64,000 nucleotides of DNA, from NCBI GenBank assembly GCA_950097015.1, contig CATNEN010000034.1, positions 4,712,001 to 4,776,000 on the forward strand, read 5' to 3'. The notes below the pieces were generated by a model. That model was not told the DNA's origin. It ran no database searches and was given only the letters and a program-made list of their open reading frames with translations. Shown in pieces: positions 1-64,000 of this stretch. How positions within the stretch are numbered: the first letter of the stretch is position 1; each line of letters begins with the position of its first letter. Made by a program: the position numbers and the translations under genes. The stretch is from Macrostomum hystrix. Lineage: Eukaryota; Animalia; Platyhelminthes.

Positions 1-56
1 TCGAAATTCACAGGTTTTCTCTTTGTGAGCTAACAATCTCTGTTCCATTTCTGGGG

Positions 57-1199
57 GGGCAGTCTCCCCAATCCAGTCTCCCCAATCCAGTCTCCCTAAT
101 CCAGTCTCCCTAATCCAGCTCCCCAATCCAGTCTCCCCAATCCAGTCTCCCCAATCCAGTCTCCCCAATCCAGTCTCCCCAATCCAGTCTCCCTAATCCA
201 GCTCCCCAATCCAGTCTCCCTAATCCAGTCTCCCTAATCCAGCTCCCCAATCCAGTCTCCCTAATCCAGTCTCCCTAATCCAGCTCCCCAATCCAGTCTC
301 CCCAATCCAGTCTCCCCAATCCAGTCTCCCTAATCCAGTCTCCCTAATCCAGCTCCCCAATCCAGTCTCCCCAATCCAGTCTCCCTAATCCAGTCTCCCT
401 AATCCAGCTCCCCAATCCAGTCTCCCCAATCCAGTCTCCCTAATCCAGTCTCCCCAATCCAGTCTCCCCAATCCAGTCTCCCCAATCCAGTCTCCCCAAT
501 CCAGTCTCCCTAATCCAGCTCCCCAATCCAGTCTCCCCAATCCAGTCTCCCTAATCCAGCTCCCCAATCCAGTCTCCCTAATCCAGTCTCCCTAATCCAG
601 CTCCACAATCCAGTCTCCCCAATCCGGTCTCCCCAATCCAGTCTCCCCAATCCAGTCTCCCTAATCCAGTCTCCCTAATCCAGCTCCCCAATCCAGTCTC
701 CCCAATCCAGTCTCCCTAATCCAGTCTCCCTAATCCAGCTCCCCAATCCAGTCTCCCCAATCCAGTCTCCCTAATCCAGTCTCCCTAATCCAGCTCCCCA
801 ATCCAGTCTCCCCAATCCAGTCTCCCTAATCCAGCTCCCCAATCCAGTCTCCCCAATCCAGTCTCCCCAATCCAGTCTCCCTAATCCAGCTCCCCAATCC
901 AGTCTCCCCAATCCAGTCTCCCCAATCCAGTCTCCCTAATCCAGTCTCCCCAATCCAGTCTCCCTAATCCAGCTCCCCAATCCAGTCTCCCCAATCCAGT
1001 CTCCCTAATCCAGCTCCCCAATCCAGTCTCCCCAATCCAGTCTCCCCAATCCAGTCTCCCTAATCCAGCTCCCCAATCCAGTCTCCCCAATCCAGTCTCC
1101 CTAATCCAGCTCCCCAATCCAGTCTCCCTAATCCAGTCTCCCCAATCCAGCTCCCTAATCCAGCTCCCCAATCCAGCTCCCAAATCCAGCTCCCTAATC
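57..1199. repeat. Minisatellite, 13-14 bp unit AATCCAG(T)CTCCC(C/T)
   Basis: Directly visible tandem array; explains the spurious GLGRLDW ORFs. Confidence 0.95.
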
Positions 1200-2246
1200 C
1201 TGTCATTATAGAATTTTTTAAAGGAAAAATGACACATCTGTTTGACATGTTTTCTCGAAATTTTCCCAAAATATTCAAGTAATTGAGAAAGCTATGTATA
1301 GCAGCTACATATAGGTATTCACATAATTTGCTAGAGCAGTGCAGTTCAGGTTTTGCAGTTACTGCATGTGCAAGAATAATAAATAGAAAAAAATACATAG
1401 GGTATTGTCGTACCAAATCCAGGTGGGTCCTTGTTGTGAAGGAAAAAGACAAATCCAGAAAAAATGCCAATAAAGCAAGCACAATGAGAAGGTAATTGTC
1501 CCTTAGAGATTATCTCGTTTTTAATTGTCCCTTGGGCCTAGAGCCCAGTGTCTCTGACTAGCTGACTCAGATACCCAAACCATGAGGTAGGCACAGAGTG
1601 ACGGTAAAAGTGCTTCCGCAGTCTCCGCGGCCGATCTAAATTTAGAATAATTTGTCCCGCATGCATCCAGCTGCATTGGACAATCAAGTACTACAAGCCA
1701 GTCGCGTAAACACCCAATATGAACCTATTACTCATGTTCACCTGTTCACCTGTTTTCGCCTGGTTTGCACTCGAACAGTTTCTGGTGCGTACTGCATAAG
1801 CCTGTGAGTGTGCTCTGACCTACTATCTGAAGCTAAACTTTCTTATAAAATGTAAATGTCCTTAAGAATAATGACCTCGGATAAGTAAGTTTAACTGCTG
1901 ACTCACCCGCTGCAAGGCTAAGGGCTATCCTATTAATCTATAGCCATGCAGGGTCAAACCTGCAAACCTGTTTTGAAAGACCACTTTGTCTCGATACGTA
2001 CAACACAGCTGTGGATAATATGTGTTAACTTTCAAGTCAAATTGCCGAACCCTTTCTTCAGCTCATTTCCATTTCTCTTTTGCAATTAGCAGCCGGCCAC
2101 GCCACCTACGCGAAATCTAAGTGCAAAAAATCATGAGATTGTCTTGACTTGTACGATAATTCACTACAAAAAATAGAACTTCTACAAAATTTCGGTTTGA
2201 AAACTCAAACCCTCACACTCTTACTCAGACGAGTTGATGTAAAGAA

Positions 2247-2433
2247 GGGGTGAGTTGAGTAGATGTAGTGAAGGGGCTAGAATAGATGAAGAGATGAAGA
2301 GAAGGGATGAGGTGGGTAAATGTAGAGAAGGGGTGAGTTGAGTAGATGTAGAGAAGGGGTGAGTTGAGTAGATGTAGAAAAGGGGTGAGTTAAGTAGATG
2401 TAGTGAAGGGGCTAGAATAGATGAAGAGATGAA
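2247..2433. repeat. Degenerate purine-rich direct repeats (GGGGTGAGTTGAGTAGATGTAG x4)
   Basis: Motif at about 2247, 2330, 2357 and 2384; the following GAAGGGGCTAGAATAGATGAAGAGATGAAG block occurs twice. Confidence 0.7.
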
Positions 2434-2688
2434 GTGGAGAGATGAGATTGAGTTGTATTAGAGCTGCATCTGCAGCTGTAGTTATTCTGCAATAGGTGAG
2501 AGCAAGGCGAATTGCGTGTCTAGTATAAGAGCTGGCCTGGTGCCTGAATAATATTTTGTCAGCGATAAGTGTCTGGATTTCCTGGGACAAAAAGCTGCGG
2601 AGTTAAAAGTACACAAAAACATTCCGGGCCATGCGGCCCCGGCATGGGCTGGCAGGCAGGCCGCAGTTTCTGTGTAAACAGCAGTGCC

Positions 2689-2689
<1 letters not shown>

Positions 2690-2733
<44 letters not shown>

Positions 2734-2746
2734 TGCTGCTGTTGCT
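2690..2746. repeat. (CTG)n/(CAG)n trinucleotide microsatellite
   Basis: About 18 CTG units with two TTG interruptions. Confidence 0.95.
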
Positions 2747-2949
2747 TTTGCTTTTGCACGCTTTAAAAAGCTGAAAGGATTAGAACTTCGACACTTTGTT
2801 GATGTGCGCTGTTTCAGCGCACAATACGGTAAGTCGGGGACTTAGTACTTAGTACTGAATTAACTAGTATTTTCTAGTGATTTAGTGCAAATTGCTATTG
2901 CAACTAGGCCTGTGCTGTGAGAACTGACAAAAAACGTACTTTTAGATGC

Positions 2950-3297
2950 TCCTCTCCCTCCTCCTCTCCCTCCTTCTCTCCCTCCTTCTCTCCCTCCTCT
3001 TCTCCCTCCTCCTCTCCCTACTCCTCCCCCTCCTCCTCTTCCTCCTCCTCTCCCTCCTCTCCATCCTCCTCTCCCTCCTCCTCTCCCTCCTCCTCTCCCT
3101 CCTCCTCTCCCTACTCCTCTCCCTCCTCCTCTCCCTCCTCCTCTCCCTACTCCTCTCCCTCCTCCTCTCCCTCCTCCTCTCCCTCCTCCTCTCCCTCCTC
3201 CCCTCCCTCCTCTCCCTCTTTTTCTCCTTGGCTTTCTCTCTCCCTATCTCCCTATCTTCTCTCTCCCTCTCCCTCTCCTTCTCTGTTTCTTCATCCT
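2950..3297. repeat. Polypyrimidine low-complexity repeat (CTCCTCTCTCCCT-like)
   Basis: Almost pure C/T tract; the poly-Ser, poly-Leu and poly-Arg/Glu ORFs are artefacts of it. Confidence 0.9.
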
Positions 3298-4406
3298 GAT
3301 CCCTCAAATGGTCCCCACCAGCTTTCTTCTTTAATTACAACTAACCAATCTCGTTTGCTTCTCGTACTTAATTTTATGCAAATATTTTATTTTCCATGGG
3401 TCTTATCAAGACGAGGACAAATGGCATTCGACTCGTCTTGATGGAGTTGCACTATTGTATTTATTTGCACGCGGGCCCAGACGCAAGACACCCCAGACAA
3501 AATGTACTTTTAGGCAATGCAGCAAGGATGCATCGTAAAGTGCATTCTAGATTTGTTCAATATAAAAATTCGGACAAAAAAATTGGCAAGTCATATGCCA
3601 GCAAATCAGCAAATTTTTTATGTCGTGACTGTCATTCTGCAATCCAGTTCCTGTAAATTGTGTCGATAAAATTCAACACACAGAGTGCAATTTCTGTGTA
3701 AAAGACGGAGACAGAAAGCCTTAAAAAATCGAAGAACTAACATTCTGCGCAGAAGGCAACGAGTGCAAGAGGACTAGATACGGATTCAAAGCAATTTTGT
3801 GCCATTCTGTGCACCGCAGTAACAATTAAAAGAATTGAAGAGGATGAAAAGAGAAGACAGAAGATAAACAGGAGAAAGTAGTCAAGGCCCGGTGCAAACG
3901 CATGTACAGTTTGAAAAATTAAACGCGCAACTTTATGATTTTTTCACTCTAAAGTTCGACTCCAGGGAGGGAGCTGGCTGCTGGCTGGTACTCGCTACAC
4001 CAAACTCTACCGGTGCGAAAAAATGCGCAATATTTTTAGTTTCTAAGCCATTTATTTTCTGTTTTTTTCTTGTTCGAAATTCGTGCAAAGCATGATTCAG
4101 TTCCTCTGTACCCAATTTTGAGTGAGCGTCGCGCACAGCACTTAAGTCTCGAAGAGGTGAAGTGCGTGTAATTATTCAGAAATTTGCTTACTTGCGTTCG
4201 TAAGGAGCAGCAATATTTTCATTCACATTTAAATCCACAATGTCATATATGCATGTACATAGAAGTTTAACAAAACATATTCATTCTGGACTGGCAGAGC
4301 GCTACTATCGACAGCCGTGACTATGTCGCCTATTGACGACGACCACATCAAACTACACCTCAAATTTACTCGGACTGCAGCCAACGAGCATTATGTCCCA
4401 AGCTAA

Positions 4407-4818
4407 CGCGGACCATGGCAAACTACCACACACTAATGCGGACCACGGAAAACTACCACAAACTAATGCGGACCACGGAAAGCTACCACACACTAATGCG
4501 GACCACGGAAAACTACCACAAACTAATGCGGACCACGGAAAGCTACCACAAACTAATGCGTACCACGGAAAACTACCACAAACTAATGTGGACCACGGAA
4601 AACTACCACAAACTAATGTGGACCACGGAAAACTACCACACACTAATGTGGACCACGGAAAACTACCACAAACTAATGCGGACCACGGAAAGCTACCACA
4701 AACTAATGCGTACCACAGAAAACTACCACAAACTAATGTGGACCACGGTAAACTACCACACACTAATGTGGACCACGGAAAACTGCCACACACTGATGCG
4801 GACCACGGAAAACTACCC
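4407..4818. repeat. Minisatellite, 30-bp unit GCGGACCACGGAAAACTACCACAAACTAAT (about 14 copies)
   Basis: Directly visible tandem array. Confidence 0.95.
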
Positions 4819-5211
4819 GAAAAATACGGTAGACGAAAAATATAGAAGACGGCTACCCGACAAAGGATTAACTAAAGCGAATCAACTGCTAGCGTTGCGC
4901 GGGGGTGCGGGGTATCCCCCGGGTCGGCGTGTGGGGGCGAAGCCCCCAGAAGACGACTTTCCGAAAAAAAGTTTTTTTAGCGAATTAACAGGCAGTGTGC
5001 GCGGGAGTACGGCGGTGTCCCCCGGATTGGTATTGTGTGGGTCCCGGCCCGGTGGTGTTTCCCGGTTGCCGGTTTTGAGGCTGAGCCCACAGAAGTTGAG
5101 CTTGAGCCCACAGGGTTACTTTAAATGGAATTTGACAACATCCAAAAATGTTTAAAGACAGCCGGAGATTTTCTACTTTTTATGCAAGTGGTCTTCGTTC
5201 ATTCGTTTATG

Positions 5212-5749
5212 AACGAATAATAATAAAAAAATAAAATAATAATTATCATGCCCGCAGGAGGGCTGCGGGAAATGGCACATCATTTGGTGACACTAGACCC
5301 GCGCAGCCAGCAAGGAGGCAATTCTGCCCATTTCGCTGACTCCTGAGCACACACGCACACAGATACCGTACGCAGGCACACGCACATCGTCTTTCACATC
5401 GTCAGGCAGTGTATATTTCACTGTGCCTTGGAGGTGGCGAGGGGGATCGCGCGGCGGAACCGACTGACGGACCACCCTGAGCGGCACCGCCTCGCTGGAG
5501 GCCGTCCGGCTGCCAGGGGTTAGCGATATGGGCGGCACCGGCCGCCTCCTCGCTGCGTCCGCCATGGAGGCTCCCTGCCGCTAAGTTAAGTGCCTTGGAG
5601 GTTGGCCCTCAAGGGCGTAAATTGCACGACAAGCCCCCAAGCCTTCTCCCCGCATCTGCGCCTCAAATAAATGTGGCCTCGCCGTGGAATCGAACTTAGG
5701 GACCGTGGTGTGATAGGCAAACATGTTAATCGCTCTGCCACCAACCCCC
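5212..5749 (-). mobile_element. tRNA-derived SINE, copy 1 (interrupted by a LINE 3' fragment)
   Basis: Minus-strand head GGGGGTTGGTGGCAGAGCG...GTTCGATTCC (A and B boxes); body matches 8996-9223 and 48527-48851; 3' stem-loop CCCGCAG-N5-CTGCGGG (5251-5269) and AT-rich tail; possible TSD TTCGTTCAT at 5194-5202 and 5751-5759. Confidence 0.8.
5436..5589 (+). mobile_element. Severely 5'-truncated copy of the LOA-like LINE 3' end
   Basis: Aligns to about 60912-61065; flanked by 13-bp TSD GTGCCTTGGAGGT (5423-5435 and 5590-5602). Confidence 0.9.
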
Positions 5750-7526
5750 TTTCGTTCATCCCATAATATATATGATCACATATGAAGACCTAGGTATTCA
5801 ATTACTAGTACAACATAGACGCAACAGTTGCCTTAAAAACTTTAAGTTATGATGGATGATTGACACGGTGATATCCTAGGAGTTTAAACTGAATGAGTAT
5901 ATAGTTCTTCATTAGAAACTTGCATGTTCTTTCCGTTGTCATCCCTGAACACAGTTGCAATGTCAGTATAGCTGAATGAGCAAGTTTGGTCTTGGTCGTA
6001 CTCGTATTCTCGGTTCGTATATAAAGGAAACGCACTATGTGCTTAAATAAATATTCTTAACGATGTAAAAATGTATCGCAAAGCTAAAAATGAACTTCAT
6101 GAAGTTCTATTTGATGTTTATCTGTACCTTAACATCCGGCATCAGATCAATGATGACCTTGTTAACAATTTATTTTCCGATATATCATTTATTGTTTAGT
6201 GATTGAAGTAATAAATTGCATGCTGACTCACACACTTAAATGGTCTGTGATTTAACGAAGATATTAATTAAACAAATCAATGTAAATTTACAATAACCTA
6301 TCAATGAAACTTCTCAGGCATAAACTTGTTCGACGGTCACTTGATGTGTAGTTCTACGCTCGTATATAATGGTGCTGATGTTTATCTTGTGCTTATTTTA
6401 ACGCTAAACTATTTCATAAATGTTGATTGAAACTAAAGTTTTTAGTTGTGCAAAGTCTCATTCTCGAATAATATCTTTTCAGAAAGCCTAGTACCTATAT
6501 TCGGGGCAGGTTTTTACCAAGAAACACAAAATGAAATGACAAATTTACATATTTATAATCTGACTTAAGAAACCCATTTTCAAAGAATATCATATAGCAG
6601 AAGTAAATTTTTTACAGATTTTGTTTACATGAATTTAATTTTCAATGAGAGTACTATTTTCTTTCCAACTTAGTTCCATCTGATGAATCTCATTTCGACT
6701 AACTTCTCAATGAAGTTCATACATTTTTTAATTATATCTTTCGTTATCGATTAATCTCATACTCGATAAAACTATACTATCGAGTAATTTGTAAATACTA
6801 GCTTTGGATAATTTTCTTTTTTCACGAATCGAGTCAAAAGTGCACGAAATGTACTTTCAAAAGCTAGACTCAGAGGTTTCTTTTTAAAGCAATCAGGCGC
6901 GAATAAAATAAAATTAATGGTGACAGTTCAACAGGAGAGCAGGTCTCAGTAAAAGTTTCTGGTGATCGGAAAATCTCTTGGAATCGCCAGACTCACCTAT
7001 AAAGTGCGGCAGATTTTTTTACTTTGCCGTTTTTCAGTGCGTTGGCCATGCAGGGCAACCTAACATAATTTTCTCTGGTATGGTAACTTGCACTCGCATC
7101 AACACTAGCCATGGGAGGCTGGACGAAAAGCAGAAATGAGTCTAAAAGTGCAAGAATTTAGTTACCCGGCCATTGATGCACTCAATCCATTCCTGCCAGC
7201 TTTCCCAGACTGGGGGGAGCCGCTTAAAAGTGCAACTCCGACTCTGAAGCCTGGCTGTAAAAATGTGGTGCGCTTGGCGACAGAGGCTAGTGCACTGTTA
7301 GGCCTGAAACTCCACCCCAAATCTAATCAGGCGGCTCCCGGCCTAGATGTAGGGCAAATAGTGCAAGTTCGCCGCGAACTCACACTGCGCTGAGCTTCGT
7401 CAAGTACCCTACGGAAGCCATCTAAAAAAATTGCGGCGGGCTGACTGCCGTGAGAAAAGGGAAGGGACACACGAACTAAATACCTGCTTGGTGCTTTCTT
7501 CCTCGCAAAAACATCAGTTGTCGTAA

Positions 7527-7939
7527 CTGACTGTCATCCCCCTGACAGACTTCTCCCTGACAGACATCTCCCTGACAGACATCTCCCTGACTGACATCTC
7601 CCTGACAGACATCTCCCTGACTGACATCTCCCTGACAGACATCTCCCTGACTGACATCTCCCTGACAGACATCTCCCTGACTGACATCTCCCTGACTGTC
7701 ATCTCCCGGACTAACATCTCCCTGACTGTCATCTCCCTGACTGTCATCTCCCTGACTGACATCTCCCTGACAGACATCTCCCTGACTGTCATCTCCCTGA
7801 CTGACATCTCCCTGACTGTCATCTCCCGGACTAACATCTCCCTGACTGACATCTCCCTGACTGACATCTCCCTGACTGACATCTCCCTGACAGACATCTC
7901 CCTGACAGACATCTCCCTGACAGACATCTCCCTGACTGA
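7527..7939. repeat. Minisatellite, 15-bp unit CCCTGAC(A/T)GACATCT
   Basis: Directly visible tandem array. Confidence 0.95.
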
Positions 7940-8995
7940 ACTGGTATCAATCTGACTGAAATGTTGCTGAGTGATCATTAAAATTTCAGTTCTGAATTTT
8001 CCATTTAGAATATCATTCTAAATAGTCTATTTGGTGTCTATTTTTGGTGTCACACTGTTGACAGTGTACATTGGCGGCTGTGTATTTAATGTCAGTCTGA
8101 AGAATGACCTCGATGATTTACATTATTTAGGACCACTTTGATTCAAAAGCTCGACCCCCAACCCAACAAATGTTGAATTTTTAAATAACCCATATTAGCT
8201 ATGTAAATTTTCTATTATGAAATTAAAATGCGTTCAAACAACAAGATCATATATAAACTTGTTTTCCACTACTGCTAAACATATTTACCCGAAATGAGGC
8301 CAGAATGGTAATTATTATCATTAGTCGGTTTGTTTGCCTAGCAAAGGCTTATATAAGTCCATGCCAGCGCGTGTAAGATAGAAGGCTATCTAAAAAGTGC
8401 TGTGCCCGCAACTGCGTCTGTTTATTATAAAATTTGGTGGCTGCACTTTAACCTCCCTTGTCTGTTTACGCAAGGGGAGAGAAAAAGGACAGATAGATTG
8501 AGAGTCAGGGAGAGACAGTGCGCAAAAGTGCACAAGTCTAGAGAGCGCTTGGCCAGCAAGGGGTAGACTTTAGTACTCGTAGTAGCTTCTTGCACTGAAA
8601 TTTGCCAGCAGTGCTGACTGCTACAGCCTACAGCTCTCCTTTCATAGTTTCATAGTTGCAACTAGCTACGCTATGATCTTGTACGCATATTACTCGTCCA
8701 CAAAAATGCGCGGCAATAAACCCCACTACTTGAGAACACTTTTGAGAACACTATTGGTCAAGTAACTTACTCGTTGTACTTTCAAAATATTTTACTAGTG
8801 AAATGCTGTCTTCAATATGAATTTCATTCTCTACATCGACTCAACACTTTGAACATGTTCTATTTTCATAGGGGATTTTGGTCTTCCATTTCGCAATGTC
8901 TCGCAGACCGTTTTGAAGTTTCTCCGACGAAAATGGAACAGTGTGCGCCTGTTGTGTCCTGGATGAAGATTGTTGATAGGTATACTTTTCTCTCA

Positions 8996-9223
8996 GGGGG
9001 GTCGGTGGAAGAGCGGTTATCGCGTTTGCCTCTCGCACCAAGGTTCGACGTTCGATTCCACGGCGAGGCCACATTTATTTGGGGCGCAGCGGCGGAGAGA
9101 AGGCTTGGGGGCTTGTCGTGCAATTTACGCCCTTGAGGGCCAACCTCCAAGGCATAGTGAAATGTACGCTGCCTGACGATGAGAAAGTCAGGGCAGATGT
9201 ACACACCTGTCTGAGCGTGTGCC
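8996..9223 (+). mobile_element. tRNA-derived SINE, copy 2 (3' part missing)
   Basis: A box TGGAAGAGCGG 9006-9016, B box GTTCGATTCC 9050-9059; head resembles the tRNA-Val D/anticodon region; body matches the other two copies as far as 9223. Confidence 0.8.
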
Positions 9224-9609
9224 ATGCGTAGCTGCCCTAGAGTGCCAAGAATTTCATTTAACCTGATTCTTGTGTCGCCCCTCAACGGATCATTTAGAGA
9301 GCACGACTGAAACTGCTAACATATTTGCGTATTTCCTATTCAAACCGCTCTCTGCTGGCGATTAAAACGGAATCAAATGCAATTTGTCCTGCTTTCGGTA
9401 TGAACTCTGGGGCGCAGAAGGCAAAGTGCGCAGACACTGTGGCCTGTGACGCATGCGCTGCTCTGCAAGCCAATCTGATATTTCTGTTGCCCACAAATAC
9501 GAGTGTAAATATTAATCAGAAGCACCACAGGTTTAATGATGCCGATTATGATCGAATCCGAGCTTCTAGACTTTATCCTGTCTAACACCACCTCTTGTCC
9601 AGCACCACC

Positions 9610-11164
9610 ATGTCTCCAATGTCTCATCTCTCCAATGTCAAATCTCTCCAATGTCTCATCTCTCCCCTGTCTCATCTCTCCCGTGTTTCATCTCTCCCGT
9701 GTCTCATCTCTCTAATGTCTCATCTTTCCAATGTCTCATCTCTCCCCTGTCTCATCTCTCCAATGTCTCATCTCTCCTCTGTCTCACCTCTCCCCTGTCT
9801 CATCTCTCCCGTGTTTCATCTCTCCCGTGTCTCATCTCTCTAATGTCTCATCTTTCCAATGTCTCATCTCTCCCCTGTCTCATCTCTCCAATGTCTCACC
9901 TCTCCCCTGTCTCATCTTTCCAATGTCTCATCTCTCCCCTGTCTCATCTCTCCAATGTCTCACCTCTCCCCTGTCTCATCTTTCCAATGTCTCATCTCTC
10001 CCCTGTCTCATCTCTCCAATGTCTCATCTCTCCCCTGTCTCATCTCTCCAATGTCTCATCTCTCCCCTGTCTCATCTCTCCCGTGTTTCATCTCTCCCGT
10101 GTCTCATCTCTCTAATGTCTCATCTTTCCAATGTCTCATCTCTCCCCTGTCTCATATCTCCAATGTCTCATCTCTCCCCTGTCTCATCTTTCCAATGTCA
10201 AATCTCTCCAATGTCTCATCTCTCCTCTGTCTCACCTCTCCCTTGTCTCATCTCTCCCGTGTTTCATCTCTCCCGTGTCTATCTCTCTAATGTCTCATCT
10301 TTCCAATGTCTCATCTCTCCCCTGTCTCATCTCTCCAATGTCTCATCTCTCCTCTGTCTCACCTCTCCCCTGTCTCATCTCTCCCGTGTTTCATCTCTCC
10401 CGTGTCTCATCTCTCTAATGTCTCATCTTTCCAATGTCTCATCTCTCCCCTGTCTCATCTCTCCAATGTCTCACCTCTCCCCTGTCTCATCTTTCCAATG
10501 TCTCATCTCTCCCCTGTCTCATCTCTCCAATGTCTCACCTCTCCCCTGTCTCATCTTTCCAATGTCTCATCTCTCCCCTGTCTCATCTCTCCAATGTCTC
10601 ATCTCTCCAATGTCTCATCTCTCCCCTGTCTCATCTGTCCCCTGTCTCATCTCTCACCCTGTCTCATCTCTCCCCTGTCTCATCTCTCCCCTGTCTCATC
10701 TGTCCCCTGTCTCATCTCTTCCCTGTCTCATCTCTCCCCTGTCTCATCTCTCCCCTGTCTCATCTCTCCAATGTCTCACCTCTCCCCTGTCTCATCTTTC
10801 CAATGTCTCATCTCTCCCCTGTCTCATCTCTCCAATGACTCATCTCTCCCCTGTCTCATCTCTCCCTGTCTCACCTCTCCCCTGTCTCATCTCTCCCGTG
10901 TCTCATCTCTCCAATGTCTCATCTCTCCAATGTCTCATCTCTCCAATGTCTCATCTCTCCCTGTCTCATCTCTCCAGTGTCTCACCTCTCCCCTGTCTCA
11001 TCTTTCCAATGTCTCATCTCTCCCCTGTCTCATCTCTCCAATGTCTCATCTCTCCAATGTCTCATCTCTCCCCTGTCTCATCTCTCCCCTGTCTCATCTC
11101 TCCAATGTCTCATCTCTCCCCTGTCTCATCTCTGTCTCTGTCTCATCTCTGTCTCTGTCTCTCA
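9610..11164. repeat. Satellite, about 16-bp unit TGTCTCATCTCTCCCC / AATGTCTCATCTCTCC
   Basis: Tandem array; same family at 11722-13708 and 61770-63792. Confidence 0.95.
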
Positions 11165-11721
11165 TCCTGTTTGAGTTAGATTCGAATGTTTGATTCTTGC
11201 CGTAGCATGCTATATATTGGCCACTAAATTCTTCTTCTTCATCTCAAACAGATATTCTAGTCAGTGGCTCTCACTTACCCAAATAAGTTAATTTTCCTAG
11301 AGGAACAGTTATTAAAAGAGAAAAATTATTCTCTAAAAAGCATGCCTGTGTCGATTCATTATGCAAGGACCACTAGAAAAACTTAAATATCCTACTAGTT
11401 ATTCGTCTAGAAGTCCTTGGAATTATTATTTTAGTTGATGGTATAAGGCTGCTGTGAGAAACGGCAAACTGATGTACACAATTTCCTCAAACGTATTAAT
11501 CTCTGCTTGATATTGTCAAGAAAAGATAACGGGTCTATAAAATTATAAATATTGTGCTATAGAAGCTACAGGATGGTCAAATTTTCTAACGACATACGAA
11601 AACAGGTTTTGCACGTGACTATAAGTAGCATAGTGAGGCTGAAGATGCGAATAATCAAAATAAGGAAATGATGCTAAATATTTACCAAACAAGCAGGCTT
11701 TCACATGCATGCGAATAAGAC

Positions 11722-13708
11722 TTACGAATAATACTCATCTCATCTCTCCCCTGTCTCATCTCTCCCCTGTCTCATCTCTCCCCTGTCTCATCTCTCCCTG
11801 TCTCATCGCTCTCCTGTCTCATCTCTCCCCTGTCTCATCTCTCCCCTGTCTCATCTCTCCCCTGTCTCATCTCTCCCCTGTCTCATCTCTCCCTGTCTCA
11901 TCGCTCTCCTGTCTCATCTCTCCAATGTCTCATCTCTCCCCAGTCTCATCTCTCCCCTGTCTCATCTCTCCCCTGTCTCATCTCTCCCCTGTCTCATCTC
12001 TCCCCTGTCTCATCTCGCCCTGTCTCATCTCTCCCTGTCTCATCGCTCTCCTGTCTCATCTCTCCAATGTCTCATCTCTCCCCAGTCTCATCTCTCCCCT
12101 GTCTCATCTCTCCCCGGTCTCATCTCTTTATTACGAATTATTATACGAATAATTCGAAGTATTACGAATAATACTCATCTCATCTCTCCCCAGTCTCATC
12201 TCTCCCCAGTCTCATCTCTCCCCTGTCTCATCTCTCCCCTGTCTCATCTCTCCCGTGTCTCATCTCTCCCCAGTCTCATCTCTCCCCAGTCTCATCTCTC
12301 CTCTGTCTCATCTCTCCCCTGTCTCATCTCTCCCCTGTCTCATCTCTCCCCTGTCTCATCTCTCCCCAGTCTCATCTCTCCCCTGTCTCATCTCTCCCTT
12401 GTCTCATCTCTCCCCTGTCTCATCTCTCCCCTGTCTCATCTCTCCCCTGTCTCATCTCGCCCTGTCTCATCTCTCCCTGTCTCATCGCTCTCCTGTCTCA
12501 TCTCTCCAATGTCTCATCTCTCCCCAGTCTCATCTCTCCCCTGTCTCATCTCTCCCCGGTCTCATCTCTTTATTACGAATTATTATACGAATAATTCGAA
12601 GTATTACGAATAATACTCATCTCATCTCTCCCCAGTCTCATCTCTCCCCAGTCTCATCTCTCCCCTGTCTCATCTCTCCCCAGTCTCATCTCTCCCCTGT
12701 CTCATCTCTCACCCTGTCTCATCTCTCCCGTGTCTCATCTCTCCCCAGTCTCATCTCTCCCCAGTCTCATCTCTCCTCTGTCTCATCTCTCCCCTGTCTC
12801 ATCTCTCCCCTGTCTTATCTCTCCCCTGTCTCATCTCTCCAATGTCTCATCTCTCCCCAGTCTCATCTCTCCCCTGTCTCATCTCTCCTCTGTCTCATCT
12901 CTCCCCTGTCTCATCTCTCCCCTGTCTCATCTCTCCCCGGTCTCATCTCTTTATTACGAATTATTATACGAATAATTCGAAGTATTACGAATAATACTCA
13001 TCTCATCTCTCCCCAGTCTCATCTCTCCCCAGTCTCATCTCTCCCCTGTCTCATCTCTCCCCAGTCTCATCTCTCCCCTGTCTCATCTCTCCCCTGTCTC
13101 ATCTCTCCCGTGTCTCATCTCTCCCCAGTCTCATCTCTCCCCAGTCTCATCTCTCCTCTGTCTCATCTCTCCCCTGTCTCATCTCTCCCCTGTCTTATCT
13201 CTCCCCTGTCTCATCTCTCCAATGTCTCATCTCTCCCCAGTCTCATCTCTCCCCTGTCTCATCTCTCCCCTGTCTCATCTCTCCCCAGTCTCATCTCTCC
13301 TCTGTCTCATCTCTCCCCTGTCTCATCTCTCCCCTGTCTTATCTCTCCCCTGTCTCATCTCTCCAATGTCTCATCTCTCCCCAGTCTCATCTCTCCCCTG
13401 TCTCATCTCTCCCCTGTCTCATCTCTCCCCTGTCTTATCTCTCCCCTGTCTCATCTCTCCCTGTCTCATCTCTCCCTGTCTCATCGCTCTCCTGTCTCAT
13501 CTCTCCAATGTCTCATCTCTCCCTTGTCTCATCTCTCCCCTGTCTCATCTCTCCCCTGTCTCATCTCTCCCTGTCTCATCTCTCCCTGTCTCATCTCTCC
13601 AATGTCTCATCTCTCCCCAGTCTCATCTCTCCCCTGTCTCATCTCTCCCCGGTCTCATCTCTTTATTACGAATTATTATACGAATAATTCGAAGTATTAC
13701 GAATAATA
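11722..13708. repeat. 16-bp satellite arranged as 4 higher-order units separated by an AT-rich spacer of about 48 bp
   Basis: Spacer TTTATTACGAATTATTATACGAATAATTCGAAGTATTACGAATAATA at about 12127, 12569, 12950 and 13662. Confidence 0.93.
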
Positions 13709-13997
13709 TTCACTCTATTCAAATTCATTTTCGGTTAGAAATTATGATTATTATTATTAAAACGCGCACGCCATCTATGGGTGCTGATTTTTTTCTTTGA
13801 TATATTTTTTGACAACAAATATTTTAATGGACAACGAAAAACCTAACATAAAAAGGGAAGTTTTGTAGGATTCCACTATCGAGCTGGGAAGGGAAAAGCA
13901 AAAGCAAAGGTATTAAAAATGAGAGCAGTAAAAACACAAGGGACGCCAGGAATAAAACAATATATATATTGTTAAATGTTAATATGAGCTCATAGTC

Positions 13998-14693
13998 TCA
14001 GGGCAGCTGTTCCCTTATTCTAGAGATATCTATGATGTATTTTGCTAAAGCTTCAGTGGTTTCCCTATCGCCTTGAGCCATTATGTAGTTAGATTTCTCT
14101 TCTGCTGTTAAGGTTATGAAATTGGGAGTTTTCCCAGAAATTTCCTTCTCAAAATTCGAACGTGCTGCGCTATACATATTCCAACTGCACTTAAAAAGGA
14201 ATTGGACCTCGTTTTCAACTTCCGTTTTGCACTTACTACATAATCTATTCACATACGGAATTTTCGGTCTCGCAGTTCGCAATGTTTCGCAAGCTAGCTT
14301 ATGGTTTCCTAGTCTAAACGAGGATATGGTACGTCTCAACTCCGGGTTGTATATTTGTTGTAAATATTTTTCGGCTCAATAATATTGCTTGAAGGAGTAA
14401 TAGAAGTGACTAAGCTTGCTTGAGTTCTGTGTCCTTTGTCTCCAATGGGTATCGAACTGAGAAACGAAATTTTTCTTGTGGTTTTTGCGGGCTTTTGCGG
14501 GACTAATGCTTCTGCAGTTCAGCATAACGTCATTTTTTATCTTTGTTTTGATTCCAACATCACTGTATGTTTGGTCCGCCAATAACTTGAAAATTATAGA
14601 GTCCTGCCGGCTTGTTATGGAGGCCCAGTGCGAAATACTTCTTTTCTGAATGTTGTATATAATAAAGGCAATCTGCCTAGAAATAGCAGACAA
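13998..14693 (-). pseudogene. Decayed non-LTR retrotransposon ORF2 C-terminus (RTEX/L2-like, clade uncertain)
   Basis: KLSHFYYSFKQYY*AEKYL...RRTISSFRLGNHKLACE...RLCSKCKTEVENEVQFLFKC matches the typical LINE C-terminal Cys-rich region; in-frame TGA at 14376-14378; AT-rich. Confidence 0.7.
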
Positions 14694-15053
14694 GCGACAT
14701 AATAATAAATGACAACTTCAAAGTAACGTAAGACAAAAGCGTTAAATTCCAGTCAGAATAAAAACACCATGATTGTGTCAATAGTTTAATGAGACGAAGT
14801 TTCTGATAATTCCCGTTTCCATATAGTCAGAGCCGTGACTTTAGAAGGCAATTTATGGCATGAATTTACTGTTCTATGCACAGATGCACAGATAATTTCT
14901 ATTGCACAGAAAGATTCACCGTGTTCAGGGCGGGGTAAGCTCATAGCCATCATAGCCATTTTAAAGATTGCAGAGCGTCATAATCACATTTATTAATGTT
15001 TGTGCTCAGGATGGTCTTTGAGGCCAAAAAGGAATTTCACATGATCCACGAAG

Positions 15054-15824
15054 CTAATCAAATAGTGAGACACACTCGCACAGGACGCCCACTGCTTCAG
15101 TGCTAGTGTCCAGCAGATCGCACAGCTTTGGAGTGCGGAAGTAGCTGACGGTCACATTCTGGCTCGGATTGTTGTTCGGCTCAGAGCAGCACCACAGGCT
15201 GGGGTCGATGGGGAAGCCGCAGCTGGCCCAAATCCAGCCTCCAGCGGGCTCCGGACTGCCGGGCGGCTGGACGCCTCCGAGAAATGTTCCAGTGCTGGAC
15301 CGGTCGCACAGAGCGTCTACGTGGCTCATCTCAGTCGCATCGATCACATCGGCCATGATCACCAATCCGGCCTCGCTGTCGCACTTGGCCTTGCTCGGTG
15401 ACCAGAACTGAATGTCAGGGTACAGTCTGTACTTCGAGCCGCACAAGTCGTCTCCGTATCCAGCGGGACACAGAGCGCCTGCTCGAAGTCGTTGGTCGAG
15501 ACGTCGCACGAACACGCGACCTCTCACGGAGCATGTGCCACACTCGCGCACTCGCTTGCTGCACCGATCGAACACGAACAGCCGACAGACACCGACTGAG
15601 TCGCCGACTGTCGCCACGGTGAACGCCTTGCACTGGGGCTCCAGGAGGCAGTGCATGGATAGCACAGTCCGCTGTGGAAACGGCTTCTGGAATTTTTTTG
15701 GTAAACTCGTTTTTAATGCACAAAAACCATCAATGGCATTAAACTCTTGAAGCTCTACAGATTTAAAAAGTAGATGACTGATAATCAGAAAAAATTTTAG
15801 TCTGTAGATAGCTGTGCTTGACAT
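15054..15824 (-). CDS. Secreted PAN/apple-like + C-type lectin domain protein, paralog 1 (internal compensated frameshift)
   Basis: Intronless 256-aa ORF with hydrophobic N-terminus, C...CKAFT...C PAN-like motif, and CTLD with KC, FLGG, WIW, EPNN and LCEC; three paralogs in the window. Confidence 0.8.
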   Translation of the reverse strand: MSSTAIYRLKFFLIISHLLFKSVELQEFNAIDGFCALKTSLPKKFQKPFPQRTVLSMHCLLEPQCKAFTVATVGDSVGVCRLFVFDRCSKRVRECGTCSVRGRVFVRRLDQRLRAGALCPAGYGDDLCGSKYRLYPDIQFWSPSKAKCDSEAGLVIMADVIDATEMSHVDALCDRSSTGTFLGGVQPPGSPEPAGGWIWASCGFPIDPSLWCCSEPNNNPSQNVTVSYFRTPKLCDLLDTSTEAVGVLCECVSLFD

Positions 15825-16706
15825 AATAAAACAATTATGAGCGTGGTTGTGTGAGGTTTCTTTTGCGTAAAGACAGGAAAGGTAAGACAGATGCTGTCGA
15901 TTTCATCAAGGCTGAGTGCCTGTATTGTACGATTAACGAAAATGCAATGATCTCGGTACATGAAGCGCAATTTACTCATAAATAAATAAAAATAAAATAA
16001 ATAAATAATTGACGCGCACAAATTTTAACTTGACACGAATCGTATAAATTGACGAGAATCGGGAATTAATGTTCCTGCTAGTTAGACTCTCAATACTTTT
16101 TTACTTTGACATTGGCTTTTACTTAGCCGGATCGAAAGTTAAGTAAGAAAGTTTATTTTTTGCTTTAAAAGCGTTTCAGATGCTAGTAGTAGTAGTCTAC
16201 TTCAGGGATGTCTTGATTTCTTATGCAACAAATTGAGTCCTCGCAGTAAGAGCCCGTTCATACGGCCGTGAGCCAATTCAGGCCGAGAGTCAAAATATAT
16301 TTAAGTTTAACAGAGCGATAAGGAAGAGGGGTTGGCGGTACGATAACAAGAGTGCGCGACTGAGGGTAGGAGAGGAGGCTAGAACGTGAGCGGCGGACCA
16401 ATCAGAGAGGAGGAAAGAAAGAAAGGATAGAGAATGAGAGATCAGCAGCAGAGATAACGAGAGAGAGAGAACTAGATTGAACTGGACGATGTAAACAAGA
16501 AAAGTGCAGAGAACGAAAGAGTGAATAGAGGACAGAAGGCAGAGACGAAAGTCGCGACAAGGGATGACAAAAGTCACGGATATACACGACGCAACACTCA
16601 TGTTTTATGGAACGAAGTTTTTAAGGTCACTTTTTCTCCGAAAAGTGAATTGCAAGTCTCCCGTATTGTATTACGGAGCTATGTATTACGAATTAGCATA
16701 CTAAAT

Positions 16707-17057
16707 TGCTTTTCAACTTCTATTTCAAACTAAGTAACTTCAATTTCGCCCGCGGGAGTTACACTTTGTGAAATTGATTTACCCTGACTTGGGCAGGCCG
16801 GTCTCGCGGACGAAATTGAAGTTACTAATCGGGTACACACGAGCACCCCATCCACGCGGGCGAAATAGAAGTTACAAACGCCAGCCGGAGAGCCGCCGGG
16901 CGAAATTGAAGTTACTAACGCCAGCCGGAGAGCCGCCGGGCGAAATTGAAGTTACTTACGCCAGCCGGAGAGCCGCCGGGAGAAATGGAAGTTACTAACG
17001 CCAGCCGGAGAGCCGCCGGGCGAAATTGAAGTTAGTTTGAAATAGAATTGAAAACAA
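16707..17057. mobile_element. MITE-like element with about 40-bp TIRs and internal 40-bp tandem repeats
   Basis: TTTTCAACTTCTATTTCAAACTAAGTAACTTCAATTTCGCCC (16710-16751) is the inverted match of 17018-17054; four 40-bp units from 16878; no TSD identified. Confidence 0.7.
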
Positions 17058-18112
17058 AAAAAATTTATATATTGTTTATAAATTTCGTTTTTTCTATTTA
17101 TCCATCGTTATCTGACAGGACCACCTAATATAAACATTGTCTTAATAACATTTTCATTTACTCATATTTTAGGGTGATACTAGCCTATACCTATAAGCCT
17201 ACACCAAAGCTCTAACCGCTGGGCTGCAAGCTCCCCACAGGTACATCCACGCCAAAATCAGGGACTGCTGCCAGCCTAGGGCTTCGGTGCCCAGCTTCTC
17301 TCCATGCATTAAAGCTTAGAACAAATCAATGCAAAATGCCCCTGGAATGCAGCAATGCATCAAATCAAACTCTTTTTTGTTTAAAATTTGCATGCCTCAT
17401 AGCATACGCTGTTTGCTCCGTACCTTTATTACAATGATGTACTCAAAGCCTTAGCTCTTATCTTAGACTCAGAAATTACCATATATGCTATTCGCTTCGC
17501 AAGCACTACTCGCTACTATGAGTAGAAGATCCGTTAAGGGTAACCAAGAGTTACTGAAAAACCTGAATTTCAGAGTGTGAGAATAGCTCAGAATACTAAA
17601 ATTTCAGCGAACATCAAATGCTAGCCCTGGCTAATATGTTAGATGGCTAAACTAGTCCGATACCCACTGAAGGAGATCGAAGTTTGCCATTGCTAACAGA
17701 TCTACAATAAAAATTCATCGATAGGTTGATGATCGGTTGTAAAATTATTTTTCTTTCGAATTTACTTGAGTATTGAGACAGCGCAAACCGACTCATCAAG
17801 CTATACGAGGTCGCAAGGTTCGACACGCTCTTTCGACACGCAAGGTTCGACAAATCTTAATTGCGCATTGTCTGTTTTTCGGATAATCCTTCCACAGCTG
17901 CAATAATATATTAAGCGGTGCCTTTTATAAAATTTCTTGATTTCAAGCGTCTGGGAACCGCATAGGACACCATGGGCTTGTCTGCTCACAGATCAATGAA
18001 CTAAAAAAGAAGACTAACTACTAGTAGGCTATATGCTCATTGTTATGCTCATGCAAGCAGCAGTAAACTTAGGAACTTTCTTTCTTAGAACAGTTTCATA
18101 CTGTAAGAACTC

Positions 18113-18874
18113 TCAGTCAAACGGCGATACGCACTCGCACAAGACGCCGCTAGCACTTAATGTGAGGTCTGCAAGGTCAGAGAGCTTCGGAGAGTCGACC
18201 CATCGAGCGGTAATGTTTTGCTTTCCATTTTCATTCGGTTCACCAGATGACCACAGGCTGCGGTCGATGGGGAAGCCGCAGCTGGCCCAAATCCAGCCTC
18301 CAGCGGGCTCCGGACTGCCGGGCGGCTGGACGCCTCCGAGAAATGTTCCAGTGCTGGACCGGTCGCACAGAGCGTCTACGTGGCTCATCTCAGTCGCATC
18401 GATCACATCGGCCATGATCACCAATCCGGCCTCGCTGTCGCACTTGGCCTTGCTCGGTGACCAGAACTGAATGTCAGGGTACAGTCTGTACTTCGAGCCG
18501 CACAAGTCGTCTCCGTATCCAGCGGGACACAGAGCGCCTGCTCGAAGTCGTTGGTCGAGACGTCGCACGAACACGCGACCTCTCACGGAGCATGTGCCAC
18601 ACTCGCGCACTCGCTTGCTGCACCGATCGAACACGAACAGCCGACAGACACCGACTGAGCCGCCGACTGTCGCCAGGGTGAACGCCTTGCACTGCGGTAC
18701 AAATTTGCACCTCAATGAGCATTCGAGCTCCGTGAGAGGGTACGGCAGATCTCGAACAAACTCGCTTTGGACGCACAAGAATCCGTCGATGGCGTTAAAT
18801 TCATCAACACCGCAGACAACCAGTAGTCGAGCTGTCAGCAGGAGATATGTTATCTTTAGACAACCCAGGTGCAT
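18113..18874 (-). CDS. Secreted PAN/apple-like + C-type lectin domain protein, paralog 2
   Basis: True ATG most likely 18874 (MHLGCLKITYLLL..., parallel to the MHL starts of paralogs 3 and 4); EPN motif in WSSGEPNEN. Confidence 0.85.
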   Translation of the reverse strand: MHLGCLKITYLLLTARLLVVCGVDEFNAIDGFLCVQSEFVRDLPYPLTELECSLRCKFVPQCKAFTLATVGGSVGVCRLFVFDRCSKRVRECGTCSVRGRVFVRRLDQRLRAGALCPAGYGDDLCGSKYRLYPDIQFWSPSKAKCDSEAGLVIMADVIDATEMSHVDALCDRSSTGTFLGGVQPPGSPEPAGGWIWASCGFPIDRSLWSSGEPNENGKQNITARWVDSPKLSDLADLTLSASGVLCECVSPFD

Positions 18875-20180
18875 GGCTCGCTGAGTTATGCACCAAAAGT
18901 CTCGATTTACCTTGTAAGTGCTGTGGAGTCTGCTCTGTTTGGTACAATCAAATGTGCTCGTCAAGCATCTCTGGTGCGCTTATTATGGCTTCTCTATGGA
19001 TTTAGTTCTTTTTTTTGCTAGGAAGCTACTAGCTCGTATACTTGTTGAAAAAGCCAACGAGTCTTTATTGTGCTGTAAATTAGCCTTAGAACAATAGCAT
19101 TTTAAGTGACTATTGTTCTCTTAAATTTTAAATTTCACAATGGAATATTACAAGAAATACAGTTTTCAGTAACTAATCGAACTATCTTTTTTTCTGGCCT
19201 TGAGGCTGCTGTGGGGCACGAGTTCAAGGCATTCGTATTGTGCACTCACCGGTGAAGTCCTGGACAATGCACGAAAATCGTCGCTAACTTTACGCTTGAC
19301 AGACGTAGAGCAGCCTCGTTGGATAAAATAAAGGGGAAAAACTTAGCTGCCTAGAACCTAGGGCTTTTTTTGGTCGTTGTAAATGTCTAGCTTACAACTA
19401 CACAAGCTACACAGCTTAGCTTAGCTTACAGCTTGCTAGTAGCTTAGCAAAATCGCTAAAAAAGTCCGAAAATAGCTTGCTTTTCATACCGTTAAGACTC
19501 CAAGTAATAACCTGTTCTAGTATTCAGTAACTTATTGATATTGATAATGCTGCAGGATATATCAATCTCCAATCTCACAAGCGTCATTCCATGCCGTGAA
19601 ATTTTTTAGAGTGTGGCAAAAGTCTTTTTCTTGGAAATTTCGTGTGGTGATATTCCTTCCTGGACGCCGGTACGCGTGATGATCCTCGTTTGAAGACTGG
19701 CTCAGTGATGCCTAATAAAATTTAATGATGATATAATAAAGCAACTATGTAGTGACAAAAATAAGCCAGCAGAACAATAATGTAACTAAGTATACGATTA
19801 GTCTGCACATTGACTAACCAGTTCATATGGATATATGGCAGTTATTTCGTTAAAGACAAGCGGTAGCAGCCAGACTCTCTCAAGCAGGACCTCCATCGCA
19901 GAATGATTAAGAACCGTTGCTGAGTTTCTGTATGGATGTGGCTACTAGCAGTAGCATGCATGCTGGTGCAAGGTTAATATGTTTAAAAATCAAAGATTAT
20001 ACTACAGGTTATAGCATCGTAGAAATAAATAATGAATATTTTATTCCAACATAACGTTCGTATGATGAAACCAACAAACCCATCCATGAGGTTTTTGGCG
20101 GCGTACAGCAATAAGTTGACTTGAGTACCAACATTGCAAGCAAAATGCGACTAGCATAGATCGATTTGCAAACTTCTCGT

Positions 20181-21148
20181 CAGCAAAGTTCGGCCAGCAA
20201 AGTTCGGCTAGCAAAGTTCGGCCAGCAAAGTTCGGCTAGCAAAGTTCGGCTAGCAAAGTTCGGCTAGCAAAGTTCGGCTAGCAAAGTTCGGCTAGCAAAG
20301 TTCGGCTAGCAAAGTTCGGCCAGCAAAGTTCAGCTAGCAAAGTTCGGCCAGCAAAGTTCGGCTAGCAAAGTTCGGCCAGCAAAGTTCGGCTAGCAAAGTT
20401 CGGCTAGCAAAGTTCGGCCAGCAAAGTTCGGCCAGCAAAGTTCGGCCAGCAAAGTTCGGCTAGCAAAGTTCGGCCAGCAAAGTTCGGCCAGCAAAGTTCG
20501 GCCAGCAAAGTTCGGCCAGCAAAGTTCGGCCAGCAAAGTTCGGCTAGCAAAGTTCGGCCAGCAAAGTTCGGCTAGCAAAGTTCGGCCAGCAAAGTTCGGC
20601 CAGCAAATTTCGGCCAGCAAAGTTCGGCTAGCAATGTTCGGCCAGCAAAGTTCGGCTAGCAAAGTTCGGCCAGCAAAGTTCGGCTAGCAATGTTCGGCTA
20701 GTTCGGCAAAGTTCGGCTAGCAAAGTTCGGCTAGCAAAGTTCGGCCAGCAAAGTTCGGCTAGCAAAGTTCGGCCAGCAAAGTTCGGCCAGCAAATTTCGG
20801 CCAGCAAAGTTCGGCTAGCAATGTTCGGCCAGCAAAGTTCGGCTAGCAATGTTCGGCTAGTTCGGCAAAGTTCGGCTAGCAAAGTTCGGCTAGCAAAGTT
20901 CGGCCAGCAAAGTTCGGCTAGCAATGTTCGGCTAGTTCGGCAAAGTTCGGCTAGCAAAGTTCGGCTAGCAAAGTTCGGCCAGCAAAGTTCGGCTAGCAAA
21001 GTTCGGCCAGCAAAGTTCGGCCAGCAAATTTCGGCCAGCAAAGTTCGGCTAGCAATGTTCGGCCAGCAAAGTTCGGCTAGCAATGTTCGGCTAGTTCGGC
21101 AAAGTTCGGCTAGCAAAGTTCGGCCAGCAAAGTTCGGCTAGCAAACTT
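20181..21148. repeat. Minisatellite, 14-bp unit AGCAAAGTTCGGC(C/T)
   Basis: Directly visible tandem array. Confidence 0.95.
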
Positions 21149-21944
21149 CATAGATCCATTAAGCTTATGCGTTTATAGCTCCTGATTGAGAATTCCTAAA
21201 ATGTATTTGACTAATGCTGTTCCTGGGATTCATTTGAGAATGCGCAATACCTGCTTGGGAACCTTGATTACTTCAGCACCTTTCTCGTTGCAATGTTTGC
21301 TTCCAAAGCATCATGTTTGATTACATTGGACAGGGTTTCCCCACAGTTTTCTGATAAAAAGCGCTAAATTACCAATCAAAATCGAACAAAGCATATTTAC
21401 ACTTGCCTTTTTGCGCTGCACTTGTGGCCCAATAAGATTGAACTTGATACAAAGCAAAACTGGACGCTAGTTCTGACTGCTTGTACGCTCGTAATTAGCT
21501 CGTAGGATAAATTTGCAGCAGCAAATAAAGAATAGCACATGAAAATCCCACACCTGCAATTTAGTGTCAACTAAACTACCTGCTAAATTCAGAATGCATC
21601 AATGATAGTTTCTGTCCTGCAAATAAGTCGTTGTTTAAGCTAATTTGCTAAAGCTTACAATGGTCAACAGTTTTCAGTTGAAAGTAAATAGCTTGAAAGT
21701 GCAAAGTCTAATCAGTAAAGCATTTCCCGGATATTACTGCTTCGTATGCAAGTTTTCAAGGCTAATACCAGCCTGCAGGGCCTTCTGTCTCACCCAATAT
21801 TTGCTCGACAGCTAAGCATAGCATTTTATAGCATCTCTTAATTTCAGTTGGTCCAGACCTGTTTGCAGTGACGAGGATTAAATATAGGATTGCGAACCTT
21901 GCTTGTGAAACGCAAAGGAAACTTTTCAATAAGCAGGGGCGACG

Positions 21945-22712
21945 ATGCATTTGACTCTTCTCATCCTAGCTCACCTCCTGCTTGGCTTGATGCCCTGCTA
22001 TGAAGCTGCTGGCCTCATAGAGCAGTTCGATGGCATCAACGGATTCCTGTGCGTTCGCGGTGAGTTCACCCGGATCGTGCCACAAGCCAACTCAAATATC
22101 GAGTGCGCCAGCCACTGCCTCCTGGAGCCCCAGTGCAAAGCCTTCACCCTGGCGACAGTCGGCGGCTCAGTCGGTGTCTGTCGGCTGTTCGTGTTCGATC
22201 GGTGCAGCAAGCGAGTGCGCGAGTGTGGCACATGCTCCGTGAGAGGTCGCGTGTTCGTGCGACGTCTCGACCAACGACTTCGAGCAGGCGCTCTGTGTCC
22301 CGCTGGATACGGAGACGACTTGTGCGGCTCGAAGTACAGACTGTACCCTGACATTCAGTTCTGGTCACCGAGCAAGGCCAAGTGCGACAGCGAGGCCGGA
22401 TTGGTGATCATGGCCGATGTGATCGATGCGACTGAGATAAGCCACGTAGACACTCTGTGCGACCGGTCCAGCACTGGAACATTTCTCGGAGGCGTCCAGC
22501 CGCCCGGCAGTCCGGAGCCCGCTGGAGGCTGGATTTGGGCCAGCTGCGGCTTCCCCATCGACCGCAGCCTGTGGTGCTGCTCTGAGCCGAACAACAATCC
22601 GAGCCAGAATGTGACCGTCAGCTACTTCCGCACTCCAAAGCTGTGCGATCTGCTGGACACTAGCACTGAAGCAGTGGGCGTCGTTTGCGAGTGTGTCTCA
22701 CCCTTCGACTGA
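21945..22712 (+). CDS. Secreted PAN/apple-like + C-type lectin domain protein, paralog 3
   Basis: 255-aa intronless ORF, signal-peptide-like MHLTLLILAHLLLGLMPCYEA, EPNN motif. Confidence 0.87.
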   Translation: MHLTLLILAHLLLGLMPCYEAAGLIEQFDGINGFLCVRGEFTRIVPQANSNIECASHCLLEPQCKAFTLATVGGSVGVCRLFVFDRCSKRVRECGTCSVRGRVFVRRLDQRLRAGALCPAGYGDDLCGSKYRLYPDIQFWSPSKAKCDSEAGLVIMADVIDATEISHVDTLCDRSSTGTFLGGVQPPGSPEPAGGWIWASCGFPIDRSLWCCSEPNNNPSQNVTVSYFRTPKLCDLLDTSTEAVGVVCECVSPFD

Positions 22713-23568
22713 ATTAGCTTAATTTAACTAATGACAATGACTAATGACAATGCCATTACATCGAAATATTTTTTTCGGTTTGACAGCATTCAAGGTAGAA
22801 AAATCCAGCCTTTTTTAGTCTCAATTTAAAACAATTACAATCAATACCCCCTACTAACTCAGACAAGAGAGCGGGAGGTTGAAATTTTCAAAGAAATATT
22901 TGCAAAGAACATTTTTACGATGCCTTATTCGATAAACTGCTTTCATAATAAAAAAAATAAATAAATAATCAATAAACTGCTTTCATAATAATTAAATTAA
23001 ATAATTAAATAATCAATAAACAAAAAACTGCTTGAGATGCTAATTTTTTCTCGCTTTGAATTGACATTTATTCGTCATGAATTAGGCTATTGTGATGAAT
23101 GGATTAGGCTTTTAATTTACGTGATGAAATGATGCAATAATGGATTTAGATACATTTCTATAATTGACATCCATTTTAGTTTTTGATTTACATAGTTCAG
23201 TTGATTTGAGTGAAGCTTTTAGCACAGGTTGTTAATGAAAAGGGAACTAGCATACTACGAGTGATGTAGCACCGGCAGATTCACTGGCCCACGTTATCTC
23301 ACTGTGTGTATTCCTGTCTTGTTGTTTAGCGCAACTTCATCTATCTGCTCTTGCCAAAGTCGATGCTTCTACTTGACTGCAGTTGTAAGCCGTCACTGCC
23401 GTTACTGAAGACTTGGCCGAAAACGGTCATAGACAGCTGCCACATCTATAAATACATATGCTGCTGAACACCGTTCCCACCGATTGTCTCACTTCGATTT
23501 AGCTTTCTGCCCGATCATTTTTTGTTCCGCTAAGTTTGCTTTTCACTTTTATTTACTGAAAGTAAGCC

Positions 23569-25500
23569 ATGGAGGACGTCCACAGATCATGAGCACACAG
23601 TGGATGGTTCAGTCCACAGATCATGAGTACACAGTGGATGGTTCAGTCCACAGATCATGAGTACACAGTGGATGGTTCAATCCACAGATCATGAGCACAC
23701 AGTGGATGGTTCAGTCCACAGATCATGAGCACACAGTGGATGGTTCAGTCCACAGATCATGAGCACACAGTGGATGGTTCAATCCACAGATCATGAGCAC
23801 ACAGTGGATGGTTCAGTCCACAGATCATGAGCACACAGTGGATGGTTCAGTCCACAGATCATGAGCACACAGTGGATGGTTCAGTCCACAGATCATGAGC
23901 ACACAGTGGATGGTTCAGTCCACTTGCTTACTAATGACGAGGATGAATACTATAATTTTGATGAAGAGCCTAGTGAGAACTGTGACAACGTTGAAAGCGC
24001 AAGTAGCTCAGATTCAGATACGGACATCGAAATGGAAGATCAGCTGTGGTACCAAGCTGTCGAAGGAACTGACGTCAGACCCTCACTGGTTCCAGAGTTC
24101 GTGGGCACCCCCGGGGTTCGACCGGACTGGGTATCACCACAACCGGCGAATGGCAGAGAGGCAGAATTTTTGCTTCAGTATTTGACCTACGAGATGTTTG
24201 AAAGCATTGCCAGGTGGACAAACGAACGGCCCTGGAGTTTCGCTGAGGGAAAGTCAGTCGATAAGCTGCCAAAGGTGGTTTCTACATGGAAAGATTGTAG
24301 TGTGGATGAGGTGAGAAAGATGTCGTGCTGCTTATGGACGTTAATGACAAGCTAATGACAAGATACAAGTTAATGACAAGAACTAATGAGATTAGTTCTT
24401 ACTGGACGAAAGATCCCGTGTACCACAGCTCTTTTTTGGCTCAGTCGCACGCACTCTCGCGTGATCGTTTTAAGCAGATCCTTTCCTGCCTTCGCTTCTA
24501 CAGTAGCGCCGGTTCTGCTCCCCAGAGCCCAATCGACAATGATCTCTCCGTTCCTTGCTCTTGTGCAGCGTGCTTGTCAAAACAACTACATGCCAGACCA
24601 GCAGCTATCGATCGATGAGACTATGGTTATGTACAAAGGGCGGATACAGTTAACGCAGTACATCCCCTCTAAGAAAAGCAGGTACGGAATCAAGCTGTAT
24701 TGTCTATGTGAGGCCAATTCTGGATACCTGTGGAACTTTGCCGTCCACACGACGCAGCAGGAAATGCCAGATTCGGTGCTGGACTAGACTGCGGAGCACT
24801 GTCTTTTAGCGAGCGAGTCGTCGCCGAGCTCTGACGTGACGTGTTGCACCTCGGCCACGACATCTTCACCGACAGCTGGTTTACGTCGCATCGTGGCTAG
24901 CTTCGTGGCTGCTGGCCCGTGACACCATGCTTACCGGCACCGTGCGCAAAGATCGTGGACCGCCGCCACTGCTGCGAGTCGCTAACCTGCGCCCTACATC
25001 AACAGCATTCGCTAGGTGCGGCAGTGTGTTAGCGTGCAAGTTTGTTGACTCCAAGGCAAAAAGACAGTAAACCTGCTTGACACGGCCGGCACTGCACAGT
25101 GTCATGATGTGGCCCGCGTACGCCCTGGTGGTCAGCAGCAAGTTGTGGCGAAGCCCGTCAGCATCACCATGTATAGTCGTTTTAAGGGTGGGGTGGACCA
25201 CATGGACTCTAGCACGAGTCCCTACATAACGAATCGGAAGTCATCGCGCTTGTTTAACAAGCTGGCCTTCCATATGATTGTTATACTAGTCCACAACGCT
25301 TGGATCGTGTACAACTTTCACGGCGGCAGCATGAACTTCCTGCACTTTTTGCGCAAGGCACTGGACGTTCTGGTTGCGGAGACCGGCGTTGCCAGACGTC
25401 GAGGTAGCCCTCCGGCTGCAGCAGCGGGCCAACTGGCGCAGGTGACGGTCCTCCTGCTGCTGGTGGCGGTCCCAGACATTCGCCCAGCAAGGCGCCCAAG
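23569..25500 (+). pseudogene. piggyBac-like (PGBD4-type) transposase, frameshifted and 3'-truncated
   Basis: YWTKDP...SRDRFKQILSCLRF; LSIDETMVMYKGR...QYIPSKKSRYGIKLYCLCEANSGY; YSRFKGGVDHMD...LVHNAWIVY; several frameshifts and stops; ATG in AAGCCATGG context at 23569; no TTAA-bounded TIRs found. Confidence 0.85.
23584..23923. repeat. Minisatellite, exactly 10 x 34 bp (AGATCATGAGCACACAGTGGATGGTTCAGTCCAC) inside the transposase 5' end
   Basis: 340 bp, bounded by GTCCAC on both sides. Confidence 0.95.
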
Positions 25501-25504
25501 GAAG

Positions 25505-26260
25505 GAGCCCTTAGCCCTGAAAAAGATTTGTTATAAGATAAATAGCGCAAGGAAAGGAAATCTATCGGATATAAAGGCCGAGATAATCTAAGACGACCTG
25601 AACTTAGACGAGCATCTAAGATCGACTCAAATGGAACACAGCAGCTACCCGAGTGGTTTACTGGATATTTCTCGCGGAGATGCGGTAGGTTTTTCGCTAG
25701 AAGAACTCGAGAGGAGGATGAACGCCGAGAAACGTGATACTCGTATCTGCCTGTCCTACATTGAGAACGAGTTAAGTGCATTGTCGATTGATCAACTAGA
25801 AGTTTCAACGGTGGATGAGTACTTCGACACCATTTCGTCTGAAGATGCTCCAATGGACTCGGTCATAATTAACGAGTTAAATGCCAAGGTAGACGACTTG
25901 GAGAAGACGTGCCAAAATGCAATCAGTGTTTCCAAGGAGTGTGCTGCTGTGCAAAAACTTACAGATTTTTTCGCCACTCGAGGAATCAACATCGCTTGGG
26001 AGACATGTCCTATCGAGATTCCGGCTGACCGCTTACGTTAGTTTTTTTGCAAGGACGTTCGTTGCAAGGACGGTGAATTGTATTTTCCATCGACGTTGAT
26101 CGGATACTGAGCTGCTTTGTTACGATATTTCTGACGCGTGCGTGGCATTAAGAGGTTTTACCATAGACATGACATTCTTGAATCGTGTTGGCATCCCAGA
26201 AACGACACAGAGAGGTAGCAAATTTAGAAGGAATTGCCGTTTTCGTCTACTAACCGTCGG
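25505..26260 (+). pseudogene. Probable Crypton-like (tyrosine recombinase, DUF3504/ZMYM-KCTD1-related) remnant
   Basis: One frame broken by stops: ...IPADRLR*FFCKDVRCKDGELYFPSTLIGY*AALLRYF*, resembling the recalled Crypton motif L.xF...VRKxDGxxYxxxSLxxxxAxLxRY; shifted frame GFTID...LLTVGNG; no HMM search run. Confidence 0.5.
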
Positions 26261-26578
26261 GAACGGATGTGGTGTAAAATATTACAATTTTACCATAGAC
26301 ATTTTTTGCCGTCCCGCTCGGATGTTGCCTGAGTGGACGAAAACGGCCATCTGTCTGGCTTAGCACCAACCGTCGATATCGGCTGAAGACCATGTAAAGG
26401 ATAAAAAACGTTTCACGCCATACTACTTCACTGAAACTCTTCAGTCATCAGAGATGCGTTTGTCGTCGTTTTGTACTTTTGATTTCTGAGTTTCAATATT
26501 ATTAGAAACGGCCACATTTGCTAGCTGTCACTAGTTGACCGTACTGTCAATACAGATCATAATAATCAATGGACTGTA

Positions 26579-26875
26579 TGTAACTAAGTGTAACTAAGTC
26601 GTTAATGCGAGGTGCAGAAGGAACGCAAGAAGGTGATTACGAGCTATATTTGCGAGGGGCTGGGCCTCGCGCACTTGTTAAGTTGGGTACAGAACAGTCT
26701 ATGGCTGCTTAAGCAGCGGCATCGGTCAGAACAGTCTATGGCTGCTTAAGCAGCGGCATCGGTCAGAACAGTCTATGGCTGCTTAAGCAGCGGCATCGGT
26801 CAGAACAGTCTATGGCTGCTTAAGCAGCGGCATCGGTCAACTAACAACAAAGATAGTTAAAGTACGAGTACAACA
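26579..26875 (-). repeat. 3' LTR (297 bp; 37-bp unit x4 and 10-bp terminal duplication)
   Basis: Aligns to 30720-30889; 37-bp units at 26690, 26727, 26764 and 26801. Confidence 0.93.
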
Positions 26876-26904
26876 TTTCTCCCTGATCTCAAGATCAAAA
26901 GAAA

Positions 26905-27978
26905 TTAAGCTTCGTAGCGGACTGGTGCCGACCTCTCGCGACTTGACCGCCGGGGTTCGCCGTTCCCGTTCCGCTCAACGGCTCGCTCTACTCCAGGCGG
27001 CTGTGGTTGCGAGCCTGGGGCCGGCCGGATGTCAGCAATGTGACGGGGAAGTCCATCGACCTCCACTGTAGCCCCTTGTCTCTGGCCTGTCACGTGCCCC
27101 CTTGGCCACTCGTCGGTACACCTGACAGCCGGCGGCTTGACGAACACTTCCGTTCCGACCGGCAGGGCAGGGTTTGACTCCGGTGTCTCAGAGGCCTCGG
27201 GGAGAGACAACATGGGCGGTTTCCAGTCGTAAGTGCTGAGCATTCTGTTGGGCACGCTGTACTCCCGGGTACCATCCTTCGGAGCCATGTTGTACCAGAA
27301 TACCATGTCCAGCACGTCCTTGCCGGTTCTGGATGCCATCCGCTTGATCGTCCGATGATTTCGCTCGACTATCCCGTTGCCCGACGGCCGGTAAGCGCAG
27401 CGGAAGAGGAGCTGCACTCCCCATGCTTCGCAGAATTCACGCACCTCGGCAGAGCGGAATGTCGCCGAGTTGTCCAGAAGCAGCTGCCAGGGAGGGCCCC
27501 GCTCTCGGAAGACTTGCACGAGTGTCCCTATGATCAAAGCTGTCCGCTCGTCTGGGAGTTTTCGCCACAGTGCGAATCTACTCGGCCTGCAGTCAACAAT
27601 CGACAGATAGCGGTCGTCCTTAAAGTGGGTCACGTCGCAGGCCAAACGCCACCAGTTTGCGTCCACCTCGAGACTTCCATGGTCCCAATTCACCGGCGCA
27701 GGGTCCACGGATTTGCAACGGATGCAGTTTACCACGACGCGCTCGACCTCTTCGCGTAGTACCTCACGCCCGGCGAGGCACAGTTTGGCCAGGTAGAGCG
27801 TCCTGTCCACGCCGAAGTGATGCTTCTCGTGGCACGCACGGAGATCCGAGTCGATAGGGTGTAGCGCTACTGCACACAAAGGCCGCTGGCGCAGCCACTG
27901 CTGTGGTACTCGCGTCAGCGCATCTGCCTTGTTTAACGAGGATGGCACCGTGCAGTGACACATCCAGCTCCAGGCCAC
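26905..27978 (-). CDS. Gypsy integrase domain
   Basis: HEKHHFG...CIRC zinc-binding motif; ACDVTH, LLDNSATF, NGIVERNHRTIK (DDE). Confidence 0.9.
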   Translation of the reverse strand: MAWSWMCHCTVPSSLNKADALTRVPQQWLRQRPLCAVALHPIDSDLRACHEKHHFGVDRTLYLAKLCLAGREVLREEVERVVVNCIRCKSVDPAPVNWDHGSLEVDANWWRLACDVTHFKDDRYLSIVDCRPSRFALWRKLPDERTALIIGTLVQVFRERGPPWQLLLDNSATFRSAEVREFCEAWGVQLLFRCAYRPSGNGIVERNHRTIKRMASRTGKDVLDMVFWYNMAPKDGTREYSVPNRMLSTYDWKPPMLSLPEASETPESNPALPVGTEVFVKPPAVRCTDEWPRGHVTGQRQGATVEVDGLPRHIADIRPAPGSQPQPPGVERAVERNGNGEPRRSSRERSAPVRYEA

Positions 27979-29931
27979 ATTCTCCTGCCGTGTCCCGGAT
28001 AAAAGCCAGCCGCCTCCTCGCTAGAGCTTCGCCCAGCCGCTTGACCCTGACGGGCTTGTCACCGGCGATCAGTGATCGAATCCAGCCGTACACAGTTGCC
28101 GAGTCGGTCATGATTTGGACTCTCTTTGAACCCCAAGCAATGGCTTGATTGAGATCCTTGATGACCTCTTCGAGTTCGGCTAGGTTTATGTGGGCGGCGT
28201 CGTCCGGCTTGCGAAGCCATGATGCGTGCTCTGCGATGACACCGTTTACTTCTAAACATGCGCCGATTGCGATGCTGCTGGCGTCGCACCAGACGCGGCA
28301 GGCTGAGGCGTCGTCGACTGCCCACACGCCGCTCACTGGATCGCGCTCTTGAACCATTCTGCTGATTTCGCGGGCCATCTGGATCACGGACTCGTTCACA
28401 TTGGCTTCCCAGGCGACTCCCCCGGCGGCGCGCTTAAGGTAGCTGCAGGCGACGCGCGACCATCCGACAACTGGGAAATGTCCCACCAATTGGCCGCACC
28501 AGGAGAATAGCTGGCGCCGAGTCGCAGAATCTGCGAGGTGAGAAAGAACGTTGTCCCGCTTCCAGCAGGCGACCCCGTCTTCGCGTCGGAAGATGCGCAG
28601 ACCCAGTACCCGGCCTCCGATGAGACTTTCAGGCGGTTTCACGTCGAGCCCAAAGCGTGATTGGAGATTCAGAACGCGTTCGTTCGGGACACTGTCATTG
28701 GCCACGATAATGTCGTCTATGTACGAGTCGGTGCCAGCGCGCACGTCCTCCTCCATAGAGAGCACTCTGTTGACTACCGCGGTCATGATTCTCGGAGCCA
28801 CGTTCAGGCCAAAGCCGAGTCTCGTTAGGCAGTAGCGGCGGCCTTTGAACTCCACCACCTCGTAACGCCAGAGCGAGGGCTCAACTCTCAACTGCAGATA
28901 GGCCTTTCGCAGGTCAATGACGCTGGCATTCTCGCCCAGTCGCCTCCATTCGCGAATTTTTGCTCCGCAGACGACGCTATCGGCAGTGTGGCTAGATACG
29001 TGCTGATTCAACTCACGATAGTCCATTACAGGTCTCACCTTCGCTTTGTTGACTTGCACAACCGCCATCAGTGGGATTATACCGTTGCACTCGCCGTCGA
29101 ACGGTACGAGCCAGCCAGACGCAATCCACTCCCTGATCTCGGCCTCGTAATCTTCCGTTGCTTCCGGTGGCACTCTGTTCTGCGCTATTCTGTTAGATAA
29201 GCTTGGAGCTTCTCCGAGCCACTTCCATGCAACCGTCCATTTACCGTCTGCGAACCAAGCAGAGAAGTCCACGTCCTCGATCAGCACGTGGTTATCGCCG
29301 CCTGATGGACTAGAAGCCGACTTAGCTTCACTTAGTAGCGCACGTGGTTTGAGTACCGAGTCTTCGGTCCGCTCGAACCCCGGATGGCGCTCTTGCAATG
29401 CTGAATCACTGTTTGAGCCACCCGCTGCTGAGGCTGAGTCTCTCGCCGGGCCACTCGCCGCCGATGACGAGTCTCTCGCCGGGCCACTCGCCGCCGATGA
29501 CGAGTCTCTCACTGGGCCACTCGCCGCCGATGACGAGTCTCTCGCTGGACCACTCGCCGCTGAGGCCGAGTCTCTCGCCGGGACTGCTCTGGGCCCCGTT
29601 TCCACACCGGATGGGCCTCTCAATGCACCAAAGGAAACGGTGCGGCCGTCACCGCTAACATTGACGCCACCCAATCGCATGATGGCGTCCATACCAAGAA
29701 GCAAGTCGAAACCGGGTAGAATTTCAAGAACGAGACAACTTAGCGATACCCGGCTGCTGCGCACAGTACATCAGCCTCCCATCCGCACTCTGCTGCATCT
29801 CCATTCATCATGGTGACTCTCTCTGTGGTGGGCGTCTTCCGTAGTCCGTAGGTCCTTGGCGACACAATAGACCTGGAGCAACCAGTATCGACCAGGGCCA
29901 CAACAGTAGAACCGTTAACATTAAGACTCAA
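27900..29931 (-). CDS. Gypsy protease, RT and RNase H (frameshift between PR and RT)
   Basis: ALVDTGCSRSIV; VRPVMDYRELN, IDLRKAY, GFGLNVAP, SYIDDII; WCDASS, INLAELE, MTDS. Confidence 0.9.
29425..29590. repeat. In-frame 33-bp tandem repeat (PARDSSSAASG x about 5) in the PR-RT linker
   Basis: Visible in both DNA and translation. Confidence 0.85.
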
Positions 29932-29990
29932 CGACGGTAGGCGCGCAGATCCAGTGGGAAGCCAGTTTGCGCAGAAATTTTGGGCTTCCC

Positions 29991-30689
29991 TTACTCGTTT
30001 TTGGTGGATTTACACGCTGTGGGCAATAAGCGCCCACGTGGCCGGTGTTTCCGCAGACGTAGCAGCTGTCTAGTACGGTTCCCGCGACTCTGGCATTCCC
30101 GGCTGAGATGACCCTCCTTGCCGCACGAGTAGCAGGTGATCTTGTTGCGTCGAACAGCTTTCTCTGCGCCCTTAGCGTTCTCGGCTCCGACGCAGCAGAA
30201 ATCACGATCGATCATGAGGCTTCGCGCCTTTTCAACAATTACGGAGTTCTCCAGTTCTTCCAGTGAGCACGATGCGACTAACTGGTGACTCACTGCGCCG
30301 GGTAGATCGCGAATGAACGCGCACTTTATCCATTCGTCTCCGGGCATCTCGTCGACCAGGCGTGCCAGCCTTGTCAGGTCGGCCAGAAAAACATCCACCG
30401 ACTCCCCAGGACCCAGTCTTCGGGAGACGAACGCGTCAAAGGCCTTGAACTTGTTGAGGCTGAACGCAGAGACCAAGGCTGCTCTGAGCGTCTTGTAGTT
30501 AGTCTTGCTGGCTTCGTCTAGGCCTTGGTAGACGGCAAAGGCACCGCCCGTTAGGAAGAGTGGCAGAAAGGAAGCCAGGTCGGTGATCTTCTGCAGCTTA
30601 GCGACAAGCTCCAGTTTCTGAGCCCACTGCGAGAAATCTTCGTCGCCATCAAATTGCTTGATGATGTCGCTGAACTTTATTGCGCTCAT
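29991..30689 (-). CDS. Gypsy gag with CCHC zinc knuckle
   Basis: FDGDEDFSQWAQKLELVAKLQ; CYSCGKEGHLSREC; second knuckle CYVCGNTGHVGAYC in a shifted frame. Confidence 0.9.
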   Translation of the reverse strand: MSAIKFSDIIKQFDGDEDFSQWAQKLELVAKLQKITDLASFLPLFLTGGAFAVYQGLDEASKTNYKTLRAALVSAFSLNKFKAFDAFVSRRLGPGESVDVFLADLTRLARLVDEMPGDEWIKCAFIRDLPGAVSHQLVASCSLEELENSVIVEKARSLMIDRDFCCVGAENAKGAEKAVRRNKITCYSCGKEGHLSRECQSRGNRTRQLLRLRKHRPRGRLLPTACKSTKNE

Positions 30690-30719
30690 TCTTGCTTTCG
30701 TTTAAAAGCCGCGATAGCT

Positions 30720-30889
30720 TGTAACTAAGTCGTTAATGCGAGATGCAGAAGGGAACGCAAGAAGGTGATTATATTTGCGAGGGGCTGGGCCTCGCGCACT
30801 TGTTAAGTGGGGTACAGAACAGTCTATGGCTGCTTAAGCAGCGGCATCGGTCAACTAACAACAAAGATAATTAAAGTACGAGTACAACA
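30720..30889 (-). repeat. 5' LTR (170 bp)
   Basis: Matches 26589-26875 apart from 3 substitutions, small indels and repeat copy number. Confidence 0.93.
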
Positions 30890-31370
30890 CTGTACCCAGC
30901 CCTTGGAAGCGCTGCGCAATAGCTGCGGATGTGCCCTTTGCTGTAGCTCGTATATCTGCCCCAAATTTGAATGTATACCTTAAATACTTTCCGAGCGACT
31001 TCCTATACAAACATGATAGAAGCACTGTTGCCGCTTTTCTGCTCCCCAACATGGCTTCATGCTCCGGTTGGGTTCGTGAACGCTTTCAAATGTCAGTCGA
31101 GATTGTTTCGGATTTCTTGAGCAATTGTGAGTCACACCTACCTCCCAGTCTATACTAACTATCTTCAATTAATTTTGTAATATTACTCGAACAAACGTAC
31201 AGAACCTGCATATAACATTCGCATTAGTAGGCTGTTTAAAAAAACACTAATGTTTTAAATAATAAAAAGCCTTAAGCACCAAAACAATAGTCACCATTGC
31301 TATAAAAGTGTGCATTGGCTGCTTGACTTCATCAATAATAATCGATTTAGACACTGGGAGATAATTGTCA

Positions 31371-32106
31371 ACTGGGGGAACATTGTCAACTGGGTATCAT
31401 TGTCAACTGGGGGATCATTGTCAACTGGGGGATCATTGTCAACTGGGGGATCATTGTCAACTGGGGGATCATTGTCAACTGGGGGATCATCGTCAACTGG
31501 GTGATCATTGTCAACTGGGGGATCATTGTCAACTGGGTGATCATTGTCAACTGGGGGATCATTGTCAACTGGGGGAAAGTTGTCAACTGGGGGATCATTG
31601 TCAACTGGGGGAAAGTTGTCAACTGGGGGATCATTGTCAACTGGGGGATCATTGTCAACTGGGGGATCATTGTCAATTGGGGGAACATTGTCAACTGGGG
31701 GATCATTGTCAACTGGGGGATCATTGTCAACTGGGGGATCATTGTCAACTGGGGGATCATTGTCAACTGGGGGATCATTGTCAACTGGGGGATCATTGTC
31801 AACTGGGGTATCATTGTCAACTGGGGGATCATTGTCAACTGGGGGATCATCGTCAACTGGGTGATCATTGTCAACTGGGGGATCATTGTCAACTGGGTGA
31901 TCATTGTCAACTGGGGGATCATTGTCAACTGGGGGATCATTGTCAACTGGGGGATCATTGTCAACTGGGGGATCATTGTCAACTGGGGGGATCATTGTCA
32001 ACTGGGGGATCATTGTCAACTGGGGGATCATTGTCAACTGGGGTATCATTGTCAACTGGGTGATCATTGTCAACTGGGGGATCATTGTCAACTGGGTGAT
32101 CATTGT
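31371..32106. repeat. Minisatellite, 19-bp unit GATCATTGTCAACTGGGGG
   Basis: Directly visible tandem array. Confidence 0.95.
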
Positions 32107-32982
32107 AGCTTTGAAAAGCTGAAAATGCAGCTGCTAAAAAGTATATACGAGCTACAAGACGATTTTAAAATATTTCTGCTCCCCGAAGGGGGACAAAACT
32201 TGCTAGTTTACTTGTGCTAAATCCACAACGCCATGGGTATTAAGTGACAAAGTACTAGCTCTGTCGATGTCAATATTTATCATAGTGGAAATGGAAACAG
32301 TTGAGTTGATGAGCAGAAGTTGAATTCGCTGCCAGTTGGGTGAAAGACACCCATTAAATAGATTAGTTTTCGCTGACATGTAATATTTCCATATATATGT
32401 TGTGAACATTGTCGAGTGAAGCCAGACGAGTATGAAATCCATTCTAAAGCAGAGTATTTGTTGAACTCAGAATGCACGCATGGTTGAACTGGATTAGACA
32501 AGTTTGAAATGTTTGCACGTGCCAAGCTATAGCTGCATATCTCACAATTATGCATGCCTATATTGATTCACAATCGCTTTGGTGATGAGTCGCAGAGCTG
32601 CTCCATCGTTGTATATCTCCTTGACAAAACACTTTAACTTGTTAAGAAAATCTGATTCATAGAGGAAATGGAAAATTTGCTGGTTCAAAATAGGAATAAA
32701 AATACTCATGAATTTTAGTCTTTTAGATGTTTAATTTCACATCTCCCAAATTTCACACCCTCCAACTCTGGCAAGGGCAGTGCACTCAAGAAATTGGGAG
32801 ATGTCAAGTTTAGGCTTTGAAAAATACTTAAAAACATAATGTTTGGGAGACTTAGAGGGTAGAAAAGCTAGGGGAGAAGGCGGGTAGGAGGTTAGGAGAG
32901 AAGGGGTAGAATAGGGAGGCTAATCGGAGAGTTAAAATGATATTCCAAGTATTTAAGCATTTCACAGCAGCAACTGCACAGC

Positions 32983-33756
32983 TTAGTCGAACGGTGAGAC
33001 GCACTCGCACAGGACTCCTCTGGCATCATTCGTCAATGCCTGAAGGTCCGACAGTTTCGGCACGTTGTACCAGCGCATGATGATGTCCTGGTTCGGGTTG
33101 TTGTTCGGCTCACCTGGAGACCAAAGACTAGAGTCCACTGGAATGTTGCAGCTGGCCCAAATCCAGCCTCCAGCGGGCTCCGGACTGCTGGGCGGCTGGA
33201 AGCCTCCGAGAAATGTTCCAGTGCTGGACCGGTTGCACAGAGCGTCTACGTGGCTCATCTCAGTCGCATCGATCACATCGGCCATGATCACCAATCCGGC
33301 CTCGCTGTCGCACTTGGCCTTGCTCGGTGACCAGAACTGAATGTCAGGGTACAGTCTGTACTTTGAGCCGCACAAGTCGTCTCCGTATCCAGCGGGACAC
33401 AGAGCGCCTGCTCGAAGTCGTTGGTCGAGACGTCGCACGAACACGCGACCTCTCACGGAGCATGTGCCACACTCGCGCACTCGCTTGCTGCACCGATCGA
33501 ACACGAACAGCCGACAGACACCGACTGAGCCGCCGACTGTCGCCCTGGTGAACGCCTTGCACAGAGGCTCCTGTGTGCAATGAACTGCACACTCTAGCTG
33601 GGAGTCTACTTTTGGAAATGAACGAGTGAATTCCCATCGAATGCACAGAAATGCGTCGATTTCTTTGAAAATGTTGATTACTTCTGCTTCTGTGACTGTA
33701 AAGGTGAGCCAAGCACATGCAGAAATAATGAGCAGCGTGCGCAGTTGAAGATGCAT
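32983..33756 (-). CDS. Secreted PAN/apple-like + C-type lectin domain protein, paralog 4
   Basis: 257-aa intronless ORF, signal-peptide-like MHLQLRTLLIISACAWLTFTVTEA, WSPGEPNN. Confidence 0.87.
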   Translation of the reverse strand: MHLQLRTLLIISACAWLTFTVTEAEVINIFKEIDAFLCIRWEFTRSFPKVDSQLECAVHCTQEPLCKAFTRATVGGSVGVCRLFVFDRCSKRVRECGTCSVRGRVFVRRLDQRLRAGALCPAGYGDDLCGSKYRLYPDIQFWSPSKAKCDSEAGLVIMADVIDATEMSHVDALCNRSSTGTFLGGFQPPSSPEPAGGWIWASCNIPVDSSLWSPGEPNNNPNQDIIMRWYNVPKLSDLQALTNDARGVLCECVSPFD

Positions 33757-34741
33757 TTTTATTTTATTGCATTGGTTGTCATATACTTCACAGGTAAGTT
33801 AGTCTTATCTTTTCCACGAAAAATTCTATGCTGAGAAGACTTATTCTTATTGTATTTAGGGTTTGTAACCAGCCAATCGCAAGCGATATATAAATTTACT
33901 ATAGATGGTAGCTTTTGAAGCCTAGTAAATAAAAAATGAATAATCGTGCATTGGCGAATTCAATGACGTTTTTGTTTGAAAATCTGGTTTGGAATACGTA
34001 AAAATATTTTTTTCGACAGCTTCAATTAAAAATCTTGATCAAACCATGATCAAAAGCATTAGAGTAACCATGAAACTATGTAACTAAAGAATTTAGACAA
34101 TCAACTATGATTAATTATTGTGTAACAAACGGATTAGAGAAACAGAAGTGTTTGTTTAAAATCTGCTTCTAAAACTAGGCATTCTCAGATTTTTCCCGAA
34201 AAGTAAGCACAAAATGAGAAAGTTGTCCTGCTTGAGGTCTATTAAACGCAATATGTTGTAGGTAAACATGCATTGACAGAAGAACTACGGAAGCACTGCA
34301 TTTATGGAACAGGGTACAACGGTATTCATATTTAACGCAAATTACTATCTTAAAAGTTAAAAAAAAAAATTGAAAAATCAAAAATTCAATTGACTTTGAG
34401 TTGTTTAAATTTAGTTCAGATTTATTAACAAATTTTGTTTTAACTAGTTGTTTATTTAAAAAGCGTTTGTTTCATAGAACTCTGAAATTTTATACACGTC
34501 TTAGTACACGGTTTGTCTCATTCATAACACTGCCAGTACTAAATTTGTGTCTTATGTGTTGCATTGAGTGATTAAAGTCCCGCTCATTCAAATTTGGTTC
34601 TTTCAACTAGCGCTGCTTTTTCTTACACAATCCTGGTATATTTCACTTTTAGGTTTTTTTGTCGCAGAATTTTTTCTATTTTTAGATTATAAAGGCAACA
34701 AACTAATTTCCTGCTTGTAGAGAAAAAAGAAAGCTGACAGA

Positions 34742-37250
34742 ATGATTTTACTAACGATGATTGCCAGAATTTCGGATGCCCTGCCTTTGGCAGCTTCCTT
34801 ACAAGAAGAGGAGGTAAATTTGCTAAGAGAGGTTCAGTATTTTGTTTCTTTCTCATTGACTTTGACTCTGAGTGTTCTGCACAAAAAATAAAAGCTTTCT
34901 AATTTTAAGACAGGCCTGGGACTTTTAATGCCAAGTATTTAGTCGAAATGTATTTTGTATGTCTAAATTAAAAAGCATATCCATTTTCGAAAATGAAAAT
35001 CAAAGCTGACCAAATCAATTTAAAAATGAAATGGACTGATTTTTTTGAATATGCTAGATGAATAACTTTATTTGCTACAATAGTGAAAAATGAATGGCAT
35101 AGTTCAATTTTAACTCTGGTTTTTTGTAAAGGTCAACTTTCTTATTATTAACTGTCCTAGCTATGACCAAGTATTTCTTTTTATAGGTTTTTTCAAGAAT
35201 ATAGGATAAAATATTTTAGTAGATTTAATCATATAAAAATAGCTGTCAAAAACCAACTAGCCAATATTCTTATGCATATTACTATTAAACTTTCCAGGGT
35301 TGTAGTACATTATGCATATGTTAGTTGTTAGAATTCATATAGAACTTTTATTAAACAGAATTTTCAGTTGCACTGATTTCAAATACTAGAGCTTGTTGCA
35401 TGTATAGAATTACCTCATAAACCCCCCTGATAAGCCATATGTTTTATAAGCTCATTGTAAACAAAAATTTTAGAGTGCTCCAAATCTGCAAGAGTACCAG
35501 AGCAAAGCCAAACAGCTATTTCGCCGGCTTAATGTGTCTTCACCATCTCGCTGCAGCCTGGAGTCAGGACCCTACATATTTCAGTCAGTGTTCTCACCTT
35601 GCATTATATGTTGCTCTTAAACAATAGATCAGAGGATAGCAGCCGATAGATCAGAGGATAGCAGCCGATAGATCAGAGGATAGCAGCCGATAGATCAGAG
35701 GATAGCAGCCGATAGATCAGAGGATAGCAGCCGATAGATCAGAGGATAGCAGCCGATAGATCAGAGGATAGCAGCCGATAGATTAAAGGATAGCAGCCGA
35801 TAGATCAGAGGATAGCAGCCGATGGATCAGAGGATAGCAGCCGATGGATCAGAGGATAGCAGCCGATAGATCAGAGGATAGCAGCCGATAGATCAGAGGA
35901 TAGCAGCCGATAGATCAGAGGATAGCAGCTGATAGATCAAAGGATAGCAGCCGATAGATCAAAGGATAGCAGCCGATAGATCAGAGGATAGCAGCCGATA
36001 GATCAGAGGATAGCAGCTGATAGATCAAAGGATAGCAGCCGATAGATCAGAGGATAGCAGCTGATAGATCAAAGGATAGCAGCCGATAGATCAAAGGATA
36101 GCAGCCGATAGATCAGAGGATAGCAGCTGATAGATCAAAGGATAGCAGCCGATAGATCAAAGGATAGCAGCCGATAGATCAGAGGATAGCAGCCGATAGA
36201 TCAGAGGATAGCAGCTGATAGATCAAAGGATAGCAGCCGATAGATCAGAGGATAGCAGCTGATAGATCAAAGGATAGCAGCCGATAGATCAAAGGATAGC
36301 AGCCGATAGATCAGAGGATAGCAGCTGATAGATCAAAGGATAGCAGCCGATAGATCAAAGGATAGCAGCCGATAGATCAGAGGATAGCAGCCGATAGATC
36401 AGAGGATAGCAGCCGATAGATCAGAGGATAGCAGCCGATAGATCAGAGGATAGCAGCCGATAGATCAGAGGATAGCAGCCGATAGATCAGAGGATAGCAG
36501 CCGATAGATCAGAGGATAGCAGCCGATGGATCAGAGGATAGCAGCTGATAGATCAGAGGATAGCAGCCGATAGATCAGAGGATAGCAGCCGATAGATCAG
36601 AGGATAGCAGCCAATGGATCAGAGGATAGCAGCCGATGGATCAGAGGATAGCAGCCGATAGATCAGAGGATAGCAGCCAATGGATCAGAGGATAGCAGCC
36701 GATGGATCAGAGGATAGCAGCCGATAGATGACATGCGTTACTTTCAGTTCAGCTTGCATTTCACCTACAAAAATCATTTTCTAGCTACCTAATGGAGCGT
36801 GGAGTCTGCTACCTGATCCTAGTTGAGAAGAACTTCTCAAAGCGATTAGCGTTCGGCTTCCTCGATGACATTCAGAACGAATTCACGGCGCAGTTTGGCG
36901 CCAAAGTTGACACGGTGACGCGACCCTATCATTTCATAGAATTCGAGCAGTATATTAAGAAGGCCAGAAAGAACTACACGGATAGTCGGGCCTCCAGGAA
37001 TCTCAGCCAGATCAGTGTTGAGTTGCAGGATGTTCAGCGAATCATGGTTGAGAACATGGATGAGGTACTAGCTAGAGGTGAGTCGCTCAGCGCCCTAGAT
37101 GATAAAGCTAGTCACCTGTCTTCTCTCTCTAAGAAATATCGTGACGATGCGGCCTATCTGAATCTGAGATCTGTCTACGCTAAATATGCCGTATTCTGTG
37201 TGGTCCTACTGCTGCTATTTGCCTATGTCTACTTCAAGTTCCTGTGGTAG
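34742..37250 (+). CDS. SEC22B: Vesicle-trafficking longin R-SNARE SEC22; exons 34742-34813, 35474-35583, 36785-37250 (215 aa)
   Basis: [24 protein letters not shown] / [20 protein letters not shown] / RPYHFIEF...[27 protein letters not shown] + C-terminal TM; GT-AG junctions with consistent phases. Confidence 0.95.
35625..36729. repeat. Minisatellite, 22-bp unit TAGATCAGAGGATAGCAGCCGA (SEC22 intron 2)
   Basis: Directly visible tandem array. Confidence 0.95.
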
Positions 37251-37859
37251 AGTGTGGTGCCTGATGGCAAACAGCTTGCTTATAAACAGCTCTTTATATG
37301 CTGCGAATGGCAATTGTGTTTTGTGACTTTTGGCTTTTAAAAATGAAGATAACAATAATGTTAAGCAAGTTCATTTGCAGACATTTTCATCCAGTGTTTC
37401 TCTCTTCTCTCTTGCTTTTGTTGCTGTGGCAGATGCCCCTTTCCCTGCTTCGTCTTTGTTAGCGGTGTTGATTGCAGTTTTGTTATATTTATTGTGCCTG
37501 TCCATGCGTTATATAATTGTACTCGTACTTCAGATGGTCTTTGGTCGCCTTAAATAGGTCAATATTTATTCAGTTCCTCCTATTTAAATGTGAACTGCGT
37601 CCCTGTTCTCAAACTTATTTTTATTGCTTTTTTCTCTCTTAGTTTTTGCGTTTTTTCGTTTACAAGAAAAAATATTTAATGAGCAGACTGAGAATAAATA
37701 ATATGTTATTGTTCTGTGCTTGCATAAAAGCTGAATAATACATAAAACTTCAATATACGCATTAAACTTCGTAGTAAAGGTATCCGCACCGTTAAACAGT
37801 TGTACCTTTTCGCTTCAAGTTATTTGTTGGTAATAAATACTTTTAGGGTTTCCAGTCTG

Positions 37860-39270
37860 ACTAGCAAACTGTTAGATAAGCAGCTGGCAAACTGTTAGAT
37901 AAGCAGCTGGCAAACTGTTAGATAAGCAGCTAGTAAACTGTTAGATAAGCAGCTAGTAAACTGTTAGATAAGCAGCTGGCAAACTGTTAGATAAACAGAT
38001 AGTAAACTGTTAGATAAGCGACTGGCAAACTGTTAGATAAGCAGCTAGTAAACTGTTAGATAAGCAGATAGTAAACTGTTAGATAAGCGACTGGCAAACT
38101 GTTAGATAAGCAGCTAGTAAACTGTTAGATAAACAGATAGTAAACTTTTAGATAAGCGACTGGCAAACTGTTAGATAAGCAGCTAGTAAACTGTTAGATA
38201 AGCAGCTAGTAAACTGTTAGATAAGCAGCTGGTAAACTGTTAGATAAGCAGCTAGTAAACTGTTAGATAAGCAGCTAGTAAATTGTTAGATAAGCAGCTA
38301 GTAAACTGTTAGATAAGCAGCTAGTAAACTGTTAGATAAGCAGCTAGTAAACTGTTAGATAAGCAGCTAGTAAATTGTTAGATAAGCAGCTAGCAAACTG
38401 TTAGATAAGCAGATAGCAAACTGTTAGATAAGCAGCTGGCAAACTGTTAGATAAGCAGATAGCAAACTGTTAGATAAGCAGATAGTAAACTGTTAGATAA
38501 GCAGCTAGTAAATTGTTAGATAAGCAGCTAACAAACTGTTAGATAAGCAGATAGCAAACTGTTAGATAAGCAGCTGGCAAACTGTTAGATAAGCAGATAG
38601 CAAACTGTTAGATAAGCAGCTAGTAAACTGTTAGATAAGCAGATAGCAAACTGTTAGATAAGCAGCTAGCAAACTGTTAGATAAGCAGATAGTAGACTGT
38701 TAGATAAGCAGCTGGCAAACTGTTAGATAAGCAGATAGTAGACTGTTAGATAAGCAGATAGTAGACTGTTAGATAAGCAGCTGGCAAACTGTTAGATAAG
38801 CAGCTAGCAAACTGTTAGATAAGCAGATAGTAGACTGTTAGATAAGCAGCTGGCAAACTGTTAGATAAGCAGATAGCAAACTGTTAGATAAGCAGATAGT
38901 AAACTGTTAGATAAGCAGCTAGTAAATTGTTAGATAAGCAGATAGCAAACTGTTAGATAAGCAGCTGGCAAACTGTTAGATAAGCAGATAGCAAACTGTT
39001 AGATAAGCAGCTAGTAAACTGTTAGATAAGCAGATAGCAAACTGTTAGATAAGCAGCTAGCAAACTGTTAGATAAGCAGATAGCAAACTGTTAGATAAGC
39101 AGCTAGTAAACTGTTAGATAAGCAGCTAGCAAACTGTTAGATAAGCAGATAGCAAACTGTTAGATAAGCAGCTAGTAAACTGTTAGATAAGCAGATAGTA
39201 GACTGTTAGATAAGCAGCTAGCAAACTGTTAGATAAGCAGATAGCAAACTGTTAGATAAGCAGATAGTAA
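37860..39270. repeat. Minisatellite, 23-bp unit AAACTGTTAGATAAGCAG(C/A)T(A/G)G(C/T) between SEC22 and the kinase
   Basis: Directly visible tandem array. Confidence 0.95.
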
Positions 39271-39385
39271 ACGATAAGCGTTATTTAAAAAAAAAGTTTT
39301 TCCTTTTTGTCTCAGCGCACGCTGGCAGACAAGTAAGCCAGGCAGTGGCAACATAAGTGACCAAAGTGCTTAGGCGAGCATCTAG

Positions 39386-42300
39386 ATGAAGGGCTTCTTG
39401 TCCCGCATCGGTGGTCCGCCGGCCTCTTTAACACTGGACGGCGCCGGCGCTGGATTTGTTGGCCGACAATTCAGCCTGTCCCGGCACCAGGTCACTGTTG
39501 AAGAGAAACTGGCCGAAGGCGGCTTCGCTCTGGTGTTCCGAGTGCGAAGCCTCCTGGATGGCAGGTTGTACGCATTGAAGCGAATGTGCGTCAACGACGA
39601 TCAGGCGATGCAAGTTTGCATGCAGGAGGTGTCTCTGGTGGTGAGTGCATCATGGGGTGTGGGCTGATCTGGGGATTGGGGAAGCAGGGACAATGCATCA
39701 GAGAAGTTGGGTCATGGATGAGGGATGGTGTGTCATGGAATTAGGGAAGGTGTGTCATGGATCAGGGAAGGTGGGTCATGGATCAGGGAAGGTGTGTCAT
39801 GAATCAGGGAAGGTGTGTCATGGATCAGGGATGGTGGGTCATAGAATTAGGGAAGGTGTGTCATAGATCAGGGAAGGTGGGTCATGGATCAGGGAAGGTG
39901 GGTCATGGATCAGGGAAGGTGTGTCATGGAATTAGGGAAGGTGGGTCATGGATCAGGGAAGGTGGGTCATGGATCAGGGAAGGTGGTTCATGGATCAGGG
40001 AAGGTGGGTCATGGATCAGGGAAGGTGTGTCATGGATCAGGGAAGGTGGGTCATGGAATTAGGGAAGATGTGTCATGGAATTAGAGAAGGTGGGTCATGG
40101 ATCAGGGAAGGTGGGTCATGGATCAGGGAAGGTGTGTCATGAATCAGGGAAGGTGTGTCATGGATCAGGGAAGGTGTGTCATGAATCAGGGAAGGTGTGT
40201 CATGGATCAGGGATGGTGGGTCATAGAATTAGGGAAGGTGTGTCATAGATCAGGGAAGGTGGGTCATGGATCAGGGAAGGTGGGTCATGGATCAGGGAAG
40301 GTGTGTCATGGAATTAGGGAAGGTGGGTCATGGATCAGGGAAGGTGGGTCATGGATCAGGGAAGGTGGTTCATGGATCAGGGAAGGTGGGTCATGGATCA
40401 GGGAAGGTGTGTCATGGATCAGGGAAGGTGGGTCATGGAATTAGGGAAGATGTGTCATGGAATTAGAGAAGGTGGGTCATGGATCAGGGAAGGTGGGTCA
40501 TGGATCAGGGAAGGTGGGTCATGGATCAGGGAAGGTGGGTCATGGATCAGGGAAGGTGGGTCATGGAATTAGGGAAGGTGGGTCATGGATCAGGGAAGGT
40601 GGGTCATGGATCAGGGAAGGTGGTTCATGGATCAGGGAAGGTGGGTCATGGATCAGGGAAGGTGTGTCATGGATCAGGGAAGGTGGGTCATGGAATTAGG
40701 GAAGATGTGTCATGGAATTAGAGAAGGTGGGTCATGGATCAGGGAAGGTGGGTCATGGATCAGGGAAGGTGGGTCATGGATCAGGGAAGGTGGGTCATGG
40801 ATCAGGGAAGGTGGGTCATGGATCAGGGAAGGTGGGTCATGGATCAGGGAAGGTGGGTCATGGATCAGGAAAGGTGGGTCATGGAATTAGGGAAGATGTG
40901 TCATGGAATTAGAGAAGGTGGGTCATGGATCAGGGAAGGTGGGTCATGGATCAGGGAAGGTGTGTCATGGATCAGGAAAGGTGGGTCATGGAATTAGGGA
41001 AGATGTGTCATGGAATTAGAGAAGGTGGGTCATGGATCAGGGAAGGTGGGTCATGGATCAGGGAAGGTGGTTCATGGATCAGGGAAGGTGGGTCATGGAT
41101 CAGGGAAGGTGGGTCATGGATCAGGGAAGGTGGGTCATGGATCAGGGAAGGTGGTTCATGGATCAGGGAAGGTGGGTCATGGATCAGGGAAGGTGTGTCA
41201 TGGATCAGGGAAGGTGGGTCATGGAATTAGGGAAGATGTGTCATGGAATTAGAGAAGGTGGGTCATGGATCAGGGAAGGTGGGTCATGGATCAGGGAAGG
41301 TGGGTCATGGATCAGGGAAGGTGGGTCATGGATCAGGGAAGGTGGGTCATGGAATTAGGGAAGGTGGGTCATGGATCAGGGAAGGTGGGTCATGGATCAG
41401 GGAAGGTGGTTCATGGATCAGGGAAGGTGGGTCATGGATCAGGGAAGGTGTGTCATGGATCAGGGAAGGTGGGTCATGGAATTAGGGAAGATGTGTCATG
41501 GAATTAGAGAAGGTGGGTCATGGATCAGGGAAGGTGGGTCATGGATCAGGGAAGGTGGGTCATGGATCAGGGAAGGTGGGTCATGGATCAGGGAAGGTGG
41601 GTCATGGATCAGGGAAGGTGGGTCATGGATCAGGGAAGGTGGGTCATGGATCAGGAAAGGTGGGTCATGGAATTAGGGAAGATGTGTCATGGAATTAGAG
41701 AAGGTGGGTCATGGATCAGGGAAGGTGGGTCATGGATCAGGGAAGGTGTGTCATGGATCAGGAAAGGTGGGTCATGGAATTAGGGAAGATGTGTCATGGA
41801 ATTAGAGAAGGTGGGTCATGGATCAGGGAAGGTGGGTCATGGATCAGGGAAGGTGGTTCATGGATCAGGGAAGGTGGGTCATGGATCAGGGAAGGTGGGT
41901 CATGGATCAGGGAAGGTGGGTCATGGATCAGGGAAGGTGGTTCATGGATCAGGGAAGGTGGGTCATGGATCAGGGAAGGTGTGTCATGGATTAGGGAGGG
42001 TGGGTCAGAGATTAGGTAAGTTGAGCCATATTCTGGTTTATATTCTGCAGGCTAAGTCACAATGGCGAAAAATTCCCCTTTAGCCAGCAACAAGTCTTGT
42101 AAGTTTGCTTCAATTTTTCCAGCGCTCAATCTCGCACAGAAATGTGGTCAGATATGTCGATCACGTTGTTCATCAGCTGCCTAATGGGGTTCGCGAGATA
42201 CTACTGCTAATGCTATATTACAGACGTGAGTGCATTATCCTGTTTAACTTCTAAAGTTAAATTTTTACCCTTGTCTGTTTCAATGACATAAAAATATATT

Positions 42301-45300
42301 TCAGCCATATTTTATTGTATGGTTGTGTTAGTAAGCGACTCATTACTAGTTAGTAATGTTCGCGAGATGAAACAAATTTTAGTCCTCCTAAAAGGTTTCT
42401 ATTATGAATCAAACAACTAAGTCCCTAAGTGACAGAGCTGACGAAATCCCATATTGACAGAGCTGACGAAATCCCATATTGACAGAGCTGACGAAATCCC
42501 ATATTGACAGAGCTGACGAAATCCCATATTGACAGAGCTGACGAAATCCATATTGACAGAGCTGACGAAATCCCCAATTGATAGAACTGACGAAATCCCC
42601 AATTGATAGAACTGACGAAATCCCCAATTGATACAACTGACGAAATCCCCAATTGATAGAACTGACGAAATCCCCAATTGATAGAACTGACGAAATCCCC
42701 AATTGATAGAACTGACGAAATCCCCAATTGATAGAACTGACGAAATCCCCAATTGATACAACTGACGAAATCCCATATTGATACAACTGACGAAATCCCC
42801 AATTGATAGAACTGACGAAATCCCCAATTGATAGAACTGACGAAATCCCCAATTGATAGAACTGACGAAATCCCCAATTGATAGAACTGACGAAATCCCC
42901 AATTGATAGAACTGACGAAATCCCCAATTGATAGAACTGACGAAATCCCCAATTGATAGAACTGACGAAATCCCCAATTGATAGAACTGACGAAATCCCC
43001 AATTGATAGAACTGACGAAATCCCCAATTGATAGAACTGACGAAATCCCATATTGATACAACTGACGAAATCCCCAATTGATAGAACTGACGAAATCCCC
43101 AATTGATAGAACTGACGAAATCCCCAATTGATAGAACTGACGAAATCCCCAATTGATAGAACTGACGAAATCCCCAATTGATAGAACTGACGAAATCCCC
43201 AATTGATAGAACTGACGAAATCCGAAATTCCTGATCCCAAAATTATTTATTAAAAAACTACAAACTTTTCTAAAAGAACTCTTTAACCAAATTTGAGTCG
43301 GCTTCGCAATCCAAATCCAGTTAGTTGGGGTAAAAATAACTCATTTTCGTTATCCCAGGTAGCCTATCGGATCTGCTGAACCGCTCCGCCCAGTCGGGCA
43401 GCCACCTGTCCGAACAGCAGGTTTGGCGCATCTTCTGTGACATCTGCTCGGCTGTGGCCCAGTTGCACCAGCGCCGGCCGCCAGTTATGCATCGCGATCT
43501 CAAAGCCGAGAATGTCTTGGCTAGCGACGATCCCGACTGCTCCTTTGTACTCTGCGACTTTGGCAGCGCCAGCGATCGGCCTCTCCTTGCCTCCCAGCTT
43601 GGCGTAGCTCGAGTTGAAGAGGAGATTCAAAAGTACACCACTATGGCCTACCGCAGTCCCGAGATGGTCAATCTGTACTCTGGTCGGGCTATAGACACCA
43701 AGTCGGACATCTGGGCTCTGGGCTGCCTGCTGTACCGTCTCGCCTATCTCGGCCTGCCATTTGGCGAGAGCTCATTGGCTATCAGCTCAGCTAGGCTCTG
43801 CCTTCCCGACAGGCCGGATAGGTCAGCACCTCTGCGCCGCCTCATTGGCTGGACCCTTAGACCCGAGCCAAGCGATAGGCCTGACATCCTGCAGCTGGCC
43901 CGGCTGGCTTTCGGACTGGCTGGCCGCCACTGCGACATCGCCGAAGCTCAGGTTGTTAGGCCTGCTGAAGTTCTGCCAGTCCTGAATTCTCTAGTCTGAA
44001 TATTTTTCGTAATTTTTTCAGGTTCCTGAAGTTTTAGGTTCCTGAGGTTTTCAGGTTCCTGAGGTTTTCAGGTTCCTGAGGTTTTAGGTTCCTGAGGTTT
44101 TCAGGTTCCTGAGGTTTTCAGGTTCCTGAGGTTTTCAAGTTTCTGAAGTTTTCAGATTCTTGAAGTTTTCAGGGTCCTGAAGTTTTAGGTTCCTGAGGTT
44201 TTAGGTTCCTGAAGTTTTAGGTTCCTGAAGTTTTAGGTTCCTGAGGTTTTCAGGTTCCTGAGGTTTTCAGGTTCCTGAGGTTTTCAGGTTCCTGAGGTTT
44301 TCAAGTTTCTGAAGTTTTCAGGTTCTTGAAGTTTTCAGGTTCCTGAGGTTTTAGGTTCCTGAAGTTTTAGGTTCCTGAAGTTTTAGGTTCCTGAAGTTTT
44401 CAGGTTCCTGAGGTTTTAGGTTCCTGACAGAAACCTAAAGTTAGGTTCCTGAAGTTTTCAGGTTCCTGAGGTTTTCAGGTTCCTGAGGTTTTAGGTTCCT
44501 GAAGTTTTAGGTTCCTGAAGTTTTCAGGTTCCTGAGGTTTTCAAGTTTCTGAAGTTTTCAGGTTCTTGAAGTTTTCAGGGTCCTGAAGTTTTCAGGTTCT
44601 TGAAGTTTTCAGGGTCCTGAAGTTTTCAGGCTCCTGAAGTTTTCAGGTTCCTGAAGTTTTCAGGTTCCTGAAGTTTTCAGGTTCCTGAAGTTTTTCAGGT
44701 TCAGAAAATACCAAAAACCAAAGACTTTTCCTTATAATATCGCCTACGTCCACCCCAATTTCCAGAGCGTTGAAGTCCCCGCACTTGAGTCCCTGCCATT
44801 GCCGCCGTCTGAGACTGAATGGCGTGAGTCTACTCAGTTGAAAAAATCGCCTAGCGTCGGGTGAGTAGTCCAGATTCTAAGAAATTTTTAGGGGAGGCTG
44901 TTTTGTACAGGCGCCTTGTGATTGTTATTGACTTTTCATCCAGCCATCTGCAGAATCAGCAGCAGCAGCAGCAGCAGCAAAAACCCGCCACCTCAGGCGC
45001 GGCGACGCCCAGCAGTGCGCGGCAACGACCAAGACCCGGCGGTGGACTTCAGACTCCGCAGGCGCTACCACCGCAGCCACAGCCTCCGCATCACCCGGCT
45101 GTGGATCTTCTGTCCGCCTCCGCTAGCAGCAATGCGGCTGGTCAGTCGTACATGCGGCATCGCCGATTAGTTAGCGACACATCCGCCCTGACGATGCGGC
45201 CTGCGTTGCCATCAGCGCCGAGTCGGCTAGCCGAGAAGCCGGCGGACTCCGGCGCCATGCGTCAACGCGTCGTCTCCATGGAGAAGATTTCAGCGCCTGC

Positions 45301-47394
45301 CGAGCCGGCTGTCGACCTGCTCGTCGATCTGGATTCGCCGTCGAATTCAACGTCGGTAGCGTCAGCAGCAGACGCAGCTGCCGCTTATCGAAACAGCAGC
45401 TACAGCGGCTGGGCAGAGGAAGCGGCCGCCGCGTTCTCCCCCGCGATGCCGGCGTCGACGGTCGCTCCGCTGGAGGACTCGTTATTCGGCGCCGAGTTTG
45501 ATCGGATTCGAGACTCTGCAACTAGTGAGTCTGATTGCTGTTGCTATGCTAGACTGCAGCATCACTGAGTACATCAGTACAGGTAGTGAGTCTGATTGCT
45601 GTTGCTATGCTAGACTGCAGCATCACTGAGTACATCAGTACAGGTAGTGAGTCTGATTGCTGTTGCTATGCTAGACTGCAGCATCACTGAGTACATCAGT
45701 ACAGCTAGTGAGTCTGATTGCTGTTGCTATGCTAGACTGCAGCATCACTGAGTACATCAGTACAGCTAGTGAGTCTGATTGCTGTTGCTATGCTAGATTG
45801 CAGCATCACTGAGTACATCAGTACAGCTAGTGAGTCTGATTGCTGTTGCTATGCTAGACTGCAGCATCACTGAGTACATCAGTACAGGTAGTGAGTCTGA
45901 TTGCTGTTGCTATGCTAGACTGCAGCATCACTGAGTACATCAGTACAGCTAGTGAGTCTGATTGCTGTTGCTATGCTAGATTGCAGCATCACTGAGTACA
46001 TCAGTACAGGTAGTGAGTCTGATTGCTGTTGCTATGCTAGACTGCAGCATCACTGAGTACATCAGTACAGGTAGTGAGTCTGATTGCTGTTGCTATGCTA
46101 GACTGCAGCATCACTGAGTACATCAGTACAGCTAGTGAGTCTGATTGCTGTTGCTATGCTAGATTGCAGCATCACTGAGTACATCAGTACAGCTAGTGAG
46201 TCTGATTGCTGTTGCTATGCTAGACTGCAGCATCACTGAGTACATCAGTACAGCTAGTGAGTCTGATTGCTGTTGCTATGCTAGACTGCAGCATCACCGT
46301 ACACACCAATGCAGCCCATCACAATGTCTTCATTGCCTATTTTATTTTGATATTTATTATAGATGTTACAAGTCATCAGTTGTCATCAAATCAGCCACAA
46401 ATACAAGAACAGCAAGCCAGGCCCTGTGCTCAGCCCACGGCAGTCTCTCATGCGGCCTTTGTGAGGCCTATGGCGCCAACCGCAGTCACAGATTCTAGAA
46501 GTAAGCTTTAATGCGCAGACTATAGCTTGCAGTAGTTGCTTGTTCTGCTTTAACGCCTTCTAGATCTCATTTGTTTTATGCCTAATCGATTCTGTTGCAT
46601 TTTTGCTATTGGCGATAGATTTTTGGTTATTGGCTATTGGTATTTCTGTGTGTTTGTGTGTTTGCTGTGATAGGCTATGAGTTGTACATGTATGTCTGTT
46701 CTTATTGGCTGTGGATTTTATTGTGTTGTGATTTCATGTTAGTTTTTATTGGACGTGGGTTTTTTGTTCTGATTGGTTGTGGGTTTTTTGTTTGTTCTGA
46801 TTGGCTGTAGGTTTAATGTTCGAACTGATTGACTGTGGGTTTTTTGTTTGTTCTGATTGGCTGTGGGTTTTATGTTTGCTCTGGTTGGCTGTGGGTTTTA
46901 TCTTTGTTCTGATTGGTTGTGTGTTTCTTGTTTTTTTCTGATTGGCTGTGGGTTTTATCTTTGTTCTGATTGGTCGTGGGTTTTATCTTTGTTCTGATTG
47001 GTTGTGGGTTTTATCTTTGTTCTGATTGGCTGTGGGTTTTATCTTTGTTCTGATTGGTTGTGTGCTTCTTGTTTTTTTTCTGATTGGCTGTGGGTTTTAT
47101 CTTTGTTCTGATTGGTCGTTGGTTTTATCTTTGTTCTGATTGGTTGTGGGTTTTATCTTTGTTCTGATTGGCTGTGAAGGCATATATATATAAGGTGTCT
47201 AAATTATACTTAACTACTTGCTCACTCCGCACTCAGCGGTACCCGCGGCAGCTCGGCCGTCCGCGACGCCAATCGGTCAGCAGCCCCGTCAGCCGCAGCC
47301 GCAGCCGCAGCACAGGCAGCAGCACAGCTGGGGTGGACCAAGTCCCAGGCATCCCAGTCAGCTGATGAATCAGCAGGTCTTTTGGCCTACCTGA
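39386..47394 (+). CDS. AAK1: Numb-associated kinase family (AAK1/BMP2K-like); exons 39386-39640, 42123-42225, 43359-43951, 44766-44860, 44944-45524, 46363-46500, 47237-47394 (about 640 aa)
   Basis: LAEGGFALVF, YALKRM, HRDLKAENVL, LCDFGSA, EEEIQKYTTMAYRSPEMVNLYSG, DIWALGCLLY, PFGES; tail motifs RQRP and HRRLVSD; all junctions GT-AG and phase-consistent; last two exons less certain. Confidence 0.88.
39700..42010. repeat. G-rich minisatellite, 21/22-bp unit CATGGATCAGGGAAGGTGGGT (kinase intron 1)
   Basis: Tandem array with 382-bp and 786-bp higher-order duplications. Confidence 0.95.
42430..43225. repeat. Minisatellite, 25-bp unit ACTGACGAAATCCCCAATTGATAGA (kinase intron 2)
   Basis: Directly visible; first units are the variant GCTGACGAAATCCCATATTGACAGA. 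Confidence 0.95.
44016..44703. repeat. Minisatellite, 16/17-bp unit TTTT(C)AGGTTCCTGA(G/A)G (kinase intron 3)
   Basis: About 40 units. Confidence 0.95.
45525..46297. repeat. Minisatellite, 61-bp unit beginning at the GTGAGT donor of kinase intron 5 (about 12.7 copies)
   Basis: GTGAGT recurs every 61 nt from 45525 to 46257. Confidence 0.95.
46755..47176. repeat. Degenerate 28-bp repeat TTCTGATTGG(C/T)TGTGGGTTTTATCTTTG (kinase intron 6)
   Basis: About 15 units. Confidence 0.85.
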
Positions 47395-48526
47395 GCCCTA
47401 ATATCGTATAGAGGGCTGAATGGCCGATGCAAATTGAGAATCACGGCAGATAATAACGTGCTTTAATTACTATTAATAAATTAAATTAAATTGGCAAACA
47501 AAATTGTTGATTGGCTGTGTCAGTACAATTATAGATATAATTGCCTTAATAATTCGATTCAATTTAATTCACCCGCTTTTTATTATCTAATTAATAAGTC
47601 GACAATTTGGTTTATTTAAATAAATGTTGTCTGCCTTGTCTAGCAAGCCTAGCCCGAATGCATAATCAGCTTCCGCGCCACTTTCGTGTTGATGAAATCT
47701 ATTTCTTTTTATCTTTTATTTCTTACATCTAGTGTCTGTTTGTGTCTGCGCCGCGTGCTCGCGTTTCAAGTTTTTCTAAACATGTCGGCAAACTGTATTA
47801 AATCATATCTTGTGAGCAGCATGCTCTGTTATTAATAATTTGACTTTCTATAAAGCTTTTTATGATACTATCGTGATATTTTGGTGTTTTTGCTAGCCAG
47901 CGTATTTTATTTATTCGTTTACAAACGGAACTTAACTTATTTGATTACATTGACAACAAAGCAATAAGTGATTGTTTAGGCCTGACTTGCAGGCACTGCT
48001 CTGGGCTCCTCCCCTTACCGATATTTTTTCTTGCTCTTCTCCGACTTTCATTTCTCTGCACATTTTCCTAAAATTAATGTTGCCCTGATCCTCAGTCCTG
48101 ATTTGATCCCAATTTGACTAATTGACTAAAGTGATTTTTGACAATTTTTTCCTCAATGAATCAATAAAAGAGCCTTTGTTCTCATTTAATTGCTGCAGTT
48201 AATGTGTTTGATATTATTTGTTTGATTTTTCTTTCGAGTAAATCTATTTTTCTAGAAGTTATTAATTTTTCTAGTAGTGAATTAAACAATGTATTTGTGT
48301 TGTTGTTATGTTTAATAATTATTTGACACATCAGTTCATTTTCTATCCGATATCCATCAAATTATATTATATACTCGTATGTGGCCCTTAATCAGTTTTT
48401 TCTTAATGCTAAAAGTTGACAAAAAAAATTATTTAACCTGATTAACTTAATAAACAGCGTTTTAATTTGTCTTAATAATTTGCTTCTAATCCTTATCTAC
48501 ATCCTGGTCTGATAACGGGCATTGCG

Positions 48527-48851
48527 GGCACATCACTTGGTGACACTAGACCCGCAGCCGGCGAGGCAATTCTGCCCATTGCGCTGACTCCTGAGCACAC
48601 ACGCACACAGTTACTGTACACAGGCACACGCTCACACAGGAGTGTACATCTGCCCTGACTTTCTCATCGTCAGGCAGTGTACACTCTCACTGTGTCTTGG
48701 AGGTTGGCCCTCAAGGGCGTAAATTGCACGACAAGCCCCCAAGCCTTCTCTCCGCGTCTGCGCCCCAAATGAATTTGGCCTTGCCGCGGAATCGAGCTCA
48801 GGGACCTCGGTGCGAGAGGAAAAACGCTTTTGACCGCTCTGCCACCGACCC
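48527..48851 (-). mobile_element. tRNA-derived SINE, copy 3 (uninterrupted)
   Basis: Colinear with copy 1 minus the LINE insert; minus-strand head GGGTCGGTGGCAGAGCGG...GCTCGATTCC. Confidence 0.8.
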
Positions 48852-49308
48852 TGGTCTGTTTTTTCTGCATTCTCATCCGAAATCATGGTTGGCAAATACA
48901 AATTTATCTCATAAAGCATTGGTGTCATTTTCTATACTACGTGCAATACATTAAATGTGTACTCATGTATGCTTATTCGTGTACTCACTGATTGGGAGTA
49001 TCGTGTCTTTTCATTCTGTGGTTCTACTTGGTCATATGATAGTAAAGTGTGTGTAAAATATTTTATTTCGTAATTTGGCTCAGTAAATCAGTAAAAAGCC
49101 TGTTGATAGAAGAATGTTTTGGTATCCATGGAAACGTAACGTAGGCTTAGCTTAAGTCGCATACCAATGATACTATGGGAAACATCCAATAAGCACTAGC
49201 CAATTGCTTGGAGCTTGACTGCTTATAAGTAACACTTTGCTATTGAACCTTAGCAACTGCAGGTTTCATAGCTTAGTTAAGAGAGTAAAGCTACTTACAC
49301 AAACTCAA

Positions 49309-50374
49309 ATGGGTGCGTTACCATTAATCGTTGCTTGCATCTGCCTCACAACTGTGTTAGCTGCTTCAGGTAAAGTAACTAATTTAAATGTCTTATGATC
49401 TTATTATATATGTCTATACAATCAGCACTAATAATTCTGTCCAAAACCTGCCAAAACACTTTCACCCAATCACACTATTCACGAGACCGCCGTTCACCCA
49501 ATCACACTATTCACGAGACCGCCATTCACCCAATCACACTATTCACGAGACCGCAGTTCACCCAATCACACTATTCACGAGACCGCCGTTCACCAAATCA
49601 CACTATTCACGAGACCGCAGTTCACCCAATCACACTATTCACGAGACCGCCGTTCACCAAATCACACTATTCACGAGACCGCCGTTCACCAAATCACACT
49701 ATTCACGAGACCGCCGTTCACCCAATCACACTATTCACGAGACCGCCATTCACCCAATCACACTATTCACGAGACCACCATTCACCCAATCACACTATTC
49801 ACGAAACCGCCGTTCAACCAATCACACCATTCACGAGACCGCCGTTCACCCAATCACACTATTCACGAGACCGCCATTCACCCAATCACACTATTCACGA
49901 GACCACCATTCACCCAATCACACTATTCACGAGACCGCCGTTCACCCAATCACACTATTCACGAGACCGCCGTTCACACTGTCTTCTCCGCGGCATCTCT
50001 AAATCTTTCTCACAGTTTCCAAATCGCCCAATCATCTGTCATCTCTTAACCTGCAGCTGTGACTGTCCCAGTGCTGCTCACAGTTCAGGAGTGCGAAAGT
50101 CAAACTGCCTATCTGGACTGCTCAACAACCAGCGCGGGTGTCATCCGCATCCTCGCAGTTGTCTATGGTCGCATCGCTGGCTATACAGGACTGGACAGCA
50201 GCTGTCCTGGGACAGCCCCAGCTGACTGTCTCAGCAGAGAAGCTTATCGCGTCGTACAAACCGAATGTAATAACAAGAGCAGTTGCTCAGTGCCAGCCAA
50301 CAATGATCACCTGAGGGGCGATCCTTGTTCCGGTGTTATAAAGTTCCTGGTGGTTAATTACACCTGCCTGCATC
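49309..50374 (+). CDS. Secreted SUEL-type (rhamnose/galactose-binding) lectin; exons 49309-49369 and 50057-50374, downstream exon(s) unresolved
   Basis: Exon 1 signal peptide MGALPLIVACICLTTVLAAS; exon 2 CESQTAYLDC...VYGR...C...C...CNNKSSCSVPANN...GDPCSGVIKFLVVNYTC; phase-1 GT-AG intron; GTGAGT donor at 50375. Confidence 0.85.
49461..49978. repeat. Minisatellite, 32-bp unit TTCACCCAATCACACTATTCACGAGACCGCCG (SUEL intron 1)
   Basis: About 16 copies. Confidence 0.95.
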
Positions 50375-50402
50375 GTGAGTCTATCTAAATAATAATCTTA
50401 TT

Positions 50403-52907
50403 TTGATCCTCAACTTCAGGCACTCATTGATCCTCATCTTCAGGCACTCATTGATCCTCAACTTCAGGCACTCATTGATCCTCAACTTCAGGCACTCATT
50501 GATCCTCAACTTCAGGCACTCATTGATCCTCATCTTCGAGCACTCATTGATCCTCAACTTCAGACACTCGTTGATCCTCAACTTCAGACACTCATTGATC
50601 CTCAACTTCAGGCACTCATTGATCCTCAACTTCCGGCACTCATTGATCCTCAACTTCAGGCACTCATTGATCCTCAACTTCAGGCACTTTTTGATCCTCA
50701 ACTTCGAGCACTCATTGATCCTCAACTTCAGGCACTCATTGATCCTCAACTTCAGGCACTCATTGATCCTCATCTTCGAGCACTCATTGATCCTCAACTT
50801 CAGGCACTCATTGATCCTCAACTTCAGACACTCGTTGATCCTCAACTTCAGACACTCATTGATCCTCAAGTTCAGGCACTCATTGATCCTCAACTTCAGG
50901 CACTCATTGATCCTCAACTTCAGGCACTCATTGATCCTCAACTTCAGGCACTTTTTGATCCTCAACTTCGAGCACTCATTGATCCTCAACTTCAGGCACT
51001 CATTGATCCTCAACTTCAGGCACTCATTGATCATCATCTTCGAGCACTCATTGATCCTCAACTTCAGGCACTCATTGATCCTCAACTTCAGGCACTCATT
51101 GATCCTCAACTTCGAGCACTCATTGATCCTCAACTTCAGGCACTCATTGATCCTCAACTTCAGGCACTTTTTGATCCTCAACTTCAGGCACTCATTGATC
51201 CTCAACTTCAGGCACTTTTTGATCCTCAAGTTCAGGCACTCATTGATCCTCAACTTCAGGCACTCATTGATCCTCAACTTCGAGCACTCATTGATCCTCA
51301 ACTTCAGGCACTCATTGATCCTCAACTTCAGGCACTCATTGATCCTCAACTTCAGGCACTCATTGATCCTCAACTTCAGGCACTCATTGATCCTCAACTT
51401 CAGGCACTCATTGATCCTCAACTTCAGGCACTCATTGATCCTCAAGTTCAGGCACTCATTGATCCTCAACTTCAGGCACTCATTGATCCTCAACTTCAGG
51501 CACTCATTGATCCTCAACTTCAGGCACTCATTGATCCTCAACTTCAGGCACTCATTGATCCTCAACTTCAGGCACTCATTGATCCTCAACTTCAGGCACT
51601 CATTGATCCTCAACTTCAGGCACTCATTGATCCTCATCTTCAGGCACTCATTGATCCTCAACTTCAGGCACTCATTGATCCTCAACTTCAGGCACTCATT
51701 GATCCTCAACTTCGAGCACTCATTGATCCTCAACTTCAGGCACTCATTGATCCTCAACTTCAGGCACTCATTGATCCTCAACTTCAGGCACTCATTGATC
51801 CTCAACTTCAGGCACTCATTGATCCTCAACTTCAGGCACTTTTTGATCCTCAACTTCAGGCACTCATTGATCCTCAACTTCAGGCACTCATTGATCCTCA
51901 ACTTCAGGCACTCATTGATCCTCAACTTCAGGCACTTTTTGATCCTCAACTTCAGGCACTTTTTGATCCTCAACTTCAGGCACTCATTGATCCTCAACTT
52001 CAGGCACTTTTTGATCCTCAAGTTCAGGCACTCATTGATCCTCAACTTCAGGCACTCATTGATCCTCAAGTTCAGGCACTCATTGATCCTCAACTTCAGG
52101 CACTCATTGATCCTCAACTTCAGGCACTCATTGATCCTCAAGTTCAGGCACTCATTGATCCTCAACTTCAGGCACTCATTGATCCTCAACTTCAGGCACT
52201 CATTGATCCTCAACTTCAGGCACTCATTGATCCTCAACTTCGAGCACTCATTGATCCTCAACTTCAGGCACTTTTTGATCCTCAAGTTCAGGCACTCATT
52301 GATCCTCAACTTCAGGCACTTTTTGATCCTCAAGTTCAGGCACTCATTGATCCTCAACTTCAGGCACTCATTGATCCTCAACTTCAGGCACTTTTTGATC
52401 CTCAAGTTCAGGCACTCATTGATCCTCAACTTCAGGCACTCATTGATCCTCAACTTCGAGCACTCATTGATCCTCAACTTCAGGCACTCATTGATCCTCA
52501 ACTTCAGGCACTCATTGATCCTCAACTTCAGGCACTCATTGATCCTCAACTTCAGGCACTCATTGATCCTCAACTTCAGGCACTCATTGATCCTCAACTT
52601 CAGGCACTCATTGATCCTCAACTTCAGGCACTCATTGATCCTCAACTTCAGGCACTCATTGATCCTCAACTTCAGGCACTCATTGATCCTCAACTTCAGG
52701 CACTCATTGATCCTCAACTTCAGGCACTCATTGATCCTCAACTTCAGGCACTCATTGATCCTCAACTTCAGGCACTCATTGATCTTCAACTTCGAGCACT
52801 CATTGATCCTCAACTTCAGGCACTCATTGATCCTCAACTTCAGGCACTCATTGATCCTCAACTTCAGGCACTCATTGATCCTCAACTTCAGGCACTTTTT
52901 GATCCTT
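50403..52907. repeat. Minisatellite, 24-bp unit TTGATCCTCAACTTCAGGCACTCA (SUEL intron 2)
   Basis: About 104 copies; source of the 834-aa and 905-aa artefact ORFs. Confidence 0.96.
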
Positions 52908-53456
52908 AACTCCAGGCTGGATTCTGCTACCAGTTTTATAGTTGAGACAAAAAATATAATTGTTGCAACTACAAGCGTAGATAATTCCCTAACTAAGGAG
53001 CTAGTTAATTCGGCTGTGAATCAAATATGTCTGTCTGATAAGGCAACTGGCACAAGTCTTATCTCCCCATTGATAAAGTGCAGTCTTGCTGACAAGCCCA
53101 TCACAGATAAGATAAGATAACTCCGCCAATTTCCCAACGGCCAAAGTGGCCAATTATCGAGCCTTCCAGTTAAGATCGGGCGAGGTTTCTTTCATTGACT
53201 CACTCTAGGACAAAATAAAAACATGGTTAGTCAAACAGGTAAGTTATTTTGCGCAGGATGATTGACATTTTTGCTCATTTGTTATTAGGCCTACAGGCGA
53301 AATGTATTTTTCCTTCTCAATTATTCTGTCAATGTATATATACCTGTACTTTAGCTAGTACGGAAAAAAATATATGATTTGAGAATTCAGTTTGATTCTA
53401 ATTGCGAGATGTTTACGTTTTCAACTCATTTTACTCATACTAAAAAACTAAACCCT

Positions 53457-56400
53457 ACTGCGATTCCACTCGCCTAGCTAAATCTTGAGCTCCAGTTCCT
53501 GCTGCGATTCCACTCGCCTAGCTAAATCTTGAGCTCCAGTTCCTGCTGCGATTCCACTCGCCTAGCTAAATCTTGAGCTCCAGTTCCTGCTGCGATTCCA
53601 CTCGCCTAGCTAAATCTTGAGCTCCAGTTCCTGCTGCGATTCCACTCGCCTAGCTAAAGCTTAAGCTCCAGTTCCTGCTGCGATTCCAGCTACAGTTCCG
53701 GCTGCGATTCCACTCGCCTAGCTAAATCTTGAGCTCCAGTTCCTGCTGCGATTCCACTCGCCTAGCTAAATCTTGAGCTCCAGTTCCTGCTGCGATTCCA
53801 CTCGCCTAGCTAAATCTTGAGCTCCAGTTCCTGCTGCGATTCCACTCGCCTAGCTAAATCTTGAGCTCCAGTTCCTGCTGCGATTCCACTCGCCTAGCTA
53901 AAGCTTAAGCTCCAGTTCCTGCTGCGATTCCAGCTACAGTTCCGGCTGCGATTCCACTCGCCTAGCTAAAGCTTTAGCTCCAGTTCCTGCTGCGATTCCA
54001 CTCGCCTAGCTAAATCTTGAGCTCCAGTTCCTGCTGCGATTCCACTCGCCTAGCTAAATCTTGAGCTCCAGTTCCTGCTGCGATTCCACTCGCCTAGCTA
54101 AAGCTTAAGCTCCAGTTCCTGCTGCGATTCCAGCTACAGTTCCGGCTGCGATTCCACTCGCCTAGCTAAAGCTTTAGCTCCAGTTCCTGCTGCGATTCCA
54201 CTCGCCTAGCTAAATCTTGAGCTCCAGTTCCTGCTGCGATTCCACTCGCCTAGCTAAAGCTTAAGCTCCAGTTCCTGCTGCGATTCCAGCTACAGTTCCG
54301 GCTGCGATTCCACTCGCCTAGCTAAAGCTTTAGCTCCAGTTCCTGCTGCGATTCCAGCTACAGTTTCGGCTGCGATTCCACTCGCCTAGCTAAAGCTTAA
54401 GCTCCAGTTCCTGCTGCGATTCCACTCGCCTAGCTAAATCTTGAGCTCCAGTTCTTGCAGCGATTCCAGCTACAGTTCCTGCTGCGATTCCACTCGCCTA
54501 GCTAAATCTTGAGCTCCAGTTCCTGCTGCGATTCCAGCTGCAGTTCCGGCTGCGATTCCACTCGCCTCGCTAAATCTTGAGCTCCAGTTCCTGCTGCGAT
54601 TCCAGCTACAGTTCCAGCTGCGATTTCACTCGCCTAGCTAAAGCTTAAGCTCCAGTTCTTGCTGCGATTCCACTAGTAGCTAGCTAAAGCTTAAGCTCCA
54701 GTTCCTGCTGCGATTCCACTCGCCTAGCTAAAGCTTAAGCTCCAGTTCCTGCTGCGATTCCAGCTACAGTTTCGGCTGCGATTCCACTCGCCTAGCTAAA
54801 GCTTAAGCTCCAGTTCCTGCTGCGATTCCACTCGCCTAGCTAAATCTTGAGCTCCAGTTCTTGCAGCGATTCCAGCTACAGTTCCGGCTGCGATTTCACT
54901 CGCCTAGCTAAATCTTGAGCTCCAGTTCCTGCTGCGATTCCAGCTCCAGTTCCTACTGCGATTCCACTCGCCTAGCTAAAGCTTAAGCTCCAGTTCCTGC
55001 TGCGATTCCAGCTCCAGTTCCTACTGCGATTCCACTCGCCTAGCTAAAGCTTAAGCTCCAGTTCCTGCTGCGATTCCACTCGCCTAGCTAAAGCTTAAGC
55101 TCCAGTTCCTGCTGCGATTCCAGCTACAGTTCCTACTGCGATTCCACTCGCCTAGCTAAATCTTGAGCTCCAGTTCCTGCTGCGATTCCACTCGCCTAGC
55201 TAAAGCTTAAGCTCCAGTTCCTGCTGCGATTCCAGCTACAGTTCCGGCTGCGATTCCACTCGCCTAGCTAAAGCTTTAGCTCCAGTTCCTGCTGCGATTC
55301 CACTCGCCTAGCTAAATCTTGAGCTCCAGTTCCTGCTGCGATTCCACTCGCCTAGCTAAAGCTTAAGCTCCAGTTCCTGCTGCGATTCCAGCTACAGTTC
55401 CGGCTGCGATTCCACTCGCCTAGCTAAAGCTTTAGCTCCAGTTCCTGCTGCGATTCCACTCGCCTAGCTAAATCTTGAGCTCCAGTTCCTGCTGCGATTC
55501 CAGCTACAGTTCCGGCTGCGATTCCACTCGCCTCGCTAAATCTTGAGCTCCAGTTCCTGCTGCGATTCCAGCTACAGTTTCCAGCTGCGATTTCACTCGC
55601 CTAGCTAAAGCTTAAGCTCCAGTTCTTGCTGCGATTCCACTAGTAGCTAGCTAAAGCTTAAGCTCCAGTTCCTGCTGCGATTCCACTCGCCTAGCTAAAG
55701 CTTAAGCTCCAGTTCCTGCTGCGATTCCAGCTACAGTTTCGGCTGCGATTCCACTCGCCTAGCTAAAGCTTAAGCTCCAGTTCCTGCTGCGATTCCAGCT
55801 ACAGTTTCGGCTGCGATTCCACTCGCCTAGCTAAAGCTTAAGCTCCAGTTCCTGCTGCGATTCCACTCGCCTAGCTAAATCTTGAGCTCCAGTTCTTGCA
55901 GCGATTCCAGCTACAGTTCCGGCTGCGATTTCACTCGCCTAGCTAAATCTTGAGCTCCAGTTCCTGCTGCGATTCCAGCTCCAGTTCCTACTGCGATTCC
56001 ACTCGCCTAGCTAAAGCTTAAGCTCCAGTTCCTGCTGCGATTCCAGCTCCAGTTCCTACTGCGATTCCACTCGCCTAGCTAAAGCTTAAGCTCCAGTTCC
56101 TGCTGCGATTCCACTCGCCTAGCTAAAGCTTAAGCTCCAGTTCCTGCTGCGATTCCAGCTACAGTTCCTACTGCGATTCCACTCGCCTAGCTAAATCTTG
56201 AGCTCCAGTTCCTGCTGCGATTCCACTCGCCTAGCTAAAGCTTAAGCTCCAGTTCCTGCTGCGATTCCAGCTACAGTTCCGGCTGCGATTCCACTCGCCT
56301 AGCTAAAGCTTTAGCTCCAGTTCCTGCTGCGATTCCACTCGCCTAGCTAAATCTTGAGCTCCAGTTCCTGCTGCGATTCCACTCGCCTAGCTAAAGCTTA

Positions 56401-59005
56401 AGCTCCAGTTCCTGCTGCGATTCCAGCTACAGTTCCGGCTGCGATTCCACTCGCCTAGCTAAAGCTTTAGCTCCAGTTCCTGCTGCGATTCCACTCGCCT
56501 AGCTAAATCTTGAGCTCCAGTTCCTGCTGCGATTCCAGCTACAGTTCCGGCTGCGATTCCACTCGCCTCGCTAAATCTTGAGCTCCAGTTCCTGCTGCGA
56601 TTCCAGCTACAGTTCCAGCTGCGATTTCACTCGCCTAGCTAAAGCTTAAGCTCCAGTTCTTGCTGCGATTCCACTAGTAGCTAGCTAAAGCTTAAGCTCC
56701 AGTTCCTGCTGCGATTCCACTCGCCTAGCTAAAGCTTAAGCTCCAGTTCCTGCTGCGATTCCAGCTACAGTTTCGGCTGCGATTCCACTCGCCTAGCTAA
56801 AGCTTAAGCTCCAGTTCCTGCTGCGATTCCAGCTACAGTTCCGGCTGCGATTTCACTCGCCTAGCTAAAGCTTAAGCTCCAGTTCCTGCTGCGATTCCAG
56901 CTCCAGTTCCTACTGCGATTCCACTCGCCTAGCTAAAGCTTAAGCTCCAGTTCCTGCTGCGATTCCAGCTCCAGTTCCTACTGCGATTCCACTCGCCTAG
57001 CTAAAGCTTAAGCTCCAGTTCCTGCTGCGATTCCACTCGCCTAGCTAAAGCTTAAGCTCCAGTTCCTGCTGCGATTCCACTCGCCTAGCTAAAGCTTAAG
57101 CTCCAGTTCCTGCTGCGATTCCAGCTACAGTTCCTACTGCGATTCCACTCGCCTAGCTAAATCTTGAGCTCCAGTTCCTGCTGCGATTCCACTCGCCTAG
57201 CTAAAGCTTAAGCTCCAGTTCCTGCTGCGATTCCAGCTACAGTTCCGGCTGCGATTCCACTCGCCTAGCTAAAGCTTTAGCTCCAGTTCCTGCTGCGATT
57301 CCACTCGCCTAGCTAAATCTTGAGCTCCAGTTCCTGCTGCGATTCCACTCGCCTAGCTAAAGCTTAAGCTCCAGTTCCTGCTGCGATTCCAGCTACAGTT
57401 CCGGCTGCGATTCCACTCGCCTAGCTAAAGCTTTAGCTCCAGTTCCTGCTGCGATTCCACTCGCCTAGCTAAAGCTTAAGCTCCAGTTCCTGCTGCGATT
57501 CCAGCTACAGTTCCGGCTGCGATTCCACTCGCCTCGCTAAATCTTGAGCTCCAGTTCCTGCTGCGATTCCAGCTACAGTTCCAGCTGCGATTTCACTCGC
57601 CTAGCTAAAGCTTAAGCTCCAGTTCTTGCTGCCATTCCACTAGTAGCTAGCTAAAGCTTAAGCTCCAGTTCCTGCTGCGATTCCACTCGCCTAGCTAAAG
57701 CTTAAGCTCCAGTTCCTGCTGCGATTCCACTCGCCTAGCTAAATCTTGAGCTCCAGTTCTTGCAGCGATTCCAGCTACAGTTCCGGCTGCGATTTCACTC
57801 GCCTAGCTAAAGCTTAAGCTCCAGTTCCTGCTTCGATTCCAGCTCCAGTTCCTACTGCGATTCCACTCGCCTAGCTAAAGCTTAAGCTCCAGTTCCTGCT
57901 GCGATTCCAGCTCCAGTTCCTACTGCGATTCCACTCGCCTAGCTAAAGCTTAAGCTCCAGTTCCTGCTGCGATTCCACTCGCCTAGCTAAAGCTTAAGCT
58001 CCAGTTCCTGCTGCGATTCCACTCGCCTAGCTAAAGCTTAAGCTCCAGTTCCTGCTGCGATTCCAGCTCCAGTTCCTACTGCGATTCCACTCGCCTAGCT
58101 AAAGCTTAAGCTCCAGTTCCTGCTGCGATTCCACTCTCCTAGCTAAAGCTTAAGCTCCAGTTCCTGCTGCGATTCCACTCGCCTAGCTAAAGCTTAACCT
58201 CCAGTTCCTGCTGCGATTCCACTCGCCTAGCTAAATCTTGAGCTCCAGTTCTTGCTGCGATTCCAGCTCCAGTTCCTGCTGCGATTCCACTCTCCTAGCT
58301 AAATCTTGAGCTCCAGTTCTTGCTGCGATTCCACTCGCCTAGCTAAAGCTTAAGCTCCAGTTCCTGCTGCGATTCCACTCGCCTAGCTAAAGCTTAAGCT
58401 CCAGTTCTTGCTGCGATTCCACTCGCCTAGCTAAAGCTTAAGCTCCAGTTCTTGCTGCGATTCCAGCCACAGTTCCGGCTGCGACTCCACTCGCCTAGCT
58501 AAAGCTTAAGCTCCAGTTCCTGCTGCGATTCCACTAGCTAGCTAAATCTTGAGCTCCAGTTCTTGCTGCGATTCCAGCTCCAGTCCCTGCTGCGATTCCA
58601 CTAGCTAGCTAAATCTTGAGCTCCAGTTCTTGCTGCGATTCTAGCTCCAGTTCCTGCTGCGATTCCACTAGCTAGCTAAATCTTGAGCTCCAGTTCCTGC
58701 TGCGATTCCACTCGCCTAGCTAAAGCTTAAGCTCCAGTTCCTGCTGCGATTCCACTAGCTAGCTAAATCTTGAGCTCCAGTTCTTGCTGCGATTCCAGCT
58801 CCAGTCCCTGCTGCGATTCCACTAGCTAGCTAAATCTTGAGCTCCAGTTCTTGCTGCGATTCTAGCTCCAGTTCCTGCTGCGATTCCACTAGCTAGCTAA
58901 ATCTTGAGCTCCAGTTCCTGCTGCGATTCCACTCGCCTAGCTAAAGCTTAAGCTCCAGTTCCTGCTGCGATTCCACTAGCTAGCTAAAGCTTAAGCTCCA
59001 GTTCC
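53457..59005. repeat. Composite satellite of 44-bp and 24-bp units with a higher-order period of about 1 kb
   Basis: CTGCGATTCCACTCGCCTAGCTAAATCTTGAGCTCCAGTTCCTG plus a 20-bp-deleted variant; resumes at 61073-61152 after the LINE. Confidence 0.95.
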
Positions 59006-61072
59006 GATAACGTTGTTTTCGAAGCTTTTGAGGAGGCCCTGGTCTCCAGGGCCACTCACCCTCCACCTCGTTCGCTGGGTCATGTACATGATCCGGCATC
59101 GCCACGTGGTGGCCCACCTCGAAGGAAGGCTGCTCTCGGCACCTGTCCTAAAAGGAGGGCCCCAAGGCGGCGTCCTCACCCCACTGCTGTGGAATCTCGT
59201 CATGGATGAGCTGCTGAAAAGCACTCGTCCAGACCCAGTCCTGAAGGTGGGATATGCCGACGATGTGACCGCCATCTGCGCGGGCCCCTCGGCGGAAACC
59301 ACCAGAGACCTCATCCAGGGCTTTATCAACAGGGCGGTGCGCTGGGCGGACCAATGCGGGCTCCGACTCTCTGAGTCCAAGACCGTTGCGGTTATGTTTA
59401 CCAGCAAACTGCTCTGGACCATTAAGCCTCTGACTCTCTATGGCAAGAATATTGCCATGGAAAAGCAGGTCCGGTGCCTTGGTCTCGTGCTAGACCATAG
59501 GCTTAACTGGACCCCACACATCACCACAAAGGCCAAGAGGGCCCTGGCCATACTGGCGCAAGTCAGGCGTGCCGTGGGCACCACTTGGGGGCTAACCCCC
59601 AAGAACCTTTGGTGGATTTACACGGCGATCATCAGACCGTCCGTCGCTTACGCTGGCCTCATCTGGGCCAGCGCCATGGGCATCCAGAAAAACCTGGAGG
59701 CGCTTTATAGGGTGCAGGGCAGAGCCTGTCGTATGACGCTGGGCGCCCCACCCTCCACTCCCTTCGAAGGCATGAATGCTTTCCTCAACGCTACACCCAT
59801 TGACATTTTCGTCAAGGGGGAAGCAGCAAAGTCCACCCGTCGTCTTCTTGATGCGGGTGTCTCCTTCCAGAATTCGCGAGCCTTCTCGAAGCGCTCCCTT
59901 CTGCCTCACTCTGACCTCTGCCTGAAAACTCTGGGCGAGTGCGGAGGGCTCACCATCCTTTCGGACGGGGCCCCGGCCACTTTACTCCGGAGCCACAGGT
60001 ACAAAGTCAGCATCTCCCCTCGTAATGAGGTAAAGGACTGCTGGGATGACCCGGCAGTCCACTGTTACACTGACGGCTCTCTGATGAACGGTAAATCGGG
60101 ATTCGGAGTGTGCGTCGCCTCGGGTGGTGAGGTCCTCTGGACCCACTCCCAATACTGTGGCAAGAGCTCTAGCGTTTTCCAAAACGAAGTGCTCGCCATC
60201 AGCTTCTGTGCGGCTGAGCTGCGCCAGAGGCAGCTGGCTGGTCGGAGGATCTTTTTTCACTCCGACAGTCAAGCAGCCCTCAAGGCCCTCAGCCGCTGCA
60301 CCTCTCGCTCCAGAACCACCTTGGACTGCAACACCCAGTTAAACGGGTTGGCGCAGTCTAACAAGGTGGAGCTGCTGTGGATCCCTGGGCATGCCGGGTT
60401 CACAGGGAATGAGATGGCGGACCAGCTTGCTAAGGCTGGAGCAGCCAGCTCCCTGATGGGCCCGGGCCCGGAGTCCCCGATCCCCATCTCAGTTGTCAAC
60501 TCCAGCATCAACTGCTGGATGGAGACCCAGCACCGGAGGAGGTGGTCCAGCACCCTGAACTGTCGCCAGTCCAGGGCTGCGGTGCCAACCCCCTCTAGTA
60601 ACCTGCGTAAGGCCTTACTCAGGCTTAACCGCAGAGACCTAAAAGCAGTCACTATGGCTCTTTCGGGACATGGCTGCTTCACCAGACACCGCTACCTTCA
60701 AGGCCACGTGCCTGAGGAAACGTGTCCCTTCTGCTGCTCCGGACGCGAAAATGCAGAGCATTTCATCTGCCACTGCCCGGCCTTCACCCGGGCCAGGCTA
60801 AAACATCTCGGGCCGGCACCGACTCTCGCCGAAGCCTGCTCGCCCGAGAACATCCCACAGCTCGCCCACTTCCTCCGGGATACCGGCCGAGCTGATTTCT
60901 TCCCAGCCTATGGCGAGGAAGATCGCGCGGCGGAATCGACCGACGGACCACCCTGAGCGGCACCGCCTCGCTGGAGGCTGTCTGGCTGCCAGGGGTTAGC
61001 GATATGGGCGGCATCTGCCGCCTCCTCGCTGCGTCCGTCATGGAGGTTCCCTGCCGCTAAGTCAAGTAAGTC
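59006..61072 (+). mobile_element. 5'-truncated non-LTR retrotransposon, LOA/Lian (R1-group)-like, with RNase H
   Basis: TSD AAGCTCCAGTTC (58993-59004 and 61073-61084); (C)AAGT-repeat tail; begins inside RT (DNVVFEAFEEAL). Confidence 0.9.
59013..60956 (+). CDS. LINE ORF2 fragment: RT C-half, RNase H and C-terminal CCHC
   Basis: GGPQGGVLTPLLWNLV, YADD, YTDGS, HSDSQAALKAL, WIPGHAGFTGNEMADQLAK, GHG...CPFC...EHFICHC. Confidence 0.9.
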   Translation: MFSKLLRRPWSPGPLTLHLVRWVMYMIRHRHVVAHLEGRLLSAPVLKGGPQGGVLTPLLWNLVMDELLKSTRPDPVLKVGYADDVTAICAGPSAETTRDLIQGFINRAVRWADQCGLRLSESKTVAVMFTSKLLWTIKPLTLYGKNIAMEKQVRCLGLVLDHRLNWTPHITTKAKRALAILAQVRRAVGTTWGLTPKNLWWIYTAIIRPSVAYAGLIWASAMGIQKNLEALYRVQGRACRMTLGAPPSTPFEGMNAFLNATPIDIFVKGEAAKSTRRLLDAGVSFQNSRAFSKRSLLPHSDLCLKTLGECGGLTILSDGAPATLLRSHRYKVSISPRNEVKDCWDDPAVHCYTDGSLMNGKSGFGVCVASGGEVLWTHSQYCGKSSSVFQNEVLAISFCAAELRQRQLAGRRIFFHSDSQAALKALSRCTSRSRTTLDCNTQLNGLAQSNKVELLWIPGHAGFTGNEMADQLAKAGAASSLMGPGPESPIPISVVNSSINCWMETQHRRRWSSTLNCRQSRAAVPTPSSNLRKALLRLNRRDLKAVTMALSGHGCFTRHRYLQGHVPEETCPFCCSGRENAEHFICHCPAFTRARLKHLGPAPTLAEACSPENIPQLAHFLRDTGRADFFPAYGEEDRAAESTDGPP

Positions 61073-61511
61073 AAGCTCCAGTTCTTGCTGCGATTCCAGC
61101 TACAGTTCCTGCTGCGATTCCAGCTACAGTTCCTGCTGCGATTCTAGCTACATTTCTATAGCAAGAAGGTTTACCAAAAAATTAATAAATATTAATTAAA
61201 ACGCTGCTGATGAAATGGAATAACTTTGATGGTGACAACAGTTAACAGTTAAAAAAATAGTTTTTTTTGCACGCTTGACTTATAAGGCCAGTGCCAAAGG
61301 TATGAGAAAGGCGGTTTCTAGAAGACCGAACAGCTCAGATAAGATTTGAGCAAGCCAACCAGAGCTCAAACTGCCAGATAAGTATTCGAAGCAAGTGCGC
61401 ATGATTTTGAAGTTTAAATGCAGACAGCGAAAGTGCTCAGCACCGACCGTGAGCGGAAAGCCTTACAGAATCTAAATTTTGAAATTGAATTTTGAGCTCG
61501 AGTCTGACAGC

Positions 61512-61730
61512 ATGCAACAGTCGCTGGAGGCAGCCGGCCTCTTGTCCGGCTCGTCACGTTTGGGCCTCCCGGGCTATGGCAGCGCTTCGCGCAGTTCAGC
61601 TAGCGTTGGCGATCGGCGTCGACGGTTCGAGCCCCGTCAGCTGGCCAACCTGTGTCTGGTGTGCCTCATCAACCTGCTCGAGCGCTCCGTCTATTATTTC
61701 TTCTCGGTGGACACCTCCACAGACTTCACG
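61512..61730 (+). CDS. Probable first coding exon of a POT/SLC15-like (MFS) membrane transporter
   Basis: GC-rich coding-like segment ending LCLVCLINLLERSVYYFF, similar to the POT TM1 ExxERFxYY motif; followed by GT and a satellite-filled interval. Confidence 0.4.
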
Positions 61731-61769
61731 GTTGGTGCTCCATTCAGTTGGTCATTGGGGGACAGCTGT

Positions 61770-63792
61770 CCCCTGTCTCATCTCTCCCAAGTCTCACCTC
61801 TCCCCTGTCTCACCTCTCCCCTGTCTTAACTCTTACCTGTCTCATCTCTCCCCTGTCTCATCTCTCCTAAGTCTCATCTCTCCCCTGTCTCATCTCTCCC
61901 CTGTCTCATCTCTCCAATGTCTCATCTCTCCCCTGTCTCATCTCTCCCCTGTCTCATCTCTCCCCTGTCTCATCTCTCCCCTGTCTCATCTCTCCCCTGT
62001 CTCATCTCTCCAATGTCTCATCTCTCCCCTGTCTCATCTCTCCCCTGTCTCACCTCTCCCCTGTCTCATCTCTCCCCTGTCTCATCTCTCCAATGTCTCA
62101 TCTCTCCCCTGTCTCATCTCTCCCCTGTCTCATCTCTCCCCTGTCTCATCTCTCCCCTGTCTCACCTCTCCCTGTCTCATCTCTCCCCTGTCTCATCTCT
62201 CCCCTGTCTCACCTCTCCCCTGTCTCATCTCTCCCCTGTCTCACCTCTCCCCTGTCTCACCTCTCCCCTGTCTTAACTCTTACCTGTCTCATCTCTCCCC
62301 TGTCTCATCTCTCCTAAGTCTCATCTCTCCCCTGTCTCATCTCTCCCCTGTCTCATCTCTCCAATGTCTCATCTCTCCCCTGTCTCATCTCTCCCCTGTC
62401 TCACCTCTCCCCTGTCTCATCTCTCCCCTGTCTCATCTCTCCAATGTCTCATCTCTCCCCTGTCTCATCTCTCCCCTGTCTCATCTCTCCCCTGTCTCAT
62501 CTCTCCCCTGTCTCATCTCTCCCCTGTCTCATCTCTCCAATGTCTCATCTCTCCCCTGTCTCATCTCTCCCCTGTCTCACCTCTCCCCTGTCTCATCTCT
62601 CCCCTGTCTCATCTCTCCAATGTCTCATCTCTCCCCTGTCTCATCTCTCCCCTGTCTCATCTCTCCCCTGTCTCATCTCTCCCCTGTCTCACCTCTCCCT
62701 GTCTCATCTCTCCCCTGTCTCATCTCTCCCCTGTCTCACCTCTCCCCTGTCTCATCTCTCCCCTGTCTCATCTCTCCAATGTCTCATCTCTCCCCTGTCT
62801 CATCTCTCCCCTGTCTCACCTCTCCCCTGTCTCATCTCTCCCCTGTCTCATCTCTCCAATGTCTCATCTCTCCCCTGTCTCATCTCTCCCCTGTCTCATC
62901 TCTCCCCTGTCTCATCTCTCCCCTGTCTCACCTCTCCCTGTCTCATCTCTCCCCTGTCTCACCTCTCCCTGTCTTAACTCTTACCTGTCTCATGTCTCCC
63001 CTGTCTCATCTCTCCCCTGTCTCATCTCTCCCTTTCTCATCGCTCTCCTGTCTCATCTCTCCAATGTCTCATCTCTCCCTTGTCTCATCTCTCCCCTGTC
63101 TCATCTCTCCGCTGTCTCATCTCTCCCTGTCTCATCTCTGCCCTGTCTCATCTCTCCCTGTCTCATCTCTCCAATGTCTCATCTCTCCAATGTCTCATCT
63201 CTCCCCTGTCTCATCTCTCCCCTGTCTCATCTCTCCCCTGTCTCATCTCTCCCCTGTCTCATCTCTCCCCTGTCTCATCTCTCCAATGTCTCATCTCTCC
63301 CCTGTCTCATCTCTCCCCTGTCTCACCTCTCCCCTGTCTCATCTCTCCCCTGTCTCATCTCTCCAATGTCTCATCTCTCCCCTGTCTCATCTCTCCCCTG
63401 TCTCATCTCTCCCCTGTCTCATCTCTCCCCTGTCTCACCTCTCCCTGTCTCATCTCTCCCCTGTCTCATCTCTCCCCTGTCTCACCTCTCCCCTGTCTCA
63501 TCTCTCCCCTGTCTCATCTCTCCAATGTCTCATCTCTCCCCTGTCTCATCTCTCCCCTGTCTCACCTCTCCCCTGTCTCATCTCTCCCCTGTCTCATCTC
63601 TCCAATGTCTCATCTCTCCCCTGTCTCATCTCTCCCCTGTCTCATCTCTCCCCTGTCTCATCTCTCCCCTGTCTCATCTCTCCCCTGTCTCACCTCTCCC
63701 TGTCTCATCTCTCCCCTGTCTCACCTCTCCCTGTCTTAACTCTTACCTGTCTCATGTCTCCCCTGTCTCATCTCTCCTAAGTCTCATCTCTC
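61770..63792. repeat. 16-bp TGTCTCATCTCTCCCC satellite (third array)
   Basis: Same family as the 9.6-13.7 kb arrays. Confidence 0.95.
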
Positions 63793-63795
63793 AAG

Positions 63796-64000
63796 ATGAT
63801 CTGGCTGATCAGTAATTGAGGAGGTCGTTAGGATCCCAGCGTGCACACGTCCGCAGGCTGACCGCAGCAACATCACCAACAGCAGCCGGAGGCCCGACGC
63901 CCTGGACCCCGGCCTTATAGACCTCAGCTGCAACCTGTTTGACACGCGCAAGGCCAAGTCCATCGATCCCCAGGCGCTGGTTGAGTTCAACAGCAAATTC
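63796..64000 (+). CDS. Putative downstream exon running off the window (phase unresolved)
   Basis: Open GC-rich frame IEEVVRIPACTRPQADRSNITNSS...VEFNSKF; the obvious acceptor at 63795 gives a stop in phase 0. Confidence 0.3.

Follow-up and report, generated by a model that had tools for sequence, protein, structure and literature searches.

In the flatworm Macrostomum hystrix, four lectin-like genes share a nearly identical center flanked by dissimilar ends, and they are very probably anciently diverged members of one family whose core has been overwritten repeatedly by interlocus gene conversion. They lie in a 64,000-nucleotide stretch of contig CATNEN010000034.1, referred to here as the window. 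The four genes, g1 to g4, are complete, uninterrupted open reading frames (ORFs) of 253 to 257 amino acids. Their proteins have a signal peptide, followed by a PAN-like half and then a C-type lectin domain (CTLD). Each gene can be divided into a 5' coding (N) segment, a homogenized core, and a 3' coding (C) segment. g1 (15054 to 15824, minus strand) encodes a secreted PAN-like plus CTLD protein of 256 amino acids, with the N segment at 15639 to 15824, the core at 15191 to 15638, and the C segment at 15054 to 15190, as placed by DNA alignment and BLAST. Its paralog g2 (18113 to 18874, minus strand; 253 amino acids) is divided, by BLAST, into N (18698 to 18874), core (18250 to 18697), and C (18113 to 18249) segments, the last being unique in the genome; the ATG at 18874 was taken as the family-consistent start instead of the TTG at 18964 given in the ORF listing. 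g3 (21945 to 22712, plus strand; 255 amino acids) is inverted relative to the other three, with segments at 21945 to 22127 (N), 22128 to 22575 (core), and 22576 to 22712 (C), and its C segment is common to g1 up to 22701. g4 (32983 to 33756, minus strand; 257 amino acids) comprises N (33563 to 33756), core (33148 to 33562), and C (32983 to 33147) segments, and this C segment, too, is unique in the genome.

The spacers hold repeats and mobile elements. A minisatellite with a 14-bp unit (20181 to 21149) lies outside the genes between g2 and g3, and another with an 18-bp unit (31353 to 32106) lies upstream of g4. Between g3 and g4 are a fragmented piggyBac-type transposase remnant (23861 to 25591, plus strand), recognized by its ORFs and a DDE_Tnp_1_7 match (E, 5.6e-17), and an inserted LTR-retrotransposon coding region (26905 to 30689, minus strand) with a gag zinc knuckle, RT, DUF7047, and integrase. 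In all four gene copies, the GC-rich core is also crossed by long ORFs in alternative frames and on the complementary strand.

How sharp is the boundary between core and ends? The block common to g1 to g4 is 415 to 450 bp long. By DNA alignment and BLAST, it is 98 to 100% identical among g1, g2, and g3. Measured on g1, nucleotides 187 to 634 are 99.1% identical in g2, 172 to 760 are 98.5% identical in g3, and 192 to 606 are about 98% identical in g4, while over nucleotides 187 to 630 the g4 core is about 95.5% identical to the other three. Some private core differences are kept, about 20 in g4 and 3 or 4 in g3. Pairwise identity is 38 to 53% in the N segments and 57 to 64% in the C segments, except for those of g1 and g3, which are 95.7% identical and include 118 nucleotides without a difference, ending about 30 nucleotides before the stop codon. 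The 234 polymorphic sites among the four genes are distributed as 131 in nucleotides 1 to 180 of the coding sequence, 15 in 181 to 600, and 88 in 601 to 768. A Sawyer-type runs test with permutation gives p ≤ 2e-4 for g1/g2, g1/g3, and g2/g3; pairs with g4, in which the core differences are scattered, do not reach significance by longest run. An earlier note on this DNA had reported the near-identical core, with coordinates that prove right to within a few bases, and had seen that g1 and g3 share a C segment despite different N ends and unrelated flanks. It had also argued that this is not plain segmental duplication, and that view is supported. The gene flanks are unalignable (25 to 50% identity).

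The segments also differ in age. Synonymous divergence (dS) between the paralogs is not uniform along the gene: it is 0 to 0.05 in the core among g1, g2, and g3 and 0.04 to 0.12 for pairs with g4, and it is saturated in the N and C segments. The sole outside point of reference is L031 (protein P0001), a contig from an independent assembly (Logan SRR24204725) that resembles an ortholog of g3. It carries a g3-type N segment (83 to 93% identical to g3 and 33 to 64% to the other window genes) and has the same N(g3)-core-C(g1/g3) arrangement. Between g3 and L031, dS is 0.20 in N, 0.22 and 0.15 in segments A and B of the core, and 0.27 in C; this evenness implies that mutation rate and synonymous constraint are alike along the gene. 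The conversion of the core that the earlier note had proposed is thus supported and is recent, with core dS among g1 to g3 below the approximately 0.2 that separates g3 from L031. Within the core, 17 sites unite g1 to g4 against L031, and none pairs g3 with L031 to the exclusion of g1, g2, and g4. The N segment has 111 sites that place g3 with L031. Judged against this one outside contig, then, the paralogs are closer to each other in the core than to an ortholog-like sequence, with orthology retained outside it; the 17-to-0 count, together with the dS contrast, points to concerted evolution by interlocus gene conversion. The third-position GC content (GC3) is 0.77 and 0.73 in the two homogenized segments, compared with 0.62 in N and 0.59 in C, and the higher values fit GC-biased conversion.

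How might conversion produce such genes? Non-allelic conversion very probably copies the central coding sequence from paralog to paralog, again and again, the converted part being the second PAN-like half, the linker, and the first two-thirds of the CTLD. Tracts probably begin in the approximately 200 bp that are most conserved at the protein level, and they may stop where divergence blocks heteroduplex formation or where selection acts against the replacement of a distinct end. Borders set in either way would be self-sustaining. Conversion passes over the signal peptide, the first half of the PAN module, and the EPN-loop/C-terminal part, where each gene retains old sequence of its own. Now and then a tract or crossover probably reaches one end, giving genes that share N or C but not both, as with the C segment of g1 and g3. 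The molecular route (conversion or double crossover) is inferred; in a single genome the two look alike, and so does selection on the tract ends. The mechanism that homogenizes the core is textbook partial concerted evolution; the example is an unusually clean and large one. As for the earlier suggestion that conversion might be RNA templated, the sequence offers no support for it. Tracts stop within the coding sequence, and in one pair of relatives the common stretch extends upstream past the ATG by 400 bp or more.

The window samples a much larger family. At least 151 loci (HMM matches from 301 candidates) belong to it. The detailed set consists of 72 full-length ORFs, with contigs C7, C38, and C39 and parts of C9, about half of the family, left out. 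Among the 72, no two reach 93% identity in every segment; 27 pairs have just the core in common, 6 have core and C, and 3 have N and core. The variable-constant-variable layout noted for the window is therefore real and extends across the family. A homogenized island of about 200 bp runs along a whole contig of approximately 16 Mb; over nucleotides 190 to 399 of g1, median third-position identity is 0.96 at separations below 20 kb, 0.90 at separations above 2 Mb within a contig, and 0.635 when the genes lie on different contigs. Homogenization falls with physical distance: median identity in segment B is 0.88 at <20 kb, 0.74 at 20 to 200 kb, 0.66 at 0.2 to 2 Mb, 0.62 at >2 Mb, and 0.56 between contigs, and the corresponding values for segment A are 0.98, 0.97, 0.97, 0.94, and 0.75. 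In 637 pairs with a common core island, flank similarity was seen upstream in 15 and downstream in 8, and it mostly accompanies a similar adjoining N or C segment. The family is undescribed, secreted, and very large, has single-ORF coding regions, and evolves by birth and death. A word-based protein search of a 5.8-billion-protein collection, by single sequence and by profile, yielded one true relative, P0001, and neither g3 nor g4 had an exact protein match in public assemblies.

What kind of proteins are these? An AF2 model of g3 built on the 72-sequence family alignment reached a pLDDT of 92.5 and a pTM of 0.85 (a 23-sequence alignment had given a pLDDT of 37.6). Foldseek against the PDB returned the carbohydrate recognition domains (CRDs) of DC-SIGN, L-SIGN, codakine, and CD23 at probability 1.0, with target TM scores of 0.78 to 0.84 (DC-SIGN, 0.84), and structure alignment to codakine gave a Z score of 17.5 and an rmsd of 2.0 over 124 residues, spanning model residues 117 to 253. 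Among the domain tests, it is this predicted fold alone that confirms the family as CTLD. Pfam Lectin_C (PF00059) matches none of g1 to g4 at E < 0.1 and 0 of the 72 members at E < 0.01; the family profile does hit CTLD sequences of known structure (mosGCTL-1, E 1.1e-5; codakine, E 4.4e-5). The EPN motif is present in g1 to g4 and most family members, and the variable C segment contains the EPN loop, as had been claimed. At the WND position the residues are L-x-D, of which the D alone is conserved (about 85%), and g1 to g4 have Gln in place of Glu after EPN. The g1 to g4 proteins may function as lectins, and any part they might play in immunity, mating, or adhesion is speculative. The name PAN-CTL, used in the earlier note, holds for its second half by the AF2 fold and is less secure for its first: the PAN_1 cut-off of 21.4 bits was missed by the only match (g3, 20.5 bits), and PAN_4 matched 5 of 72 members at E < 0.01, with g3 at 16.5 bits against a cut-off of 27. 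Against solved PAN/apple structures, profile positions 31 to 88 match Eimeria MIC5 (1hky; E 5.5e-4) and the HGF N domain (E 0.22), and the structure lists for the whole g3 model are dominated by CTLD matches.

Could the layout instead serve to make new proteins? Under programmed diversification, the core would be a hinge at which N and C modules are reassorted, in the germline or somatically, perhaps with RNA or cassette donors. The N/core/C combination is unique in 72 of 72 genes, the cluster lies in a minisatellite-rich region, and relatives on contig C3 do combine their ends differently: L028 matches L022 in its N segment and upstream flank, and L030 in its C segment and downstream flank. 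There, the N-segment clade L022/L028/L027 is rejected by the C-segment data (delta lnL, 90.5), the AU tests giving p values of 4e-72 (this clade), 6e-55, and 0.023 for clades that were named after the identities had been seen. The mixing of ends that the earlier note described is thus clear in the C3 relatives; in the window it amounts to one case, the g1/g3 C segment. The g1+g3 clade has support of 100/99.8 in the C segment and is not rejected by the N data (p, 0.35), which are saturated. Counts of contig-label changes on the segment trees, 13 to 20 for every segment, are uninformative. Against programmed reassortment, few genes have an end segment in common (the 72 fall into 61 N types and 66 C types), and silent donors were not found: in a DNA-level search of the 220-Mb genome, with very common words skipped, the g1 and g3 N segments, the g2 and g4 C segments, and a loop patch of L077 matched only themselves. 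Programmed diversification is accordingly improbable. The related proposal that the core is kept as a recombination hinge, at which more than 150 lectins reassort N (PAN-half) and C (sugar-loop) modules together with their flanks, is a long shot; if it were true, this flatworm would have a combinatorial recognition system operating in the germline, or even somatically.

Interlocus conversion must also be weighed against an assembly error in which the cores are truly distinct and were homogenized by Pilon/Arrow mis-mapping or collapse. The assembly was made with canu from PacBio CLR reads and polished with Arrow and Pilon (PMC10468722), in several rounds, and multi-mapping short reads can homogenize near-identical paralogs. 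Such polishing could erase a few paralog-specific bases, so the 100% core identity may be slightly overstated. It is unable to make 440 bp of identity from sequences that are 50 to 70% identical. Moreover, g1 to g4 sit in unique flanks on one contig and keep their private core differences, mosaics in many clusters on several contigs show graded identities of 91 to 99%, and the independently assembled L031 has the same mosaic as g3. An artifact on this scale is very hard to believe.

Are the ends, rather than the cores, the unusual part? If the core gave the true age, the genes would be young duplicates whose ends had diverged very fast through targeted hypermutation or strong positive selection. 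Some young relatives hint at this. In the youngest pair, L076/L077 (10.7 kb apart), 13 of 17 differences fall within 38 nucleotides, in two patches in the C-terminal loop, and in L006/L010, dN exceeds dS in the C segment. The L076/L077 excess of 13 nonsynonymous differences to 1 synonymous is not significant (hand-computed binomial, about 0.15), and over eight young pairs, summed by hand, the C-segment dN/dS is about 0.8, which is no more than suggestive of positive selection there. Fast divergence is contradicted by paralog ends that are saturated at synonymous sites, by the unalignable flanks, and by the even dS between g3 and L031, and it is scarcely credible for the window genes. Between those two lineages, the g3-type C segment has a dN of 0.009 and a dS of 0.27 (dN/dS, about 0.03) and, on these rates, is under strong purifying selection. 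The earlier idea that the ends are newly diversifying is therefore not supported: they are ancient and, by the donor search, unique in the genome.

It is barely tenable that a nucleotide-level function (RNA structure, a small-RNA target, or an overlapping frame) holds the cores identical with no copying, since core dS to L031 (0.15 to 0.22) is similar to that in the rest of the gene, island third-position identity drops to the between-contig median given above, core dS between window genes and members on C3 and C1 is 0.87 to 1.24, and the additional ORFs crossing the core, the point in its favor, are expected wherever a GC-rich sequence is conserved as DNA.

MHC, KIR, and RHD/RHCE are known cases of partial concerted evolution in which recognition segments stay divergent, and theory holds that conversion is limited by divergence or by selection. 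In those cases, too, the genes are mosaic, identity stops sharply within the coding sequence, and conversion weakens with distance. The M. hystrix genes differ in protein family and phylum, in that both ends escape conversion, and in being known from sequence alone. The sea-urchin Sp185/333 (SpTransformer) genes and the Plasmodium var genes with their homology blocks likewise form large clusters in repeat-rich DNA, where conserved blocks lying between variable ones can serve as recombination substrates, and many elements have been reshuffled often and recently; the M. hystrix ends, in contrast, are old, mostly unique, and in one measured case conserved between lineages. Cassette-donor systems (VSG, vls, and chicken pseudo-V) rely on silent partial donors, of which the DNA-level search of the 220-Mb genome found none. 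Lineage-specific CTLD expansions occur in invertebrates, such as nematode clec, with hundreds of secreted tandem genes under birth and death. The M. hystrix clusters are likewise large, secreted, and shaped by birth and death, but the genes are too diverged for Pfam Lectin_C and carry a PAN-like N-terminal module. A further comparison is with KLRC/NKG2, vertebrate CTLD receptor paralogs with region-limited interlocus gene conversion (PMC3210942). They too are reported as clustered CTLD-family paralogs, homogenized in part and otherwise distinct, with a signature of concerted evolution. There, the ligand-binding domain is homogenized and the signaling parts are distinct, whereas in M. hystrix the scaffold is homogenized and the presumed ligand loop is distinct. 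The M. hystrix genes also differ in that they encode small secreted proteins in uninterrupted coding regions and number at least 150, with an island of about 200 bp homogenized over megabases.

Overall, M. hystrix holds a secreted, lectin-like family that is invisible to Pfam and that annotation pipelines and orthology methods will mishandle, because trees based on the core are wrong. With at least 150 genes of uninterrupted coding sequence in a compact 220-Mb genome, and saturated ends beside cores of near-zero dS, it offers a good natural system for asking what sets the borders of conversion tracts (homology limits or selection), over what distances ectopic conversion acts, and whether flatworm coding sequence is shaped by GC-biased conversion.

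Within a 19-kb part of the window lie four complete open reading frames for secreted proteins with a PAN-like module and a C-type lectin domain (CTLD): g1 (15054-15824, minus strand), g2 (18113-18874, minus strand, the family-consistent start being the ATG at 18874), g3 (21945-22712, plus strand), and g4 (32983-33756, minus strand). A tblastn search of the whole window found no further copies. In the DNA alignment, identity climbs from ~50% to 98 to 100% over some 30 nt around g1 CDS nt 187-202, and identity with g1 ends at nt 606 in g4, nt 634 in g2, and about nt 760 in g3. Across this core (g1 nt 187-630), g1 to g3 are 98.4 to 99.1% identical to one another and 94.6 to 95.5% identical to g4. 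The 5' coding ends (N segments) are just 38 to 53% identical and the 3' ends (C segments) 57 to 64%, with the exception of g1/g3 (95.7%), while the upstream and downstream flanks are unalignable. CDS nt 181-600 holds just 15 of the 234 polymorphic sites, and a runs test with site order permuted gave p <= 2e-4 for g1/g2, g1/g3, and g2/g3. The earlier note's description and coordinates of the four genes and their shared core are correct by ORFs, alignment, and segment identities. In all four genes, the GC-rich core also has long ORFs running through it in alternative frames and antisense (15169-15750, 18033-18884, 21998-22597, and 33065-33718); their conservation simply reflects that of the underlying DNA, and nothing indicates that they are coding.

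The surroundings are unusually rich in unrelated minisatellite arrays (60-13662, 35624-59005, and 61769-63792; periods of 12 to 61 bp, lengths of 0.4 to 5 kb), which account for the window's extreme GC and AT skews. The array at 9609-13662 has a 16-bp unit that reappears at 61769-63792. Between g3 and g4 is an LTR-retrotransposon coding region (26905-30689, minus strand) whose gag (zinc knuckle), RT/DUF7047, and integrase ORFs are long and open, and which includes an in-frame 33-bp repeat (29436-29582). A piggyBac-type transposase remnant (23578-25591, plus strand) is broken across several frames, its 5' end overlapped by a 34-bp tandem repeat (23578-23923).

Why should the middle of these genes be so alike? 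The assembly (GCA_950097015; 220,453,370 bases in 42 contigs, the window being C34:4712001-4776000) was built with canu from PacBio data and then polished by Arrow and Pilon (PMC10468722). Misassembly of the core is unlikely, given that each copy is bordered by unique sequence, one copy is inverted, and the repeated stretch spans just ~440 bp. Polishing could have erased a few true differences in an already near-identical core, but it could not have produced the pattern. Many clusters show this mosaic in graded form (91 to 99%), and the mosaic gene is also carried by an independent contig, L031, an ortholog-like 1080-bp Logan contig (run SRR24204725) whose protein, P0001, is the sole close relative in the protein collection. 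Two further explanations, that the ends mutate faster than the core or that the core is under special synonymous constraint, both fall because dS between L031 and g3 is even from one end of the gene to the other (N, 0.20; nt 190-399, 0.22; nt 400-630, 0.15; C, 0.27).

Segment identities and dS checked along the genes are uneven between paralogs. dS is saturated in the N and C segments, near zero in the core (0 to 0.05 among g1 to g3; 0.04 to 0.12 with g4), and 0.14 in the C segment common to g1 and g3; very old genes are thus overlaid by several exchange layers differing in age. The L031 N segment is 83 to 93% identical to that of g3 and 33 to 64% identical to the other three, its core is ~95% identical to each of the four, and its C segment is 95 to 98% identical to g1 and g3. 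All four window genes agree against L031 at 17 core sites, and at none does g3 side with L031 against g1, g2, and g4; the N segment has 111 sites that place g3 with L031. The common ancestor of the four cores thus postdates the separation of the L031 lineage. This is concerted evolution, with cores younger than that separation and genes far older.

A genome profile search gave at least 151 family matches from 301 candidates, mostly open frames of ~250 aa clustered on many contigs; 84 distinct ORFs were recovered, and the 72 full-length ones were aligned. About 20 matches with internal stops or partial profile cover (e.g., G000:C1:21892007-21892530, C3:8208225-8208422, and C39:6511944-6512447) are pseudogenes or fragments, as birth-and-death evolution predicts. 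The variable-constant-variable layout is seen throughout the aligned family. At >=93% identity, no pair among the 72 genes shares N, core, and C together; 27 pairs share the core only, 6 core plus C, and 3 N plus core, and N is common to 8 pairs of a further class whose core identity is 80 to 93%. The same threshold gives 61 N, 46 core, and 66 C types.

A sub-core, g1 nt 190-399, is homogenized far more broadly than the rest of the gene. Its median identity is 0.98 below 20 kb, 0.94 beyond 2 Mb on one contig (for the most part C3, with 38 genes), and 0.75 for genes on different contigs (at third positions, 0.96, 0.90, and 0.635); for nt 400-630, the medians are 0.88, 0.62, and 0.56. Core dS between window genes and C3/C1 members is 0.87 to 1.24. 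Homogenization that decays with distance and ends at contig borders is expected of ectopic recombination and not of sequence-level constraint. Tract starts are concentrated at nt 180-209 (564 of 680), with additional ones near nt 90-105, and 442 tracts end at nt 390-419. These pile-ups coincide with the edges of protein-conserved islands, and tracts would terminate where homology runs out. GC3 is 0.77 and 0.73 in the homogenized parts, 0.62 in N, and 0.59 in C, which is compatible with GC-biased conversion without proving it. On C3 (~2 to 12 Mb; loci L005 to L071), the ~200-bp island is 94 to 97% identical, synonymous sites included, in ~38 genes over ~10 Mb; outside it, those genes are just 40 to 65% identical.

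Are the ends mixed as well? Among the C3 relatives, N and C ends are truly reassorted. L028 matches L022 over 400 bp of upstream flank (98.75%), in N (98%), and in the core, but the two C segments are just 63% identical. The L028 C segment is 95 to 97% identical to those of L023 and L030, whose N segments are 61 to 72% identical to its own; L028 and L030 also share 274 bp of downstream flank (89%). Separate segment trees conflict strongly there, for clades picked after the identities were known (AU p, 4e-72 and 6e-55 on C data; 0.023 on N data). In the window, the sole mixed-end case is g1/g3, and the saturated N data do not reject a g1+g3 clade (p = 0.35); mixing here rests on a 40- to 100-fold segment distance difference, not on tree topology. 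Genome searches found no other copies of the N segments of g1 and g3 or the C segments of g2 and g4, so the ends have not been taken from silent cassettes. Each window gene keeps its own old N and, g1/g3 aside, its own old C. In the youngest pair found (L076:451-1188 and L077:451-1188, both minus strand, 10.7 kb apart on contig C10), 13 of the 17 differences are clustered in the loop that follows EPN, in two stretches of consecutive bases (CDS nt 661-666 and 685-698). They could have arisen by multinucleotide mutation or by patch repair; the 38-nt patch separating the two has no match elsewhere in the genome.

The four proteins begin with a hydrophobic, signal-peptide-like stretch and lack a C-terminal anchor. 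Pfam gave only a below-threshold PAN_1 match for them and 72 relatives, and no Lectin_C match in any. Positions 112-252 of the family profile match solved C-type lectins (mosGCTL-1, E = 1.1e-5; codakine, E = 4.4e-5), and positions 31-88 match the Eimeria MIC5 apple domain (E = 5.5e-4); the PAN assignment of the N-terminal module is probable. An AlphaFold2 model using the 72-sequence alignment reached pLDDT 92.5 and pTM 0.85 (pLDDT 37.6 with 23 sequences only), and its residues 117-253 superpose on codakine (Z = 17.5) and DC-SIGN-type domains (TM = 0.8), a predicted fold that establishes the CTLD identity. EPN is present, and the WND position is degenerate, reading L-x-D. On the model, the N segment (aa 1-62) covers the signal peptide together with the initial strands and helix of the PAN-like module; the core (aa 63-210) the remaining module, the linker, and the CTLD through helix 2 and strand 2 into the beginning of the long loop; and the C segment (aa 211-256) the EPN loop and strands 3 to 5.

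The earlier note had proposed gene conversion, possibly RNA templated, in a diversifying recognition family. An RNA template is without support. Between L031 and g3, dN is 0.12 in N, 0.04 and 0.02 in the two core parts, and 0.009 in C; the resulting C-segment dN/dS of ~0.03 argues against current diversification of the EPN loop in the g3-type gene, and with N and C dS saturated between paralogs, the idea of a system that is diversifying at present finds no support. Conversion homogenizing the core is borne out by core versus end dS, the L031 core sites, the runs test, and the distance decay. The mechanism is of a known kind; what is new is the lectin-like family in which it operates and the scale.
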